Source: Lachnospiraceae bacterium (lineage in GTDB: Bacteria; Bacillota; Clostridia; Lachnospirales; Lachnospiraceae). Taken from it: DNA of 64,000 bases. Location of the stretch: NCBI GenBank assembly GCA_022510745.1, contig JAFLSY010000005.1, positions 153,427 to 217,426 on the forward strand. Direction: 5' to 3'. Positions 1 through 64,000 of this stretch are shown here, piece after piece. The notes beneath the pieces were generated by a model. The model was not told the origin of the DNA. It saw nothing but the letters and a program-made list of their open reading frames with translations, and did not search any database. The translations under genes and the position numbers were made by a program. How positions within the stretch are numbered: the first letter of the stretch is position 1; each line of letters starts with the position of its first letter.

Positions 1-94
1 CGCACAGCCGTCTGCCCGGTTCGGAATCGGCTTTCTCCGTGAGCATGGCAATGATTTTATCATATTCTAAGGTGTGTAATACTTTTTTGTTCAT
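1..94 (-). CDS. mutS2: endonuclease MutS2, N-terminal fragment (gene continues past window start)
   Basis: Minus-strand ATG at 92-94 gives MNKKVLHTLEYDKIIAMLTEKADSEPGRRLC, which resembles the conserved MutS2 N-terminus. The ORF is open at the window edge, so it is absent from the ORF track. Confidence 0.55.
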   Translation of the reverse strand, partial: MNKKVLHTLEYDKIIAMLTEKADSEPGRRLC

Positions 95-112
95 AATAAT
101 TCCTGTATAACG

Positions 113-1177
113 TTATACGCTGACCTCTTCTATCAGCTCTAAAATAGTGTCGATCGCATTCAGCTGACGACTCTGCCTCATGGCTTCAATATAGGTCTGT
201 CTGGAACAGTAGAGTTCCTGTACCTTTTCTACCAAAAGATTTTCGCTCAATTCGTCCTCATCCAATACGATGGAAAAACCCTGAGAAGCAAAAGAATTGG
301 CGTTTAACAATTGATCTCCCCTGCTTTTTGTGGCAGGCAGCGGAATCAAAATATTGGGTTTTGCAAGGGCTAAGAGCTCGCAGATTGCATTGGCGCCCGC
401 GCGGGAAATTACCACATCCGCCATGGCAAAAACATCTTTTAGTTCCGCTTTCAGATATTCAAACTGCTTATAACCTTCTAATGCAAGAAGTGTGTTATCG
501 ATTTTTTCCTTACCGCAGAGGTGTACTACCTGAAAATCCTCTAAAAGTGCAGGCAAGGCTTTACGAACCACCTCATTGACGCTGGTTGCTCCCTGACTGC
601 CGCCTATGACCATGACTATCGGCTTGTTGGCACTAAATCCGCAGAGTTTCAGACCCTCTAAGCGGTTACCGCTTGCCAGTTCTTCCCTGATGGGAGAACC
701 GGTCAGTACGGCCTTGGAGGAAGGCAGATTCCGCAAGGTTTCCGGGAAGTTGCAGCAAACCTTTGCCGCAACGGGAATACAGAGCTTGTTGGCCAGCCCC
801 GGCGTCATATCCGATTCGTGAATGATGCAGGGAATTTTCAAGGCTGCAGCCGCCCGCACAACGGGGACGCTGACAAAACCGCCCTTGGAAAATATCACAT
901 CCGGCTTTAGTTCCTTTAAATACTTTTTCGCTTCCGAATAGCCCTTTAGCACCCGAAAAGGATCTGTAAAGTTTTTAGGGTCCAGATAGCGGCGGAATTT
1001 ACCCGTGGAAATGCCTGTATAGGGGATATCAAAATCCGCGATCAGTCTTTTTTCAATGCCGTCATAGGAGCCCATATAGAACACCTCAAAACCGGCTTCT
1101 TTTAAATGGGGCAGCAATGCGATATTGGGGGTAACATGTCCGGCGGTGCCGCCTCCTGTCAATACGATTTTTTTCAA
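113..1177 (-). CDS. murG: undecaprenyldiphospho-muramoylpentapeptide beta-N-acetylglucosaminyltransferase MurG
   Basis: ORF 113..1225 is MurG-like over its full length (GGGTAGHVTPNIALLP, GGSQGA). Start moved to TTG 1177 (LKKIVLTGGG), which lies 8 nt after GGGGAGG and clears the upstream gene. Confidence 0.9.
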   Translation of the reverse strand: MKKIVLTGGGTAGHVTPNIALLPHLKEAGFEVFYMGSYDGIEKRLIADFDIPYTGISTGKFRRYLDPKNFTDPFRVLKGYSEAKKYLKELKPDVIFSKGGFVSVPVVRAAAALKIPCIIHESDMTPGLANKLCIPVAAKVCCNFPETLRNLPSSKAVLTGSPIREELASGNRLEGLKLCGFSANKPIVMVIGGSQGATSVNEVVRKALPALLEDFQVVHLCGKEKIDNTLLALEGYKQFEYLKAELKDVFAMADVVISRAGANAICELLALAKPNILIPLPATKSRGDQLLNANSFASQGFSIVLDEDELSENLLVEKVQELYCSRQTYIEAMRQSRQLNAIDTILELIEEVSV

Positions 1178-1196
1178 AATAGAGCCTCCCCAGAGA

Positions 1197-1433
1197 TTAT
1201 TGTAAGGTTTCCAGCGCTTTAGCAAGCTGGTCCGGGCAGGAGGTGGGCTTAAAGCCGCACTTGATGCCCTTTAATCTTTCAATGGCGTCCTCCACCCTCA
1301 TGCCGGCCACCAGTTTGCTGATGCCCTGCAGGTTTCCGTTACAGCCGCCTAAAAAGGAAACAGAATCTATAATACCGTCCGTTACTTCTATATCGATGGC
1401 AGTGGAACAGGTTCCGGATGTTTGATATTTCAT
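1197..1433 (-). CDS. TSCPD-domain small protein (TIGR03905-like)
   Basis: 78 aa with GTCS...GGCNGNLQGI...CGFKPTSCPDQLA, the signature of the small TSCPD family proteins. Confidence 0.7.
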   Translation of the reverse strand: MKYQTSGTCSTAIDIEVTDGIIDSVSFLGGCNGNLQGISKLVAGMRVEDAIERLKGIKCGFKPTSCPDQLAKALETLQ

Positions 1434-1685
1434 AGTGTACCTCCTAAAAATACATGTGAATAAAATGATATTGGTTCTAAAATAGGATTATAACAGAAAT
1501 GAAACCGGTATTCCAGTGCCTTAGGCAGATTTCCCCAATTTTTAGGAAAAACATGGGTATGTATGTAGAAAAAGCATGTAATTTATCGACGAAATTTCGT
1601 TTGCACCATATTGTTTCGACAAGGCGGGGCATTTATAATTAATTTATCATAAACAGCAGTAAATTTATGCGTAAAGGAGGCGCCT

Positions 1686-2390
1686 ATGTTTCAAATATTT
1701 TATAAGGAACAGCTGATTACCATTCTGATGTTTACCCTTTTATTATGCAGCATTTGCAGCAGAATTATCATAGGAATACTATATCAGAATATGATAAAGG
1801 AAGCGGATAATATGTCTGCCACCAAAAATAAAGCGCTGAAACAATGTAAATTAAAATTTGCCAACTGCTATCAGTTAAATAACCGGGTTTCCAATATTCC
1901 TATTTTTGTGGACAAGTTTATCAATCGGCTGAAGCTGGGGCCTTTTACCTATCTGACGCTGTATCACCTGTCGGGGCAGATGATGCTGTTGGCGGTAGGA
2001 GTTGCGGGGGTGGGCATTTGTAAAAGCATTATGGCGGGTTACAGCATAGGGGATATTCTTCCTTTCTACATAGTAAGCTTTCTGGGACTTTATCTGTACT
2101 TTGCGGTTTCTGCCATGGCAGATATCAAAGGCAGGCGCCGTATCCTGAAAACCAATCTGGTGGACTATCTGGAAAACCACATGGCAAATCGTCTGGCGGA
2201 AGGCGGCTTTGCGGAAGAGACCGGGGCGGAAGGTATCCGAAACGAGAAAAAAGAGGGTCGTACCAATATAGAACTGATGCCCATGCATAAAGAAGAGGAG
2301 GAGCCGCAGCCGGAAGAAGGACGGCGGATTTTTTCCCGTTCCGAGGAAAAAGAGTTGGAGGAATTGCTGAAAGAATTTCTCACCTCTTAA
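1686..2390 (+). CDS. hypothetical membrane protein with acidic C-terminal tail
   Basis: 234 aa ORF preceded by AAGGAGG. It has several hydrophobic segments and a Glu-rich tail. No family recognised. Confidence 0.5.
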   Translation: MFQIFYKEQLITILMFTLLLCSICSRIIIGILYQNMIKEADNMSATKNKALKQCKLKFANCYQLNNRVSNIPIFVDKFINRLKLGPFTYLTLYHLSGQMMLLAVGVAGVGICKSIMAGYSIGDILPFYIVSFLGLYLYFAVSAMADIKGRRRILKTNLVDYLENHMANRLAEGGFAEETGAEGIRNEKKEGRTNIELMPMHKEEEEPQPEEGRRIFSRSEEKELEELLKEFLTS

Positions 2391-2490
2391 CATATTTTAC
2401 CAAGGTGTATATTGAATTTAGTCAACAATTCTGCTACACTATGAAGGTGTAAAATCAAAGCCGCAAGGCGAAAGAAAAGGAGCAGAAGAG

Positions 2491-3840
2491 ATGAGTACGA
2501 AAGTGACGTTTGATTATTCGAAAACGGCGCCCTTTATTAAGGAAGCGGAGATTGAGAACATAAAGACGCAGGTGCTGGCGGCAAAAGAAACGCTGGTATC
2601 CGGCACGGGTGCGGGGAATGATTTCCTGGGCTGGATCAATCTGCCTGTAGATTATGACAAAGAAGAGTTTGCCCGGATCAAGGCGGCAGCCAAGAAGATT
2701 CAGGAGGATTCCGAGGTATTACTGGTGATCGGTATCGGCGGTTCCTATTTGGGAGCCCGTGCGGCCATTGAATTTTTAAGACACAGTTTTTATAACATGG
2801 TGGACAAGAGCATCCGTAAGACTCCGGAAATCTACTATGTAGGCAACTCTATCAGTTCCACTTATATCAAGCATTTGATGGATGTGGTAGGAGACAGGGA
2901 TTTCTCCATCAATATGATTTCCAAGTCCGGTACTACTACCGAGCCGGCTATCGCATTCCGCGTATTTAAGAATATGCTTGAAAAGAAATACGGCAAAGAA
3001 GGTGCGGCGGGAAGAATCTATGCGACCACCGACAGAGCAAAGGGCTCTTTAAAGCATGTTGCGGATGAGGAAGGTTATGAAACCTTTGTTGTTCCCGATA
3101 ATATCGGAGGACGTTTTTCCGTACTGACGGCAGTAGGGCTTCTGCCCATCGCGGTCAGCGGTGCGGATATCGACAAGCTGATGGAGGGTGCGGCTGACGC
3201 AAGAGGACGCGCGCTGGAGAATGCCTTTGAAGAGAACGATGCACTGAAGTATGCGGCTGTCAGAAACATTTTGTTAAGAAAAGGGAAATCTATTGAAATT
3301 CTGGCGAACTATGAGCCTAGTCTGCACTACATATCCGAATGGTGGAAGCAGCTCTACGGCGAGAGTGAGGGCAAGGATCAGAAGGGCATCTTCCCCGCAA
3401 GTGTGGATCTGACTACCGATTTACATTCCATGGGTCAGTTCATTCAGGACGGCACCCGCATTCTCTTTGAAACCGTGCTGGAGCTGGAGACATCCAAAGA
3501 AGAACTGTTTATTGGTGAGGAGCCGGTGGATTTGGACGGTTTGAATTATCTGGCCGGCAAGACCGTGGACTTCGTCAATAAGAGCGCTATGAACGGTACG
3601 ATCTTAGCACATACCGATGGTCAGGTACCCAACCTGCTGATCAAAATACCTGAAGTCAGCGAGTTTTATCTGGGTCAGCTCTTCTATTTCTTTGAGTTTG
3701 CCTGCGGTGTCAGCGGGTATATGAACGGTGTGAATCCTTTTGATCAGCCCGGTGTGGAGAGCTACAAGAAGAATATGTTTGCACTGCTTGGCAAGCCCGG
3801 CTATGAGGCACAGCGTGAAGAACTGTTAAAGAGATTGTAA
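2491..3840 (+). CDS. pgi: glucose-6-phosphate isomerase
   Basis: 449 aa Firmicutes-type PGI ([28 protein letters not shown] motifs) with an AAGGAG RBS. Confidence 0.95.
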
Positions 3841-3928
3841 GAATCAAGAACAAAGATGATCAGAATAATATATTACGATGCGCAGACGTAATTTTACGTC
3901 TGCGCATTTTCAAAAGGGAGGAAAATTT

Positions 3929-4906
3929 ATGGACAGGATGCCCAATATCGTGATTTTGGAGAGGAACAGTGTGGGTACGGACGTTTCTGTGGAGTGCTTT
4001 GAAAAGCTGGGAAAAGTGACCACCTATCCCAATACGACCACTGCGGAGGAGGTCAGGGAGCGTACAAAAGATGCGGATATCGTCATTGCAAACAAGGCGC
4101 CCATGCGGGAGGCGGCACTGCAGGCTTCTCCCAACGTGCGTTTGATCTGTGATTTTGCCACGGGTTATGATAATTGTGACCTGCCTTATTGCAACAGCAG
4201 AGGCATAAAGGTAGCCAATGTGGTGAACTATTCTACGGCCATGGTGGCACAGCATACTTTTACCCTGGCTTTGGCACTGGTGCAGAAACTGGCATATTAT
4301 GACAGCTATGTCAAGTCCGGGGCGTACAGCGCCCAGGACAGATTTTCCCATTTTGGCCTGCCCTTTACCGAGTTGGAGGGCAAGACTTGGGGTATTGTAG
4401 GAATGGGGAATATCGGCAAACGGGTAGCTAAAATTGCCGCCGCATTCGGGTGTCATGTGATCTTTCATTCTATTACCGGAAAGAGTACCGTCACAGAGTA
4501 TCCTCAGGTGGACAAGGATACACTGCTTGCGGAGAGTGACTTTTTATCCCTGCACTGTCCTTTAAGCAAACTGTCCCGTGATTTTATTGACAGGGAAGCG
4601 CTGCGAAAAATGAAAAAGACCGCGGTGCTCATCAATGTGGCCAGAGGGCCGGTTGTGAATAATGCTGATTTATATGAAGGTCTGATAGCCGGGGAAATTA
4701 TGGCCGCGGGACTGGACGTGCTGGAAAAAGAGCCTATGGAACTTACCAACCCCTTAAGCAAGTTAAAAGACAGCAATCAGCTCATTATCACGCCCCATCT
4801 GGCTTGGGGCAGCGTGGAGGCAAGAACCCGGTGCGTGGAAGAGACCTATAAGAATATTGAAGCATATTTGCGGGGAGAGGACAGAAATATTGTGAATTCT
4901 ATTTGA
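3929..4906 (+). CDS. D-isomer specific 2-hydroxyacid dehydrogenase family protein
   Basis: NAD-binding GIVGMGNIGKRVA motif and the RGPVV...D...H catalytic region. Start set at ATG 3929 after GGGAGG rather than the ORF-track 3878. Confidence 0.85.
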   Translation: MDRMPNIVILERNSVGTDVSVECFEKLGKVTTYPNTTTAEEVRERTKDADIVIANKAPMREAALQASPNVRLICDFATGYDNCDLPYCNSRGIKVANVVNYSTAMVAQHTFTLALALVQKLAYYDSYVKSGAYSAQDRFSHFGLPFTELEGKTWGIVGMGNIGKRVAKIAAAFGCHVIFHSITGKSTVTEYPQVDKDTLLAESDFLSLHCPLSKLSRDFIDREALRKMKKTAVLINVARGPVVNNADLYEGLIAGEIMAAGLDVLEKEPMELTNPLSKLKDSNQLIITPHLAWGSVEARTRCVEETYKNIEAYLRGEDRNIVNSI

Positions 4907-4983
4907 CAGGGTCACTTTACCGTGATAACATACAAAAGTATGAAGAAACTGTTTGAGTATCTTTCAAACAAGGGAGGATTATT

Positions 4984-5769
4984 ATGAAAAAGAAGCTGAG
5001 TTTATTATTAGTTGTGTGTATGAGCTTGCTGCTGGCAGCCTGCGGCAAAAGTAAAGAAGCAACTACCTTTACCGTAGGTTTTGATGCGGAGTTTCCCCCT
5101 TACGGTTATATGGATGATAACGGGGAGTATGTCGGATTTGACTTGGATCTGGCAGCAGAAGTGTGTGAGAGAAATGGCTGGGAGCTGGTAAAGCGTCCTA
5201 TTGACTGGGATTCTAAGGACATGGAACTCTCCAGTGGTTCCATCGACTGTATTTGGAATGGCTTTACCATGAACGGACGTGAAGATGCCTATACATGGAC
5301 TTCTCCCTATGTGGACAACAGTCAGGTATTTGTAGTATCGGCAGATGCCGGTATCACTACCTTTGCTGATTTAGAGGGCAGGGCAGTAGGTGTGCAGAGA
5401 GATTCTTCCGCACTCAATGCATTGAATGATGAAGAAGTGCCGGAGAACATTGCGCTAAGAGACAGCTTTGGCAGTCTGACGGAGTATGCTGATTACAATA
5501 CGGCGTTTATGGATCTGGAAGCAGGTGCATTAGACGCGGTAGCTATGGATATCGGCGTTGCGGATTACCAGATCGAATCCAGAGGCGGCGGTTACATCAT
5601 TTTAGAAAAACGTCTGGCAACGGAGCAGTACGGCGTAGGCTTCCTGCTTGGTAATGAGGCGCTGCGTGATACCGTAGAGGCTACACTGAAAGAGATGGCT
5701 GAGGACGGAACCTTTGCGCAGATTGCGGAGAAATGGGGCTTAAGCGACAGTATTTGCTTCGGAAAGTAA
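4984..5769 (+). CDS. amino acid ABC transporter substrate-binding lipoprotein
   Basis: Signal peptide with an LLAAC lipobox and a family-3 solute-binding protein sequence. It is followed by the permease and ATPase genes. Confidence 0.9.
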   Translation: MKKKLSLLLVVCMSLLLAACGKSKEATTFTVGFDAEFPPYGYMDDNGEYVGFDLDLAAEVCERNGWELVKRPIDWDSKDMELSSGSIDCIWNGFTMNGREDAYTWTSPYVDNSQVFVVSADAGITTFADLEGRAVGVQRDSSALNALNDEEVPENIALRDSFGSLTEYADYNTAFMDLEAGALDAVAMDIGVADYQIESRGGGYIILEKRLATEQYGVGFLLGNEALRDTVEATLKEMAEDGTFAQIAEKWGLSDSICFGK

Positions 5770-5817
5770 GAGCAAGAATAAACTACATAGATAAAATACG
5801 ATAAGCGGGGTTTTAAC

Positions 5818-6468
5818 ATGAGTATTCAGGTGATGTTATTGCAATTAGGCAAAGGAATGATTGTATCAATCGAGATATTCATGCTGACCCTGCTTTTTTC
5901 ATTGCCGTTAGGTCTGATAGTCGCCTTTGGGCGGATGTCCAAGAACTTTATTATTCGCTGGATTGCCAAGGTATACATATCCATTATGAGGGGAACCCCT
6001 CTGATGCTTCAGCTGTTGGTGGTTTACTTTGGCCCTTATTATGTGTTCAAAATGCGCATCAGCAACAACTATCGCTTCATTGCGGTTATCATTGCCTTTG
6101 CGATCAATTACGCTGCCTATTTTGCGGAAATTTACCGCTCCGGCATCGAATCCATGCCCGTGGGGCAATATGAGGCGGCCAAGGTTTTAGGTTACGGAAA
6201 GGTGCAGACCTTCTTTAAGATCATTCTGCCCCAGGTAATAAAGCGGATACTTCCCGCGGTCACCAATGAGATCATAACATTGGTAAAGGACACCTCGTTA
6301 GCCTTTGCTATCGCGCAGGCCGAGATGTTTACCATTGCAAAGCAGATAGCGGCGGCACAGACCACGATCATGCCGTTAATGACGGCAGGCGTGTTCTACT
6401 ATATACTCAATCTTGTAGTAGCCACAGTGATGGAACGGGTGGAAAAGGCCTGCTCCTATTACCGTTAG
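5818..6468 (+). CDS. amino acid ABC transporter permease
   Basis: 216 aa HisM/GlnP-type permease (EAAKVLGY...FKIILPQ EAA loop). Confidence 0.9.
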
Positions 6469-6488
6469 AGAAAGGCTTAGATATTAAC

Positions 6489-7247
6489 ATGAAACTCTTG
6501 GAAATGAATCATGTAAAAAAAGAATTTGATGGCTTGGGGGTTTTAAAGGATATCTCTCTTTCCGTGGAGGAGGGAGAGGTGGTTTCCATTATCGGCCCTT
6601 CCGGTTCCGGAAAGTCCACTCTGCTGCGCTGCGCCACCATGTTAGAGCAGATGGACGGAGGGGAATTGATCTACATGGGAGAATATGCGGCCCGTATGAA
6701 AGAGGACAAATGTGTCTACGCATCCAAAGCGGAACTGAAAAAGCTACACCGCTATTTTGGGCTGGTATTTCAGAATTTTAATCTGTTTCCTCATTACAGT
6801 GTATTAAAGAATATTACGGATTCCCTGATTTCCGTGGATAAGATACCCAAACAAGAGGCAGTGGAACGGGCAGAAAAGCTGCTCGTGCAGCTGGGACTGG
6901 CGGACAAGCGGGATGCCTATCCCTACCAGCTTTCCGGCGGACAGCAGCAGAGAGTCTCCATTGCCAGAGCGTTAGCCAAGCAGCCCAAATTGCTGTTTTT
7001 TGACGAGCCCACCTCGGCGCTGGATCCGGAACTTACCGTTGAGGTTTTAAAGGTAATCAAAGAACTGGCAAAAGAGCATATGACTATGATCATCGTTACC
7101 CATGAAATGCAGTTCGCGAAAGAGGTTTCGGACCGTATTATTTTCATGGAAGAGGGTATCATTAAGGAACAGGGTACGCCGGAGGAACTTTTCGGCACGG
7201 ATAATGAACGCGTCAGGGAATTTATCGGCCATCTTTCTGGAGAATAG
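6489..7247 (+). CDS. amino acid ABC transporter ATP-binding protein
   Basis: Walker [10 protein letters not shown], signature LSGGQQQR, Walker [13 protein letters not shown]. Confidence 0.92.
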
Positions 7248-7295
7248 AAAGAGCCGCTGCGGTACCGGAGAAGGAACAAAAGGAAGGTTGTCAGA

Positions 7296-7721
7296 ATGAT
7301 TGAAAAGTGTAAAGCCTTATTTGTAAAATATAGGGAACTTATTATTTACGTGATAGTGGGTGGAATGACTACGGTCGTTTCCTGGGGTGCCTGTTTTGCC
7401 GCCGAACTGTTTTTAAACACCGAGGTTTCCTGGCAGAATTTTCTTATCAACAGTATAGGCTGGGTAGCAGGCGTTTTATTTTCCTACCCCTTAAACCGCC
7501 GTTGGGTATTCCGCAGTAAAAATCCTCATGTGATAAAGGAGTTCAGCGGTTTTGCACTTTCCAGAGTTTCCACTTGGATTCTGGATGTATTTATCATGTG
7601 GCTTACGGTGAATATCTGGGGGATGCACTACTGGATTGCCAAGATTTTTATCTCGGCAGTATTGGTGACCATTACAAATTATGTGTTTAGTAAGCTGCTG
7701 ATATTTAATAAGAAGGATTGA
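7296..7721 (+). CDS. GtrA family membrane protein
   Basis: 141 aa with four TM segments and the N-terminal [13 protein letters not shown] GtrA-like signature. Confidence 0.8.
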
Positions 7722-7812
7722 ACTATAATACCATCTTCTAAGTGAGATTAGATACACTTCTCAAAAATCTTCATCTATCTCATTTGTTTTTAGTCATCCC
7801 TATAAATATTGG

Positions 7813-8289
7813 CTATTCTAAAATGGAATTATCGTTTGGCCGGATATTTCGTATACAATCAACCAAATGGTCAGTCTTTATGGTATATGCTTCTAAGACT
7901 TCATAGCTTTTCTCTTTTATATTAATTTTTATAGGATAATGAAATCCAACGAATGCGCTTTTTTTCATTGCGTTTTCAAAAGCCTGCTCATCCGATAGAT
8001 CTATCAGAAAGAGCTCCATTTTTAGGACGGTGCTTTTTATAATATTATCTCTATCTTCATAATAATCGGTATTGCTTTCAAACGCGAAAGGCGCTCTGAG
8101 TGCTGCCAGTGCAATTTGTACATCTCGATATAATAGACCGTCCGGAAGCGGCTTATTGCTATAACAATATCTACTACGCAAGAAAAAACCATCGTTATCC
8201 ATCGAGTGGATGATATAATCGAATAATGCCTCAGAGTTATTCGGTGATAAAATAGAAGCAATCTGATTATAAAATTCATATTTTGTCAT
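7813..8289 (-). CDS. hypothetical protein (orphan, AT-rich island)
   Basis: 158 aa ORF lying 46 nt downstream of the 225 aa ORF on the same strand, with a GGAGG RBS. No motif recognised. Confidence 0.5.
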   Translation of the reverse strand: MTKYEFYNQIASILSPNNSEALFDYIIHSMDNDGFFLRSRYCYSNKPLPDGLLYRDVQIALAALRAPFAFESNTDYYEDRDNIIKSTVLKMELFLIDLSDEQAFENAMKKSAFVGFHYPIKINIKEKSYEVLEAYTIKTDHLVDCIRNIRPNDNSILE

Positions 8290-8335
8290 TGTAGCACCTC
8301 CTTTTTTGTTTTGTTTAGCACATTAACCCGATTTT

Positions 8336-9013
8336 TTACGATGCTTCTTTATCATATTGCGTAGCTCGTTCCTTCAGGATTTTAATATAATTGTTGAGCA
8401 ACTTTTCAAGATTAATTTTTCTAGGAGAGTGCCTCCAAGGTGCTCCTGTGCCTGCCAAATCTTTGAGAGAATCCTTATCCAATTTTCCATCAATAAAAAA
8501 CATTTCCAGCTTTTCTCTCTTAATCCATGTTTGGAGAGCCTGTAAAAATAAAGGGGAATCCGTATTCAAAAGGTCGAACAGAAAGTGTGGGAGATATTCC
8601 CAATAAGGTCTGCCTCCCCGCTGACTATTCCAGCGTCTGTACGGAAGAATCATGACATTGCAGCGCTGCTGTCCAAGCCGAAACAGTTCGGATAAGAGCA
8701 GTGTCAGTTCGGTAGGCGGCAGATAATTTTCAATGTCCGCAACGAGCTCGTCCAAGAAGGCAGGACAATCTTTTAATCCTTTATTCTTAGGTTTCAGTTC
8801 CTCATATTCATATTCTTTCCATGCTTCCCACGCAGCGTAACCAAAGTGATTCAAGACATAGCGTAACGGAAGCCAGAGAGACACCAAATTGTCTGCCAAT
8901 AGGTTGCCATTGGCCTGCAGACAGTCCCAATCATGGTTTTGCCGATACAGATCACCTGTTCCAGTATAATCTCGCCAATATTCAATTTTTTGTATGATTG
9001 GTGTATAGAGCAT
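8336..9013 (-). CDS. hypothetical protein (orphan, AT-rich island)
   Basis: 225 aa ORF, Trp- and Tyr-rich, with no recognisable catalytic motif. First gene of a two-gene minus-strand unit. Confidence 0.55.
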   Translation of the reverse strand: MLYTPIIQKIEYWRDYTGTGDLYRQNHDWDCLQANGNLLADNLVSLWLPLRYVLNHFGYAAWEAWKEYEYEELKPKNKGLKDCPAFLDELVADIENYLPPTELTLLLSELFRLGQQRCNVMILPYRRWNSQRGGRPYWEYLPHFLFDLLNTDSPLFLQALQTWIKREKLEMFFIDGKLDKDSLKDLAGTGAPWRHSPRKINLEKLLNNYIKILKERATQYDKEAS

Positions 9014-9236
9014 TTTCCGTTGTTTTCAGATACTTTTTGTTTTCTTACACTTGAGTTTTTCATGTATGTTTTTCTCCTTTATCAATGTATTTGCTTAATA
9101 TAAAATCATCAATACATTTTATATCCTATAGCATCTTAAAACCCTTGTCAAGAATTAATATAATATAATTTTATATTTGCATTTTATTTTAAATGGCATT
9201 ATAATATATTATTAGAGATAAAGGAGGCGCTCAATT

Positions 9237-9728
9237 ATGTATAATTACCTATTAGATGTCACAGCAGCCAACAAAAAGGTGGAAATTACAAAAGAGTTGG
9301 AAAACGCTATTATAGATGCTTGTCAGGATGCTAACACTACAACTAATTCTAGACGCTATGGTCGTGAATTTAGTTTTGTTTCTAGAATAGATTCTTGTAC
9401 AATAAGGCTTAGGCTTAAAGCAGAAAAACCTGTAATCGCTACTAGAGCCATATCTAGTATTACCAGAGCTTTGATACGAATCTATGATGCAGACAAACTA
9501 GAAACATTAAAGTATAATGGAAGCATTCTAAATGCAACAATTGCAAATGAAAACGAAGAATTCTCTCAAATATACTCAAATCTTGAACCACATGAAATAG
9601 TACAAAGTGTTGTAGAAATATTTTATGGACAAGAAAAAAAAAGAAATAAGGATAAAATAGTTGCAGGTGAAGCAGCAAAGCAAATAAGAGACATTGTAAT
9701 TGATTACAAAAATAGAACTCTAAACTAA
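9237..9728 (+). CDS. hypothetical protein (orphan, very AT-rich)
   Basis: 163 aa ORF after AAGGAGG, divergent from the 8336..9013 unit. No family recognised. Confidence 0.45.
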   Translation: MYNYLLDVTAANKKVEITKELENAIIDACQDANTTTNSRRYGREFSFVSRIDSCTIRLRLKAEKPVIATRAISSITRALIRIYDADKLETLKYNGSILNATIANENEEFSQIYSNLEPHEIVQSVVEIFYGQEKKRNKDKIVAGEAAKQIRDIVIDYKNRTLN

Positions 9729-10095
9729 ATATATTTTGAGGCTGTATAGAGACGCGAACTTACCGCACGCCTCATTTTCTCATTTTGGCGGCTCGTTGCA
9801 TTTGCCGTTCAGTATACACTCTCTGACAATCCTGTATTCTGTCACGCTCGGTATCACTTTTTGCCTTTGTTCCATAAATATATTCCCACTTTTAAGAGGT
9901 CAATCCGTTCATCTATCCGGTCAATCTCGCTCTATAGCTTGTCTGCCTTTCCTTTAGGGCAGCGCTCCTCGTCTGCCGCATAGACAGGTTTTATGCCAGA
10001 TAAGTTTCAATCCCAGTCTATCATAGGAACACTTTTGTAAATAAATAAAATCACTTCATAACACGAAATCCCTAGCAGGAAATAAAAGTAACTCG

Positions 10096-10125
10096 TTGAC
10101 ATGACCCTATTAAATAGGGTATAAT
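10096..10125 (+). promoter_or_regulatory. sigma-70-type promoter with embedded palindromic operator for the toxin-antitoxin pair
   Basis: TTGACA (10096-10101), an 18 nt spacer, then TATAAT (10120-10125). The spacer contains the inverted repeat ACCCTAT-TAA-ATAGGGT (10104-10120). Confidence 0.5.
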
Positions 10126-10148
10126 TGTGATGAACAAGAGGAATACTT

Positions 10149-10481
10149 ATGACAAGAACCTTTATCCAAACCACAGAGTTTACACAAAATTGGGAAAGGC
10201 TGGGTCTTATTGATCAGGATTTGCGATGATTAGAAATGGAAATATTAAAAAATCCAAAAGCAGCAAAAGTGATTCGGGGTACAGGAAAACTATGTAAGCT
10301 GCGGTTTGCCTTTAGAAATAAAGGAAAAAGCGGAAGTCTTCGAGTGTGTTATGTAGATTTCGAGGCAAAAGAAACTGTTTATTTGATAACAGCATATCCT
10401 AAAAATGAAAAAGATAATTTGTCAAAAGCAGAGTGCAGTAATATTAAAAAGCTGATTGCTGTATTAGAAGAAAATTTATAA
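10149..10481 (+). pseudogene. RelE/HigB-like addiction-module toxin interrupted by in-frame TGA
   Basis: ATG 10149 reads MTRTFIQTTEFTQNWERLGLIDQDLR, then TGA at 10227-10229, then in the same frame LEMEILKNPKAAKVIRGTGKLCKLRFAFRNKGKSGSLRVCYVDF...AYPKNEKDNLS. The ORF track shows only the 10236..10481 part. Confidence 0.7.
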
Positions 10482-10492
10482 AGGAGGCGCTC

Positions 10493-10810
10493 ATGGCGAA
10501 CGTATATGAAAGTATTTTAGCAGGCCTGACAGAGGCCGTCGAGGATGCTAAAAGCGAGGAGAAAAAGCTTAAAAGGCGAGTTGTGACAATCGAGCCAGTA
10601 AAAAATTATAGTGCGAAAGAAGTGCATAAAATAAGAAAAGAAACCGGACTTTCCCAAAAACTGTTTGCTGGCTATATGGGCGTATCCGTAAAAACCGTAG
10701 AGGCCTGGGAGGCAGGTACAAACAAACCCTCCGGTGCCGCAAGCCGTATTTTGAGTATGATGGAGCTGGATGAAAAGCTGACAGAAACGTTTCCCTTTGT
10801 AAAGCTGTAA
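10493..10810 (+). CDS. HTH (XRE-type) antitoxin
   Basis: 105 aa lying 11 nt after the toxin stop. Helix-turn-helix LSQKLFAGYMGVSVKTVEAWEAG. Confidence 0.75.
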   Translation: MANVYESILAGLTEAVEDAKSEEKKLKRRVVTIEPVKNYSAKEVHKIRKETGLSQKLFAGYMGVSVKTVEAWEAGTNKPSGAASRILSMMELDEKLTETFPFVKL

Positions 10811-10880
10811 ACAAACTCAAATACAAGAATTTTATTATTGAAACAAATATATTTAATGAGAATAGCAGTTCTGTCGCAAA

Positions 10881-10946
10881 CACGTGGAGACGGTATGTTT
10901 ATTGTCCAAACTAAATGTCGAGCATCACATCGAGGTGGAATTAAAC
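10881..10946 (+). other. att-like remnant: copy of the rlmD-3'-end/element-left-end junction
   Basis: CACGTGGAGACGGTATGTTTATTGTCCAAACTAAATGTCGAGCATCACATCGAGGTGGAATTAAAC is nearly identical to 40534-40599. It reads HVETVCLLSKLNVEHHIEVELN and then a stop. Confidence 0.6.
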
Positions 10947-11023
10947 TAATAGCTTTAGACGACTATTTTACGGATTTGATGCAAATATATTGCAGTTATG
11001 ATGTGTACATAGGAGAATGCCAA

Positions 11024-13384
11024 GTGAAAAGATATCTTCTTTTGGGAAAAAATGTCCTGTTTACGCTTTTATTGTGGGGCATGATGTTCATGATGGCGGG
11101 CTGCAGCCAACAGAAGGATGGTGCAGCGGATACAGGAAAAGCTTTACAAACGGATAAAACAGACACAAGTAATGACCAAGGTATGCTTTCGGAGCAGGCA
11201 TCTGACGAAGAGGCATTGCAGTTTGGGAACGCAGACGCAGACCCCCGGGAGGCTGAGACGGAATATCCCATTATTACGGAAATAGATGCCCGTTGGTTGG
11301 ATCATGTGATAGAGTCAGAGGGGATATATTGCGTTTATGTGGACGACAAATATGGTTTTCTGACGGATGCCGGGGAAGAGATCACACCTTTTGTCTATGA
11401 GGAGGCTGCTCCCTTCAACGAAGGCCTTGCCTGCGTGTGTGTGGATGGAAAATATGGCTATATTGATAAAAACGGGAACACGGCACTGGAATTTATCTAC
11501 GATTATGCAACCCCTTTTGTGGAAGGCCTGGCCTATTTTGCCATAGAGGATTCCTACGGTTTTATGGACAAAAACGGGGAGCCTGTGTTTTATCTGGACT
11601 GTGACAGTGTCAGTTCTTTTCAGGAGGGGCTGGCCTATTTCAGCTTGGACGGAAAATATGGATATATTGACAATACAGGCACGGTGGCCATTGAGGCTGT
11701 TTATGACGACGCAGATTATTTTCATGGGGGAGTGGCAAAGGTACGTGTGGGAAACCGCTTCGGTGTGATTGACACCTTGGGACGGGAGGTTGTACCCGTG
11801 GTCTATGAGGATGTAGATTTTGAAGAAGGGTATATCATAGCGTCAAAGGATGGGCAGAACTATTTATATGGGTCCGATGACACAAGTGCAGGCATAGGCG
11901 GCTGGCGGCTTTTGCTGGAAGGGGAGAGCATTTACATTTTAAGTTCGGATGGCAGGGATATTTTCCGCTTGTACAAGAATGGGAAGGAATACCTAGCAGA
12001 TGCGTCAGGTGAGTTGCTGTTTGAATCGGATGACAGATACCGATATGGGGTCATAGGAAATATGAGGTATCTGGTGGCAGAGCGAAGGGATGAAGAAAAC
12101 TCTTATGAAGTTTTAGATCTGCAGGGAAATGTGGTGGTTCCCAGTGGAGTATATGATTACATTAAAAGCTATGGATTCAGCGTCGTTATGGATGCAGAAC
12201 TCATAGAGGTGCAAAAGGACGGGAAATCAGGATTTCTGGACCCTGTGGATATGACTTTGAAAATCCCCATGATATATGAGGATGTGGGAGGCTTTGAGGA
12301 CGGTCATGCATGGGTGATGCAGGACGGAATGTACGGGGTCATTGACAGGGAGGGTAATCTGATCCGGCCCATAGAGTATGAAAAGGTACGTCTTTATGAG
12401 AATGGAGCCATGGCACTCTGGAAGGATGGGATGGTCAGCTTATATAATTCACAGAGTGAACTGCTGTACCAAGCCTCCAACTGTAAATATATCACTTTGT
12501 CCGAGCAGTGTTATGAGGTGGAACTGGAGCGTGGCACCGGATATGTTACGCTCAGTGGCAAACCTGTAGATGCAAAGTATTTTGATTATACCCGGAATGT
12601 TTACAGTCAACCAAATCTCAGTATAGGAGGCAGGTATGGGGCTGACAGCAATTACGCTATCGTGAAGACCGGCCCTACGGAGGTGTCCGTTACGGAAATC
12701 GGCGGTGCTCTTTTGAAAAATGCGATCACCCCCAGAATCCCAGCGTTTAACCAACTGTTTCTGGAGCGTATGAACCATCGGCCGAATGAAGAACAGGATA
12801 CCTGGGACTGGGGAATAGGAGGATGTTCCTGGCCTCAATTTCGTTCGTATGCCGTGGATGGCTGTGACAACCCGATTTTGTTTTATAATGAGGAGCCATA
12901 TAGCTACACGAATTTTCCGCTTTCCTCCAGCGCTTTTTATCAACTGTATAATGACCAAGCGGTGCAGATCCTCTCCGGATATCAATGTGGCGGCTCCGAA
13001 CGTGGGGATTATGCCGTGCTCTGGTATGACAGGGAGACAGGGCAGGTGCTGCCGGGACTTCAAGGAGGCTGGGGAGGCTTTGGCGGCTATGCCTCCGGAG
13101 GATATATTTATAAATGTGACGGGACAGTTTTTAATGAAGCGGCGTCATACTATACCGTAGGTCAGGACTTCGGAAATTACTATTACAGACATGAAGAGCT
13201 GCTTGCAACGCCGGAGTTGTTCTATGATGACTATGACGTGCCCTATAACTCGGACAATATCTTGGATGCGGACAGTATAACGGAGTATGAGGTAGACGGG
13301 GAACGGACAACTGTGGAGAACTATCAAAGGCAGAAGGACCGATACGAAATACTGGGCAGCCAATGGTATACCGGATGGTATTAA
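11024..13384 (+). CDS. WG-repeat (KWG-type) lipoprotein
   Basis: Repeated units of the form YGF(I/M)DKNGE...(P/I)xYDxAxxFxEGLA. Start set to GTG 11024 (VKRYLLLGK...MMAGC lipobox) after AGGAGA; the upstream part of the ORF-track ORF is the att-like remnant. Confidence 0.8.
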   Translation: MKRYLLLGKNVLFTLLLWGMMFMMAGCSQQKDGAADTGKALQTDKTDTSNDQGMLSEQASDEEALQFGNADADPREAETEYPIITEIDARWLDHVIESEGIYCVYVDDKYGFLTDAGEEITPFVYEEAAPFNEGLACVCVDGKYGYIDKNGNTALEFIYDYATPFVEGLAYFAIEDSYGFMDKNGEPVFYLDCDSVSSFQEGLAYFSLDGKYGYIDNTGTVAIEAVYDDADYFHGGVAKVRVGNRFGVIDTLGREVVPVVYEDVDFEEGYIIASKDGQNYLYGSDDTSAGIGGWRLLLEGESIYILSSDGRDIFRLYKNGKEYLADASGELLFESDDRYRYGVIGNMRYLVAERRDEENSYEVLDLQGNVVVPSGVYDYIKSYGFSVVMDAELIEVQKDGKSGFLDPVDMTLKIPMIYEDVGGFEDGHAWVMQDGMYGVIDREGNLIRPIEYEKVRLYENGAMALWKDGMVSLYNSQSELLYQASNCKYITLSEQCYEVELERGTGYVTLSGKPVDAKYFDYTRNVYSQPNLSIGGRYGADSNYAIVKTGPTEVSVTEIGGALLKNAITPRIPAFNQLFLERMNHRPNEEQDTWDWGIGGCSWPQFRSYAVDGCDNPILFYNEEPYSYTNFPLSSSAFYQLYNDQAVQILSGYQCGGSERGDYAVLWYDRETGQVLPGLQGGWGGFGGYASGGYIYKCDGTVFNEAASYYTVGQDFGNYYYRHEELLATPELFYDDYDVPYNSDNILDADSITEYEVDGERTTVENYQRQKDRYEILGSQWYTGWY

Positions 13385-13419
13385 GAAGTGACCGGAGTTA
13401 TGGGTGAGAGGAAGGCAAT

Positions 13420-14532
13420 ATGAAACAAAAGCGAAGAGCCGTGATTCAGCTGGTACTATTGTCAGCAGCACTTTTTGCGGGCTGCGGCAGGGCGGTTGAA
13501 GCGGATATTGCAGAGAATCATAAAAGGTCGGTGGCAGAAGAAAGCGGAACTGATGCGGCAGATCCCGTAGAATTGACGCTTTTGGTAAGAATTACCCAAA
13601 ACAGACCTGACGGAACATCTGTTGTGAGAGATGAATATGAGTACGACAAAGAAGGAAACCTGGTCAAGAGAAGGGATTACTTTTGGTATGGTCCGATTCA
13701 ATATGAGTACGAGTACGATACGGCTGGACATTACATAAAATGGATCAGCTACTACCCCGATGGCAGGATTATTAGTTGGATGGAATACGAATACGATCTG
13801 TCGGGTAATCTGATCAAGCATAGCAGCCATCTTGCGGATGGCAGTATAAAATGGTGCACGGAATATGAATTTGATTTATCAGGAAATGAGATAGGTTCTA
13901 TATCCTATAGTCGGGATGGAGTTGACAATCATAGATATGTATATGAGTATGATGCTGCCGGTAACCTGATCAAAGAAACAAGATATGACGGAGACAGTGA
14001 CAGCCTTTCTTTTTGGTATGAATATGAATATGATGCGGCGGGCAGGCGGATCAAGGAAACCAGTTATGCCTCAGATGGAAAAATCATTAGCAGTACAGAA
14101 TATGACCAGAGTAGTTCTATTAACGAAGAAGATGATCTTGGATGGTGGATTGAGTGGGAATATGATGACTCCGGCAATCTGATAAAGGATCTTATTCATT
14201 ATGAGAATGGTAACGTGGAAGGACAGGGCTGGGAGTATGATGCTGCCGGTAATGAGATCATGTGGTTTATCTATAACCCTGATGGCAGTATCGGACATCG
14301 GGTAGAGAAAGAATATGATTCATCCGGCAATTTGATTAAGGCTACTACTGGCTGGGGCGACCGTCTTGATGATTGGACAGAGTATGAATATGATGCTGCC
14401 GGTAACCTGATTAAATATACTGTTTATCAGGCGAATGGTGATATCGATTATTGGATGGATTATGAATATGTAACCGTTCAGATTGGCATGGAGACATCAG
14501 AACCGACGGGTGGAAGAAATCAGAAAAAGTGA
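13420..14532 (+). CDS. YD/RHS-like repeat lipoprotein
   Basis: Signal peptide with an LFAGC lipobox, then about a dozen EYEYDxxGNLIK-type YD repeats. No toxin domain is visible. Confidence 0.7.
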   Translation: MKQKRRAVIQLVLLSAALFAGCGRAVEADIAENHKRSVAEESGTDAADPVELTLLVRITQNRPDGTSVVRDEYEYDKEGNLVKRRDYFWYGPIQYEYEYDTAGHYIKWISYYPDGRIISWMEYEYDLSGNLIKHSSHLADGSIKWCTEYEFDLSGNEIGSISYSRDGVDNHRYVYEYDAAGNLIKETRYDGDSDSLSFWYEYEYDAAGRRIKETSYASDGKIISSTEYDQSSSINEEDDLGWWIEWEYDDSGNLIKDLIHYENGNVEGQGWEYDAAGNEIMWFIYNPDGSIGHRVEKEYDSSGNLIKATTGWGDRLDDWTEYEYDAAGNLIKYTVYQANGDIDYWMDYEYVTVQIGMETSEPTGGRNQKK

Positions 14533-14560
14533 CCGGAGTTAAGGGCGTGAGGAAAGCAAT

Positions 14561-15080
14561 ATGAAACAAAAGCGGAGAAGCAGATAATACGGAGCCAAAC
14601 GGCGCGGAAGAAGTGTGGGATATTGAGACAGTATCTGATGAGACAGGCGAAGAACTGCTGGCGAATTGTGATGATGTAGAAAAATTGATTCTTCTGGCGA
14701 GAATTATATACTATAACCCTGATTGAACATCGACTGTAGAATGTGAATATGAGTACGACTCTTCAGGAAACAAAACCGGAGAACTTATATATGATTCGCC
14801 CGAAAACCCAACAAAAGAAATGGCAACGTATTATAATGCGGATGGCAGTATTAGTGGGTGGGCTGAACAGGAATACGATGCACTCGGTAATAGAACCAGA
14901 GAGATTTCCTATGATGCAGACGGCAATGTGGAGAGGAGAGGGTGGAGGGAATGGGAGTATGATGAGTGCGGCAACTGTACTAAGGAAATCTGGTATGAAC
15001 CGGATGGCAGTATTAGGTATTGGAAAGAGTATGAGTACATAACATTGGCTGTGATTTCAGAAGAGAATTTGTATGATTAA
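14561..15080 (+). pseudogene. decayed tandem paralog of the YD-repeat lipoprotein
   Basis: The upstream region plus MKQKRR start (14530-14582) repeats 13388-13440, but the ORF stops after 8 codons. Downstream YD repeats (ORFs 14743.., 14820..15080) are broken by stops such as NPD-TGA at 14726. Confidence 0.7.
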
Positions 15081-15452
15081 TTTCTGAGCGGTGAGCAATG
15101 TGTAGGTGATGATGAACTTGTCATAATACAGTCTTTTTTCTAAAGTCCGTGGCTTTACAATGTGACAAAAAACGGAGAATTTATTTATCGGGCGGATACA
15201 GGTACCACCATAGGGGACTTTTATCGTTATTTTGAGATAGATTCGGCTGGAAATCCTATAAATGAAGTCACTTTTGAATGGACTGACATAAATGAGAATC
15301 TTTTTTGCGATGAAAATGATGAATTTATATATGATAATCGTTCATGCACAAAAGAGGAGTGGATTAGGTATTGTGAGTAAAAAATCAGGTAGAGTGAAAA
15401 AGGATAATATTATGAAAAGAAGAGCCAAATGGATTTATTGTGTTATAGAATG

Positions 15453-15547
15453 ATATTAAAAAGCTGATTACTCTGTTAGAGGTAAATTTGTAAAGGAGGC
15501 TCGTATGGCGAATGTGTATGAAAGTATTTTAGCAGGCTTAACGGAGG
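15453..15547 (+). repeat. remnant second copy of toxin-3'-end / antitoxin-5'-end junction
   Basis: About 95 nt that aligns by eye with 10441-10535 (roughly 85 percent identity), including AAGGAGG and MANVYESILAGLTE, then truncated against the methyltransferase gene. Confidence 0.75.
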
Positions 15548-15553
15548 TTTTTT

Positions 15554-16339
15554 ATGAGTGCGATCAATGATAAGGACATAGTTCAAAAACAATATGAAAA
15601 CGCAGCAAACTTAAATACAAGAATTTCTATCCATGATAAATACTCTGTAAATAAGCAGGGATTTGGAAATTGGATTGTATCTAACTATCAGATAACGGAT
15701 GGAATGCGGGTATTAGAACTTGGTTGTGGTACAGGAACTATGTGGAGAAACCATGTAAATCTTATAACAAAATGCTCTGAACTGGTGCTTACAGATTTTT
15801 CGGAAGGCATGATCAAGGCTGCCCAGGATAATATCGGAGATATTTCTAATATTTCCTATCAAGTGGTCGATATTCAGGAAATACCTTTTGAAGCAAATTG
15901 TTTTGATGTCGTAATAGCAAATATGATGTTATATCATGTTCCTGATTTGGGAAAGGGCCTGTCCGAGGTGAAAAGAGTATTAAAAGAAAATGGCAAGTTT
16001 TATTGCGCCACATATGGAGAACATGGTATTACACCGTTTATTTCCGAATTGCTAAAACCGTACGGAGTAGAAGATTACGTAAACAAAAATTTTACGCTGC
16101 AAAATGGAAAAGAAATACTGGAACAATATTTTGCATCGGTAGAAAAGCTGGAATACATTGACGCATTAGAAGTTACGAATATAGATGATATTTTGGATTA
16201 CATATATTCTCTTTCCGGTATGACGGGGCTTCATGTTATAAAGAGAGATGTTGTGAAAGAAGTTTTAAAAGAAAATATGGCAGATGGTATTTTAAGAGTC
16301 CCTAAAGAATATGGGATGTTTATTAGTACGCTCTTTTAA
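15554..16339 (+). CDS. class I SAM-dependent methyltransferase
   Basis: VLELGCGTG motif I and DVVIANMMLYHV. 261 aa. Confidence 0.85.
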   Translation: MSAINDKDIVQKQYENAANLNTRISIHDKYSVNKQGFGNWIVSNYQITDGMRVLELGCGTGTMWRNHVNLITKCSELVLTDFSEGMIKAAQDNIGDISNISYQVVDIQEIPFEANCFDVVIANMMLYHVPDLGKGLSEVKRVLKENGKFYCATYGEHGITPFISELLKPYGVEDYVNKNFTLQNGKEILEQYFASVEKLEYIDALEVTNIDDILDYIYSLSGMTGLHVIKRDVVKEVLKENMADGILRVPKEYGMFISTLF

Positions 16340-16387
16340 CATTTGTATTGTAGTAGGATAAATCCGGATTTATAGAGGTTGCGCTAG

Positions 16388-16930
16388 ATGACTAACATAT
16401 CAATTATAGAAGATGAACATAGAAAAAAGATGATAAATACAGTAAATCAGATTCCGAAGGGAATACCTTTAGGTTGGGAATGCCATACGCTGGCTGTTGG
16501 CGGGTTGATGTACATAGGCTTTTCAGATGTAGAAACGGAGAAGCTTATATGTATTTCTTCAGAGGTACAATCTGTTATTAATTGTAAGACAATGCAGAAA
16601 ACTGATTGTGATGAAAACTACGATGAGAATGATTTGATTGCATATGCGGAGGAACTTGGGGATGAAATAATAAAAATTGCCGGAGATATGGGTGGTGGAT
16701 TGAGGAAATATTCTAAAGAAGGAATTTCTTTACAAAAGATTTCTCCGTATTGGCCCAAGGAACAAATTATTTTTTGTCCTAATTTTGAATCTCCATATAA
16801 TGCGCCGGATAAATGCTGCAATGTATTTGAAGATTATGGAGTAAAGGCATATGGTTTCAGCAAATGTGGTAAATATTTTATTATAGCAACATCAAGTGAT
16901 TTAATGGTTTATAAAAGGATTGAGATTTGA
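16388..16930 (+). CDS. hypothetical protein
   Basis: 180 aa ORF in the same-strand gene array. No motif recognised. Confidence 0.5.
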   Translation: MTNISIIEDEHRKKMINTVNQIPKGIPLGWECHTLAVGGLMYIGFSDVETEKLICISSEVQSVINCKTMQKTDCDENYDENDLIAYAEELGDEIIKIAGDMGGGLRKYSKEGISLQKISPYWPKEQIIFCPNFESPYNAPDKCCNVFEDYGVKAYGFSKCGKYFIIATSSDLMVYKRIEI

Positions 16931-17020
16931 GGAACTAAAAAATTATTCTCTTTTACATTTGTATTGTTAGTGATGTAAATTGGATTTATATATAAATTAA
17001 ATTAGTAATGAGAGGGTAAA

Positions 17021-17539
17021 GTGAAAACAAAGCACGTAATTGTAGAGCCATATAATGAAATTTGGGCAAAAGAATTTGAAAAAATAAAAACAGAAATTGA
17101 ACCTGTTCTTACAAATCTTTGTCTTGGAATTGAACATATAGGAAGTACATCTGTGATAGGCTTATCTGCTAAGCCTATTATTGATATTGATGTTGTTATT
17201 AAAGATTATTCCGTATTTCCGGAAGTTATAAAAAAGCTCAATTCAATTGGGTATATTCACAAGGGAGATTTAGGAATTAAGGATAGAGAAGCATTTAAAT
17301 ACACGGATAAAACTCATTTACATCAACATCATTTATATGTGTGCCCAAAAGATTCAAAGGAGTTACAACGTCATATTACTTTTAGGGATTTTTTGCGCTC
17401 ACATCCGGAATCCGTTAAAGAATATAGTAAGATTAAGGAAGAAGCAGCTAAATTGTATCCGGATAGCATCGAAAAATACATGGAATACAAATCAACATGT
17501 ATTGCCAAGTTATACTCTTTATGCGGATTAGATGTATAG
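17021..17539 (+). CDS. GrpB family protein
   Basis: IEHIGSTSV...AKPIIDIDVVI and HHLYVC motifs typical of the GrpB/UPF0157 nucleotidyltransferase fold. GTG start after GAGGG. Confidence 0.8.
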   Translation: MKTKHVIVEPYNEIWAKEFEKIKTEIEPVLTNLCLGIEHIGSTSVIGLSAKPIIDIDVVIKDYSVFPEVIKKLNSIGYIHKGDLGIKDREAFKYTDKTHLHQHHLYVCPKDSKELQRHITFRDFLRSHPESVKEYSKIKEEAAKLYPDSIEKYMEYKSTCIAKLYSLCGLDV

Positions 17540-17840
17540 GAAGATTTCAATACGCAAGACTGAAAATATATGCGCCCGAGGAAAGTGATTTGCATGAAAT
17601 CACACTGACCTATATCAAGAAGCTTGACAATAACGGAGCGTGGGATTTTGATGTGCAGCATATTGACGATGAAAATTTGAATATCATCACCTTCAAATGG
17701 AATGGCACAGTGTGTGCCTTAGATGCAATAGCAGAACTACATTTTCATTGTGAGCATACAATAAAATCCAAATGGGGAATAGAGCCATAAGGAGCACAAA
17801 TGTAAAGAGGGGTAAAATTAAAAAGCGTAGAGAAGAAAAT

Positions 17841-18614
17841 ATGAATACATTAGAAACCATAACAGAAGCTTTCGTAAAGGAGAGCAGGGAAATCTTGGGT
17901 GACAATCTGGTCGGGGTGTATCTTCATGGCTCTGCAGTAATGGAGTGCTTTAATGAAAAGAAAAGTGATATTGATTTACTGGTTGTTGTCAATGAGGCGC
18001 TTTCGGATGAGATAAAAAAGCGGTATATGGATATGGTTCTAAGGATGAATACAGATGCTCCGGAAAAAGGAATTGAAATGAGCATCGTAAGGAAAGAAGT
18101 GTGCAAGCCTTTTGTTTACCCAACTCCGTTTGAACTGCATTTTTCCCTTGCACACTTGGAATGGTACAAAGCAGATCCGGCAGATTATGTGGCGAAAATG
18201 AAGGGCACAGACAAAGATTTGGCTGCGCATTTTATGATTATTTATCATCGGGGGAAATGCCTTTATGGGAAAGAAATCCAAAATGTCTTTGAGAAGGTCA
18301 GCAGGGAAAATTATTTTGACAGTATTTTGTCTGACATAGCGGACGCAGAGGAGGATATTATAACTAATCCTGTCTATATGGTCTTGAATCTGTGCAGAGT
18401 GCTTGCTTATAAAAGGGAAGGACTCATTTTATCTAAGAAAGAGGGCGGAGAATGGGCATTAAAAGATTTACCGGTGAAATACCATGCATTGATATTACAG
18501 GCGCTGGGTGAATATACGGCTGATGCAGTGAAAGAATGGAATGAAACGGACACCGGAGAATTTGCCCGGTATATGTTAGAAGAAATATTAAATAGAGGAA
18601 ATTTTATGTTTTGA
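17841..18614 (+). CDS. aminoglycoside nucleotidyltransferase-like protein (ANT(3'')/ANT(9)-type, NTP_transf + DUF4111)
   Basis: LVGVYLHGSAVMECFNEKKSDIDLLVVV nucleotidyltransferase motif with an AadA-like helical C-terminal domain. Start at ATG 17841 (MNTLETI). Confidence 0.75.
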   Translation: MNTLETITEAFVKESREILGDNLVGVYLHGSAVMECFNEKKSDIDLLVVVNEALSDEIKKRYMDMVLRMNTDAPEKGIEMSIVRKEVCKPFVYPTPFELHFSLAHLEWYKADPADYVAKMKGTDKDLAAHFMIIYHRGKCLYGKEIQNVFEKVSRENYFDSILSDIADAEEDIITNPVYMVLNLCRVLAYKREGLILSKKEGGEWALKDLPVKYHALILQALGEYTADAVKEWNETDTGEFARYMLEEILNRGNFMF

Positions 18615-18625
18615 AAGGAAAAAGA

Positions 18626-19167
18626 ATGTATTTATATCACTATTTTGATAAAAGACGGGACCTTTTAGAAATTTATCTGAATTGTCAATAGAAGAAGCAA
18701 AATCGGTACTGAATGAGATCAGGGATACGAAGCCCCATTCCCAATGTGCCTCCCGACATGACAAGTATGTGGAATACCGGCGTAATTGTGAAAATATTCT
18801 TCGTACTGAATTTGCAAAAAAGGGAGGACTCATGACCAGACAGGTTCCCCACTATATGGTAGTGGAACACAGTCCTTGGTTGAGTACATGGTATGAGGAT
18901 TGTGCTTTTGTTAAAATTCCTATTGAAGAATTTGATTTAAGAACCTTATCCTTTACTTATGGGGATTCCATGCCTACATTCAGTCCGGCAGTCAAAGATG
19001 ATAAAGAATATCGACACAAGCTTTATACATACAATGAAATTTTGGAAATCATTGATAAGTATGGGCTGCCCCAAGATTGGAACGATGACGGAAAGTTTGG
19101 TCCGGAACGTTATATTGAGGTGCATATTTGGAGCGACGAAACAATTAAAAAATATCTTGAGGTTTAG
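18626..19167 (+). pseudogene. hypothetical protein, probable frameshift in an A-run near the 5' end
   Basis: ATG 18626 reads MYLYHYFDK. The long ORF (open from 18652, track start 18682) is in a different frame, and one extra A in the run at 18650-18653 would join them. Confidence 0.35.
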
Positions 19168-19234
19168 TTAGCCAAATCCCAATTTATCATAGGAGCACTT
19201 TTATAAAATGAGTTTTGTATATTATAAAATGAGT

Positions 19235-19296
19235 GAGAATCGCAATTCTGCCAAGCAAACAAAAATCAATGTGTTTGCGGCAGAGCTGCGATTCTC
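19235..19296. terminator. long imperfect hairpin downstream of dapL (possible bidirectional terminator)
   Basis: GAGAATCGCA...TGCGATTCTC with inner GCAAACA/TGTTTGC pairing, sited 13 nt beyond the dapL stop. The U-run is weak. Confidence 0.45.
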
Positions 19297-19308
19297 TGTT
19301 ACATAATC

Positions 19309-20505
19309 CTAAAACAACGTCTCAAACCGATCCATTGCTTCTACCGTATTCTCCTTGGTGCCGAAAGCGGTCAAACGGAAGAAATTCTTGCCGTTGTTTC
19401 CAAAGCCTGCGCCCGGAGTTCCCACAACCTGAATCTTATTTAACATAAAGTCAAAGAATTCCCAGGACTCCATGCCCATAGGACATTCAAACCAGATATA
19501 GGGGGAGTTGATGCCTCCAAAGTAGCGGATCCCTTTCTTCTCCATGGTGGCCGCAATGATGCGGGCATTTTCTTGATAGTATTTGATGTTTTCGCGGCAC
19601 TGAGCCATGCCCTCCTCAGTGAAAACCTGTGCGGCACCCTTCTGTACAATATAGGAAACCCCGTTAAACTTCGTAGTCTGTCTGCGGTTCCACATTGCAT
19701 TCAAAAATAACACCCTGCCGTCAGAAGCAGCAAATTTCAGATCCAGAGGTACTATGGTATAACCGCAGCGGGTACCGGTAAAGCCGGCTGTCTTACTTAA
19801 AGAACAGAACTCGATCGCACATTTCTTAGCTCCCTCAATAGCAAAGATACTGCGGGGAAGGCTCTCATCGGTAATAAAACATTCATAAGCGGAATCATAA
19901 AGAATGATGGCATCGTTAGCCAGCGCATAGTCCACCCATTCCCTTAACTGTTCCTTATTGTAAGCAGCGCCGGTCGGGTTGTTGGGAGAGCAGATATAAA
20001 TAATGTCCGCATGCACGTTCTTATCCGGCATGGGAAGAAAATTGTTTTCAGCAGTAGCATTTATGTATGTAACTTTTCTACCGTTCATGACATTAGTGTC
20101 AACATATACGGGATAAACAGGGTCGGGAATCAGGATGATATTGTCCTGTGCAAATAAATCCGTAATGTTGCCGGTGTCGCTCTTAGCACCGTCGGAAACA
20201 AAGACCTCTTTTGCATCAATGGAAACACCGTTACGCGCATAGTAGTCAACAACGGCATTCCGCAAAAAATCATAGCCCTGCTCAGGACCGTAGCCCTTGA
20301 AGGTCTCGGAAGAAGCCTGCGCATCCACACCCTCGTGGAGCGCGTTGATTACATCGCTACCGATGGGACGGGTCACATCGCCGATTCCTAAGCGGATCAC
20401 CTTTTTGTCGGGATTAGCTTCCGTATAGGCGGCTACACGGTGAGCAATTTCGGAGAAAAGATAGCTTTCCTTCAAATTCAAATAGTTCTCATTTAACTTT
20501 GGCAT
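19309..20505 (-). CDS. dapL: LL-diaminopimelate aminotransferase
   Basis: 398 aa starting MPKLNENYLNLKESYLFSEI, with the aminotransferase class I fold (SLSKTAGFTGTRCGY). Confidence 0.9.
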   Translation of the reverse strand: MPKLNENYLNLKESYLFSEIAHRVAAYTEANPDKKVIRLGIGDVTRPIGSDVINALHEGVDAQASSETFKGYGPEQGYDFLRNAVVDYYARNGVSIDAKEVFVSDGAKSDTGNITDLFAQDNIILIPDPVYPVYVDTNVMNGRKVTYINATAENNFLPMPDKNVHADIIYICSPNNPTGAAYNKEQLREWVDYALANDAIILYDSAYECFITDESLPRSIFAIEGAKKCAIEFCSLSKTAGFTGTRCGYTIVPLDLKFAASDGRVLFLNAMWNRRQTTKFNGVSYIVQKGAAQVFTEEGMAQCRENIKYYQENARIIAATMEKKGIRYFGGINSPYIWFECPMGMESWEFFDFMLNKIQVVGTPGAGFGNNGKNFFRLTAFGTKENTVEAMDRFETLF

Positions 20506-20530
20506 AATAAATCCTCCTTTTTATAGCCTT

Positions 20531-21229
20531 TTAAAGCAATGTAAGCATATGTGCGACCAGTGTTGCGGAATGTTTGGCAGCCTCCCTCTCAAAGGTGGGA
20601 TAGTCCATCTCCGCACTGTCATCGGCCTTATCCGAGATAGCCCGTATAATGACAAAAGGGATTCCGTTTAAATAGGCGCCATGTGCAATGGAAGCACCCT
20701 CCATCTCCGCACAGTCACCCTGAAATTCTGTAATGAGGCGCTGCTTTACTTCCTTGCTGGAGATAAACTGATCTCCGCTCACCACTCTGCCCACCCGTAC
20801 TTGAAGGTCGGGATTGACTTCCCGGCAGGAGGTCACAGCGGCGTCTATCATAGCTTGATCCGCTTTAAACTCTCGGAAGCCCATCTGAGGAACTTCACCC
20901 GGCTGGTAACCGAAAATTGTGACATCGATGTCATGGTGGAGAGCGTCTTTGGAAACGAGAATATCGCCAATGTCCAGATCGGCATTTAAGGAACCGGCCA
21001 CACCGGTATTGATAATGTGGCTGACCTCAAATACATCCGCTAAAATCTGTGCACAAAGAGCTGCATTGACCTTGCCGATACCACAGCGTACAATCACGAC
21101 ATCCACACCGCTTAAACGGCCCACACAAAAGTCCATTGAGGCTTTGGTAACAATACGCTCCAGTTCCATCCGGCTCTTTAGCTGTTCCACCTCTAAATCC
21201 ATGGCTCCGATAATTCCAACTTTTTTCAT
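20531..21229 (-). CDS. mtnN: 5'-methylthioadenosine/S-adenosylhomocysteine nucleosidase
   Basis: MKKVGIIGAMDLEV...EMEGASIA...RAISD motifs. Start at ATG 21229 after GAAGGGA. Confidence 0.9.
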   Translation of the reverse strand: MKKVGIIGAMDLEVEQLKSRMELERIVTKASMDFCVGRLSGVDVVIVRCGIGKVNAALCAQILADVFEVSHIINTGVAGSLNADLDIGDILVSKDALHHDIDVTIFGYQPGEVPQMGFREFKADQAMIDAAVTSCREVNPDLQVRVGRVVSGDQFISSKEVKQRLITEFQGDCAEMEGASIAHGAYLNGIPFVIIRAISDKADDSAEMDYPTFEREAAKHSATLVAHMLTLL

Positions 21230-21273
21230 TTTGTACAATCCCTTCTGTTAGATGTTTTTATAAATCCTCGCGA

Positions 21274-21753
21274 TTATTCAGGATAGATTAAGCGGCTTTC
21301 GTCAATATGGTTCAGGACGTTGTCCAAATATCTCTTGGCCAGATAATTAGCCATGCCCAGATTCATATCCAAATAGTTACCGCAGTCCATGGGGGAGGCT
21401 CCGGGCACTTCGTCCTTATAGTCTCTAATGAACTCGAACATTTCGGTTATCAGCGGAACAATGTCCTTGGAAGCATAGTCCCCGACTAAAAGCAGATAGA
21501 ACCCGGTACGGCAGCCCATGGGGCCGAAATAGAGTACCTTTTCCTTGTAGTCTGCATGATTTCTTAAAAAAGTAGCGCCCAGATGCTCAATCGTATGTAC
21601 TTCCGCGGTATTCATGACAGGTTCTTCGTTGGGACTGGTCATGCGCAGGTCAAAAGTGGTAATGGTTTCTGTCCCTGCTTTATCCTTGCGGGATACGTAG
21701 ACACCGGGCTGCAGTTTGATGTGGTCTATAGTAAAACTCGTGATTTTTTCCAT
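21274..21753 (-). CDS. luxS: S-ribosylhomocysteine lyase
   Basis: 159 aa with HTIEHL and GPMGCRTGFY LuxS metal-site motifs. Confidence 0.95.
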   Translation of the reverse strand: MEKITSFTIDHIKLQPGVYVSRKDKAGTETITTFDLRMTSPNEEPVMNTAEVHTIEHLGATFLRNHADYKEKVLYFGPMGCRTGFYLLLVGDYASKDIVPLITEMFEFIRDYKDEVPGASPMDCGNYLDMNLGMANYLAKRYLDNVLNHIDESRLIYPE

Positions 21754-22011
21754 TGCGTAAATCCTTTCTGAATATTTTAGAGTAGGCTGTACAGATAACC
21801 ATATCTACCCAATAGAGTAGCGGATTTAGATGAAAAAGTCAAGGAAATTGGGGGGCTGCACGGCGGCCGGAAAGAGAAAATGTGTCAAGTCAAATCTAAA
21901 TCTTGAAAATAGAGAAAAAACGGCTTATGCTTAAAAGGAAATAGGAAAATTCCGAACGGAAGGGCATCGACAGATGAAAAAGCAGAGAAGTGATAAGGAG
22001 GTAGCAGAATT

Positions 22012-22980
22012 ATGAAATTCGGAATTTTGGCACCGGGCAAGATTGCCCATAAAATGGCAGAGGCGGTATCGGAGATACCGGATTTAGAAAAGTATGCGGT
22101 GGCCTCCAGGGACCTATCCAGAGCGGAGACTTTTGCAAAAAAGTGGAGTTTCGAGAAGGCTTACGGCTCCTACGAGGCTATGTTGGAAGATGAAGCGGTA
22201 GAACTGATCTATGTCGCATCGCCCCATTCCCTTCACTACATGTATGCGAAAATGTGCCTGGAGCATGGGAAGAATGTGCTGGTGGAGAAGCCTTTTACCG
22301 TAAATGCAAAACAGGCGGAAGAACTGATAAAATTGGCAGAGACAAAAGGACTTCTCATAGCGGAAGCCATCTGGACCAGATATATGCCCAGCAGATTTAT
22401 GTTGGAAAAACTGCTGGCTGACGGGGTGATTGGCGAAGTGAGTTCCCTGACAGCCAATCTGGGTTATGTACTGACAGGCATAGAAAGGCTGGAAAAACCG
22501 GAATTGGCCGGAGGCGCGCTGCTGGATTTAGGTATCTATCCTATCAATTTCGCTCTGATGGCAATTCCGGAGGAAATCAAAACAGTCAGCTCTACAGCGG
22601 TCCTTTCTCCCGGAGGCGTGGACTGGCAAAACAGTATCCATATTACTTTTGCTTCGGGAAAAACGGCATTGCTGCACAGCAACATGCGTGCACTGACGGA
22701 CCGCAATGGAATGATTTACGGTGACAAGGGCTATATACAGTTTGTAAATATCAATAACGGGGAAGAGATCCGCGTCTATGACTTACAGTACCGTATGACG
22801 GAGTGCCTGAAGGTGCCGGAACAGATTAACGGTTTCGAGTATGAGGTGCTTTCCTGCATGAAAGCAATACGGGAAGGAAAGACGGAATGTGAAGAAATGC
22901 CACATAGTGAGATACTGCGGGTAATGCGGCTGATGGATGAGCTGCGGGCAGAGTGGGGATTGACCTATCCCTGCGAGTAA
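22012..22980 (+). CDS. Gfo/Idh/MocA family oxidoreductase
   Basis: N-terminal Rossmann fold (MKFGILAPGKIA) and the EKPF motif (VLVEKPFTVN). Confidence 0.85.
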   Translation: MKFGILAPGKIAHKMAEAVSEIPDLEKYAVASRDLSRAETFAKKWSFEKAYGSYEAMLEDEAVELIYVASPHSLHYMYAKMCLEHGKNVLVEKPFTVNAKQAEELIKLAETKGLLIAEAIWTRYMPSRFMLEKLLADGVIGEVSSLTANLGYVLTGIERLEKPELAGGALLDLGIYPINFALMAIPEEIKTVSSTAVLSPGGVDWQNSIHITFASGKTALLHSNMRALTDRNGMIYGDKGYIQFVNINNGEEIRVYDLQYRMTECLKVPEQINGFEYEVLSCMKAIREGKTECEEMPHSEILRVMRLMDELRAEWGLTYPCE

Positions 22981-23007
22981 GGACTGTTTATCGAAAGGAC
23001 GGAAGAA

Positions 23008-23763
23008 ATGCAGACGATCAGCCTGGAGGTGCAACTGAATGAGGAAGATTTAATGAAGCTGATACGCAGATACCGTTTTGCGGAATCGGATTTTACCCAG
23101 CTTTCGGCAGTTTCCCAGGCTATGCAGCCACTGGTACAGGCCAGAGCCTACTATGTGTGGAAGCAGAAAGAAGTGCCTATATCCTATGAGGATTATGCAA
23201 TTGTATTCTTGAGTCTGGGGGACGGTGTAGATGCCCTGCAGGGGGTCTATCTGGATAGAGAAGCGGTGACAGAAGGGTATATGATAGAATGTTTAGCTTC
23301 TGAACTGTTGTCAAAGGCATATAAAGAATGCGTTAGGCTGCTGCAGGCAGAACGAGGAAAATGGGCGGAAAAAATCGATTTTTTGGGAGATACCTATCCT
23401 TTGGAATTGATAGAAGGATTTTATGCTGATTTCGAAGGAATGCCGATTACCTTCAATGCGCAGTATGTTTTACAGCCAAAAAAGAGCGTGGTATTTTTAC
23501 TGCCTATGCATCCCACACAAGAGGGAAAGGAGAATGCACCCTGTCATATATGTGGAAACTGCAAAAATACGGACTGCATTTTCAGAGAAAAGTCCGATAC
23601 TGACAACGTGCGGGCAGAGGAAGATGCGCCGCTTAGAAAGAATCTGCGCTTCGATACGGCAGGTAGCACCTATGGTTATCAGCGTATTTTCGGAAATAAT
23701 CAAAAAGCAGGAGAAAATGAACGAATACAGAAGGGCATGGAAATAAGATGGAAAAGGGACTGA
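23008..23763 (+). CDS. methionine synthase B12-activation-domain-like protein
   Basis: The C-terminal half (LQPKKSVVFLLPM...CHICGNCKNTDCIFR) resembles the clostridial stand-alone Met_synt_B12-like proteins. Recognition from memory only. Confidence 0.45.
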   Translation: MQTISLEVQLNEEDLMKLIRRYRFAESDFTQLSAVSQAMQPLVQARAYYVWKQKEVPISYEDYAIVFLSLGDGVDALQGVYLDREAVTEGYMIECLASELLSKAYKECVRLLQAERGKWAEKIDFLGDTYPLELIEGFYADFEGMPITFNAQYVLQPKKSVVFLLPMHPTQEGKENAPCHICGNCKNTDCIFREKSDTDNVRAEEDAPLRKNLRFDTAGSTYGYQRIFGNNQKAGENERIQKGMEIRWKRD

Positions 23764-24275
23764 TGCATGTCTACTACGGGGATGGAAAAGGAAAGACAAC
23801 CGCGGCAGCCGGTTTGGCTCTGCGGGCAGCAGCGGCAGGAGAGAAAGTTATTTTTGCACAGTTTATGAAAGGCGGCGGGAGCGGGGAGGCAGAAGCCCTC
23901 TCTCATATGGAAGATGTCACGGTTTTAAAAAGTGAAAAACAGTTCCCTTTCTATGAGCAGATGACGGATTCCCAAAAAAAGGAACTAAGAAGTATTCACA
24001 ATGCCATTTTGGAAGAACTTGCTGCAAGGATTGAAGCAGAGGAATGTGGTCTGGCCGTACTGGATGAGATTACTTACCCCTGTAATTGGGGGCTTATAGA
24101 TCAGGAGAAATTACAGACGCTGTTAAAAAATGCCAAGGGGAGAACAGAAATGGTCTGTACCGGCCGCGATCCTGCAGATTTCCTGTTGGAGCAGGCGGAT
24201 TATATTACAGAGATGAAATGTATTCGGCATCCGTTTGAAAAGGGAGTTGCCGCAAGAGAAGGTGTGGAATATTAA
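23748..24275 (+). CDS. cob(I)yrinic acid a,c-diamide adenosyltransferase (CobO/BtuR family)
   Basis: HVYYGDGKGKTTAAAGLALRAAAAG P-loop, FMKG and LDEITY motifs. Confidence 0.85.
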   Translation: MEKGLMHVYYGDGKGKTTAAAGLALRAAAAGEKVIFAQFMKGGGSGEAEALSHMEDVTVLKSEKQFPFYEQMTDSQKKELRSIHNAILEELAARIEAEECGLAVLDEITYPCNWGLIDQEKLQTLLKNAKGRTEMVCTGRDPADFLLEQADYITEMKCIRHPFEKGVAAREGVEY

Positions 24276-24286
24276 AGGACAAAACA

Positions 24287-24325
24287 AAAGCCCATCTGCG
24301 ACACGTGTGTCACAAGATGGGCTTT
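24287..24325. terminator. bidirectional intrinsic terminator between convergent genes
   Basis: AAAGCCCATCT...AGATGGGCTTT stem flanked by A-runs and T-runs, between the cobO-like (+) and rubredoxin-flavin reductase (-) genes. Confidence 0.6.
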
Positions 24326-24358
24326 ACATTTATCCGATCATATGAAATACAGATAGTT

Positions 24359-24982
24359 TTATTTCACTACCTTTTCAAAATCCGAAGCAGGATGCTTGCA
24401 CAGAGGACAGATGAAATCTGCCGGCAGTTCCTCGCCCTCGTATTCATAACCGCAAACCGTGCAGCGCCAAACAGTTTTGCCACTGGGAGAGGTACCTGCT
24501 GCCTGAGGCTTGGGTTTGATGTTTTCCTGATAGTAGCTATAGGTTGTGGAAGGTACACTGGATAAAACTTCCATATCCGTCACTTCAGCGATAAACAGGG
24601 TATGTGAGCCTAAGTCCTGACTGGAAACTACCTTAGCGGAAATGTACGCATTGGTTCCTATTGCAATGTAAGCTATGCCGTTTTCGGATCGGCCCCAGCC
24701 TTCTAAATCCGCAAATTTATCAGCATCCCTGCCGGACTGGAAACCAAAGCGTTTAAACAGATCAAAGGACGCTGCCTCACTGATAATGGAAACATTGAAA
24801 ATGCCGGTTTTCTGAATGATATCGTGGGTATAATTTGCTTTGTTGACCGCAATACTGATACGGTTAGGTTCCGAGGTAACCTGAGCGGCCGTATTGATGA
24901 TACAGCCATTGTCCTTGCCGTCCAAATTGGCGGTCAGAACGAATAAACCATAGGTAAGATTGTACATTGCTTTTTTGTTCAT
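24359..24982 (-). CDS. flavin reductase domain protein fused to C-terminal rubredoxin
   Basis: N-terminal flavin reductase-like domain plus WRCTVCGYEYEG...CPLCKHP rubredoxin CxxC pairs. Confidence 0.85.
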   Translation of the reverse strand: MNKKAMYNLTYGLFVLTANLDGKDNGCIINTAAQVTSEPNRISIAVNKANYTHDIIQKTGIFNVSIISEAASFDLFKRFGFQSGRDADKFADLEGWGRSENGIAYIAIGTNAYISAKVVSSQDLGSHTLFIAEVTDMEVLSSVPSTTYSYYQENIKPKPQAAGTSPSGKTVWRCTVCGYEYEGEELPADFICPLCKHPASDFEKVVK

Positions 24983-24999
24983 AGTATTATACTTCCTTT

Positions 25000-25389
25000 C
25001 TATATTTTATTTTCTAAACAATGGGTGCAGGTACCGTAAAAATAGGTGACATGCCCGTCCACTTTCCCGGCAAAATCCATATCAGAAATAGACAGAGCAG
25101 GATTGGAGTATGTCAGAGGAAAGTCGGTAATACTGCCGCATTTTTTACAAACAAAGTGATAATGAGGAGAGGTATCATAATCAAAATGGTCGATGCCATC
25201 GCCAATACGCAGACGCGTAATTTCACCGCGCTCAGCTAAAAGAGTAAGATTGCGGTAGACCGTTCCCAGACTGATATTGGGAAGTCGTTTTCGCATGGCG
25301 GTATAGACATTGTCCGCGGTAGGGTGGTCCTTGCGGGAGCAGAGATAAGCTTTGATTTCTTCTCTTTGCCTGCTGTATTTGGTAGCCAT
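25000..25389 (-). CDS. Fur family transcriptional regulator (PerR-like context)
   Basis: 129 aa with the winged helix (ISLGTVYRNL), HHFVCKKCG and CTHC metal sites. It lies upstream of the oxidative-stress-type rubredoxin gene. Confidence 0.85.
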   Translation of the reverse strand: MATKYSRQREEIKAYLCSRKDHPTADNVYTAMRKRLPNISLGTVYRNLTLLAERGEITRLRIGDGIDHFDYDTSPHYHFVCKKCGSITDFPLTYSNPALSISDMDFAGKVDGHVTYFYGTCTHCLENKI

Positions 25390-25405
25390 ATACCCTCCTT
25401 TAAAA

Positions 25406-25420
25406 TAGTAACAATTACTA
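25406..25420. promoter_or_regulatory. candidate Fur/PerR-box (7-1-7 inverted repeat)
   Basis: TAGTAAC-A-ATTACTA lies just upstream of the Fur-family gene start, and 6 of 7 arm positions are complementary. Confidence 0.3.
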
Positions 25421-25547
25421 TTTTTATTATAAAATTTTTTATTAAAAAGTCAATTGGTTTATACTTTTTTTAGGATATTCTTCTTTTCAATTAATTTTCT
25501 TTTGGAAAAAACAATGGTATAATCAGAACAGAATCGAAATACGGGGG

Positions 25548-27038
25548 ATGAATATGAAATTCAGGACAAGGTTGTGGGTAACCTTCGCCATTATGGTCAT
25601 TATACCCTTAGTGCTGACGGCGGCCGCTTTTATCATCATAGGCACGTTTCTGATGAGAGGTCAGCGGCTGAACGGCTTTACCGAGATTGATTATTCTACC
25701 ATATCAGACAGTATGGAAACGGTAGGGGCCCAGACCCAGGCCCTCTATGAGGAACTGCTGTTTCAGTTGGAAAAAGATCCGGCGGCTTTTGAAAGTCAGG
25801 AATATTTAGAGAGCGTTTCCGGTAGCATCAACAAAAAGAACTCTTACATTCTGGTCAGGAAGGATGAAGAAATCTTTTATACCGGAAACACAAAAGCGGC
25901 GGAACAGATTTGGGACAGATTGCCTGCTTATGGGCAGAGTACAACGGAAAAAAGGACCGGATACTATTTTAGTGAACTGCAAAAGTATGTAAAACAGCTG
26001 GATTTTGTTTTTTCGGACGGCAGTCAGGGCAGTCTCTTCATTATCACCCGGGTGAACAGCCTTATTGCCCGTCCGCTGCTTATTGACATGGTAGTAGCAA
26101 TTATCGGGGTTTTGGTCTTTACAAGTTTTCTGCTGACCCAGTGGATACATCGCGGCGTGTTTGAACCGATCAATCAGTTAAATATCGCCATGCGTAAGAT
26201 CAAAGACGGTAATTTCGACTATAGACTTTCCAATGACTCCAAGGGGGAAATCGGAGATCTGTACCGCAACTATGAGGATATGAGGCTGCGCCTGAAAGAG
26301 TCCACGGAGGAAAAACTGCAACAGGAAAGTCAGAACAGAGAGCTTATCAGCAATATTTCCCATGATCTAAAGACTCCCATTACCGCTATCAAAGGGTATG
26401 TGGAAGGTATCATGGACGGCGTGGCGGACACCCCGGAGAAGATGGATAAGTACATTAAAACCGTTTACAATAAAGCCAACGACATGGACAGGCTGATCAA
26501 TGAACTGACGATCTATTCGGGAATTGACAATAACCGTATACCCTATCATTTCCATCGCATCAACGTAGCCGATTATTTCGGGGACTGCGTGGAAGAGGTG
26601 GGAGTGGAGCTGGAATCCAAGAATATCGAATTGAATTATTCCAATCTGGTGTCGCCGGATACCATGATTATTGCGGACCCGGAGCAGATGAAACGTGTCA
26701 TCAGCAATATCATCAGCAACAGCATCAAATATATGGACAAGGAAAAGGGCATTATCGACATCCGTATTCTGGATGAGGTGGATTCCATTAGAGTCGAAAT
26801 AGAGGATAACGGGAAAGGAATTGCACCCAAGGATTTATCCAATATATTTGAGCGGTTTTATCGAACGGACGCTTCCCGCAACTCCTCTACGGGCGGGAAC
26901 GGAATAGGCCTTTCCATTGTGAAGAAGATCGTGGAAGACCACGGGGGCTATATATGGGCCACCAGCAAAGAAGAGGAAGGCACATGCCTGCATTTTGTGA
27001 TCAGGAAATATAAAGAACAGAGAAAAGATGCTGATTGA
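25548..27038 (+). CDS. sensor histidine kinase (HAMP-HisKA-HATPase)
   Basis: Two TM segments, H-box SNISHDLKTPIT, N/G boxes DNGKGI and GNGIGLSIV. Confidence 0.9.
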   Translation: MNMKFRTRLWVTFAIMVIIPLVLTAAAFIIIGTFLMRGQRLNGFTEIDYSTISDSMETVGAQTQALYEELLFQLEKDPAAFESQEYLESVSGSINKKNSYILVRKDEEIFYTGNTKAAEQIWDRLPAYGQSTTEKRTGYYFSELQKYVKQLDFVFSDGSQGSLFIITRVNSLIARPLLIDMVVAIIGVLVFTSFLLTQWIHRGVFEPINQLNIAMRKIKDGNFDYRLSNDSKGEIGDLYRNYEDMRLRLKESTEEKLQQESQNRELISNISHDLKTPITAIKGYVEGIMDGVADTPEKMDKYIKTVYNKANDMDRLINELTIYSGIDNNRIPYHFHRINVADYFGDCVEEVGVELESKNIELNYSNLVSPDTMIIADPEQMKRVISNIISNSIKYMDKEKGIIDIRILDEVDSIRVEIEDNGKGIAPKDLSNIFERFYRTDASRNSSTGGNGIGLSIVKKIVEDHGGYIWATSKEEEGTCLHFVIRKYKEQRKDAD

Positions 27039-27060
27039 TAAAAGTAGGAGGTAGAGAGAT

Positions 27061-27753
27061 ATGAGTAAAATATTGATTATTGAAGATGAAGAAGAAATTG
27101 CCGATTTAGAAAAGGATTATCTGGAACTCAGCGATTTTGAGGTAGAGATCAAAAATACCGGGAATGAAGGTTTGGAAGCGGCACTGCAGGGCAATTTCGA
27201 TTTGGTAGTGTTGGATTTGATGCTGCCGGGAATAGACGGCTTTGAAGTCTGCAGGAGAATCCGTGAAGAAAAAAATATTCCCATTATCATGGTTTCTGCA
27301 AAGAAGGACGATATTGATAAAATCCGGGGACTGGGACTGGGTGCCGACGATTATATAACCAAGCCCTTTAGCCCCAGTGAGCTGGTAGCCAGAGTCAAAG
27401 CCCATATGGCAAGGTATGACAGGCTGGTGGGGACTGCGACAAAGCCGCAAAATGATATGGTGGAAATCCGGGGCATTCGGATTGATAAGACAGCCAGAAG
27501 AGTCTATGTAGACGGGGAGGAGAAGTCTTTCACCACCAAGGAATTCGATTTGCTGACCTTTTTGGCGGAGAATCCCAACCATGTCTTTACCAAAGAAGAA
27601 CTGTTTAGGGAAATCTGGGATATGGATTCCATAGGGGATATTGCCACCGTAACCGTTCATATCAAGAAAATCCGGGAAAAGATAGAGTACGATACGGCCA
27701 AACCTCAGTATATCGAAACCATTTGGGGCGTCGGATATCGGTTCAAAATATAG
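27061..27753 (+). CDS. OmpR-family response regulator
   Basis: Receiver domain (DLVVLDLMLPGIDG) plus a winged-helix output (IETIWGVGYRF). Confidence 0.95.
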   Translation: MSKILIIEDEEEIADLEKDYLELSDFEVEIKNTGNEGLEAALQGNFDLVVLDLMLPGIDGFEVCRRIREEKNIPIIMVSAKKDDIDKIRGLGLGADDYITKPFSPSELVARVKAHMARYDRLVGTATKPQNDMVEIRGIRIDKTARRVYVDGEEKSFTTKEFDLLTFLAENPNHVFTKEELFREIWDMDSIGDIATVTVHIKKIREKIEYDTAKPQYIETIWGVGYRFKI

Positions 27754-27765
27754 CAGGAGTTTACC

Positions 27766-28467
27766 ATGCGGACAAAAATACTTTATGAGGATAAGGATGT
27801 TCTGGTGGTACACAAACCCGCAGGATTGGCGGTACAGACCGCCCATGTAGGACAGCAGGATGTGGAAAGCGAACTGAAAAACTATTTGGCAGGGAAAAAC
27901 GCTTCTCCCTATCTGGGAATCGTCCATAGGCTGGATCAGCCGGTGGAAGGGGTTTTGATATTCGCAAAAACAAGGAAGGCTGCAGCGGATTTAAACAGGC
28001 AGCTGCAGAGAGGTGATTTCTGCAAGGAGTATCTGGCGGTAATCTGCGGAAGTCCACAACAGAAAGAGCGGGAACTTATAGATTATCTGTTAAAAGAAAA
28101 AGGCAGAGCGCTTGTGATTGGGCCGGTCGGGAACTCACCCAAGGATGCGAAACGGGCAGTTCTGCACTATAGGGTAGAGGCACAGAATGAAACCGCAGCA
28201 GGGGAGCTCTCCCTTTTGAGAATATGGCTGGAAACGGGACGGTTTCATCAAATCCGGGCACAGCTTTCCCATGCGGGTTTTCCGATTTTAGGAGACAGCA
28301 AATATGGCAGTGAGGCTTCCGGGCAAATGAACAGTGAGCTGGGAATTCGGCATACGGCGCTGTGCGCATGCAAATTGTGTTTTTCTCATCCGGCAAACGG
28401 GAAAGAAATGGAATATGCCGTAAATCCTGAAAATCCGGCTTTTTCTTTCTTTGAGCCGGACAAATAA
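27766..28467 (+). CDS. RluA family pseudouridine synthase
   Basis: HRLDQPVEGVLIFAKT catalytic Asp motif and GRFHQIRAQL. Confidence 0.9.
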   Translation: MRTKILYEDKDVLVVHKPAGLAVQTAHVGQQDVESELKNYLAGKNASPYLGIVHRLDQPVEGVLIFAKTRKAAADLNRQLQRGDFCKEYLAVICGSPQQKERELIDYLLKEKGRALVIGPVGNSPKDAKRAVLHYRVEAQNETAAGELSLLRIWLETGRFHQIRAQLSHAGFPILGDSKYGSEASGQMNSELGIRHTALCACKLCFSHPANGKEMEYAVNPENPAFSFFEPDK

Positions 28468-28544
28468 TTTTAGATAAATGACCCATACTAAGTACCAGAT
28501 AAAATTTAGTGGTTTAAAAGAATTTGCGGAAAGGCTGGTCTGGT

Positions 28545-29645
28545 ATGCGGGACGGAAAAAAATGGACAGAAAGTAAAACGGTAGTACTGCTTCTAATTAC
28601 AGGAGCAGTCTATTTTTTTCTGCGATTTATCAGTCCGTTATTAACGCCGGTCATGCTGGCAGGCATTTTTCTTACACTCTGCTATCCGACCTTTGATGAT
28701 ATCCAGAAAAAAACAAAAATTAAAAAGCAGTACATGGCCAGCGCCATTCTGCTGTTAATCTGTGCGGCACTCATTATTTTGGTGTGGTTCTGCGGCGCCC
28801 AGCTGTTAAAACAGATTCCTGTCTGGGTCGGAGAAATAGATCATTTACAGGAAGATATTCAGGCAGTGGTGAAGCAGGGCTGTGAAAACGTGGGAAATCT
28901 TTTCGGACTGGAAACAGAAAATCTAAGCGCGACACTCATAGAACAGGTAAATATTTTTGTGGAAAACTTTCAGGAACAGGCATTGCCCGGTGTACTGGGA
29001 GAGTCCTGGGGCTATATCCTGCATCTCATTTCCATTATCGCGGTGCTGGCGGTCACCATGATTGCAACGGTGCTGTTCGCAAGGGACTATGATGCCATTC
29101 TTTCCAAGGTGGGAGCGCACAGAGAAAGCCGCATTATTTTAGAAATTGCACTGCGGGTTATCCGTTATCTGGCTGTTTTTGTAAAGGCCCAGTTTTTGAT
29201 CATGCTTACAATTGGGACAATCTGTGTACTGGCATTGTCGCTGGTACGAGTGGAAAACGGCTGGATATTTGGGGTGCTGGCAGGTGTGCTGGATGCGCTG
29301 CCTTTTATCGGTACCGGCGTAGTATTGGTGCCCCTCGCCGTCTGGCAGCTCATACAGGGTTATTACGGCAAAGCGCTGATCTGTGTAGGTGTCTATGCAG
29401 TCTGTGTGCTGGTGAGGCAGTTTATGGAGCCGAAACTGATAGGAAAAGAGGCGGGCTTTTATCCGGTGGCAATTCTGATTGCGGTTTATGCCGGGCTGCG
29501 GCTGTTTGGGCTCTGGGGTATTATTAAAGGACCGGTGGGTCTTGTTATGATAAAACAGGCCTATGAGGCCTACTGCCGTCTGGTTGACGGGGAGAAGCAA
29601 AAGGATTATGATGGTGAAAAAGATTCCTGTGGAGAGGATATTTAA
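28545..29645 (+). CDS. AI-2E family transporter (PerM/YtvI-like)
   Basis: Multi-TM protein with the conserved LDALPFIGTG region. ATG 28545 chosen over the TTG 28524 of the ORF track. Confidence 0.75.
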   Translation: MRDGKKWTESKTVVLLLITGAVYFFLRFISPLLTPVMLAGIFLTLCYPTFDDIQKKTKIKKQYMASAILLLICAALIILVWFCGAQLLKQIPVWVGEIDHLQEDIQAVVKQGCENVGNLFGLETENLSATLIEQVNIFVENFQEQALPGVLGESWGYILHLISIIAVLAVTMIATVLFARDYDAILSKVGAHRESRIILEIALRVIRYLAVFVKAQFLIMLTIGTICVLALSLVRVENGWIFGVLAGVLDALPFIGTGVVLVPLAVWQLIQGYYGKALICVGVYAVCVLVRQFMEPKLIGKEAGFYPVAILIAVYAGLRLFGLWGIIKGPVGLVMIKQAYEAYCRLVDGEKQKDYDGEKDSCGEDI

Positions 29646-29653
29646 GTATTTGC

Positions 29654-31474
29654 ATGAAAAATTTTATTAATAAAATAAACGATTCTGTTGTTTTGTTTTG
29701 TCATAAGGGGCTGCGTTTTCTACTACAGTTTATTACCGTGCTTTACCTGCTGGCTATGGGAATGATTCTGCCCTACCACTACGATTGGGCAACCGATTAT
29801 GCTCATATCGGCAGCAATAAAGCGCATTTTTTTCAAACCTACGGCTTTAGAGCAGGGAAGGCTTTTTTGATTGTATTATTGTTTTACTTATTGGTTTCTC
29901 TGATATTGTGGTGGAAGAAGAACCGCACCTGCAAAGGCAAAATCTCTCTTCTTATCAACAATGCTTTGGATGCTCTGTCTGTAACGGATAAATTTGCGAT
30001 CGTCTATATCGTGGCACTGTGTCTTTCCTATTATTATTCCGATTACAGGCAAAAACTGTTCTTGGGTATCAGCGGTTGGTATATGGGCTTTCTTCCCCAA
30101 CTTGTTTTGATTGGGTCTTATTTTGCGATATCACGTTTTCTTCCCGAAAATTTGGGAAAGTGGCTGGCATTTACACTATCCATGATTTCCATGCCGGTAT
30201 TTTTGTTAGGAATTCTCAACCGATACGGTTATCTGCCGCCCGGAATGACTTCCAGCGGTCCCGGATACATATCTACCATAGGAAATATCAATTGGTTCTG
30301 CGGTTACTGGGTGGTGCTGTTTCCGCTTGCAGCGGCACAGTTTGTATTTTGCAGAAAGGCATCTTTTAAGAGTGAACGGTTGTATAGAAGCAAACGAATT
30401 TTGCTGGGACTAAGCTGTGTAATCGGATTTGCATCGGGAATTACGCAAGGGAGCGACAGTGGGATACTGGCGCTTGCGGCAATGACGGTACTGCTTTTTG
30501 GTCTGGCAGCTGCAGGTGTGGGAGCAGAAGGAAAGAAGAACTTTGGACATTTTTTGGAGTTACTGCTTTTATTCGGTGCGGTGCTGTGTACTTTGGCACT
30601 GATACAGATACTGTGGCCAGAGTTGAATAATATGCAGACACCGGTTTATTCCATACTGATAAAAGGCGCGCTGCCTTGGATATGCGGTATGGCTGCGATG
30701 TTAGCCTGTCTGTTCTATAAGTCTTTACAAAAACGGTTGACGGACTGTGGCATGATCCGTAAAATTTGGCTCGGTCTGGTAATTTTGATATTTGTGACAC
30801 TTGCGTCACTTGTTGCGATGATAATAGTAAATACTCTGTATCCCGGAAGTTTGGGCGCATGGTCTCAAAACCCATTGTTTGGTTTTGGCCCTAAATGGGG
30901 AAGCAGCCGGGGAGGGACCTGGATGGCCGGCATCAATACCTGGCGGTCTCAAAATACCCTGCATAAGGTAGTGGGAGTGGGCCCTGATGGAATGTGGTAT
31001 TATATCGACAGCGGACAAAACGCGGAACTAGTAAAGGCAGTGCAGGAACAGTTCGAGGATATGCGGCTGACAAATGCCCATGGGGAGTGGATAACCATAC
31101 TGGCAAATATAGGAGTATTCGGCTTGATTGGATATGCAGGAACAGTGGTAAGCGCCATTCTGCGCTTTGTAAAGGGAAGTTGGGAAGATACGGTCATAAC
31201 GGTAGAGTCAGAGGATGCATCAAAGAACACAGAAATGACTGCCGTGGCTATAGCCTGCGGACTGAGCTTGTTTTGCTATACTGTCAACAATATTTTCAGT
31301 TTTCAGCAGACCATGCAGATGACGCAGGTATTTCTGGTCATGGGCTTAGGGGAGTATATGCTGCGCAGTCAGGGACAAAAGAAAGACGATGGCAATTTTA
31401 TAAAAGAGTTGTCACAGAAGTTTTTTAAGGGAATCAAGGGGGAGGAAGAGCAGTCTTATGGAGGAAGAAGTTAA
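29654..31474 (+). CDS. O-antigen ligase (Wzy_C)-like polytopic membrane protein
   Basis: 606 aa with at least 10 TM segments and the NAHGEWITILANIGVFG motif typical of the O-antigen ligase domain. Confidence 0.65.
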   Translation: MKNFINKINDSVVLFCHKGLRFLLQFITVLYLLAMGMILPYHYDWATDYAHIGSNKAHFFQTYGFRAGKAFLIVLLFYLLVSLILWWKKNRTCKGKISLLINNALDALSVTDKFAIVYIVALCLSYYYSDYRQKLFLGISGWYMGFLPQLVLIGSYFAISRFLPENLGKWLAFTLSMISMPVFLLGILNRYGYLPPGMTSSGPGYISTIGNINWFCGYWVVLFPLAAAQFVFCRKASFKSERLYRSKRILLGLSCVIGFASGITQGSDSGILALAAMTVLLFGLAAAGVGAEGKKNFGHFLELLLLFGAVLCTLALIQILWPELNNMQTPVYSILIKGALPWICGMAAMLACLFYKSLQKRLTDCGMIRKIWLGLVILIFVTLASLVAMIIVNTLYPGSLGAWSQNPLFGFGPKWGSSRGGTWMAGINTWRSQNTLHKVVGVGPDGMWYYIDSGQNAELVKAVQEQFEDMRLTNAHGEWITILANIGVFGLIGYAGTVVSAILRFVKGSWEDTVITVESEDASKNTEMTAVAIACGLSLFCYTVNNIFSFQQTMQMTQVFLVMGLGEYMLRSQGQKKDDGNFIKELSQKFFKGIKGEEEQSYGGRS

Positions 31475-32168
31475 AATACTGATAGTGGAAGATGATCCGG
31501 ATATTTCGCAGATATTAGCCAAGATCATGCATTTGCAGGGCTATGTGCCCACACAGGCATTCTCGGGTTCTGAAGCAAACCTAAGACTTTTTTCGGAAGG
31601 CACGGGCAGAGAAGAGTATGACCTGATCTTAATGGATTTGATGCTGCCGGGATTGCCGGGAGAAGAGCTGATCGAAAGAATCCGAGAGACCAGCGATGTT
31701 CCCATTATCGTGCTTTCTGCCAAATCCGCATTGGAGGACAGGGTGGGCGTATTGAATATGGGAGCGGATGATTACCTGACGAAGCCCTTTGAAAAGGAAG
31801 AGGTCATTGCCAGAGTCAACTCTGCGCTGCGCCGGTACGGCAGAGGCAGGAAGCAAGCCGGCACAACGAAAGAGCAGACTCTTTCCTATAAAAACTTAAA
31901 GATCTATCCGGAAGCCAGAGAAGTAACAGTTTGTGAAAGGCCGCTCTCCCTGACGGCCCACGAGTACGATATTCTTTGCCTGCTGGTGCAGAATCCGGGA
32001 AAGGTTTATTCCCGTGAGAGCCTTTATGAGTTGATCTGGCAGGGCAGCTATCTGGGCGAGGACAATACCATAAACGTACATGTGAGCAACCTGCGTAAAA
32101 AAATTGCGGTATTGGACGAAACGGAATATATTAAGACGGTCTGGGGTATCGGATTTAAGATGGCGTAG
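31458..32168 (+). CDS. OmpR-family response regulator
   Basis: Receiver DLILMDLMLPGLPG and output TVWGIGFKM. It overlaps the upstream gene by 17 nt. Confidence 0.9.
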   Translation: MEEEVKILIVEDDPDISQILAKIMHLQGYVPTQAFSGSEANLRLFSEGTGREEYDLILMDLMLPGLPGEELIERIRETSDVPIIVLSAKSALEDRVGVLNMGADDYLTKPFEKEEVIARVNSALRRYGRGRKQAGTTKEQTLSYKNLKIYPEAREVTVCERPLSLTAHEYDILCLLVQNPGKVYSRESLYELIWQGSYLGEDNTINVHVSNLRKKIAVLDETEYIKTVWGIGFKMA

Positions 32169-32273
32169 GAATAAAAAAGCATTTTTAAGCTTTATAATTT
32201 CTTTAAACTTTCTAAAGTACTTATTTATGCAGGAAAGAGTAAGATAGAGCCAGATTTTGAAAGGAGAGAAATT

Positions 32274-33221
32274 ATGAGCGAAGAATGGATCATAAAATCA
32301 GATAGGCTGACGAAGCTCTATGGGCAGACCGCCGCTTTGAAAGATGCGAATATTCGGATAAAGAAGGGCAGTATTTACGGACTTGTGGGAAATAACGGAG
32401 CCGGAAAAACCACTTTTTTAAAAATACTGACCGGACAGATCCGTCCTACAAGCGGCAGTTTTACTATGATGGGCGCAGATACGGAATCCGGGTACAGGCA
32501 GGCCAGAACCAAGACCGGCGCCATTATAGAGACACCGGGCTTTTATCCCAAATTGACTGCAAGACAGAATTTGGAATATTACCGCATACAGCGGGGGATC
32601 CCCGGAAAAGAATCCGTGGACAAAATGTTAGAGCTGGTGGGACTATCCGATGCCGGAAAGAAAAAATTTGCCAATCTGTCTTTGGGCATGAAGCAGAGAC
32701 TGGGCCTGGCACTGGCTTTGATGGGAGATCCGGAGCTGCTCATACTGGACGAGCCTATTAACGGTCTGGACCCTGCCGGAATTGTGGAAATAAGGAATTT
32801 ACTGTTAAAACTGAATAAAGAAAAAGGTGTTACCATCCTCATATCCAGTCATATTCTGACGGAGCTGGAAAATATCGCCACCGACTACGGTTTTTTAAGC
32901 CGGGGAGAACTGGCGGAGCAGATCAGTGCGGAGAAACTGCGGGAGAAATGCCGAACTTTTCTGGAAATCAAGGTTACCGACGTGGCGTCTTATACTGCCC
33001 TTTTGGAATCGGAAATGCTCTGTAGCAATTACAGAGTACTGCCGGATAACTGCATTCACATTTTGGAAAAGGTGGACAATATTGCTGATTACAGTGCGTT
33101 GGCAGTCAATCATGGAATCGGTCTGCTGGGTTTTGAAATGAAAGAAATCAATCTGGAGAATTACTACATGAATCTGATCGGGGACAGAGAAGAAGCGGAA
33201 GATAAGCAGAGGAGGATGTAA
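32274..33221 (+). CDS. ABC transporter ATP-binding protein (lantibiotic/bacitracin-immunity type)
   Basis: Walker A GNNGAGKTT, signature LSLGMKQR, Walker B LLILDEPINGLD. It carries a C-terminal extension. Confidence 0.9.
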   Translation: MSEEWIIKSDRLTKLYGQTAALKDANIRIKKGSIYGLVGNNGAGKTTFLKILTGQIRPTSGSFTMMGADTESGYRQARTKTGAIIETPGFYPKLTARQNLEYYRIQRGIPGKESVDKMLELVGLSDAGKKKFANLSLGMKQRLGLALALMGDPELLILDEPINGLDPAGIVEIRNLLLKLNKEKGVTILISSHILTELENIATDYGFLSRGELAEQISAEKLREKCRTFLEIKVTDVASYTALLESEMLCSNYRVLPDNCIHILEKVDNIADYSALAVNHGIGLLGFEMKEINLENYYMNLIGDREEAEDKQRRM

Positions 33222-33222
33222 C

Positions 33223-34002
33223 ATGTTGAATTATATTAAGAGTGAATTATACAGGATCAGTCACAGTAAGGGGATTTACATTTTTGACGGAGTTTGCGCA
33301 GGCCTTTTGCTTATTATGAATTTGCTTTTGTATGCTATATGGAAGGATACCCCTTCATTCATGTATGCGACTACGGCATTTGCCTTTAATTTTGCAAGTA
33401 TTTTTATCGGTGTCGTATTTATCCTGACCATTGTGATGGGGTGTATTGCATTTGGAGATGAGTATAAAAACAGAACCATAGGAAACAGTATTGCTTTTGG
33501 CAGTTCCTCTGTTAAGATTTATTTGGGGAAAGCCATTGTGTCGCTGATCATATCCTTCCTTTCACTGGCAGTTGTACTGGCAATTTTTATCGGCAGCAGT
33601 TATCTGCTTTTGCAGAACAGCGGTCCGGATGTTTTATGGGAATTTCTGCAAAACTATTTAGTCAACAGTCTGATCTTAGTTACCGGCGTGCTGGCCACAC
33701 TGACGCTCTGCTTTTTATTTGGCTCGGGATCTGCGGCAACCTGGGGCTGGCTTATTCTATTTAGGGGACTTCCCATTGTGTGCCAGCTTTTGGGCCTGAA
33801 ATTTTCCTTTTTTATAAGGCTTAATAAATGGATGGCTGCGGAAATCATTGGCGCTCAGGTTTCCGGAAACGTGGACGATTTAAATATTCACTGGCTCTGG
33901 CAGACGCAAGACGGTCTATATAGGACATTGATGTCAGGGGCACTGGGTATATTGGTTTTTTTGGCAATAGGCATTGTGGGCATGCGGCGGAAGGAAATGT
34001 AA
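33223..34002 (+). CDS. ABC-2 type permease
   Basis: 259 aa with six hydrophobic segments. The start lies 1 nt after the ATPase stop. Confidence 0.7.
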   Translation: MLNYIKSELYRISHSKGIYIFDGVCAGLLLIMNLLLYAIWKDTPSFMYATTAFAFNFASIFIGVVFILTIVMGCIAFGDEYKNRTIGNSIAFGSSSVKIYLGKAIVSLIISFLSLAVVLAIFIGSSYLLLQNSGPDVLWEFLQNYLVNSLILVTGVLATLTLCFLFGSGSAATWGWLILFRGLPIVCQLLGLKFSFFIRLNKWMAAEIIGAQVSGNVDDLNIHWLWQTQDGLYRTLMSGALGILVFLAIGIVGMRRKEM

Positions 34003-34027
34003 TGATGTGCGGAAAGGAGCGTGGCAT

Positions 34028-34939
34028 ATGATTTGGGCATTGCTTGTTATTATAATCTGTATAGCCGTATTTTATATAGTGCGCTTCTACAGTCTGAAAG
34101 CTGATTTGAAAAAGGCTGCAAAAGACCTAAAAGAGATTCAGGGGAATCCGGAAGAAAACCGGATTCTCCTGCTTTCCTATCCCAATAAAGAAGCAGAATT
34201 ACTTTTGCAGGAGATGAATACCTACATCCGTTTTTCTAAAACAGAGAGAATTATATTAAAAAACCGAGAAAAACAGCTGCGGGTGCAAATTGAAAATATC
34301 AGTCATGACCTGAGGACACCGCTGACAGCCATTATCGGATATCTGGAGCTTTTAGAGGGTGAAGGATTAAGCGCGGAGGATAAAAGCAATTTGGAACGTG
34401 CGGGCAAGAAGGCCAAAACCCTGCAGAATCTGATAGGGAATTTTTACGATATGTCCCGTTTGGAAATGAATGACTATCAACTTCATATGGAGCGGATAGA
34501 TCTTGCCCGTTTTACGGAAGAGACCAGTCTTCTTTTTTATCAGCTTTTTGAAAAGAGGGGACTGCTTGTGGATTTTAGCATGGAAGAAACTCCTCTTTTT
34601 ATCATGGCCGACCAAGCGGCCATGGAGCGTATCTTTAACAATATGCTGCAGAATGCTCTGCGCTATGCGGAAAGTTTTCTGCACATTTCTGTTTGCAGGA
34701 CGAAGGGTAAAATCTGCCTGATTTTTGAAAATGACACATCTGTCTTAAATGAAAAAGATATTCCTCACCTATTTGAACGTTTCTACGTACAGGAAAATTC
34801 CCGCACCCAACAGAGCAGCGGGCTGGGTCTTACCATCAATAAATTACTGACGGATGCCATGGGCGGTAGTGTGGAGGCAACGCTTGTGCAGAATGTATTG
34901 CGGATCAGTTATTGTTTTGAGGAAGCGGAGGGGAAATAA
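34028..34939 (+). CDS. sensor histidine kinase (intramembrane-sensing type)
   Basis: Single N-terminal TM, H-box ISHDLRTPLT and a G-box GLGLTI. Start at ATG 34028 after AAGGAG. Confidence 0.85.
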   Translation: MIWALLVIIICIAVFYIVRFYSLKADLKKAAKDLKEIQGNPEENRILLLSYPNKEAELLLQEMNTYIRFSKTERIILKNREKQLRVQIENISHDLRTPLTAIIGYLELLEGEGLSAEDKSNLERAGKKAKTLQNLIGNFYDMSRLEMNDYQLHMERIDLARFTEETSLLFYQLFEKRGLLVDFSMEETPLFIMADQAAMERIFNNMLQNALRYAESFLHISVCRTKGKICLIFENDTSVLNEKDIPHLFERFYVQENSRTQQSSGLGLTINKLLTDAMGGSVEATLVQNVLRISYCFEEAEGK

Positions 34940-35186
34940 AATTCTGCTATAGCCTTTTCCTATAACCAGCTAACTTTTTTATGTATTAGACAAGAGCGGA
35001 AAACCATGCTAGGATAAACCTACCAAAGGAAAGGAAGGCTGTTTATGAGAGTAGTGAGATTAAAAAGCAGAATTGTAATCTATGAATGCATGTGCTGAAA
35101 GTGTAGCTGCAAATAGATCAAACAAAAAAGTCAAAAATAAATAAAAATAAACGAATGGCAGGCATACCTGCAGAAAGAGGAAAATC

Positions 35187-36494
35187 ATGAGCAAGAAAGC
35201 ATATAAAGACAGAAACTTAAAATTTGAAACCTTACAGTTACATGTTGGACAGGAGCAGGCAGACCCGGTAACGGACGCAAGGGCTGTTCCCATTTACCAG
35301 ACTTCATCTTTTGTATTCCACAACAGTCAGCATGCGGCAGACAGATTTGGATTAAGAGATGCCGGCAATATCTACGGCAGACTGACCAATCCCACCGAGG
35401 ATGTTTTTGAACAGAGGATCGCAGCCTTAGAAGGCGGTGTTGCAGCTCTGGCGGTAGCTTCCGGTGCGGCAGCAATTACATACACTTTTGAAAATTTGGC
35501 ACATGCAGGCGATCATATCGTATCCGCAAAGAACATCTACGGCGGTACCTACAATCTGCTGGCGCATACGCTGCCGGAGTACGGTATTACCACCACCTTC
35601 GTGGATCCTTTTAACTATGGTGAAGTGGAAGCGGCAATTAAAGACAATACCAAGGCAATCTTCATCGAGACTCTGGGTAATCCCAAGTCCGATGTTGTAG
35701 ATATTGAAAAACTGGCAGGTATTGCCCATGCACACAAGATTCCGCTTGTGATTGACAATACCTTTGCAACGCCCTATTTGGTTCGCCCGATAGAGTATGG
35801 TGCGGATATCGTGGTGCATTCCGCAACCAAATTCATCGGCGGGCACGGTACCACCATCGGCGGTGTTATCGTAGACAGCGGCAAGTTTGATTGGGAAGCA
35901 AGCGGTAAGTTCCCTTCTCTGGTCGAGCCCAACCCCAGCTACCATGGCGTAAGCTTCACCAAGGCGGTAGGCGCGGCAGCTTTTGTAACCAAAATTCGCG
36001 CTATCCTGCTGCGTGACACGGGTGCAACCTTATCTCCCTTCCACGCATTCTTCTTCCTGCAGGGCTTGGAAACGCTGTCCCTGCGTGTAGAAAGACATGT
36101 GGAGAATGCATTGAAAGTAGTACAGTATTTAAAGAATCACCCGCAGGTGGAAGCAGTACATCACCCCTCTGTTTCAGAGGATGCGGAGCAGCAGGCTTTG
36201 TATAAGAAATACTTCCCTAACGGCGGTGGTTCCATTTTTACCTTTGAAATCAAAGGAGATGCAAAAAAAGCACAGGATTTCATTGACAATCTGGAACTCT
36301 TCAGCCTGTTAGCAAATGTAGCGGATGTGAAATCTCTGGTAATCCACCCCGCATCCACAACCCATTCTCAGCTTAACGATGAAGAACTGGCAGATCAGGG
36401 TATTGCACCCAACACCATCCGCCTGTCCATCGGTACGGAGAATATTGACGACATTATTGAAGACCTGGAAGAGGCTTTCAAGGCAGTACAATAA
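35187..36494 (+). CDS. metY: O-acetylhomoserine aminocarboxypropyltransferase (sulfhydrylase)
   Basis: 435 aa of the Cys/Met-metabolism PLP family (HSATKFIGGHG lysine site, LETLSLR). Confidence 0.9.
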   Translation: MSKKAYKDRNLKFETLQLHVGQEQADPVTDARAVPIYQTSSFVFHNSQHAADRFGLRDAGNIYGRLTNPTEDVFEQRIAALEGGVAALAVASGAAAITYTFENLAHAGDHIVSAKNIYGGTYNLLAHTLPEYGITTTFVDPFNYGEVEAAIKDNTKAIFIETLGNPKSDVVDIEKLAGIAHAHKIPLVIDNTFATPYLVRPIEYGADIVVHSATKFIGGHGTTIGGVIVDSGKFDWEASGKFPSLVEPNPSYHGVSFTKAVGAAAFVTKIRAILLRDTGATLSPFHAFFFLQGLETLSLRVERHVENALKVVQYLKNHPQVEAVHHPSVSEDAEQQALYKKYFPNGGGSIFTFEIKGDAKKAQDFIDNLELFSLLANVADVKSLVIHPASTTHSQLNDEELADQGIAPNTIRLSIGTENIDDIIEDLEEAFKAVQ

Positions 36495-36539
36495 AATACA
36501 CTGGCATTTTTACCGAGACTATGATATACTATGTTGTGT

Positions 36540-36610
36540 GCAGCTATAGTTCATCGGTAGAATGCTAGCTTCCCAAGCTGGAGAGACGGGTTCGATTCCC
36601 GCTAGCTGCT
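36540..36610 (+). tRNA. tRNA-Gly (anticodon CCC)
   Basis: Hand-folded cloverleaf: acceptor GCAGCTA/TAGCTGC, D arm GTTC-ATCGGTA-GAAT, anticodon stem CTAGC/GCTGG with loop TTCCCAA, T arm ACGGG-TTCGATT-CCCGC (one A-C mismatch), discriminator T. No CCA is encoded. Confidence 0.85.
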
Positions 36611-36611
36611 T

Positions 36612-36639
36612 AAAAGACCTGAGCTTTCAGGTCTTTTTT
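36612..36639 (+). terminator. intrinsic terminator after tRNA-Gly
   Basis: AAAAGACCTGA-GCTT-TCAGGTCTTTT, an 11 bp stem followed by a T-run. Confidence 0.75.
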
Positions 36640-36717
36640 GTACGCATAAAACGTTTACAATCGCCGGACAATCAGCTATACTTTTAACTAAAAGTACCAG
36701 AAAAGGCAGGAGGTTAT

Positions 36718-38046
36718 ATGAGAATGCCGGATACCGAGCCGAACAAGCAGTCGGATTTTATGATAGAGAAAATTAAAGAGAGGCCTATTAATAAAAAGAA
36801 ACTGTTAAGAAAGATTGTGACAACGGTGTGTATGGCGGTGATCTTTGGCCTTATTGCCTGCCTGACCTTTTTGATTCTGGAACCGGTATTCAATAACTGG
36901 CTCTACCCGGAGGAAGAACCGCCTTTGGTTATTTTACCGGAGGAATCGGACGAGATGGCACCGGAGGATATGTTGGTGGATGAATATGATGAGTCCTCCC
37001 TGCAGGAAGTGGTGGAATCCGTTATTTTGGAAGATGAGCAGTTGCAGAAGATTTTGGAAAATCTGCAAATGGATAAGAGGCATTATGAGCAGCTTTATAA
37101 TACCATGGCTTCCTACACCCATGAACTGGAAACCTCCATGGTTGTAGTGACCGGAGTCACCTCGGATGTGGACTGGCTGAACAATACTTATGAAAGTGAA
37201 GGGCAGACCAGCGGTGTGATTGTTTACACTAACGGGCAGGAATATTTTATTTTGACAGACAGTGCAACTGTGAGGGGAGCTGAGAGCATTCTGGTGACCT
37301 TTAACGACGGTACATCCGCCGCGGCCGAACTCAGGCAGTGGGACAGACAGACAGGATTAGCGGTAGTGGCGGTACAGCTTGAAGGCCTGCCGGAGAGTAC
37401 CCGCACCGGGACAAGAGTTGCTACCCTGGGCTCCTCCAATATGCGGAATCCGGTGGGTATTCCGGTGGTTGCGTTGGGTGCGCCTATGGGGACGGTAGGA
37501 TCTGCCGGATATGGTATGCTATCCTCTGCAAGCAGTATAATGAGCACGGTGGATGCCAATTATAAGCTGTTTACAACGGACATTTACGGAAGTGGACAGG
37601 CTACGGGTGTGTTGTTCAATATGCAGGCTCAGATGATCGGCGTTATTATTCCGGGCGGTGGAGGTGCAGACAGGAGAAATGCAGTAACTGCCATTGGGAT
37701 TTCCGAACTGAAGAAGCTCATTGAAAATATGTCAAACGGAAAAGAACCGGCATATCTTGGCATAAGCGGTGTGGATGTGACCGCGGTGGCCAACAGGGAA
37801 ATGGGCGTACCTTTTGGAGCCTATGTGCGGGAAGTGGCCATGGACTCGCCGGCTATGCTGGCGGGTATCCAACGAGGTGACGTGATCGTGGAATTGGAAG
37901 GCAGCAGCATTGAGAATTTTACCAATTATACCACAACTTTGCAGCGGCTGGAGGCAGGGCAGACAGTCACCGTAGTGATACAACGGCTTTCCCAGAACAG
38001 CTATCGGGAAATCAGTATGGAAATTACGCTGGGAACAGCGGAATAG
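36718..38046 (+). CDS. membrane-anchored HtrA-like (S1C fold) protein with PDZ domain, catalytic motifs degenerate
   Basis: N-terminal TM segment, a trypsin-like core and a C-terminal PDZ domain (LAGIQRGDVIVELEG). TDSATV occupies the usual TNxHV position and GSGQATG the usual GNSGGP position. Confidence 0.6.
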   Translation: MRMPDTEPNKQSDFMIEKIKERPINKKKLLRKIVTTVCMAVIFGLIACLTFLILEPVFNNWLYPEEEPPLVILPEESDEMAPEDMLVDEYDESSLQEVVESVILEDEQLQKILENLQMDKRHYEQLYNTMASYTHELETSMVVVTGVTSDVDWLNNTYESEGQTSGVIVYTNGQEYFILTDSATVRGAESILVTFNDGTSAAAELRQWDRQTGLAVVAVQLEGLPESTRTGTRVATLGSSNMRNPVGIPVVALGAPMGTVGSAGYGMLSSASSIMSTVDANYKLFTTDIYGSGQATGVLFNMQAQMIGVIIPGGGGADRRNAVTAIGISELKKLIENMSNGKEPAYLGISGVDVTAVANREMGVPFGAYVREVAMDSPAMLAGIQRGDVIVELEGSSIENFTNYTTTLQRLEAGQTVTVVIQRLSQNSYREISMEITLGTAE

Positions 38047-38105
38047 CGTAAACGGCGGGCATTACGAAGGCGCATTTTCAGAGGGCCTATAGAAAGGATA
38101 GAAGG

Positions 38106-39050
38106 ATGAAGTATATCAAGGATTTTAAAGAAGGGGACAGAGTTTCCGATATTTATCTCTGCAAACATAAACAGTCGGCAGTCACAAAGAACGGAAAACC
38201 TTACGAGAATGTGATCTTGCAGGATAAAACCGGCACCATAGACGCTAAAATATGGGAGCCGAACAGCGCAGGTATTGAGGAGTTTGATGCGTTGGATTAC
38301 ATTGAGGTATACGGGGAAGTCAGCAATTTTCTGGGTGCATTACAGCTCAGTGTGAAACGTGTCCGCATCTGCAGAGAGGAAGAATATGACCCCTCGGATT
38401 ATCTGCCCGTCAGCAGTAAAAATATAGATGAGATGTATACGGAACTGTTACAATATGTGAATTCCGTAGAAAACACTTATCTGAAAAAACTGCTGGAGGT
38501 ATTTTTTGTGGAGGATGCAGCTTTTATCAAACGTTTCCGCCAATCCTCTGCTGCTAAGACCATGCATCACGGTTTCGTGGGAGGCCTGTTGGAGCATACC
38601 TTGAGCGTTACGAAACTCTGCGATTATTTATGCGGCGCCTATCCTCTGTTAAAGAGGGATTTGCTGCTGACGGCTGCCATGTTCCACGATATTGGAAAAA
38701 CCAAGGAAATCTCCCTGTTTCCGGAAAATGACTATACGGATGACGGACAGCTTTTGGGGCATATCGTGATGGGTTGTGAGATGATAGGTGAGAAAATTAG
38801 TACCATTGCCGGATTTCCGCCGGTTCTGGCTTCCGAATTGAAGCATTGCATTTTGACCCACCATGGGGAATATGAATTCGGTTCCCCCAAGAAGCCTGCG
38901 CTCTTTGAGGCGGTGGCCTTGAATATGGCGGATAATACGGATGCCAAGCTGGAAATGATGAATGAAATCTTCGGCAGTGCTACGGACACAAACTGGCTGG
39001 GTTACAATAGAGTATTCGAATCTAATTTAAGGGGTACGAGGCTGGAGTAA
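38106..39050 (+). CDS. yhaM: 3'-5' exoribonuclease YhaM (OB-fold + HD domain)
   Basis: 314 aa with an N-terminal OB fold and an HD domain (HHGFVGGLLEHT, FHDIGK, LTHHGEYEFGSP). Confidence 0.85.
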   Translation: MKYIKDFKEGDRVSDIYLCKHKQSAVTKNGKPYENVILQDKTGTIDAKIWEPNSAGIEEFDALDYIEVYGEVSNFLGALQLSVKRVRICREEEYDPSDYLPVSSKNIDEMYTELLQYVNSVENTYLKKLLEVFFVEDAAFIKRFRQSSAAKTMHHGFVGGLLEHTLSVTKLCDYLCGAYPLLKRDLLLTAAMFHDIGKTKEISLFPENDYTDDGQLLGHIVMGCEMIGEKISTIAGFPPVLASELKHCILTHHGEYEFGSPKKPALFEAVALNMADNTDAKLEMMNEIFGSATDTNWLGYNRVFESNLRGTRLE

Positions 39051-39096
39051 TTTTTGCTGTCGTATTAAATCACGGCACCTAATGGGATGAGAGAAA

Positions 39097-40845
39097 ATGG
39101 AATGGAAAAAGAATGACCGGGTGACGGTGGAGATTACGGATATCGGTATCGAGGGAGAAGGCATCGGCAAACTGGAGGGATTTACTCTCTTTATTAAAGA
39201 TGCCATAATCGGTGATCTTGTCGAAGCCAAAATCATGAAAAGTAAAAAGAATTATGCCTATGCAAAATTAGAGAAGGTGGTAACGCCTTCTCCTTTTCGT
39301 GTGCTGCCCCGCTGTGAGAGTCATAGGCAATGCGGCGGCTGTCAGCTTCAGGCGCTGGATTATCACAAACAGCTGGATTTTAAGCAGGACAAGGTTAAGA
39401 ATCATCTGCTGCGCATCGGCGGTTTTTCGGAAGCGGAAATTGACAGGGTCAAGGAGCCCATTGTAGGCATGGAGGAACCCTTTCACTATCGCAATAAGGC
39501 CCAATATCCTGTAGGGCGGGATAAGAAGGGAAATCCCATAGCCGGGTTTTATGCGGGCAGAACCCACTCTATCATTGCGAATACGGAATGCTTTTTGGGC
39601 AGAAAAGAAAATAAGGAAATTCTGGATACGATTCTTGACTATATGCGGGAATTTAAAGTTGCGCCCTATGAAGAAGAAAGTGGTAAGGGTCTCATCCGCC
39701 ATATCCTGATTCGTACTGGCTTTGCCAGCGGGGAAATCATGGTGTGCCTGGTACTGAATTATCGGGGCAAAAAGGGTACAGCGCAGTATCTACCGCATCA
39801 GCAGATTTTGCTTGAGAGATTGTCCAAAATACAAAATATGACAAGTGTGTCGATAAATATAAATGATGAAAATACTAATGTGATTTTGGGAAAAGAGACA
39901 TATACCATCTGGGGCAGCGATACCATTCGGGACAGTATCCGGGTTCGGGACATGGAAAAGCCGGATATGGATTTTACGGGAGAAAAGCTGGAGTTTGCCA
40001 TCTCTCCTCTGTCCTTTTATCAGGTCAATCCCATCCAGACGGAGAAGCTCTACAGTCTGGCCTTGCAGTATGCGGGGCTGACCGGTAAAGAGACCGTTTG
40101 GGATCTGTACTGCGGTATCGGTACCATTTCACTTTTCATGGCAACCAAAGCTAAGCAGGTTTACGGTGTAGAAATCATTCCCCAGGCCATAGAGGACGCC
40201 AGAGCCAACGCCGCCCGCAACGGTATTTCCAATGCCGAGTTTTTTGTAGGAAAAGCGGAAGAGGTACTGCCTGCATTTTATGAGCGCCAAAGCGCCCTTC
40301 AGGAGCAGTCGGGCACAGATGCCGCCATGCTGCATCCGGATGTTATTGTGGTGGATCCTCCCCGCAAGGGCTGCGATGAGAAATGCCTTTCCACCATGTT
40401 AAAAATGGCTCCGTCCCGCATTGTCTATGTGAGCTGTGACTCCGCTACTTTAGCAAGGGATTTGAGAATACTTTGTGATGGTGGGTATGAGTTAAAGAAG
40501 GTTAGACCGGTGGATCAGTTCGGGCATACGGTACATGTGGAGACGGTATGCTTATTGTCCAAACTCAATGTCGAGCATCATATTGAGGTGGAAATCAATT
40601 TGGATGAGATGGATTTGACGGCTGCAGAAAGTAAGGCTACATATGAGGAAATCAAGGCATATGTGAAAGAAAAGACGGGTCTACAGGTCAGCAATCTCTA
40701 TATTGCTCAGGTAAAGCGGAAGTTTGGGATTATTGAAAGAGTGAATTATAATCTGCCGAAGTCTGAAGATTCCAGACAACCTAAGTGTCCGCCGGAGAAA
40801 GAAGAGGCTATTAAGGCAGCGCTTAAGTATTTTAAAATGATTTGA
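39097..40845 (+). CDS. rlmD: 23S rRNA (uracil-C5)-methyltransferase RlmD/RumA with element-derived C-terminal tail
   Basis: TRAM domain, Fe-S cysteines (CESHRQCGGCQLQ), SAM motif DLYCGIGT and VVDPPRKG. After HVETVCLLSK (about 40560) the ORF continues about 95 codons into AT-rich element DNA. Confidence 0.9.
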   Translation: MEWKKNDRVTVEITDIGIEGEGIGKLEGFTLFIKDAIIGDLVEAKIMKSKKNYAYAKLEKVVTPSPFRVLPRCESHRQCGGCQLQALDYHKQLDFKQDKVKNHLLRIGGFSEAEIDRVKEPIVGMEEPFHYRNKAQYPVGRDKKGNPIAGFYAGRTHSIIANTECFLGRKENKEILDTILDYMREFKVAPYEEESGKGLIRHILIRTGFASGEIMVCLVLNYRGKKGTAQYLPHQQILLERLSKIQNMTSVSININDENTNVILGKETYTIWGSDTIRDSIRVRDMEKPDMDFTGEKLEFAISPLSFYQVNPIQTEKLYSLALQYAGLTGKETVWDLYCGIGTISLFMATKAKQVYGVEIIPQAIEDARANAARNGISNAEFFVGKAEEVLPAFYERQSALQEQSGTDAAMLHPDVIVVDPPRKGCDEKCLSTMLKMAPSRIVYVSCDSATLARDLRILCDGGYELKKVRPVDQFGHTVHVETVCLLSKLNVEHHIEVEINLDEMDLTAAESKATYEEIKAYVKEKTGLQVSNLYIAQVKRKFGIIERVNYNLPKSEDSRQPKCPPEKEEAIKAALKYFKMI

Positions 40846-41032
40846 AGCATTTAATTGTACATTGATCTGGTAATCTATAGATAGTAGTGCTGGAGGTTAA
40901 AATGAGTGGCAATGGTTTGAGCAAGAGGCCAGTTCTGTTTGGAAAAATGCTGACAACTTCTTTTAGAAAAAATGCGGTGGGATTCTTATGGTAAGTATCT
41001 TGTAATATTAAATATATACCTTTGTAGCACAG

Positions 41033-41078
41033 CTTAACGGTTATGGATGTAATTTTGTCCATAACCGTTAAGTTTTTT
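41033..41078 (+). terminator. strong intrinsic terminator downstream of the rlmD tail
   Basis: CTTAACGGTTATGGA-10 nt-TCCATAACCGTTAAG, a 15 bp perfect stem followed by TTTTTT. Confidence 0.8.
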
Positions 41079-41210
41079 GTACGCTCAAAAATTAAGCGAA
41101 AAAAATAAGCAGCAATGCACAAAATAGATAAAAATGCGCAAAAATCAATAAAAAGTAAAACGCTGCGTCAGTATAAGTGAAAAATGAAAACAAAAATATG
41201 CGGAGCGGAA

Positions 41211-41239
41211 TTGACAACATTGAGTAATTGTGATATATT
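41211..41239 (+). promoter_or_regulatory. sigma-70-type promoter for the DUF262/MmeI-like/HEPN-like operon
   Basis: TTGACA (41211-41216), a 17 nt spacer ending in TGA (extended -10 TG), then TATATT (41234-41239). It lies 44 nt upstream of ATG 41283. Confidence 0.55.
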
Positions 41240-41282
41240 GATACACATAAAATCTGTACCGCATAATGAAAGGAGATATATC

Positions 41283-42443
41283 ATGAAAATAAGTAAAGCG
41301 TTAATGCAGGCTGCATCATTCAATCCAACAGAAAAATCTCATAAGATGACAGTTTTAGATATGTGTAAAAAAATTGAAAAGAAAGAAATTAGTTTACCAC
41401 TATATCAGAGAGATGTAAGTTGGACCAAGAGACAAGCGATTGAATTATTAAATTATCAGTTGTTAGGAAAAGCTCCGGTGGCGCCTATTTCTATGAACAT
41501 AATTCTTGATACGGATGATTATGTACCGCAAGTGTCATTCGATGACAGAGAAATGATAGATGAAGCGAAGATTGAAAAAGGGCAAATGTCAGTTGTAGAT
41601 GGACAGCAAAGATTGACAACAAACTATAAAGCATACTCTAACAGTGATGATTTTAGAAATATTGTGTTAGATGTTGCTAGAGGAAGGTTCCTTTTAGAAG
41701 ATGGAGCTTTTACAAAATCACAGATACCTGTAGGAATATTACTTAACAAAGAAGATGGTGTATTTTATGAATACTTAACAAGAAATAACATGATGAAAGA
41801 TCCTAGCTTTATGACAATATTGGTTCAGTGTAGATCCAAAATCCGTAGTTATTATTACACAATCAATCAGGCTGAGAATCTTACTGAAGATGAACAAATA
41901 GAATGGTTTGAAGTATTAAATAATGCAGGAAGCCGAGTGAGTGCACTTCAAATGAGATTTTCAAAGATGAAGGTTCATGGAATTGATATCTATACAATGT
42001 ATACATTAAAATTTAAAAATAGATTGCTTGAAGATGGATATGATTTCTTTTCGCCACAAAAGACAAGTGTATCATATCCGATTGCAGCACTAAATCCAGC
42101 GTATGAAATAATTATGAATAAGGCCCACACAGATGCATATGCTCCAATACCGTCTGACACAAAGGAAAATCAACTGTGTGCATTGGATTCGGCAATTCTA
42201 AAGCAGTGTTTTGCTAAAACACTTGAGGCACTTGATAAAGCTGTGACATTTATTCAGGAACAAGATGTTCATGAACCAGACAGAATTGATTATATTAATT
42301 ATATTACAGGCTATTTTGTATATAAACCAAATCCATCAGATGAAGAAATTGAGAAGCTGGTAGATTGGTATAACAAGGTGGATTTTAATAATAAGAGCAA
42401 TTCAAGAAGACGTACAATTTTTACACAACTTCTGAATATATAG
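41283..42443 (+). CDS. DUF262 (ParB/Srx-like NTPase) domain protein, no DUF1524/HNH half
   Basis: LPLYQRDVSW and VVDGQQRLTT motifs. Start at ATG 41283 after AGGAGA rather than 41184. No His-Me finger is seen in the C-terminal half. Confidence 0.8.
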   Translation: MKISKALMQAASFNPTEKSHKMTVLDMCKKIEKKEISLPLYQRDVSWTKRQAIELLNYQLLGKAPVAPISMNIILDTDDYVPQVSFDDREMIDEAKIEKGQMSVVDGQQRLTTNYKAYSNSDDFRNIVLDVARGRFLLEDGAFTKSQIPVGILLNKEDGVFYEYLTRNNMMKDPSFMTILVQCRSKIRSYYYTINQAENLTEDEQIEWFEVLNNAGSRVSALQMRFSKMKVHGIDIYTMYTLKFKNRLLEDGYDFFSPQKTSVSYPIAALNPAYEIIMNKAHTDAYAPIPSDTKENQLCALDSAILKQCFAKTLEALDKAVTFIQEQDVHEPDRIDYINYITGYFVYKPNPSDEEIEKLVDWYNKVDFNNKSNSRRRTIFTQLLNI

Positions 42444-42455
42444 GGAGATGATATC

Positions 42456-45242
42456 ATGACTGAAGCAGAACAGAGAGCGGCAGCTACAAAATTCTATAAT
42501 GATTGGCATGGTGTTGGCGATGAGAAAAGTGATTGCCAACGATTCTGGATTGAATTTTGTGGTAATGTACTGGGAATTGAGAATGTAACGCAGAAGTTGG
42601 TTTTCGAAAAGAGAGTAATCATAGATGAGCAAACCAAGTTTATTGATGTTTACATACCGGAAACCAGAGTATTGATTGAGCAAAAGAGCATTAATAAAGA
42701 TTTAAATAAAAAGGCACAGCAGTCAGACGGTTCTTTGCGTACACCTTTTGAGCAGGGACGAAACTATGCACAGTGGATGATACCTGACGAAACACCATTA
42801 TGGATAATTGCTTGCAATTTTAGGTCATTTGAAATACATGATATGAACAGGCCGAATGAAGCGCCTGTTGTTATTACATTAGAGGAAGTAAGACATAAGC
42901 TGCCTCTGTTTGATTTTATGTTTAAAAAAGAGGTCAAAGAGTTATCTCATGAAATGGAAATATCCGTAGAAGCGGGTAAAATCGTGGGAATATTGTATGA
43001 CAAGTTGCTAGAGCAGTATAAAGATCCGGATGAAAACTCATTTAAAAGCCTGAATGCACTTTGCGTAAGGCTTGTATTTTGTCTATATGCTGAAGATGCA
43101 GGCATTTTTGGTTCGCATATGATGTTCCATGACTATCTCAAAGATATACCTGTGAATGGCTTTCGGAAGGCGTTGTTGGAGCTATTTAAGATACTCGATA
43201 CCAAAACAGAAGATAGAGACAAATATTTAGCCGAAGATAATCCTAAACTGGCTGCATTTCCTTATGTGAATGGCGGCTTGTTTGCTGACGAAGATATTGA
43301 GATACCACCTTTTACTGAGGAAATCAAGGAATTGCTACTCTCAAAGGCTAGCGCAGATTTTGATTGGTCTGATATTAGTCCTACTATTTTTGGTGCAGTT
43401 TTTGAAAGTACACTAAATCCGGAAACAAGAAGAAGTGGTGGTATGCACTACACTTCGATTGAGAATATTCACAAAGTGATTGATCCGCTGTTTATGGATG
43501 CGTTGAAATCCGAGCTAAATGAAATTAGGCAGATTTCAGTAGTGCGTACTAAGAAATCTAAGTTAAGCGCATTTCAGAGTAAGCTTGCACAATTAAAGTT
43601 TCTTGATCCGGCGTGCGGTTCCGGAAATTTCCTTACAGAAACATATATTTCTTTACGGAGGCTAGAAAATGATATTCTAATTGAATTACAAAACGGACAG
43701 ATCGTATTAGGAGAAGCCATTGATCCGATTCAGGTATCTATTAGTCAATTTTATGGAATTGAGATAAATGATTTTGCTGTTACAGTTGCCAAAACTGCTC
43801 TTTGGATAGCAGAAAGCCAGATGATGAAGGAAACAGAGGACATAGTGCATATGAACCTTGATTTTCTTCCTTTGAAATCATATGCAAATATCCAAGAAGG
43901 AAATGCATTACAGCTAGATTGGGAAAGTATAGTAGCTAAAAATGAACTGAACTATATTATGGGAAATCCTCCCTTTATTGGGGCTAGATTGATGACGGTA
44001 TCACAGAAAGATGATATGCAAATTGTCTTTGGTAAGTTAAAAGGATTGGGCAATTTAGATTATGTGTCGGCATGGTATAAGAAAGCAACAGAGCTTATAG
44101 AAGGCACATCTATTAGTGTTGCCTTTGTGTCAACTAATTCTATTACACAAGGAGAACAGGTGGCAATCTTATGGGAACAGTTATTTGAAAAAGGAATACA
44201 TATAGATTTTGCGTATCGGACTTTTAAGTGGGAGAGTGAAGCAAAAGACAAAGCCGCTGTACATTGTGTGATTGTAGGATTTAGCGGTAAAATATCTACA
44301 GGTAAAAGAAAACTGTTTTATGGGGATAGTATTGTCCATGAAGTGGATAATATCAATGCTTATTTATACGATGCACCCAATGTATTTATTGTAAATCGAA
44401 AAAAGCCTCTACAAGATGTGCCTCAAATGGATTTTGGAAGTATGCCTAATGATGGTGGTTTTTTGTGTGATTATAGCGAAGAAGAAAAAAGTGTAGTTGT
44501 AGAAAAGTATCCTTTGGCAGAAAAAATGTTTAAACGCTTTGTGGGAGCAACAGAATTTTTACATAACAAAAGTAGGTGGTGTTTATGGTTAAAGGGGATT
44601 AGTCCCTCAGATATAAAAGCAATTCCTCCAATCTGGGAGGCAGTTCAAAAAGTTCAAGAAATGAGAAGTGGGAGCAATAGGGAAGCGACTAGGAAATTGG
44701 CGGCAACACCGTCTTTATTTGGCGAAATTAGACAGCCGGATAAAGATTATTTGATTGTCCCTCGACATTCATCTGAGAATAGGCGATATATTCCAATCGG
44801 ATATGCTGACAAAGATATTATATGTGGGGATGCTAATATGCTTATTCCTGATGCAGATTTGTTTTCGTTTGGTGTTTTAATGTCAAATGTTCATATGGCA
44901 TGGGTGAGAGCTATATGTGGAAGAATTAAAAGTGATTATAGATATTCCTCTGCTGTTGTATATAATAATTATCCGTGGTGCAACCCAACGGAAGAGGAGA
45001 AAGCTAAAATAGAAGCAACAGCACAGGGCATTTTAGACGCAAGAGCGCTTTATCCTGATAGTTCATTAGCAGATCTCTATGATGAAATACTTATGCCGCC
45101 AGAATTGCGAAAAGCCCATTTGAAGAATGACAAAGCAGTTATGCAGGCATATGGTTTTTCGATAAGGGACACTACTGAAGAAAAATGTGTAGCAGAACTT
45201 ATGAAAATGTATCAGGATATTATTGAAAACATTGAGGAGTAA
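42456..45242 (+). CDS. MmeI-family type IIL restriction-modification enzyme (fused endonuclease-N6A methyltransferase-TRD)
   Basis: 928 aa. The N-terminal PD-ExK-like FIDVYIPETRVLIEQKS follows an FWIEFCGNVLGI region as in MmeI. SAM motif FLDPACGSGNF and catalytic IMGNPPFIG are present. Confidence 0.85.
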   Translation: MTEAEQRAAATKFYNDWHGVGDEKSDCQRFWIEFCGNVLGIENVTQKLVFEKRVIIDEQTKFIDVYIPETRVLIEQKSINKDLNKKAQQSDGSLRTPFEQGRNYAQWMIPDETPLWIIACNFRSFEIHDMNRPNEAPVVITLEEVRHKLPLFDFMFKKEVKELSHEMEISVEAGKIVGILYDKLLEQYKDPDENSFKSLNALCVRLVFCLYAEDAGIFGSHMMFHDYLKDIPVNGFRKALLELFKILDTKTEDRDKYLAEDNPKLAAFPYVNGGLFADEDIEIPPFTEEIKELLLSKASADFDWSDISPTIFGAVFESTLNPETRRSGGMHYTSIENIHKVIDPLFMDALKSELNEIRQISVVRTKKSKLSAFQSKLAQLKFLDPACGSGNFLTETYISLRRLENDILIELQNGQIVLGEAIDPIQVSISQFYGIEINDFAVTVAKTALWIAESQMMKETEDIVHMNLDFLPLKSYANIQEGNALQLDWESIVAKNELNYIMGNPPFIGARLMTVSQKDDMQIVFGKLKGLGNLDYVSAWYKKATELIEGTSISVAFVSTNSITQGEQVAILWEQLFEKGIHIDFAYRTFKWESEAKDKAAVHCVIVGFSGKISTGKRKLFYGDSIVHEVDNINAYLYDAPNVFIVNRKKPLQDVPQMDFGSMPNDGGFLCDYSEEEKSVVVEKYPLAEKMFKRFVGATEFLHNKSRWCLWLKGISPSDIKAIPPIWEAVQKVQEMRSGSNREATRKLAATPSLFGEIRQPDKDYLIVPRHSSENRRYIPIGYADKDIICGDANMLIPDADLFSFGVLMSNVHMAWVRAICGRIKSDYRYSSAVVYNNYPWCNPTEEEKAKIEATAQGILDARALYPDSSLADLYDEILMPPELRKAHLKNDKAVMQAYGFSIRDTTEEKCVAELMKMYQDIIENIEE

Positions 45243-45245
45243 ATT

Positions 45246-46184
45246 ATGGAGCAAGAAATAAAATGTAAAACTTTATCTGCCATATTTCAAAGTGATAAAT
45301 TATTTTTAAAAGGCCCTCACAATATAGAGTTTGATACAGACGGGGAGCATCCCCTTCACATTAAAGTAGAACAGTGTGGAATGAGGGAAATCACATTGAC
45401 CTCAGATGAAGAGATTTCTGTATTTGATTTGAATGCAGTACTTACCCGTGTCGAGAGATTATTGATGATATTTGATGGTATATTTATTCCTTTGTCACAA
45501 ATGCAATTTTCGAAATCTGATATTAGTAACGAAAATGTATTAAGGGTAGCCGCAGAAAACCTCATGAAACAAAGATTATCTTACTTTTCATCAGCTAATT
45601 TTTGTACATATGATGTAGACAAACTGCTTGAATTTGATTCTATTCTTACACCTGAGTTATTTAACAAGTGGGAAAAATTACTCGAAGAATTAGATGTGGC
45701 TCATCAAGTCTATTTATATTCATTAAGTAACAGTGGTATAACAGTAGATGTTAAATGTGCATTTATGATTGAGTTGTCAGAGCCTCTTGTTGAGATCGTT
45801 AAAGAGCACACTAATTTATTTGCCTCGTTAAAACCAGGAACTCGTACTACATCTCTTAAAGATTGTTTGGATGCGTTAATTACAAAATATGGTGTGGATA
45901 TTTTTAAAAGAGAATTGTCGGATAATTACGAACAATTTTTGTTAGCGATGGTAAATAGTCGCGTTCGTATTATGCATATTAAACGTGAGCAAAAGGGAAT
46001 ATATCTTAATGGAGCCGAATCTATTTTATATGCTTTAAAAATGAGCTTGTTATATCGTCGTATATTATTTGAACTGTTGAATATTGAAGAAAGTTATTAC
46101 AAAGAAGCATTAGAGAAAGCTGTTTCAAACATAAATGGATGGAATGATATTTTAGCGCATTTTTTAAAGAAATTGCCGGAATAA
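45246..46184 (+). CDS. uncharacterised protein with C-terminal HEPN-like Rx4H motif
   Basis: 312 aa. The ATG lies 3 nt after the MmeI-like stop and its GAGGAG RBS lies inside the upstream gene. A helical C-terminal half carries NSRVRIMH (R-x4-H). The family call is tentative. Confidence 0.6.
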   Translation: MEQEIKCKTLSAIFQSDKLFLKGPHNIEFDTDGEHPLHIKVEQCGMREITLTSDEEISVFDLNAVLTRVERLLMIFDGIFIPLSQMQFSKSDISNENVLRVAAENLMKQRLSYFSSANFCTYDVDKLLEFDSILTPELFNKWEKLLEELDVAHQVYLYSLSNSGITVDVKCAFMIELSEPLVEIVKEHTNLFASLKPGTRTTSLKDCLDALITKYGVDIFKRELSDNYEQFLLAMVNSRVRIMHIKREQKGIYLNGAESILYALKMSLLYRRILFELLNIEESYYKEALEKAVSNINGWNDILAHFLKKLPE

Positions 46185-46285
46185 TTAAATATGATAATAT
46201 GCCTTATGAAATTTGTATTAAGGTAGAATTGTAACATAAAACCAAATGTACAAAAGTTTAATATAAGTACAAGGAGAAAAATTTA

Positions 46286-48085
46286 ATGATAGAAAAAATC
46301 GAAATACAATATTTTAGATCTATTTATAGAGCAACTATTTCTAATATTAGTGATATAAATATATTTTCGGGAAAGAATGATGCAGGAAAATCAAATGTAT
46401 TGAAAGCGCTTAATTTATTTTTTAATAATTATGTTGTATTTGAGGGAGATTATGCTTTTAAAGAAAATTATAATTTACAGCGTCTAGATGAGGTGCGTAG
46501 AGAAACAGTAAAGGGTAAGCAGTTTATACAGATAAAGATTACTTTTAAACGTGGGCAACAATATGAAAAAACACTGCCGGATAGTTTTACAATATCAAAA
46601 AAATGGAACAGAGAAGATGAAACCCCACAGATAACGGATAATATAGAAATACAGTTAAAAAAACAGGGGAGAACTTATAATGCAAGGAGTAGGGCATCAC
46701 TTACTAGATTTCTGAATAATGTAAAATACATATATATTCCTGCAATCAAAGATCAAAGATTGTTTGGTGAAATGCTAGAGAAATTACAGAATATTGTATA
46801 CTCAAAGAAATTATCAGGAAACGAACAACTTACTTCATCATTATCAACACTTTTTGAAAATGTAGTTATAGCGACTAAAGAATTAAGTGATGAATTCAGA
46901 GAGGCAACAAGTGTTGATTCAATGATAGCCACTCCGACAGAGGTAGACGAATTATATAAAACCTTGCGTATAATTACAACAATGGCAGACAGCACTGTTT
47001 CATTAGAGAACAGAGGTGATGGAATTAGAGTTAGATATATTCCAAGTATTCTTAATTATATAGCTCAAAATGCGAGTGAAAATTATATTTGGGGATTTGA
47101 AGAGCCTGAAAATTCTTTAGAATTTAATATGGCAAGAGAAATGGCAGAAGATTTTTATCAAACATATGCTAAAAATAGTTTAATAATGTTAACAACACAT
47201 TCCCCAGCATTTATTGATTTGGGATATAGAGATAAGGGTAAGGGATATAGATGTTATAAATCATTATATGAGACCAAAATAGTTGATTTTGAGCACGCAG
47301 AGCATCTTCCATCTTTGGCAGAGGAACTGGGTTATATACAAATTTTACGACGCCAATATGACGAGTATAAAAGTATTGTAGAAGAAAATAAAAAAATGAA
47401 AGATAAAATTGAAGATTTAGAAACAGAATTGCTAATTTCGCAAAAACCGGTTTTATTAACAGAAGGAAAGACAGATGCAAAAATTTTAACAGTTGCATGG
47501 GAAAAATTATATGATTATGAATGCCCATTTGATATTAAAAGTTGTAACTTACTTGATGATCAAGAAGAAAATGCAATCGCAGGTGCGGGAATTCTAAAAA
47601 ATACACTTTGCGCATGGAGATTTGATTCTGTTAAAACTATAATAGGCTTATTTGATAACGATACAACAGGATTGAAAGAATTCGGATTAGATGGAAATTA
47701 TCATGCAGTTACAGGAAAACCATGGAAAATTCACACTAATAAAAAAGGTTATGCTTTTGTTATTCCGGCAAATACTGAGATGCTTAAAGAGATAGCAAGG
47801 GCAGGGAAGCTTTCAATTGAGTTTTTATTCGGGTATGATAGTTTATGTAAAGAAGTGAATGGAAAAAAACTTGAATTTGAACCTATGATAACAACAGTAT
47901 TGGTAAACGGTACAAAAGTAGATTTAGAAGTGACTGATAATATTGAATGGTATTATAATAAAATAAAAGATAATTCTAAAGTTGATTTTGCATATACCGT
48001 CGTCCCAACTTTAGAGAAAGAAGAGTTTGAAAATTTTCGAGATATTTTTTCTATTGTACTTGAGATATTAGAAAGTATAAATTGA
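46286..48085 (+). CDS. ABC-type ATPase fused to Toprim nuclease domain (OLD-family / fused PARIS AriA-AriB-like)
   Basis: Walker A GKNDAGKSN, Walker B-like FEEPENSLE, H-loop LTTHSPAF and a coiled-coil linker. Toprim-like LLTEGKTDAKIL (Glu) and LFDNDTTG (DxD) follow. Confidence 0.75.
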   Translation: MIEKIEIQYFRSIYRATISNISDINIFSGKNDAGKSNVLKALNLFFNNYVVFEGDYAFKENYNLQRLDEVRRETVKGKQFIQIKITFKRGQQYEKTLPDSFTISKKWNREDETPQITDNIEIQLKKQGRTYNARSRASLTRFLNNVKYIYIPAIKDQRLFGEMLEKLQNIVYSKKLSGNEQLTSSLSTLFENVVIATKELSDEFREATSVDSMIATPTEVDELYKTLRIITTMADSTVSLENRGDGIRVRYIPSILNYIAQNASENYIWGFEEPENSLEFNMAREMAEDFYQTYAKNSLIMLTTHSPAFIDLGYRDKGKGYRCYKSLYETKIVDFEHAEHLPSLAEELGYIQILRRQYDEYKSIVEENKKMKDKIEDLETELLISQKPVLLTEGKTDAKILTVAWEKLYDYECPFDIKSCNLLDDQEENAIAGAGILKNTLCAWRFDSVKTIIGLFDNDTTGLKEFGLDGNYHAVTGKPWKIHTNKKGYAFVIPANTEMLKEIARAGKLSIEFLFGYDSLCKEVNGKKLEFEPMITTVLVNGTKVDLEVTDNIEWYYNKIKDNSKVDFAYTVVPTLEKEEFENFRDIFSIVLEILESIN

Positions 48086-48116
48086 AAAAAATGAATTATT
48101 GATTTAATAAGATATG

Positions 48117-48161
48117 GTGTATCGTGGTAAAGATTAAAGCTTTGCTGCGATACACTTTTTT
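48117..48161 (+). terminator. intrinsic terminator after the ATPase-Toprim gene
   Basis: GTGTATCG...CGATACAC stem followed by TTTTTT. A homologous terminator precedes module copy 2. Confidence 0.6.
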
Positions 48162-48209
48162 ATTAAAATGATATGGTTCATCTTGGATAATCATTGTTTT
48201 TTAAATCTC

Positions 48210-49012
48210 AAGGGGGTCAGGGGGATATGCCCTCTGCAAGCAAATTTTCATAAGTTTCTGTGCAGAAAAACTTGTGAAAATTTTGCCTGTGGACGCCCGT
48301 AAGCAGTGCTTGCTATTCTGGCAGCGTATATACGCAGGCAGTGCTTGCTATTCGTCCACATGTCATGACACAGGCAGTGCTTGCTATATCACTTCAAACT
48401 TTCCGTAGGGAGTTTGCGGTTTTTAGGCTGCATAGGCAGTCTGTCCAAAAACCATATAGGCGTTAATGCCAAATTTTTTCAAAAAGCTTTTTTAAATAGG
48501 TACGTTTTTTGCATATTTATCATTTACAATGATGCCATACAAAATATTTTAAGAAAGGTACCCTATAGGGGACACTTCATTTCTTTGTAATCTCTGTGTG
48601 GGCATATTGTTCTTATATGCTTTTTAGTCTGACAGACAGAGCAGATAAAAACTGAATATGGTATCACATACAGGACATGAGGATATGTGTAGCCGCTATG
48701 CAGGTACGCCATGATATGCCTGCTCCGGATCATTGCTGGAGTGAACACGAGGAAATGCCAAACAGTGCATTGAAGTAAAGGCATGGAGCGAGAAATATTT
48801 GGCAAAATGCACAGCAGGTGTGCAGGGCGATGAAGCATATCCGTGATAATGATACTTCCAGATTTCGGAGAAATCTTGAAATCTCGGTCACAAAGATGAC
48901 GGTGCGATTCCGATGTGGGCAGAGTACTGACCTGCCACTTGTATGTGAATTTATGGAATGAAAAATGTGTGGGCATAGCAGAGGATCTGCAGTCTTTGAG
49001 ATGATAAAAAAC
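48210..49012 (+). ncRNA. candidate large structured noncoding RNA / conserved noncoding module, copy 1
   Basis: ORF-poor 0.8 kb that aligns by eye along its length with 56641-57365. Hairpins are conserved with compensatory or G-U changes that work only on the + strand. Exact ends and transcription are unknown. Confidence 0.45.
48303..48387 (+). repeat. three direct copies of GCAGTGCTTGCTAT at 35-36 nt spacing (iteron-like)
   Basis: Copies at 48303-48316, 48338-48351 and 48374-48387. Module copy 2 has a single copy (56736-56749). Confidence 0.8.
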
Positions 49013-49033
49013 AGATAAAAAATACAGCGTTAG

Positions 49034-49070
49034 GGCAGTTATAAACACTTTAGTTTATGCTGCCTTTTTT
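49034..49070 (+). terminator. hairpin plus T-run at the 3' end of module copy 1
   Basis: GGCAG-TT-ATAAAC-loop-GTTTAT-G-CTGCC followed by TTTTTT. It sits immediately before a GGAGGGA RBS. Confidence 0.5.
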
Positions 49071-49139
49071 GCGTGCAGAAGGAGGGAACTGAATGGAAAA
49101 ATCTTATATGAAAGTGGTAAAGAATAAATAGAAAATATC

Positions 49140-49277
49140 ATGTTGGATGAATGGAGCGGACTGGCAGATCTACTTGCTAACCTGATTGAAAAGTACGCAG
49201 CAGATTTGGATATTGCGGATATGCCCGACACAAAATTAGACATGGAAAATAAAGAGGAATTATTGGAGAAAGAATAG
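49140..49277 (+). CDS. small hypothetical protein (45 aa) conserved downstream of both module copies
   Basis: MLDEWSGLADLLANLIEKYAADLDIADMPDTK... shares an L-I-x-K-Y-x-x-D...(D/E)MP(D/N)T pattern with the 33 aa ORF at 57493-57594. Confidence 0.3.
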   Translation: MLDEWSGLADLLANLIEKYAADLDIADMPDTKLDMENKEELLEKE

Positions 49278-49378
49278 AATTCTGTATTGCAAGCAGCACA
49301 GCCATGAGATATAATAATCGTGATAATGCTGTCCAAACAAAAGCCGAAAATATGAAAGAAAGGCAAAGGAGAATACAT

Positions 49379-50455
49379 ATGGATAATCAAAAGCACATGG
49401 GAAAAGATAAAGAGGGAGTAATTTTTCCGATTGCTCCAAATCTTTCCGAAATGGGTGACAGTTATTTGGAGTTCATAGAAAAAATCAAAAGTGAAATTCA
49501 GAAGCAAAGAGTTTCTGTTGTAATGAATGCCAATGCCAGTATGATCTGCCTTTATTGGAATATCGGTAGGGCTATTTTAGCGAAACAGGAAGAAGAGAGA
49601 TGGGGAACAAAGGTCATAGATCGTATGGCAAAAGACTTGAAAGATGCGTTCCCGGAAATGTCTGGTTTTTCTCCTCGAAACATCAAGTATATGCGTAAAT
49701 TTGCCCAATGTTGGCCGGATTATGAAATTGTGCAACGGGTCGTTGCACAAATACCGTGGCGTACAAATATAACATTAATGGACAAATTAAAAACGGAGGA
49801 AGAACGCATATGGTATGCTGGTAAAACGATAGAAAATGGCTGGAGTAAAGCCATTCTGGAGTTGCAGATTCAGAGCAGATTGATGGAGCGTACCGGAAAG
49901 ACGGTTAATAATTTTCCTGCTGCATTGCCGCCTCTTGATTCAGACATGGCAAATCAGATATTTAAAGATCCTTATCTGTTTGATTTCTTGGGAACAGATA
50001 TGCCAAGGCGGGAAGTGGAAATTGAGCAGAAACTGACCGAGCATATACAGAAGTTTCTTTTGGAACTTGGGCAGGGATTCGCTTTTGTTGGCAGACAGGT
50101 ACACTTAGAAATAGGCGGTCAGGATTTTTATATTGATCTTTTGTTTTACCATTTAAAGCTACGCTGCTATGTTGTGATTGAACTGAAAGCCTGTGACTTT
50201 GAGCCGGGATTTATCAGCCAACTTAATATGTATCAGAATGCGGTTAATGATATTTTACGGCATCCGGACGATAAACCTACTATTGGACTTTTACTGGTCA
50301 AAGGAAAGAATGAAACAGTGGTTGAGTATTCTTTAGCTGGGTATCAAAACCCGATTGGTGTTGCGGAATGGAAAAACCAGATTACACAGTCCTTGCCGGA
50401 AGAGTTACAAAGCAGTCTGCCGTCTATCGAGGAAATAGAGAAAGAGTTGGAATAG
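49379..50455 (+). CDS. DUF1016 / YhcG-family PD-(D/E)XK nuclease-like protein
   Basis: YWNIGRAIL...WGTKVIDRMAKDL...SPRNIKYMRKFA N-terminal region and a C-terminal IDLLFYH...VVIELK nuclease core. Start at ATG 49379 after AAGGAG. Confidence 0.8.
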   Translation: MDNQKHMGKDKEGVIFPIAPNLSEMGDSYLEFIEKIKSEIQKQRVSVVMNANASMICLYWNIGRAILAKQEEERWGTKVIDRMAKDLKDAFPEMSGFSPRNIKYMRKFAQCWPDYEIVQRVVAQIPWRTNITLMDKLKTEEERIWYAGKTIENGWSKAILELQIQSRLMERTGKTVNNFPAALPPLDSDMANQIFKDPYLFDFLGTDMPRREVEIEQKLTEHIQKFLLELGQGFAFVGRQVHLEIGGQDFYIDLLFYHLKLRCYVVIELKACDFEPGFISQLNMYQNAVNDILRHPDDKPTIGLLLVKGKNETVVEYSLAGYQNPIGVAEWKNQITQSLPEELQSSLPSIEEIEKELE

Positions 50456-50510
50456 CAGAAGATATTGTAGTAAAAAGTGCAACGGGCGTTGCACAATTGG
50501 AGAGAGCAGG

Positions 50511-52187
50511 ATGAGTAAAGAAAAAGTCAAAGTCTATACCTATACCAGAGTATCCACAGCCATGCAGATAGACGGTTATTCATTGGATGCGCAGAAAGCC
50601 AGAATGAAGGCATTCGCTGACTATAATGAATATGAGATTGTGGGTACATATGAGGATGCCGGAAAGTCCGGTAAATCCATTGAGGGAAGAATGGAATTCA
50701 ACCGCATGATGGAAGATATAAAGGCAGGGAAAGACGGTGTTTCTTTTGTCCTTGTTTTTAAGTTATCCAGATTTGGCAGGAATGCGGCTGATGTACTTTC
50801 TACTTTACAGATCATGCAGGATTTTGGCGTAAACCTGATCTGTGTGGAGGACGGTATTGATTCCTCCAAAGATGCGGGAAAGCTGATGATCTCCGTCCTG
50901 TCAGCGGTTGCTGAAATTGAACGGGAGAATATCCGAGTTCAGACGATGGAGGGGCGTATCCAGAAAGCCCGTGAGGGAAAGTGGAACGGCGGCTTTGCGC
51001 CCTATGGTTATCAGCTGACAGACGGGAAACTTCAGATCAATGAAGAAGAGGCAGCGGCTATCAGGGTGATCTTTGACCAGTATGTGAATACGGATATCGG
51101 CGCTAACGGAGTGGCAAAATATCTTGAAAATCACGGTATCCGTAAAATACAGCGGCAGAATGGGAAAAATCCGCTCTTTGATGCACATCTGATAAGGATC
51201 ATCTTAAAAAATCCGGTGTATTGCGGGAAGATTGCCTATGGACGCAGAAAGACGGAAAAAGTTCACGGAACACGGAACGAGTATCATCTTGTGGAGCAGG
51301 ACAATTACATTCTGGTGGACGGACAACATGAAGCAATCATTGCTGAAGATGTTTGGCAGGCTGCACAGGTAAAACTGATTGCACAGGCAAAGAAGTATGA
51401 GCATGTGAACAAGGCAAAGGATACACGGACGCATCTTCTTTCTGGAATTGTCAAATGTCCGGTCTGCGGTGCGGGTATGTATGGCAACAAGTGTATCAAG
51501 AATAAAAAGGACGGTACGAAATATAAGGACTTTTATTATTATGGCTGTAAACACCGGAAGATGCTTCGTGGTCATAAATGCGACTATAATAAGCAGATAC
51601 GGGAAGAACTTTTGGACGATGCCGTGGCGGAGATCATAGTAAAACTGGTGAGCAATCCCAAGTTTGCTGCCATGATGCAGGAAAAGATCAACAGAAAGGT
51701 TGATACCACTGCCATAGACGGGGAATTAGCTAATTATGAGAAGCAGCTCCGCCAGTTCTATTCTATTAAGACTAAGCTTGCGGAAGAAATAGATTCCCTC
51801 GATCCGGACGACAAACATTATGTCAAACGGAAAGCTGACCTTGATGACAGGCTCTACCGGATGTATGATAAGATAGAAGATGCAGAGACAAAGCTTATTG
51901 AAGCTAGGGCGAAGAAGCAGGCAGTTGAAGCGGAGAAGCTGACCGGAGATAATATCTATAAGGTGCTGATCTACTTTGAAAAGCTCTATGCCGTGATGAA
52001 TGAGGTGGAACGCCGTCAGTTTATGGAAACGCTGATCTCTGAGATACAGGTTTATGAGGATAGGCAGCCTAATGGTCAGTGGCTGAAATCCATTAAGTTC
52101 AAGCTACCGATCATTGAGGAAGACATAGAGATGAGTTTGGACAATGATAAGCATGTTGAGACGGTTGCCCTATTATCCCAAATGTGA
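50511..52187 (+). CDS. large serine recombinase
   Basis: Resolvase catalytic domain (YTRVSTAMQ, SRFGRN), recombinase domain, zinc ribbon CPVCG...YYYGC and a coiled coil. The last 11 codons (HVETVALLSQM) mirror the rlmD core. Confidence 0.92.
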   Translation: MSKEKVKVYTYTRVSTAMQIDGYSLDAQKARMKAFADYNEYEIVGTYEDAGKSGKSIEGRMEFNRMMEDIKAGKDGVSFVLVFKLSRFGRNAADVLSTLQIMQDFGVNLICVEDGIDSSKDAGKLMISVLSAVAEIERENIRVQTMEGRIQKAREGKWNGGFAPYGYQLTDGKLQINEEEAAAIRVIFDQYVNTDIGANGVAKYLENHGIRKIQRQNGKNPLFDAHLIRIILKNPVYCGKIAYGRRKTEKVHGTRNEYHLVEQDNYILVDGQHEAIIAEDVWQAAQVKLIAQAKKYEHVNKAKDTRTHLLSGIVKCPVCGAGMYGNKCIKNKKDGTKYKDFYYYGCKHRKMLRGHKCDYNKQIREELLDDAVAEIIVKLVSNPKFAAMMQEKINRKVDTTAIDGELANYEKQLRQFYSIKTKLAEEIDSLDPDDKHYVKRKADLDDRLYRMYDKIEDAETKLIEARAKKQAVEAEKLTGDNIYKVLIYFEKLYAVMNEVERRQFMETLISEIQVYEDRQPNGQWLKSIKFKLPIIEEDIEMSLDNDKHVETVALLSQM

Positions 52188-52285
52188 TGCAGTATAATGC
52201 GAATCAGGTTATTAATGTGAACTTTGTTCGTATGGGAAAAGGAAGGAATTTGCAGGGTCAGCCCCCAAGATGTTGGTGGTTAAAT

Positions 52286-52337
52286 TCAGGCAAGTTTGAA
52301 TTGGGCATAACAATGGCTGGTATTTGCCTGATTTTTT
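52286..52337 (+). terminator. hairpin plus T-run downstream of the recombinase gene
   Basis: TCAGGCAA...TTGCCTGA (8 bp, large loop) followed by TTTTTT. Confidence 0.45.
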
Positions 52338-52437
52338 GATTGGTTTTATAGATGCATAGGGGATAAATAGCTTTGCTATTGACAAAATTGTTGTTCAAGG
52401 GAGAAAATCCTGTGGGTAAATTATAATCAAGAATAGG

Positions 52438-52516
52438 TCGACGATTGCGGTACAAGATGTTGACATTATAATGTAAAAGTGATATTAATATATATGAATC
52501 GACAGTTGCGGTACAA
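52438..52516 (+). promoter_or_regulatory. promoter flanked by two 18-nt direct repeats (candidate operator pair)
   Basis: TCGACGATTGCGGTACAA (52438-52455) and TCGACAGTTGCGGTACAA (52499-52516) bracket TTGACA (52460-52465), a 17 nt spacer and TATTAA (52483-52488). Confidence 0.5.
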
Positions 52517-52534
52517 AAAGAGAGGAGTGCTTAT

Positions 52535-53266
52535 ATGGGAAGACCGGGTTATATATCATTATATGCTGATGAGAAGACACAGAGGATTTTTGATGAATTT
52601 ACAAGAATAAAAGGTATTACAAAATCAACTGCTTTATCGGAAATGATGGAAATATATATGATTAGTCAAGATGAACAGTTATATTTGAACCTAAAGAAGA
52701 AAATGTTAGGTGTCGAAGTGGCTAAGCAATTAATTCTACAGAGTAGCGATGAGGAACCGGTGAATGACTATATTTTTATTAAGCTTAGTGATTCATTTAC
52801 TAGTAATGGGGAAATTTTAAATGCTGAGGAAACAATGCTTGCGTATATCCGTAATTGTGAAACAAATGGTTTAGATTACACATGGTTCTCAACGGAGTCG
52901 CTTTATTTTGGAATGTCAAAAAAGAAAGTGGATTATTATAATAGGCTTTGTAGTAGAGGTGAAATTGTTAAGATGTTATTTGCTATTGGCGGCGGGATTA
53001 ATGAAATCTGCTATTCCGCAACCGTTGTCGGCATTATTTCAAGTAAAGAACCAGTGTGGTGTGGAGATCTCCCCGAGAGTGTGCCAGTTGAATTTGGAGA
53101 AGGCGAACGTGCGAGAATCTGGATTATGATAAAAAATATTAAAGAAGAGCACAAGTTAAAAGCTGAAATGTTCCGCTTTCGTAGTAATGGTAACTACTTA
53201 AAGCAGGCGATTACAAGTTCCCAATTTCATTTTGGGTACGTCTATATACCAGATTCAGAGGAATAG
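52535..53266 (+). CDS. hypothetical protein with N-terminal ribbon-helix-helix-like segment
   Basis: 243 aa. The N-terminus (YISLYADEKTQRIFDEFTRIKGITKSTALSEMMEIYM) looks CopG/RHH-like. The C-terminal domain is unassigned. Confidence 0.55.
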   Translation: MGRPGYISLYADEKTQRIFDEFTRIKGITKSTALSEMMEIYMISQDEQLYLNLKKKMLGVEVAKQLILQSSDEEPVNDYIFIKLSDSFTSNGEILNAEETMLAYIRNCETNGLDYTWFSTESLYFGMSKKKVDYYNRLCSRGEIVKMLFAIGGGINEICYSATVVGIISSKEPVWCGDLPESVPVEFGEGERARIWIMIKNIKEEHKLKAEMFRFRSNGNYLKQAITSSQFHFGYVYIPDSEE

Positions 53267-53270
53267 AAAC

Positions 53271-53345
53271 ATGAATGAATACAAAAGATGTTTCTTTATT
53301 GATTATGAAAATGTTAATCGTGACGGGTTGAATAGAATTATATAA
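53271..53345 (+). pseudogene. truncated ORF resembling the N-terminus of a NYN/PIN-like domain protein
   Basis: MNEYKRCFFIDYENVNRDGLNRII then a stop. The FIDYENV start is typical of NYN/LabA-like proteins. Only 24 codons remain, followed by out-of-frame debris to about 53395. Confidence 0.3.
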
Positions 53346-53435
53346 TTATCTGAAGATGATTGTGTAAGAATTATTATAACCATATAGATGAAACACTTAC
53401 TTCCGGATTACATAGACGTATAAATGAATCAAAGG

Positions 53436-53540
53436 CACATTGAGATGGTAAATTTATTCTCTAAAACATATTTGAAAAAACGGAGCTGAAGGTCACTAAT
53501 CTTTATATTGCACGGGTAAAGCAACAAGGAAAAGGATTGC
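53436..53540 (+). other. remnant of the element left-end ORF (compare 40576-40740)
   Basis: CACATTGAGATGG... reads HIEM, and KTELKVTNLYIARVKQQ parallels HIEVEI...EKTGLQVSNLYIAQVKRK of the rlmD tail, with deletions and a frameshift. Confidence 0.5.
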
Positions 53541-53905
53541 GAAAAGCAGTCCTTTTTTGATACAGAAACGGAAATGGAGGACGAGAAATTATGACAAATT
53601 TCAAAGTATGAGATGGAAACTGTGGTGAATTATAATGCCGGAGAGCAAATTACCACTGTCTATATAAGGGATAAGCCGAGGACAAGATAGACTTTACAGA
53701 TCAGTGGGATAGGTTGCCAAAGGAAAAGCAGTGGGAATTTATTGACAGAAGAGCAGATCTCGCAAGATTGGCAGAGATAGACCTGTAAAATAAGTTTTTT
53801 GAGTATTATTTACCCTTTCCTTTTAATTTTGCATTTATCTAAATAAACTTGAAAATTTGATATAATTATGATATAATCAAAATCTGGCTGGAGGTTTAAA
53901 ATTAT

Positions 53906-54892
53906 ATGGACAAAAAAGTTATATCTAAAATTGTTAAAGCCAGCGGCATATCTGCCGACGAAATGGTCCTCATTCATTTTTGGGGAGAGGACGCTGACAA
54001 GGAGATTGCAAACAGCTTTATGGTAGCTGTGGCGGAGATAGGAGCTACGCCCGTATTGTTACAGCAATCCCGTTCTGTAAATCGGAACATTTTCCTTGCA
54101 GTAAAAGAAAGCTGCTTTAGTGAGCAATATTTTGAATTGTTCACTAAGTTTGACACGGTGCTTGATGTTTTCGCTTATCGTCCTGTTATTCTTGGATATG
54201 AAATTGATAAAGATAAATTTGAGCTTTACCGCAAGTATATGGCGCAACTTTTTTCAAAGCTCATGAACTGTAAACGCTTTACACAGATTAGAATTCCCAC
54301 TGCCGCAAACGCAGAAGAATCCGGTCTCGACACACAGGATTATATTCAGCGTATGGAGAGAGCCTATGATGTTGATTATAATGCTATTTATGAGGCTTGC
54401 AAGGAGGCAAGAGAGCGTTTAGAGGGGGTCAATAAAGTGTTGCTCCGCACGGGGGAAAATTGTGAACTTTCCTTTGAACTAACCGATAGAGTGTGGCATA
54501 TTGATGCCGGGGACGGCGACCTTCCATGCGGCGAGATTTATATTGCCCCTGTCGAAGATAAAACACAAGGTACGGTTTATTTTGAAACATTCTACCTTGA
54601 CGACGCTAATTATAAGCACGTTATATTGCATATCAAAGATGGGTTGATAAGCAATAGTAATCAACCTGAAATTACCGCCTTTTTTGAGAAACAACCACAA
54701 GAAAATAGGGTTGTTTGCGAACTTGGCTTTGGAATGAACCCCAATGTGACTGATCTGTGCGGTTATATTGTTTTGGATGAAAAAATGTGCGACTCTTTTC
54801 ACATTGCTGTTGGCGCAAATAATATGTTCGGCGGTACAAACGCAGCCTCAGATCATATTGATTTTGTCGGACATGGTACGATAGTCTTATAA
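53906..54892 (+). CDS. M29 (AmpS/aminopeptidase T)-like aminopeptidase
   Basis: 328 aa. The C-terminal FHIAVGANNMFGGTNAASDHIDF resembles the M29 metal-binding region. GGAGG RBS. Confidence 0.55.
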   Translation: MDKKVISKIVKASGISADEMVLIHFWGEDADKEIANSFMVAVAEIGATPVLLQQSRSVNRNIFLAVKESCFSEQYFELFTKFDTVLDVFAYRPVILGYEIDKDKFELYRKYMAQLFSKLMNCKRFTQIRIPTAANAEESGLDTQDYIQRMERAYDVDYNAIYEACKEARERLEGVNKVLLRTGENCELSFELTDRVWHIDAGDGDLPCGEIYIAPVEDKTQGTVYFETFYLDDANYKHVILHIKDGLISNSNQPEITAFFEKQPQENRVVCELGFGMNPNVTDLCGYIVLDEKMCDSFHIAVGANNMFGGTNAASDHIDFVGHGTIVL

Positions 54893-54907
54893 CTGGAGAG
54901 CAATGAT

Positions 54908-55276
54908 ATGAATGAGCAACAACAAAAATTTGAGTTCTATCTTGATGAACAGATTGCAGCCTGTAAGCAACGCAGTAAGCTGCTTGCTGAGGATGACCGT
55001 ATGGATGAAGGGAATTTTGAAAAAGTTCGCGCAAACGTCTATGAGATTTTCAAAACTATTCTCTCTGTTGCGGAAAAGGTTTGTGGGAATGATGATTTAG
55101 CTAAGAGACATTTTTTCTTCACAAAAGCTGAGCAGATTCCAATGAGTTGGATGACTTCCTATGAAAAGGCCAAAAAGAATAGGGATGTTGAAAAAATGCG
55201 TATTGAAAGCATTAAGCTCGACACCATCCAGGAAATCAAGGATATGTGTATGCAAATTTGGGAGGAAACTACATGA
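54908..55276 (+). CDS. hypothetical protein
   Basis: 122 aa helical protein. Its stop overlaps the next start (ATGA at 55273-55276). Confidence 0.5.
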   Translation: MNEQQQKFEFYLDEQIAACKQRSKLLAEDDRMDEGNFEKVRANVYEIFKTILSVAEKVCGNDDLAKRHFFFTKAEQIPMSWMTSYEKAKKNRDVEKMRIESIKLDTIQEIKDMCMQIWEETT

Positions 55277-55830
55277 CCGAAGCAGAAGCAATCAGCCTAT
55301 TTAAGTGCTTGGCAGATAAGTCACGACTACAAATATTGAAATCCCTTGCTGTTGAGGATATGTATGTCGAGAGATTGGCAGAGCGATTGGGCCTTACTGC
55401 GCCTACAATTTCTTTCCATCTAAAAAAACTATCGGACGCTGGTGCTGTGACCGCATACAAAAATCAGTATTATATGATGTATTCCTTAAACAAAGAGATA
55501 TTTCAGACCAGCATATTGGAAATACTGCAGCAAGAATCTGACGAGGCGCAAAAACAGGCACAGCGGGACGCAGATTACCGACAAAGGGTAATTGACACCT
55601 TTTTTGAATATGGGAAGCTAAAATCAATTCCCACCCAGCTCAAAAAGGAACACATTGTTTTAGAAGTTATTGCCGAAGCATTTGATTTTGACAGGATGTA
55701 TTCCGAGCGGGAAGTAAACATTATTATTGCCGATTTCTATGATGATTTCTGTACCATCCGCCGTGACATGGTTAGTGAAAGGATTTTAGGTAGAAATGGT
55801 ATAGAGTATTGGCGAATCAAAAACGACTGA
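55273..55830 (+). CDS. ArsR-family HTH regulator with DUF2087-like C-terminal domain
   Basis: LADKSRLQILKSL...ERLGLTAPTISFHLKKLSDAG winged helix. The C-terminal half (REVNIIIADFYDDFCTIRRDMV) is DUF2087-like. Confidence 0.75.
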   Translation: MTEAEAISLFKCLADKSRLQILKSLAVEDMYVERLAERLGLTAPTISFHLKKLSDAGAVTAYKNQYYMMYSLNKEIFQTSILEILQQESDEAQKQAQRDADYRQRVIDTFFEYGKLKSIPTQLKKEHIVLEVIAEAFDFDRMYSEREVNIIIADFYDDFCTIRRDMVSERILGRNGIEYWRIKND

Positions 55831-55845
55831 TGGGAGTAGAGAACA

Positions 55846-56283
55846 ATGGTAATTGGAATTTTTGGTGAGAGCTGTACGGGCCAATCTACCCTTGCCGACA
55901 AATTGAAAGGGAGCATAAATGCACAGATTTATACCGGCAAGGATTATCTTCGCCTGGAAAAGAATGAAGTTGCAGCAAAGCAGTCTTTTCAGGCGAAGTT
56001 GCGTGAAGCAATCAATGGGGAGAATATCATCTATGTGATTTCGGAAAAAGAACACTTGTCGCTATTGCCGGATGGTAGTATTCGTGTTTTGGTAACAGCG
56101 GATTTGGAAACCATAAAAACACGATTTGCTGAGCGAATGCACGGTAATCTGCCAGCCCCAGTAGCAGCTATGTTAGAACGAAAGCATGGCTGTTTTGACA
56201 CGGAGCCACATGACATCCATGTAATTTTTGGGCAAACGAGTGTAGGAGATGTATGTAGAAAGATTGCAGCTATAAACATTTAA
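55846..56283 (+). CDS. P-loop kinase-like protein with non-canonical Walker A (GESCTGQST)
   Basis: 145 aa of small-kinase size. The Walker A lysine position is occupied by Gln. Confidence 0.45.
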   Translation: MVIGIFGESCTGQSTLADKLKGSINAQIYTGKDYLRLEKNEVAAKQSFQAKLREAINGENIIYVISEKEHLSLLPDGSIRVLVTADLETIKTRFAERMHGNLPAPVAAMLERKHGCFDTEPHDIHVIFGQTSVGDVCRKIAAINI

Positions 56284-56319
56284 TGGGGGTGGGTTTTGTT
56301 GCATAAAGACGAATAGGTA

Positions 56320-56454
56320 TTGTGTCCGATTTGCAGGAGCAAGACGCGGATTAAGATACGCCCTAACACGGTGCTTGAAAATTTCCCGCTATTCTACCCG
56401 AAGTGCAAACAAGAATCATTAATCAATGTAAAAAAGTTACATACATCAGTTTAA
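56320..56454 (+). CDS. cysteine-rich KTR-type small protein, N-terminus disrupted by in-frame TAG
   Basis: CPICRSKTRIKIRPNTVLENFPLFYPKCKQESLINV matches the Cys-rich KTR pattern. Upstream in frame: TTG TTG CAT AAA GAC GAA TAG(56314) GTA TTG. Confidence 0.5.
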   Translation: MCPICRSKTRIKIRPNTVLENFPLFYPKCKQESLINVKKLHTSV

Positions 56455-56562
56455 TAAAACAGCATGAAAATAAAATCTAAAATGGAATATGAAAAAAGAA
56501 GATGGAATTTACATAAACTTAGGATAGAAGAAACCGACAAAATACAGCCTATTGGACACATC

Positions 56563-56610
56563 AAGGTGTATTGAAATGAAGTAAAAAACTTCAATTCGAT
56601 ACACCTTTTT
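56563..56610 (+). terminator. intrinsic terminator preceding module copy 2
   Basis: AAGGTGTAT...ATACACCTT stem with an inner TGAAGT-AAAAA-ACTTCA hairpin, followed by a T-run. Confidence 0.6.
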
Positions 56611-56640
56611 CGTTACAAAAAATTACTGTTTTTTCATACA

Positions 56641-57365
56641 AAGGGGGTGCAGGGGGATATGCCCTCTGCAAGCCAATTTTTTCAAGTTTCCGATTAGGAC
56701 AAACTTGGGAAAATTATGCCTGTGGACATCCACAGGCAGTGCTTGCTATGTCACTTCAAACTTTCCATAAGGAGTTTGCGGTTTTTTTGGTGGCATAGGC
56801 AGTCTGTCCAAAAACCATACAGGCGTTAATATCAAATTTTTTAAATAATTTTTTCTAAATAGGCAAGTTTTTTGCGTATTTATCATTTAGAATGATGTCA
56901 TACAAATTATTTTAAGAAAGGTACTCTCTAGGGACACTTCATTTCTTTATAATCTCAGTGTGGGTATATTGTTCTTATATGCTTTTGGACTGACAGACTG
57001 AGTAGATAAAAACTGAATATTGTTTCACATACAGAACGTGAGGATATGTGTAGCCACTATGTAAGTGCGCCATGATATGCCTGCTCCGGATTAACGCTGG
57101 AGTGAGTGTGAGGGAGTGTCGGATATGGCATTAAAGCAAAGGCATGGAGCGATAGAACCTGACAAAATGCACAGCAGTTGTGCGGGGCGATGAAGCATAT
57201 CCGTGATAATAATACTTCTGGATTTTAGGAAGAAAATTCAGTCATGAAATGACGGTGCGATTCCGATGTGGGCAGAGTGCTGACCTGCCACTTGTATGTG
57301 AATTTATGGAATGAAAAATGTGTGGGTATAGCAGAGGATATGCACTCTCTTAGATGATAAAAATC
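56641..57365 (+). ncRNA. candidate large structured noncoding RNA / conserved noncoding module, copy 2
   Basis: Aligns with 48210-49012 but lacks the 70 nt repeat insertion. No ORF of 60 aa or more lies on either strand between 56284 and 57615. Confidence 0.45.
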
Positions 57366-57492
57366 AACATGGAAAACACACCAGGATTTACAGCGAAAGT
57401 GCAGGAGGGAGAGGAATAATGTGGAGCATAAGAGAAAAATATATTATGATGATCTAAAGGATAATACTGCCTTCAAACACTGCAATGATGTT

Positions 57493-57594
57493 ATGAGCAG
57501 ATTAATACTGAAATACGAATCGGATATACTGACAAAGTTAGGTTGTAAAGAAATGCCAAACACACATTGCAAAGAAACGGGTATTGTGCTATGA
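57493..57594 (+). CDS. small hypothetical protein (33 aa), homolog of 49140-49277
   Basis: MSRLILKYESDILTKLGCKEMPNTHCKETGIVL holds the same position relative to the module as the copy 1 ORF. Confidence 0.3.
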   Translation: MSRLILKYESDILTKLGCKEMPNTHCKETGIVL

Positions 57595-57624
57595 TACATA
57601 CATCGCAATGCGTGGGTGATCAAT

Positions 57625-57825
57625 ATGGATATAGCGAAAAGAATAACAGAACTTCGTGAAGGAACTGGTGAGAATAGAAAAGAATTTTCGACTCATACGG
57701 GGATACCTGTCCGCACATTAGAGGACTGGGAGGCGGGGAGGCGAACTCCGCCGGAATATATTCCGCGGCTGATAGAGTATCAGCTGAAGTATGAGAAGCT
57801 GGTAAAAAGCAATAAGAAGGATTAA
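57625..57825 (+). CDS. small HTH (XRE-like) DNA-binding protein
   Basis: MDIAKRITELREGTGENRKEFSTHTGIPVRTLEDWEAGRRTPP. ATG 57625 preferred to GTG 57616. Confidence 0.7.
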   Translation: MDIAKRITELREGTGENRKEFSTHTGIPVRTLEDWEAGRRTPPEYIPRLIEYQLKYEKLVKSNKKD

Positions 57826-58040
57826 ATCCGTCGAATTCGACGGGTTCAAAATAATTATAACTGTGTGGAATTCGAGACGGTTAAATTAGATTATGGGCGT
57901 TTGATCATTTTTGTGAGACCACGAAATTGCCCACTGTAGGAAAAGAAACTAAAGAGATTTGCTCGATTATATGTTGACCCGCTACGCTTGCTATTTTATT
58001 TTCCCATATTGAAAATACACAAGACGATGAGGTGAACGAA

Positions 58041-59045
58041 ATGGATGGCAGTGATGACATGAATAAAAACTCAAATGTTATTATCTATACAACCGATGAC
58101 GGTTTAACAAAGATTGAGACAACTTTTGACGGAGATACCGTCTGGTTGTCTCTTGATCAGATGTCAGAACTGTTTCAGAGAGATAAATCAACGATCTCTA
58201 GGCATATAAAAAATATATTTTTAGAAGGTGAACTATCAAGAGAATCAGTTGTTGCAAATTTTGCAACAACTGCAACTGATGGGAAAACATATCAGGTTGA
58301 TTATTACAATCTTGATGTGATTATCTCGGTCGGTTATCGTGTTAAATCTAAACGCGGTACGCAATTCAGAATCTGGGCAACCGGAGTATTAAAAGAATAC
58401 ATGCGAAAAGGATTTGCGCTGGACGATGAGCGCCTAAAGAATTTGGGCGGCGGTGGTTATTTTAAAGAATTACTTGAGCGGATCAGAGACATTCGGGCTT
58501 CTGAGAAAGTATTTTACAGGCAGGTTTTGGAAATCTATGCTACCAGCATTGACTATGATCCAAAAGCTGAAATTTCCATAGATTTTTTTAAAAAGGTTCA
58601 AAATAAAATTCATTACGCTATCCATGGGCAAACTGCAGCAGAGGTCCTCTATACAAGAGCGGATGCTGAGAAAGAATTTATGGGGCTCACAACATTTGCC
58701 GGAACACAGCCAACGCTAAAAGAAGCTGTCATTGCCAAGAATTATCTGGATGAAAAAGAACTTCGGGCTATGGGGCAGCTTGTATCCGGATATTTGGATT
58801 TTGCCGAGCGTCAAGCGGAACGGGAACAGGTAATGACTATGGAGGATTGGACAAAACATCTGGATCGTATTCTTACAATGAGCGGAGAACAATTGTTGCA
58901 AGGTAGTGGAAGTATCGCACGTATGCAGGCAGTTGATAAAGCAACCAACGAATACAGAAAATATAAAGCCAGAACCCTCAGTGATGTGGAGCGGGATTAT
59001 TTTGATTCCATAAATATCCTAAAACAAAAGATTGATAAAAAGTAA
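58041..59045 (+). CDS. RhuM family virulence-associated protein
   Basis: IIYTTDDG...VWLSLDQMSELFQRDKSTISRHIKNIF...YYNLDVIISVGYRVKSKRGTQFRIWAT is the RhuM signature. Start at ATG 58041 after GAGGTG. Confidence 0.85.
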   Translation: MDGSDDMNKNSNVIIYTTDDGLTKIETTFDGDTVWLSLDQMSELFQRDKSTISRHIKNIFLEGELSRESVVANFATTATDGKTYQVDYYNLDVIISVGYRVKSKRGTQFRIWATGVLKEYMRKGFALDDERLKNLGGGGYFKELLERIRDIRASEKVFYRQVLEIYATSIDYDPKAEISIDFFKKVQNKIHYAIHGQTAAEVLYTRADAEKEFMGLTTFAGTQPTLKEAVIAKNYLDEKELRAMGQLVSGYLDFAERQAEREQVMTMEDWTKHLDRILTMSGEQLLQGSGSIARMQAVDKATNEYRKYKARTLSDVERDYFDSINILKQKIDKK

Positions 59046-59055
59046 AAAGTGTTAT

Positions 59056-59142
59056 CCCATCATTGAGGAAGATATGGAGATGAGTTATGACGATGATAAA
59101 TATATGGAGACAGTATGTTTATTGTTCCGATCATCCATCTGA
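59056..59142 (+). pseudogene. C-terminal 28-codon remnant of a large serine recombinase plus att core
   Basis: PIIEEDMEMSYDDDKYMETVCLLFRSSI-stop parallels LPIIEEDIEMSLDNDKHVETVALLSQM-stop of the intact recombinase. The rest of the gene is absent. Confidence 0.7.
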
Positions 59143-59195
59143 AGGAATATAACAAAAATCCCGAAATCGGAGATATTTTGCCAAAATAAATTTAC

Positions 59196-59220
59196 AAATC
59201 CCGATTTCGGGATTTTGCTT
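59196..59220 (+). terminator. intrinsic terminator (probably the native rlmD terminator)
   Basis: AAATCCCGA-TT-TCGGGATTT perfect inverted repeat followed by a T-rich tract, about 55 nt after the remnant stop codon. Confidence 0.6.
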
Positions 59221-59304
59221 TGACAAGTATCAAAGCTCAGCTGTTTTCTGCCGATATATCAGCCAAAGCGAACATGAAACCGGCATTTTGGAAGGAGATA
59301 AACT

Positions 59305-60198
59305 ATGGCAATCACAATATTAGCAGCATCGGGATCGTTTGCAGTACAAGGCGGAAAGCAGACTTCATCGGCAAAACCGACGTGGAATCCGAATAAAGTA
59401 TACAAGTATCTGGAAGATATGAATCAGGGATTTCAGAATTACAAAAAACAGGCGGTTTCTTATTATCGTTCTATGATTTTGCAGCAGGAAGGCGACGGAA
59501 CGATGAGCGTGGAAGACTTGAAAAAAGAAATTAAAGAGTGGTTCCCGGAGTACACTCTGACAGATTCTGAGCCATCCAAAGTTGTTACAGGAAAATTTTA
59601 TCTTTACATAGATCAATCCCAGCTGAAGAAAATGGCGTCTGATCTGGAGTGCCGGGCGAAGGTATACGGTTTGATGGACAGCGAACTTCAAGGGAAGAAA
59701 GGCTATACATTGCAGTACAGCGACGGTAGAAATGTTACCTCCCATCTTACGGGAAGTATTTTTTCTCTGTGTGAGGTAAACCGAAAATATGCCGGCGCCG
59801 ATGGAATTCCTTATCGCGGCAGCTGCAGCTCGGATCATCCGTTTTCTTCGTCGAACTCCCACGCACAAGTCCGTAGCATGAGCTTCCTCAATGACCACAT
59901 TGACCCGGCGAAATCAGCGGCGAAAGACAGAAAGGCAGCAGCGGTGAAAGCGGCAGAAAGGGCAGCGAAGAAGCGGGCCGAACAGAAACTGGAGGCCAAG
60001 AAAGCGGCGGCAAAAGAAGCTAGTGAGAAAGAAACGGCGAAAAAGGCTGCAGCCAAGAAAGTGAAGAAAAATGAACTGGCACAGAAACGGAATGCGTTGA
60101 GAGTAGAGAGAGAAGATGAGGCAAAGGAGGCCGTTGAGGAATTGCTGGAGCGGCAGATGGAAGCAGGTGCAGGAACTTTCTTTGACACCACAGCATAA
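59305..60198 (+). CDS. hypothetical protein with Lys/Ala/Glu-rich C-terminal tail
   Basis: 297 aa ORF with a GGAGA RBS. The last ~100 aa are low-complexity KAAAK/EAK repeats. Confidence 0.6.
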   Translation: MAITILAASGSFAVQGGKQTSSAKPTWNPNKVYKYLEDMNQGFQNYKKQAVSYYRSMILQQEGDGTMSVEDLKKEIKEWFPEYTLTDSEPSKVVTGKFYLYIDQSQLKKMASDLECRAKVYGLMDSELQGKKGYTLQYSDGRNVTSHLTGSIFSLCEVNRKYAGADGIPYRGSCSSDHPFSSSNSHAQVRSMSFLNDHIDPAKSAAKDRKAAAVKAAERAAKKRAEQKLEAKKAAAKEASEKETAKKAAAKKVKKNELAQKRNALRVEREDEAKEAVEELLERQMEAGAGTFFDTTA

Positions 60199-60275
60199 GC
60201 TCCAAAATAATGAGTCTTAATTATGCTCTTACTGCATGCAGATTACGTAATGCCGACATCAAGGAAGGATAGTAT

Positions 60276-60950
60276 ATGATCCGAGCAGTGATTTTTGATA
60301 TGTTTGAAACATTAATCACTCACTACCGAAGTCCATTGTATTTTGGCGCGCAGATGGCAGCGGATGCGGGTATACCAGAGGAGAAGTTTTTAGAACTTTG
60401 GGAGCCTACAGGATATGCGCGTACGATAGGGAAAATGACACTGGAAGAGGCATTGGAGATGATTCTTCGGAAGAATCAGTGTTACTCTAAAGAAATATTG
60501 AAGACAATTGTGGATAAGCGAGTGGCGGCAAAAGAAGAGTGTTTTAGACATCTTCATCCGGAAATTATTCCAATGCTTATGAAGCTAAAAGAAAAAGGCA
60601 TCTTAATTGGATTAATCAGCAACTGTTTTTCTGAGGAGGTAGATGTAATCCGTAAAAGTGCACTATTTCCATATTTTGATGCTGCTTATCTTTCTTATGA
60701 GCAGGGAATTCAGAAACCTGACGAGGAGATTTTTAGCAGATGCATGGAAGAACTTTCCGTGAGGGCGGATGAATGCCTGTATGTCGGAGATGGTGGCAGT
60801 TATGAACTTGAAACTGCTGAAAGACTAGGCATGACAGCAATACAAGCAGTTTGGTATTTAAAAGAGGGAATGCCGCAACGATTACAAATAAATCATAACT
60901 TCTTTCAGGCGGAATCTCCGTTTAGCGTTTTAAGCTATTTAGGGGGTTAA
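60276..60950 (+). CDS. HAD family hydrolase
   Basis: DxDxT motif (VIFDMFETL), LISNC and GDGGSYELE motifs. Confidence 0.85.
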   Translation: MIRAVIFDMFETLITHYRSPLYFGAQMAADAGIPEEKFLELWEPTGYARTIGKMTLEEALEMILRKNQCYSKEILKTIVDKRVAAKEECFRHLHPEIIPMLMKLKEKGILIGLISNCFSEEVDVIRKSALFPYFDAAYLSYEQGIQKPDEEIFSRCMEELSVRADECLYVGDGGSYELETAERLGMTAIQAVWYLKEGMPQRLQINHNFFQAESPFSVLSYLGG

Positions 60951-61010
60951 GTGTTAGTGTTAATATGAGTTGTGCAAAAATTGTATCAAAAGAATCGGAG
61001 GTAAATTATA

Positions 61011-61361
61011 ATGTTATTTATTGAATACCCCAAATGCTCAACCTGTCAGAAAGCTAAAAAGTGGCTGGATACACATGGTATTACCTATACCGAGCGTCAT
61101 ATTGTTGAGGACAATCCTTCTTATGACGAGTTAAAACGGTGGCATGCGAGGAGCAGCATATCGCTTAAAAAGTTTTTCAATACCAGTGGTATGCTGTATA
61201 AGGAAATGCAGCTTAAAGACAAGTTGCCTGCCATGAGCGAAGAAGAACAATTGAAGCTTCTTGCTTCTAATGGAATGCTTGTGAAACGTCCGATTGTTAT
61301 TGATGAAGACATGGTTCTTACAGGTTTTAAAGAAGCCGAGTGGGAAGAAAAACTTTTATAA
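61011..61361 (+). CDS. ArsC/Spx/YffB family protein
   Basis: 116 aa with N-terminal YPKCSTCQKAKKWL and LVKRPIV motifs. Confidence 0.8.
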   Translation: MLFIEYPKCSTCQKAKKWLDTHGITYTERHIVEDNPSYDELKRWHARSSISLKKFFNTSGMLYKEMQLKDKLPAMSEEEQLKLLASNGMLVKRPIVIDEDMVLTGFKEAEWEEKLL

Positions 61362-61398
61362 ATATAGATGGGTAAAGTCTGGGAGATTCCCCGATCCA

Positions 61399-62841
61399 CT
61401 ACTCTCCACCTTTTGCAACCGCTCCTATCAATTCTGCCAGCCCCTGCGCCATAATGTATCTGGTGGATTCGTTGGGATGGCAGCCATCCGGCAGATATTG
61501 GGCATAATTATTACCATTGATGCCTAGCAGATTATAACTGTCATAGCAAGGCAGGCCTTTCTCATTGCAGATAGAGATTACGGAAGCGACATAGTCGGAC
61601 AGTTGTCCACCTGTGTCGGATAAGGGCTGTTGTCCGTTTTCAAAGAGAGAAGTAAAGTTTGGAGTCAGCAAGATGATCACGGCATCAGGATATGCCCTTT
61701 GTATTTTTTCAATAGCTGTGCGCAATGCGCCTTCATAGGTATAGATGTCATAAGGATCATCATTTCTTATTGGTCTGCCCATAAAATAATCGTTTAAACC
61801 AAAGTTGATCACAAAGCATTGCTGACGGTTTCGATCCGAATGTTCGAAATAGTCTGTCATTCCTGCATAAATTTGAGAATCTTCACTAAAAAGACTTAAA
61901 TCCTCTGAAAGAAAAGCATCTACGATTACCGGAAATCCGGGGTACTCATCATAATTATCCATTATAGCTGCACGGCATCCACCTTTGCCACAGTTGTAGG
62001 TGTGAGCCCCGGTGAAGCCGTTGAAGGCACCGGGAATGGAGGATGTTTCTGAGAAGGCGATCACGCTGTCACCAAAGAAAACGACATCCCATTCGGAGAG
62101 GTCGGGATATGCCGATTCCTTCTCGTTCCGACAGTCATTTACCAGTATCTCAAAATCTGTCAATGCATCTTTGTAGTTCTCCAAAGTCAATTGATATCCG
62201 TAGTCTTGATCTGAATACATGGATAAAACTTGCGCAATGCCTTCATTTGCTTTGAAATAGCTCTCATAGTTAGCATTATTGCCTACCAGCCATTCTGTTG
62301 AGTTATAAAAATAGAGGGAGAAATGGCTTTGCAGCCGCTTGTTGTTCTCACAGCGGGACATCAACGTGTTGACAAAATCGGTGTAGGCAATCATTTCCGC
62401 AAGAAATTCTTCTTCGTCAAGTCGCTTCCAATATTCAAGTGAGGGATATGCCAAAATAATCTCAAAACGTTTATCATCCCAAATATTTATCAGATTCAGC
62501 AGATCGCCGGCGGTAATGATATCAGGACGCACACCTAAATATATCGTATCTACCGCATTGCTGCTTTTGGACACTTGAACACAATATTCATACAGGGTTT
62601 TCGCATCGGGTATGCAATAGGAGGTCTTTAACAGATGGATATCACCGTCGGATAAATAATCCTCACCGGGATAGTACTTAATTGGAAAGGTGGAGAAAAA
62701 TACCGCATTGTAATTTCCCGTGTCAATTTGTTCAAAGTCGGCACTTACAAGAGCAGATCTCTGACATTCTTCGTATTGATGGACTCCACTCTCGCTCCCC
62801 GCCATAAGGGTCAATAATATAATGAATATGACTTTATTCAT
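61399..62841 (-). CDS. secreted SGNH/GDSL hydrolase family protein
   Basis: C-terminal SGNH blocks FFGDSV, NFGLNDY and DGCHPN, with an N-terminal signal peptide. Start at ATG 62841 (MNKVIFIILL) after GGAG. Confidence 0.7.
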   Translation of the reverse strand: MNKVIFIILLTLMAGSESGVHQYEECQRSALVSADFEQIDTGNYNAVFFSTFPIKYYPGEDYLSDGDIHLLKTSYCIPDAKTLYEYCVQVSKSSNAVDTIYLGVRPDIITAGDLLNLINIWDDKRFEIILAYPSLEYWKRLDEEEFLAEMIAYTDFVNTLMSRCENNKRLQSHFSLYFYNSTEWLVGNNANYESYFKANEGIAQVLSMYSDQDYGYQLTLENYKDALTDFEILVNDCRNEKESAYPDLSEWDVVFFGDSVIAFSETSSIPGAFNGFTGAHTYNCGKGGCRAAIMDNYDEYPGFPVIVDAFLSEDLSLFSEDSQIYAGMTDYFEHSDRNRQQCFVINFGLNDYFMGRPIRNDDPYDIYTYEGALRTAIEKIQRAYPDAVIILLTPNFTSLFENGQQPLSDTGGQLSDYVASVISICNEKGLPCYDSYNLLGINGNNYAQYLPDGCHPNESTRYIMAQGLAELIGAVAKGGE

Positions 62842-62991
62842 GACTAACTCCGCTATTATAATCTGTTTAGATATTCTATCATATACACAATATAAAGTAA
62901 AATATATCAAAATCTATTCGAAAAATCAATGCCGTGGTACAATAGTATGTAGTAAACATGGCGGACATATGGTAAGATACTTATTGTACAT

Positions 62992-63618
62992 ATGCTGGGT
63001 ATGGATTTTATCAAGAAGCTATTTGTACCGGATGTGCTTTTGCTTCGTGTCAAACATACAATAGAACTGGTTCGGCTTCAAGCGGATCTGGCCCGGGAAG
63101 TGGCAATAAAGGCGCAGGAAGTGATGTCACAGAATGAAAAGCAGGAGCGGATGGTCATACAGACCGTGCTGGCTTTATCCGGCGCTATTGATGCCAAGGA
63201 TTCCTATACCAACAGTCATTCCGCCAGAGTGGCGGATTATTCCAGAGAAATTGCAAAGCGCGCAGGGCTTTCCGAAACAATGCAGAACGATATTTATATT
63301 ATGGGACTGCTCCATGATATGGGCAAGATCGGCATTTCTGATACCATTATCAACAAACCCTCAAAATTGATGGACGAAGGGTACCCCGATGGCATTGCCG
63401 GTGAAGAGATTCCGGCGGAAGCAAGGATTATTGCGGTTGCGGATGCTTATGACGCCATGAGTTTCAAAAGGAGCTATCGCGGCGACTTACCTCAGGCAGT
63501 GGTTCGTTCTGAAGTGGAAAAAGGGAAGGGGACGCAGTTTGATCCTGCATTTGCAGAAATTATGCTTTCCATGATTGATGAGGATGCGGATTATCAGATG
63601 AGGAAAGGTAGACAGATA
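62992..63618 (+). pseudogene. HD-GYP domain protein with internal in-frame deletion, no stop before azlC
   Basis: HSARVADYS...LLHDMGKIGISDTIINKPSKL joins directly to GYPDGIAGEEIP...AVADAYDAM. About 45 aa, including the HHE metal ligands, are missing. The frame runs on into azlC, so the ORF is open at the window end and absent from the ORF track. Confidence 0.55.
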
Positions 63619-64000
63619 ATGGAAAAGAAAGGGCATTTTACAGAAGGGCTCAAAGATGGCGTGCCTATTGCGCTGGGTTATCTATCGGTTAGCTTCAGTG
63701 TCGGAATTATAGCACTGGCATCAGGAATCAATGTTTTTCAAGGGGCGCTTATGAGTCTTACCAATGTGACCAGTGCAGGTCAGTTCGCAGGGATTGCGGT
63801 AATTGCTTCGGGTGGAACTTTATTGGAACTTATTTTGACGCAGCTCATCATCAACTTGCGCTATGCATTGATGAGTCTGTCACTTTCACAAAAGCTGCCG
63901 GAGAAAATGCCGCTCTGGCAACGCATGATAGTAGCTTTTGCAAATACGGATGAAATCTTTGCAGTTGCCATGGGACATGCCAAAAGCTTGACATTTTCCT
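63619..64000 (+). CDS. azlC: AzlC family branched-chain amino acid transporter, N-terminal part (continues past window end)
   Basis: MEKKGHFTEGLKDGVPIALGYLSVSFSVG...SAGQFAG is the AzlC N-terminal signature. It runs off the window. Confidence 0.75.
   Translation, partial: MEKKGHFTEGLKDGVPIALGYLSVSFSVGIIALASGINVFQGALMSLTNVTSAGQFAGIAVIASGGTLLELILTQLIINLRYALMSLSLSQKLPEKMPLWQRMIVAFANTDEIFAVAMGHAKSLTFS

Follow-up and report, generated by a model that had tools for sequence, protein, structure and literature searches.

The ORF-free module in front of a serine recombinase operon of a Lachnospiraceae bacterium contains an RNA domain of ~300 nt, here referred to as the core. The core has a conserved, covarying fold on the + strand, lies 5' of the operon and is, by sequence comparison, homologous to canT of Tn916. 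We consider it probable that the core acts in cis as a pemK/canT-family RNA and serves as antiterminator leader of the small-ORF/DUF1016/serine-recombinase operon, a function proposed by analogy with canT. All positions are coordinates of the window, i.e. the whole stretch of 64,000 nt that was analysed (assembly GCA_022510745.1, contig JAFLSY010000005.1, positions 153,427-217,426, forward strand).

Structural composition of the module and its two copies

The original prediction had described the module as an ORF-free sequence of about 0.8 kb present in two diverged copies and had proposed it as a candidate for one large structured RNA. Both copies were confirmed (48199-49010 and 56641-57365) with 86% mean column identity over ~800 aligned columns, as was a block of 91 nt in which only 2 positions differ between them. 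Copy 1 carried 71 extra nt, corresponding to three copies of GCAGTGCTTGCTAT versus one in copy 2. Credible ORFs were indeed missing: those of the + strand did not exceed 69 aa across the module, and a 161-aa ORF on the minus strand (48563-49048) was present in copy 1 only and absent from copy 2. A single RNA of 0.8 kb was not supported. BLASTN across loci separated the module into four pieces, namely a 5' block, a linker, the core and a terminator together with the small ORF.

The host element of copy 1 is a ~12-kb island with defence cargo and without conjugation genes. All its features were arranged on the + strand in the order methyltransferase ORF, terminator (41031-41074), cargo, terminator (48116-48162), module and recombinase operon. 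The domain of the rumA/RlmCD-like methyltransferase ORF upstream of the element stops ~90 codons short of the ORF end, and this ORF is likely the integration site. The long-stem terminator at 41031-41074 (19-bp stem) is located near the left end of the element, 5' of the first cargo gene. The cargo genes encode GmrSD, an MmeI-like enzyme, a HEPN protein and an AAA_15 ATPase and are closed by the intrinsic terminator at 48116-48162, which has a perfect stem of 17 bp and a U-run (-22.4 kcal/mol, z = -6.8). The downstream operon (49140-52187, +) consists of a conserved small ORF of 45 aa (49140-49277), a DUF1016/YhcG nuclease gene (49304-50455) and a large serine recombinase gene (50511-52187). 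Copy 2 belongs to an adjacent element from which the recombinase has been lost, and the cargo flanking the two copies is unrelated.

The 5' block of copy 1 (48199-48560, +) is conserved, non-coding and rich in hairpins and palindromes. It comprises a G-run hairpin (48210-48236), a hairpin of ~20 bp (48239-48287), three units of a variable palindrome plus the invariant GCAGTGCTTGCTAT (48303-16, 48338-51 and 48374-87), a hairpin followed by a U-run (48395-48419) and a further hairpin (48418-48453). Two of these had been predicted before and were found again: the region 48236-48290 folds at -18.6 kcal/mol (z = -4.3), and 48395-48416 forms a real hairpin with the U-run directly 3' of it. Downstream, a conserved -10-like TACAAT (48526-48531; TAnAAT conserved) lies in an AT-rich stretch. 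Hairpins and palindromes showed paired substitutions between loci, while the ORFs of the block were frame-inconsistent across them. In L001-type loci the block is located directly 5' of an HTH gene (HTH_11), of which no remnant was found in the window. With its position upstream of the -10-like element, the 5' block is likely a separate regulatory module, i.e. an operator/promoter region. It may also represent a separate RNA or a site similar to oriT or sso; its inverted repeats of G-runs and C-runs are reminiscent of MOBT oriT sites.

The linker (48561-48646, +) is short and subfamily-specific and contains the small hairpin GCATAT/ATATGC (48602-48620), which folds as originally described. Its length was variable, with ~117 nt in the window by the limits of the BLASTN pieces and ~420 nt, including the HTH_11 gene, in L001-type loci. 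The hairpin plus U-run proposed as the end of copy 1 was found at 49033-49070 (+), ~80 nt 3' of the core and directly 5' of the RBS of the downstream genes. This intrinsic terminator has an interrupted stem of 14 bp followed by U6 (-18.6 kcal/mol, z = -3.5) and was kept in 33 of 41 close-family flanks.

Copy 2 consists of a 5' block (56641-56925, +) with one palindrome-plus-repeat unit (repeat at 56736-56749) and a -10-like TAGAAT (56889-56894), and of a core (57007-57303, +). At an otherwise invariant position (57211) within GATAATAATACTTC (57205-57218) a G is changed to A. Since neither a terminator nor a recombinase is present downstream, copy 2 is probably decaying and, in view of the G-to-A change as well, inactive.

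Fold, strand and distribution of the core

The full unit of ~300 nt was analysed by nhmmer profiles and hand-mapped structures. RNAalifold of 40 close relatives yielded a closed multi-helix domain (48647-48950 in copy 1, +). It starts 5' with the box AAAAACTGAATAT (48647-48659). Helix P1 (ACATACAG with TTGTATGT, 48666-73 with 48939-46) encloses ~280 nt, and P2 (GGATATGT with GCATATCC, 48681-88 with 48835-42) encloses the 5' domain. Further helices follow, i.e. P3 (48692-94 with 48826-28), P4 (48707-09 with 48788-90), P5 (48716-23 with 48775-84) and P6 (48808-13 with 48819-24). The 3' part contains the invariant GATAATGATACTTC (48845-58), GGTGCGATTCCGATG (48901-15) and P9 (48915-22 with 48933-38). 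Overall, the core is composed of conserved blocks with variable hairpins between them, and the arms of these hairpins change together.

Pairs were counted after transfer of the close-family structure to 44 diverse sequences, with shuffled and slid-partner controls for comparison. Pairing was found in 80.9% of cells versus 69.2% in shuffles and 32-46% with slid partners; these percentages are underestimates because MAFFT displaces P2 by one column in a distant subfamily. None of 500 shuffles reached the observed value. The covariation score was 0.312 versus at most 0.122 in the slid controls, and 36 of the 55 pairs varied on both sides. In an alignment-free test, P2 measured 8-10 bp and occurred with 13 or more distinct arm sequences, all of which pair with their respective partners. 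With the module present in at least 50 loci and every shuffled and slid control surpassed, a structure beyond chance was thus confirmed. Of the original proposal, the ornate + strand RNA with compensatory changes stood, with a size of ~300 nt instead of 0.8 kb.

The fold was assigned to the + strand, which is also the sense strand for the genes downstream, because consensus pairs of the close family contained 180 G·U pairs versus 12 A·C mismatches. This agrees with the strand specificity claimed before from G·U pairs. Folding energy alone did not separate the + and - strands.

To collect homologs, genomes were scanned with a 22-mer taken from the block of highest conservation, each species being represented by one genome; this resulted in 56 loci, almost all of them from Lachnospiraceae. 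The core (48645-48957 by BLASTN) was found in nearly all loci with 70-82% identity, the 5' block (48199-48533 by BLASTN) in about half. Among annotated plasmids and phages, BLASTN found no match to the module. The module was always co-oriented with the downstream genes, which were serine recombinases, either directly or past a RhuM or DUF1016 gene. The proposed neighbourhood to recombinase genes of mobile elements was supported.

Distant relatives were gathered with a generic pattern, and the sequence profile of the close family aligned end-to-end with several of them. They were located 5' of triple serine recombinases, ParAB or primase, often just 3' of a small sigma-like gene. Some showed the order small sigma-like gene, RNA, small ORF and two or three serine recombinases; at other loci the RNA preceded ParAB or a primase-helicase. 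In distant members the RNA led directly to the RBS of the following gene, with no terminator in between. Regulator genes (sigma-like, HTH_11, MerR) were often found just 5' of the RNA, and one locus (L010) carried two RNA copies in opposite orientation. In total, the loci of the family belonged to Lachnospiraceae and other Bacillota, with recombinases, ParAB or primase encoded downstream.

Match to pemK and canT

The original prediction could not assign the module to any RNA family. At gathering thresholds this seemed correct, as an Rfam scan of the window detected only a tRNA and nothing in the module. In a permissive scan, however, pemK (RF02913) matched with its full-length model at homologous positions of both copies. 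The scores were 34.1 bits in copy 1 (48846-48916, +, E = 7e-5, inside the core) and 34.6 bits in copy 2 (57206-57269, E = 5.5e-5), i.e. 0.2-0.7 bits under the curated gathering score of 34.8. Homologs lay above it: the cut-off was passed in 17 of 18 scanned loci with 36.9-65 bits. The remaining locus (L032), without a pemK match, matched the module only partially. Two further weak hits, a full-length match of RT-2 in copy 2 (16.6 bits, cut-off 40) and matches of Clostridiales-2, were treated as chance.

The elements of pemK were all present in the window: a single-stranded AUAAUGAUACUUC at the 5' side and three hairpins, of which the third has a GGUGNNAUUCC loop and is followed by AUG. Hairpins 1 and 2 of the motif correspond to two small stems of the original prediction (48860-48876 and the GUCA/UGAC stem), which are real. 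Copy 2 had the same elements apart from the single G-to-A change. The 61 model positions aligned whole to the 3' third of the core in both copies; the Rfam model covers only ~65-100 nt of a conserved, covarying unit of ~280-300 nt. The pemK family occurs in Bacillota on the sense strand, 5' of genes acting on DNA, which the window core has in common with it, and Rfam classes it as cis-regulatory. A pemK toxin gene was not found at the window locus. The motif was reportedly described by Weinberg et al. in 2017, and no function was found for it in our literature searches.

canT of Tn916, the conjugation-associated antiterminator RNA, is a cis-acting, orientation-specific and processive antiterminator RNA located between orf7/orf8 and xis-int (PLoS Genet 2024, PMC11658703). 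It needs no other Tn916 gene for its activity, also overrides heterologous terminators and a series of three, and does not complement in trans (PMC11658703). Its activity was measured in chromosomal reporters without transfer and depends on the orientation relative to the promoter (PMC11658703). The functional fragment comprises 452 bp, and the inactivating S3 mutation changes ATA to TGC at 283 nt past the orf8 stop (PMC11658703). Secondary-structure predictions from single-sequence folding were judged not interpretable by the authors, and neither pemK nor Rfam is mentioned (PMC11658703). A link between pemK and canT was found neither in that paper nor in the later literature searched.

We compared canT via the Tn916-type region of pCF10 (here named L093). 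The pemK model matched canT with 55 bits at L093 2323-2423. The S3 site corresponds to L093 2323-2325, the AUA which opens the invariant AUAAUGAUAC. Its equivalents in the window are 48846-48848 (copy 1) and 57206-57208 (copy 2), and the AUA-containing block was invariant in all 44 sequences. The functional fragment starts at L093 2166, at the TTGAAAACTGAATA box, and the profile of the window's family matched the 5' domain of canT (L093 2163-2341, E = 4e-7). Equivalents of P1, P2, P4, P5 and P6 were readable in the canT sequence. P1 is formed by AATCGAA (2185-91) with TTCGATT (2439-45) and P2 by CGATAAGAA (2199-2207) with TTCTTATCG (2312-2320), both read directly in L093. Based on these matches the core is homologous to canT over the whole functional fragment, and by sequence it is an added member of the known pemK/canT RNA family. 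The similarity was detectable at profile level only, so the function may have diverged.

The identity of pemK and canT, the full covariation-supported structure and the breadth of the family may be new. The pemK motif, without function since 2017, would gain an experimentally grounded one. In turn, canT gains a consensus structure backed by covariation, in which P1, P2, P5 and P6 are testable by compensatory mutants.

Proposed function and comparison with known systems

According to our model, a promoter in the 5' block would drive + strand transcription of the core. The -10-like TACAAT (48526-48531) would place the transcription start near 48538; by consensus this promoter is weak. The nascent RNA is predicted to fold into the closed domain, with P1 closing ~280 nt, P2 the 5' domain and the pemK hairpins forming the 3' domain. 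By analogy with canT, the folded RNA would stay with the transcribing RNA polymerase, which would then ignore intrinsic terminators. The first terminator met would be 49033-49070, the presumed first target, and read-through there would allow all three genes of the operon (small ORF, DUF1016 nuclease, serine recombinase) to be expressed. Once the element is excised and circularised, the transcript could also cross the joint towards the left-end terminator at 41031-41074, whose position resembles that of the T1 insulator of Tn916 (PMC11658703). A transcript crossing the joint is likewise known from Tn916 and suggested by a circularised S. agalactiae element.

The terminators are placed where the antitermination model needs them. 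Nevertheless, override of 49033-49070 is uncertain because its interrupted stem has 14 bp, and in the pLS20 system stems of at least 14 bp resist antitermination (PMC10325885). The stems of 19 bp (41031-41074) and 17 bp (48116-48162) belong to the conAn-resistant size class and may therefore bound the unit. It also speaks against the model that the element is small and lacks conjugation genes, so that there is no long operon such as that served by canT in Tn916.

Several other signals were considered and rejected. A mini-ORF starting at the AUG of the motif encoded no conserved peptide. The spacing of GGACGT, a candidate -10 element, from the box varied between subfamilies. Pairing of the TTGACA box with TGTCAA was confined to one subfamily and had uncompensated mismatches.

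The layout of a structured domain followed by a terminator and an RBS with ORF would also fit a conditional leader, either riboswitch-like or a protein-dependent attenuator, which would control only the terminator 49033-49070, responding to a ligand or to a protein encoded by the element, and would not modify RNA polymerase processively. The long invariant single-stranded GAUAAUGAUACUUC and GGUGNNAUUCC suggest a binding pocket, genes for sigma-like, HTH_11 and MerR regulators are often found just 5', Rfam has pemK among the cis-regulatory elements, and GGGCAG/CUGCC is common to P9 and the terminator. The latter would allow a classical attenuator by pairing of the 3' arm of P9 with the 5' arm of the terminator. 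However, this is the sole candidate antiterminator pairing and comprises only 5 bp as read from the sequence, distant members have no terminator to control, and canT acts without any other Tn916 gene on heterologous and on serial terminators (PMC11658703). We regard such a leader as unlikely. A free-standing gene for a trans-acting sRNA with promoter and terminator of its own (~48540-49070), for example one by which the element makes an antisense RNA or sponges a protein, is clearly less probable still. Promoter-like and terminator-like signals do flank the core in the close family, but distant members run straight into the next RBS, the RNA in every case lies directly 5' of an operon and in its orientation, and canT fails to complement in trans (PMC11658703).

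The original prediction had offered an ssDNA element as alternative to an RNA, that is, a single-strand origin, an oriT or an ssDNA promoter of the transferred strand. The strand-specific fold, the location on mobile DNA and a CS-6-like GAGCGAT/TAGCGAT are in line with it. For the core this appears very improbable, since canT is active in chromosomal reporters without transfer and depends on orientation (PMC11658703), L010 has its two copies in opposite orientation and the position is always that of a 5'-UTR. The fold resides on the sense strand, which cannot template the downstream mRNA, and this rules out an ssDNA promoter of the Frpo type; the sso reading of GAGCGAT was dropped since the canT data show function at the RNA level. 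The alternative may still fit the 5' block. Least credible of all is that the core is a decayed coding sequence or, with its 161-aa minus-strand ORF, a real antisense protein gene. Many homologs do carry minus-strand ORFs of 100-177 aa over the core, and Tn916 has orf5 annotated at the equivalent position. Antisense frames, however, were open in 10, 12 and 16 of the 44 sequences, in different frames and sometimes in all three, and no conserved sense or antisense frame was found among these homologs. Indels break the reading frame, whereas substitutions compensate each other in pairs. The module is not pseudogene debris. The ORFs further upstream are frame-inconsistent, no trace of the real HTH_11 gene is left in the window, and mutations of the orf5 start and stop had no effect (PMC11658703).

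With the core as putative antiterminator leader, the 0.8 kb of the window become a regulatory unit of promoter/operator, antiterminator RNA, terminator and recombinase operon, and the mechanism is testable. This suggests that control by termination and antitermination is common in mobile elements of Bacillota, small non-conjugative defence islands included.

Among known antiterminators, HK022 put and Bacillus EAR are cis-acting, processive and consist of RNA only, binding the transcribing polymerase (as summarised in PMC11658703). Both are far smaller than the core and unrelated in sequence and structure, and Rfam scans of the window gave no match to either. The conAn2 RNA of pLS20-type conjugative plasmids is a cis-acting antiterminator of 260-600 nt at the operon start, and ~240 nt of it are closed by a long-range inverted repeat comparable to P1 (PMC8191782). 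It shares with the core, whose role is assigned by analogy, the placement at the start of an operon in mobile DNA of Gram-positive bacteria. Unlike the core, conAn2 requires the ConAn1 protein for long-range action (PMC8191782), and no ConAn1-like gene was recognisable by Pfam beside the window RNA. In the prgQ-prgA conjugation-operon leader of pCF10, where a conAn system was reported, no pemK signal was detected at E <= 1. conAn2 is regarded as analogous, with homology undetected in this leader scan.

The closest counterpart is canT. It has in common with the core the 5' box TTGAAAACTGAATA, the closing P1, P2 around the 5' domain, the CGCCATGA and GAGCGAT blocks, the invariant GAUAAUGAUAC, three hairpins, the GGUGNNAUUCC loop and the P9 hairpin. 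Both are of similar size (~285-300 nt), the AUA mutated in S3 is conserved, and both are located 3' of the regulators of the element and 5' of co-oriented recombinase genes, with terminators downstream. The window RNA differs in preceding a large serine recombinase, whereas canT precedes xis and a tyrosine integrase; in the conserved terminator which directly follows; and in its defence-cargo host, which in contrast to Tn916 has no conjugation genes. The combined reading that pemK and canT form one RNA class with a closed fold of ~280-300 nt and a covarying 5' domain, and that the 5' block is a second, unclassified structured element, is tentative, and we lean slightly against it holding in both parts. 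If pemK and canT are one class, no other RNA-only processive antiterminator would be as widespread in mobile elements of Bacillota, and its range would include islands with serine recombinases as well as operons of ParAB and of primase.

Probable integration site of the tandem elements and cargo of the first

The window contains two tandem elements, from ~40.6 to 52.5 kb and from ~52.5 to 59 kb, the second of which has no recombinase. Upstream of them, at 39097-40845, lies an ORF for a rumA/RlmCD-like methyltransferase of 582 aa, in which the Pfam domain extends only to about residue 489. The 3' end of this ORF was probably replaced on insertion of the serine-recombinase element. The protease, HD-domain and rumA genes are preceded by a tRNA gene (36540-36610, 57.5 bits), which is the sole Rfam match at the gathering threshold in the whole window. 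The cargo of the serine-recombinase element is a defence cluster (41184-48085) composed of a GmrSD-like enzyme, an MmeI-like type IIL restriction-modification enzyme, a HEPN (Apea-like) protein and an AAA_15 ATPase.

Conserved features of the structured RNA and of the 5' block

The most highly conserved 5' element across the entire canT/pemK-type family is the box TTGACAAYTGAATA, located at 48647-48659 in copy 1 and at 2165-2179 in the Tn916-type region of pCF10 (L093), which carries the antiterminator RNA canT. This box is also where the functional fragment of canT begins. It resembles a -35 hexamer; no -10 was present at a fixed spacing from it, and a covarying partner for the box was not found. 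The 5' block, upstream of the RNA, contains an array of three units (48284-48387) spaced by 35-36 nt, each consisting of a variable 9-bp palindrome followed by the invariant GCAGTGCTTGCTAT. Copy 2 carries one such unit and the other loci one to three.

Within the RNA of the distant members (L057-L090) the stretch GGAGGUGAGAUUCCUAUG forms a near-perfect Shine-Dalgarno sequence with an AUG. In the window the counterpart is located at 48901-48930, where the AUG starts a mini-ORF of five codons (MWAEY). The peptide is not conserved; the hairpin overlapping the mini-ORF covaries. In copy 2, position 57211 is an A, while all 44 aligned family members carry a G here (GATAATAATACTTC). Copy 2 is a natural candidate for a loss-of-function allele.

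Family members on other contigs and the adjacent small ORF

Two pemK-type RNAs in opposite orientations were present on a single contig at locus L010, at 1289-1350 (+) and at 4037-4134 (-), the latter scoring 65 bits. Another member (7001-7294) is found on CP138365.1 (L092), deposited as an S. agalactiae plasmid, which resembles a MOBT conjugative element in circularised form. Here, a MerR gene is followed by the RNA, a 51-aa ORF and recombinases, and across the joint lies an SNF2 gene in the same orientation.

In the window, a conserved 45-aa ORF (MLDEWSGLADLLANLIEKYAADLDI..., 49140-49277) is located directly 3' of the terminator, with a DNA identity of 79-85% between loci. No Pfam family was found for this ORF, the product of which may act as a recombination directionality factor or have a regulatory role.

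Terminators with long stems

The terminators at 41031-41074 and 48116-48156 have unusually long perfect stems of 19 bp and 17 bp, respectively. Since stems of at least 14 bp resist processive antitermination in pLS20 (PMC10325885), these two terminators could represent the limits of an antiterminated unit.

Follow-up and report, generated by a model that had tools for sequence, protein, structure and literature searches.

A leader RNA of the canT/pemK family, probably a processive antiterminator, in small serine-recombinase elements of Lachnospiraceae

Our analysis of a 64,000-nt stretch of a Lachnospiraceae bacterium genome (contig JAFLSY010000005.1, positions 153,427 to 217,426; the window hereafter) reveals that a noncoding module present in two copies is organized around a structured leader RNA of about 300 nt. 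Judged by its sequence, this RNA core is a known kind of element, a member of the canT/pemK family, found in a new setting. It probably acts in cis as a processive antiterminator within a cassette of recombinase elements. The homology of the RNA, its structure, its strand and its synteny are observed, and antitermination in these elements is inferred by homology. The module is not a new kind of element, since the core belongs to Rfam pemK and Tn916 canT. All positions given below are those of the window, and all features lie on its plus strand unless stated otherwise.

Copy 2 of the module (56621–57366) can be aligned continuously with copy 1 (48189–49013) at 81–86% identity. Comparison of the window with itself using blastn returns two blocks, 48369–49013 with 56731–57366 (86.2% identity over 646 nt) and 48189–48316 with 56621–56749 (80.8% identity over 130 nt). 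The MAFFT alignment of the two copies (A1) is unbroken and similarity collapses beyond these limits, so the homology proposed earlier for the two copies is real and is not a matter of short patches. The module consists of an upstream terminator, a hairpin-rich 5′ segment of about 290 nt, a spacer of about 105 nt and the core of about 300 nt. The terminators which had been noted ahead of both copies are indeed present and both fold strongly. The one opening copy 2 (56563–56610) is an intrinsic terminator with a hairpin followed by U5 (−23.9 kcal/mol, z −7.8), and its homologue in copy 1 is located at 48116–48156 (−22.8 kcal/mol). This type of terminator recurs before the module in several other genomes. 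The cores of the two copies are 81% identical to each other, while identity with the copies of other species goes up to 85%. As the cores are no closer to one another than to those of other species, the copies came with two separate elements, and local duplication was rejected as the origin of copy 2.

The reading of the region as a protein gene, for example through a minus-strand ORF (48563–49048) comparable to orf5 of Tn916, or as a decayed gene, is refuted for practical purposes. In many loci the core is overlapped by minus-strand ORFs of 71–177 aa, which group together, and one such ORF has been annotated by GenBank in pCF10. However, copy 2 contains 9–16 stops per frame in all six frames of 56611–57418, and no ORF of at least 60 aa is present between 56284 and 57615, just as the initial annotation had stated. 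Core lengths in 40 loci are spread over the modulo 3 classes (22, 10 and 8), substitutions between the two copies do not have a 3-nt periodicity (18, 17 and 12), and start-codon and nonsense mutations in orf5 of Tn916 give no phenotype. The view of the module as genuine, noncoding and structured is supported.

The only Rfam family matched is pemK RNA (RF02913), with 34.1 bits for copy 1 and 34.6 bits for copy 2. These scores miss the gathering score of 34.8 bits marginally, by 0.2–0.7 bits, this cut-off being an annotation threshold and no biological feature, and 16 of the 18 sister Lachnospiraceae loci are above it with scores of 36–47 bits. Matches to RT-2 (16.6 bits against a cut-off of 40), to Clostridiales-2 (about 14 bits against 58.6) and to assorted miRNA and snoRNA families, which are far under their cut-offs, were rejected. 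The pemK motif makes up the 3′ third of the core. In copy 2, this sub-domain (57206–57269) is composed of AUAAUAAUACUUC, three hairpins and the T-loop-like GG-UGCGAUU-CC; in copy 1, it is located at 48846–48916. Analysis with cmscan identifies in both copies the pemK elements AUAAUGAUACUUC, three adjacent hairpins within a U-A pair, and GG-UGNNAUU-CC. In alignment A5 of the cores, 94–99% of the cells of hairpins a, b and c of pemK pair, and 6 pairs of hairpin a are compensatory; copy 2 has a single G to A mismatch in the conserved pemK 13-mer. The hosts are Lachnospiraceae and the downstream genes are on the same strand, which agrees with the occurrence of pemK in Firmicutes, co-oriented upstream of protein genes. 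However, the Rfam model covers 61 positions, whereas the covarying RNA described here extends over about 300 nt and includes a closing helix (P1) and five more helices 5′ of the motif. Rfam classes pemK as a candidate cis-regulatory motif. The literature that we searched states no function for it, and the main text of the 2017 paper introducing the 224 motifs does not mention it.

For wider comparison, a covariance model (R1) was built solely from the 40 cores of alignment A5, which represent 38 Lachnospiraceae loci and the two window copies. With E-values that are only approximate because the calibration was shortened, R1 matches the core of copy 2 in full length (57007–57317; 331 bits, E 2.7e-100), the core of copy 1 (48646–48964; 296 bits) and, over all 310 positions, the gap between orf8 and xis in Tn916 (3843–4140 of locus L111; 30 bits, E 5e-7, and E 1.7e-8 in a small search). 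R1 also matches Tn1549 at 5008–5308 of locus L110 with 28 bits. Motifs that are identical or nearly identical in the R1 match are UGAAAACUGAAUA, CGCCAUGA, GAGCGAU and GUGAUAAUGAUACU. The same orf8–xis gap is recognized by RF02913 with 55 and 57.8 bits in Tn916 (L111 3999–4099) and Tn1549 (L110 5165–5262).

The conjugative transposon Tn916 contains canT, the conjugation-associated antiterminator RNA, owing to which RNA polymerase ignores terminators (Wirachman & Grossman, PLoS Genet 2024, PMC11658703). It has been reported from experiments that canT is cis-acting, orientation-specific and processive, needs no other gene of the element, acts on heterologous and multiple downstream terminators without an element protein, and allows the conjugation genes to be expressed after excision (PMC11658703). 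The functional canT fragment of 452 nt, from +126 to +577 after the orf8 stop (PMC11658703), maps to L111 3842–4293 and therefore begins 1 nt ahead of the R1 match. The canT(S3) mutation, which changes ATA to TGC at +283, inactivates canT (PMC11658703), and the triplet concerned (L111 3999–4001) forms the first bases of the pemK match. In A5 the corresponding AUA does not vary, and it is kept at 57206–57208 in copy 2 and at 48846–48848 in copy 1. The Delta162 deletion, mapped from the same study (PMC11658703) to L111 3945–4106, takes out the pemK domain. The authors of the canT study considered that no meaningful structure could be derived and did not pursue comparative analysis, and they draw no link between canT and pemK (PMC11658703); the literature searched by us contains no such connection either.

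The likeness of the window RNAs to canT involves homology across the whole domain of about 300 nt, the shared invariant AUA and the same orientation towards downstream recombination genes. The placement of canT with regulator genes upstream and recombinase genes downstream is matched in part: in the window, copy 1 has a recombinase gene downstream, and no regulator gene is directly upstream. In addition, element 1 has at its left end, after the rlmD stop and ahead of its first cargo gene, a strong terminator (41031–41074; 19-bp stem and U-run) that parallels the T1 insulator of Tn916 (PMC11658703). The window elements differ from Tn916 in being small islands of the large serine recombinase type with restriction/defence-type cargo, and they have neither conjugation genes nor xis or a tyrosine integrase; an HTH_11 gene, or nothing, takes the place of the sigma-like orf7 and of orf8. 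Two further differences concern the Lachnospiraceae subfamily, which possesses a conserved terminator directly after the RNA and a conserved hairpin-rich 5′ segment ahead of it. Pfam analysis finds no conjugation genes between 40.8 and 59.2 kb. Because of this absence the role of canT cannot simply be transferred to the window elements, which lowers the case for the same biological role but not that for the same RNA family.

The consensus structure of the core contains 64 pairs, 55 of which are compensatory in 50 diverse members. Helices P1, P2, P5, P6, P8 and P9 were found de novo by RNAalifold on a plain MAFFT alignment. The closing helix P1 is formed by 57027–57034 with 57292–57299 in copy 2 and by 48666–48673 with 48939–48946 in copy 1. 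In A5, 98.1% of the cells pair, in contrast to 27–45% when the partners are slid. For the 50 diverse members the corresponding values are 91.3% and 39–47%, with a covariation score of 0.352 against at most 0.066, it being understood that pair counts are inflated as alignment A6 was fitted to the model. The plus strand is indicated by frequent G-U pairs and by a minimum free energy of −88 kcal/mol compared with −67 kcal/mol for the minus strand; single-sequence folding z-scores, −2.7 (plus) and −2.8 (minus), do not tell the strands apart. The core has the orientation of the downstream genes, as is the case for canT.

A strand-specific function could also be exerted by folded single-stranded DNA, in which G-T wobbles are tolerated, and the module might then represent a single-strand or transfer origin of a mobilisable island. 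The family does reside in conjugative and mobilisable elements, and in loci L003 and L026 the RNA is upstream of a protein with the motif HLDEGTPHIH, which we take to be typical of MOBV relaxases. However, the window elements have no relaxase (Pfam), oriT and sso of Tn916 map elsewhere, canT works in a lacZ reporter on the chromosome without the conjugation machinery (PMC11658703), and loss of the terminator T1 suppresses canT mutants (PMC11658703). An origin function is thus very improbable in our opinion.

Upstream of the core, the conserved 5′ segment of copy 2 (56619–56902) was delineated using an nhmmer profile, alignment A4, RNAalifold and hairpin folds. It contains a G-rich hairpin (56648–56668), a long A/U hairpin (56675–56715), a 36-nt unit and a terminator-like hairpin (56757–56778) with U7, plus an A/T-rich stretch. 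The 36-nt unit is made of a palindrome (56718–56737 in copy 2) and AGTGCTTGCTAT (56738–56749), and can also be cited as the palindrome followed by AGUGCUUGCUAU. Copy 2 has one unit (56738), copy 1 has three (48305, 48340 and 48376) within its 5′ segment (48188–48540), and other loci have 1–3. The 70-nt insertion reported earlier for copy 1 is present and turns out to be two additional units. Analysis of A4 by RNAalifold gives 17 compensatory pairs out of 41 in the 5′ segment, with G-U pairs abundant on the plus strand. According to the nhmmer profile, the segment is matched in most of the Lachnospiraceae loci and is absent from Tn916 and Tn1549.

The spacer (56903–57006 in copy 2) is common to copy 1 only, as observed in A4. 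In about 30 other loci its position holds a 115-aa HTH_11 gene (Pfam), and elsewhere the 5′ segment abuts the core. The window itself has no regulator gene directly upstream of the RNA. The possibility that the spacer is a decayed HTH_11 gene was rejected, since tblastn of the HTH_11 protein gave no signal across the window. Consensus promoter scans in the A/T-rich end of the 5′ segment and upstream of it were not above shuffled expectation and gave no consistent −35/−10.

Exact-pattern scans locate the full core in 5 metagenome loci and 47 genome loci, almost all of them Lachnospiraceae; one extra match per scan is due to chance, and the chance matches L001 and L031 were discarded. E-values of homologues are 1e-60 or lower for Lachnospiraceae cores (nhmmer) and range from 1e-6 to 1e-34 for more distant members (cmsearch). 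The copy 2 module has no blastn match among PLSDB plasmids and INPHARED phages, and an exact 18-mer scan of IMG/VR gave no match. Among 31 instances with sufficient downstream sequence (29 other loci and the two window copies), a large serine recombinase is encoded on the same strand within 3 kb downstream in 21, at two fixed spacings. The proposal that the module is a hallmark of this serine-recombinase element family is supported by this arrangement and by the occurrence in 47 other loci. An exclusive tie to serine recombinases or to rlmD does not exist: in Tn916 and Tn1549 the RNA stands ahead of xis and a tyrosine integrase, in some contigs it is followed by ParA/ParB, and in L003 and L026 by a MobV-like gene. 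IMG/VR contigs have sigma-like and HTH genes upstream of the RNA and recombinases downstream.

In the window, copy 1 is followed by a YhcG/DUF1016 nuclease (49304–50455) and then a large serine recombinase (50511–52187), both assigned by Pfam. Downstream of copy 2 are an HTH protein (57616–57825) and RhuM (58032–59045), again assigned by Pfam, and nothing but a 59-nt remnant of the recombinase. Between the RNA and these genes, a 12-codon ORF with a GGAGG-type ribosome-binding site had been pointed out after each copy. Such ORFs exist, but their peptides are unrelated and are not conserved elsewhere; in other loci this position is taken by an ORF of 54–58 aa or 50 aa. In copy 2 the region (57404–57594) comprises the GGAGGGA site, the 12-codon ORF (57419–57457) and a short ORF (57493–57594), whose supposed homology with 49140–49277 is reduced, on reading the sequences, to a weak and partial similarity.

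Of 45 distinct loci, 39 keep a strong terminator 3′ of the core, which in copy 1 is found at 49033–49070. Copy 2 is devoid of such a terminal hairpin and U-run, in agreement with the initial annotation. An alternative is a conditional attenuator, riboswitch-like or protein-controlled, which would set recombinase expression through the adjacent terminator and would not be a processive antiterminator. The presence of this strong terminator of conserved sequence, the placement of pemK among cis-regulatory motifs by Rfam, the many conserved unpaired nucleotides, the T-loop-like hairpin and the HTH_11 gene immediately upstream in about 30 loci are in line with this. However, about 55 nt separate the end of P1 from the terminator stem, and no overlapping alternative pairing was seen by reading. 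Moreover, neither copy 2 nor the members from Tn916 and Tn1549 have an adjacent terminator, and the Tn916 homologue acts without an element protein on several terminators placed downstream, heterologous ones included (PMC11658703). We therefore consider attenuation quite improbable. It is even harder to believe that the RNA and its terminator make up a free-standing, trans-acting small RNA. In most of the loci the core and the terminator would yield a discrete transcript of about 400 nt, but canT in trans neither complements nor interferes (PMC11658703), and the terminator is lacking in copy 2 as well as in the members from Tn916 and Tn1549.

The description of copy 2 as part of a decayed element is correct. 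The recombinase gene of its element is reduced to a 3′ remnant of 59 nt (59056–59114) with 81% identity to 52107–52165, and the remnant together with the right junction of element 2 spans 59056–59151. The junction translates as YMETVCLLF, to be compared with HVETVCLLS of rlmD. In sister loci L016, L024, L025, L037 and L052, RhuM is followed by the serine recombinase. We conclude that a second element of this family, with copy 2 as its cassette, was inserted in tandem at rlmD and later lost the recombinase gene and the post-RNA terminator. It had been argued that retention of the module in such an element speaks for selection. This argument is weak, because a single deletion removed the recombinase while RhuM and HTH genes are still intact, and an intact RNA is also expected if that deletion was recent.

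It is conceivable, though we are inclined to doubt it, that copy 2 is an inert leftover of the same RNA family whose preservation reflects only recent damage. The loss of the recombinase gene and of the conserved terminator would fit such a situation, and the intact RhuM and HTH neighbours suggest that little time has elapsed since the damage. Copy 2 also has A where the other 39 cores keep G (AUAAUAAUAC), and more orphan or truncated copies exist (L032, L046, L010 and L029). However, none of the 64 pairs is broken in copy 2, which deviates at only 3 of 164 near-invariant columns. Copy 1, which is present in a complete element, deviates at 12 of them, the highest value among the 40 cores, and its R1 score is below that of copy 2.

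As a processive antiterminator, the RNA would fold during transcription into a multi-helix domain closed by P1 and, acting in cis, would turn the RNA polymerase transcribing it terminator-resistant. Transcription starting from the module could then cross the post-RNA terminator as far as the recombinase gene and, once the element has excised and circularised, might run on over the junction and through the left-end terminator. The opening terminator may shield the RNA from the cargo genes. Many relatives have the small HTH_11 regulator gene as a further part of the cassette. Why a terminator should stand right behind an unconditional antiterminator is not obvious, which hints at regulation of some kind. 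It is possible, although speculative and rather unlikely, that the cassette forms a regulated switch for antitermination, specific to non-conjugative serine-recombinase islands of Lachnospiraceae, in which the 5′ leader is a second RNA or regulator-binding element gating the polymerase and the orphan copy 2 still reads outward. If so, the cassette would consist of a terminator, a 5′ leader with 1–3 of the 36-nt units, an optional HTH_11 gene, the canT-like RNA and a terminator, and the 5′ leader would decide whether the polymerase gets to the antiterminator. Copy 2 would in that case send terminator-resistant transcription from a dead element into the chromosomal genes at 59305–61361.

Other antitermination systems share some of these features. 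According to the account given in PMC11658703, conAn1/conAn2 of plasmid pLS20 is a bipartite processive antitermination system of a conjugation operon. The resemblance would lie in a leader RNA of a long mobile-element operon and in read-through of internal terminators; however, conAn requires a protein partner whereas canT requires no element protein (PMC11658703). The same paper cites EAR RNA of the Bacillus subtilis eps operon and the put RNAs of phage HK022 as protein-independent RNA antiterminators (PMC11658703). Like these, the window RNAs would be cis-acting structured RNAs that work processively on the polymerase which made them, but the sequences are unrelated, and Rfam matches to EAR/put-type families are absent from the window. 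The put RNAs, of about 70 nt with two hairpins, are much simpler than the 300-nt multi-helix domain of the window.

Our results indicate that pemK, a motif of 61 nt, represents the 3′ third of an RNA of about 300 nt closed by a long-range helix, and that canT of Tn916 is a member of this pemK-containing RNA family. A widespread 'orphan' Rfam family would thereby receive a functional label, and the covariation-supported structure offers a basis on which a protein-independent processive antiterminator can be studied by mutagenesis and structural methods. With regard to annotation, the RNA explains the 'empty' stretches of 0.3–0.8 kb beside recombinase genes in Firmicutes islands as well as the spurious orf5-like ORFs called on the strand opposite to it. 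The canT/pemK family also reaches beyond Tn916 to gut Lachnospiraceae, where it occurs on small serine-recombinase islands with restriction and defence genes.

Self-comparison of the window reveals 86.2% identity over 646 nt between positions 48369-49013 and 56731-57366, and 80.8% identity over 130 nt between 48189-48316 and 56621-56749. The homology of the two plus-strand copies of the noncoding module (copy 1, 48116-49070; copy 2, 56563-57366), as proposed in the initial annotation, is borne out by the MAFFT alignment, which is unbroken, collapses in likeness at either side and is not confined to patches. The terminators described ahead of both copies are true hairpins with U-runs (-23.9 and -22.8 kcal/mol, z about -7.5), and copy 2 indeed lacks a counterpart of the copy 1 terminator at 49033-49070. 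No ORF of at least 60 aa is present within 56284-57615, and every one of the six frames of copy 2 contains 9-16 stop codons. The extra sequence reported as a 70-nt insertion in copy 1 is present but is explained as two additional copies of a 36-nt unit; 12-codon ORFs follow both copies but are mutually unrelated and lack conservation at other loci.

The five metagenome contigs found by a first pattern search with a 20-mer share with the window only the 3' ~300 nt, together with a terminator and a ribosome-binding site. A second pattern, drawn from an unbiased part of this ~300-nt core (copy 1, 48646-48964; copy 2, 57007-57317), yielded 48 genome loci, 47 of which contain the whole core; nearly all are from Lachnospiraceae and many come out of mouse-gut catalogues. 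Most of the core-bearing loci also keep the module's 5' ~290 nt. A 115-aa HTH_11 gene is located between this 5' segment and the core in about 30 loci and the two abut directly in others, while the ~105-nt spacer of the window is unique to copies 1 and 2. The module is composite. Conservation and the layout of neighbours across loci give the cassette order as terminator, 5' segment, (HTH_11), core, terminator, small ORF, (RhuM or YhcG) and large serine recombinase. In two loci, L003 (at +714 to +2099 from the core) and L026, a 461-aa protein with no Pfam match comes after the RNA; it carries HLDEGTPHIH, which resembles a MOBV relaxase motif III, and does not look like a recombinase.

The 5' segment (48188-48540 and 56619-56902) consists of a G-rich hairpin, a long A/U hairpin with several compensatory changes, a terminator-like hairpin and an A/T-rich stretch. 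Rfam yields no match to it, and Tn916 and Tn1549 lack it. The 36-nt unit, a perfect 16-18-nt palindrome followed by AGTGCTTGCTAT, is present in one to three copies per locus (three in 48290-48387 and one in 56717-56749 of the window; also 5345-5444 of locus L008 and others) and is confined to the 5' segment upstream of the canT-like RNA. Palindromes of the units differ in sequence while symmetry is kept, and between loci they shift through G-C, G-U and A-U on the plus strand, which argues for hairpins in a plus-strand transcript.

RNAalifold analysis of a plain MAFFT alignment of 40 cores predicts a closing helix P1 (ACAUACAG / UUGUAUGU), an 8-bp P2, helices P5, P6 and P8, three pemK hairpins and hairpin P9. 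With the pemK hairpins set according to Rfam, cells that pair make up 98.1%, a share that drops to 27-45% on sliding the partners by 1-3 columns, and compensatory changes occur at 12 pairs. The covariance model R1 built from these cores (310 positions, 64 pairs) matches only the two copies in the window, with 331 and 296 bits, and 42 IMG/VR contigs at full length; three further matches end with the contig. Five IMG/VR contigs (L063, L066, L071, L081 and L102) belong to a G+C-richer branch of the family in which parA-parB-like genes come directly after the RNA; in L063 the RNA is downstream of xis-int. On the plus strand, G-U pairs are frequent and the fold is ~21 kcal/mol better than on the minus strand, so the RNA is read toward the downstream genes, as is canT of Tn916.

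The pemK RNA (RF02913) is the sole Rfam family matched by the window copies, at 34.1 (copy 1) and 34.6 bits (copy 2), both under its gathering score of 34.8 bits; 16 of 18 sister loci score 36-47 bits. The Lachnospiraceae contig L014 contains a second pemK RNA, which is G+C-rich, scores 65 bits and has sigma-like/HTH genes on one side and a serine recombinase on the other; the sequence upstream of it has motifs in common with the window core. The two very different family members on this contig, A/T-rich at 1091-1397 (+) and G+C-rich at 3995-4303 (-), belong to two facing elements, each RNA beside its own serine recombinase. A blastn search of plasmids with the G+C-rich RNA turned up Tn1549 on pMG2200 and a Tn916 copy on pCF10 (L111), where the matches sit between an orf8-like HTH gene and xis; pemK scores in this interval are 57.8 and 55 bits, respectively. 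The orf8-xis interval of Tn916 is canT, which experiments published in 2024 defined as a processive antiterminator that acts in cis, is orientation-specific and works without any other Tn916 gene (PMC11658703).

R1 matches Tn916 at full length (L111 3843-4140, 30 bits, E 5e-7), as well as Tn1549 (28 bits) and the second L014 RNA (29 bits). In Tn916, the 5' end UGAAAACUGAAUA is identical, and P1, P2, CGCCAUGA, P6, GAGCGAU and the pemK domain are in register. Among 50 diverse matches, in an alignment fitted to R1 so that counts lean to the structure, 91.3% of cells pair against 39-47% with slid partners, 55 of 64 pairs are compensatory and covariation scores 0.352, compared with 0.066 or less; support for P4 and for part of P6 is weak. 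Coordinates in the Methods of the canT study place on L111 the active 452-bp fragment (+126 to +577 after the orf8 stop; 3842-4293), the Delta162 deletion (+229 to +390; 3945-4106) and the S3 change of ATA to TGC (+283; 3999-4001) (PMC11658703). The Tn916 pemK match begins with the S3 triplet, which lies inside GUGAUAAUGAUACU, a sequence invariant across the family. The window copies are additional members of a known Rfam RNA family, one member of which has a demonstrated function. Readings of the module as a single-stranded-DNA origin, a trans-acting sRNA or a protein-coding sequence are each contradicted by Tn916 genetics and sequence statistics.

The 83-codon minus-strand ORF annotated on L111 (3942-4193) is the old 'orf5', shown to be irrelevant as a protein in Tn916 (PMC11658703). 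Minus-strand ORFs over the RNA are callable or called in many genomes, including 48563-49048 (-) and its equivalents; they are by-products of conserved RNA sequence and have probably entered databases as hypothetical proteins. A second curated RNA of the canT-containing regulatory region, Rfam SQ2397 (RF03532, 'cis-regulator of HTH transcription factor'; 229.8 bits), is located between orf9 and orf7 (L111 2550-2779); no SQ2397 counterpart is present in the window.

At the rlmD site, the window contains two same-family elements inserted one behind the other. The rlmD ORF encodes HVETVCLLS near 40.55 kb (40540-40570), the recombinase of element 1 terminates in HVETVALLSQM (52152-52187), and downstream of RhuM, at 59056-59151, the 3' end of a recombinase gene survives as a 59-nt remnant that matches 52107-52165 at 81% identity, with YMETVCLLF. 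Its YMETVCLLF part (59101-59151) marks the right end of element 2. Integration appears to occur within the HVETVCLLS codons, and the arrangement looks like tandem accretion at one site, rlmD gaining an element-encoded C-terminal tail. Since the recombinase comes after RhuM in sister loci, that of element 2 was lost by deletion. The two cores are 81% identical, and copies from other species resemble each of them as much or more (up to 85%), so the two are separate arrivals rather than a duplication. Element 1 carries restriction- and defence-like cargo (41184-48085): a GmrSD N-terminal domain protein, an MmeI-type restriction-modification enzyme, an AAA_15 ATPase and a weak HEPN (Apea) match. 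A tRNA-Gly (CCC) at 36540-36610, upstream of the HtrA-like protease, HD-domain protein and rlmD genes, has no bearing on the RNA.

Copy 2, with no broken pairs and three deviations at 164 near-invariant columns, is better preserved than copy 1, whose 12 deviations are the most among all 40 cores. The initial annotation took retention as a sign of selection, or of a module that defines the element family; however, preservation of copy 2 does not by itself demonstrate selection, since element 2 also has its RhuM and HTH genes intact, and it is quite possible that copy 2 is now functionless.

The pemK-canT equation, the 300-nt covarying architecture and the association of the RNA with serine-recombinase defence islands appear to be unreported in the literature searched. 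In 39 of 45 distinct loci, a strong terminator of conserved sequence lies ~55 nt past the core. The RNA is unlikely to be a riboswitch-like attenuator, as it does not overlap the terminator, the terminator is missing in some members and the Tn916 member works on heterologous terminators. The Tn916 story does not transfer simply: conjugation genes are absent from the window elements, a terminator right behind an unconditional antiterminator is puzzling, and no promoter could be placed for the cassette. At the left end of element 1, a very strong plus-strand terminator with a 19-bp stem (41031-41074), past the rlmD stop and ahead of the first cargo gene, occupies the same position as the T1 insulator of Tn916. 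By homology with canT, the nascent core RNA would fold and render its own polymerase terminator-resistant. Its immediate task may be to bring transcription into the small ORF, RhuM or YhcG, and the recombinase, and after excision transcription could run over the joined ends, as in Tn916.
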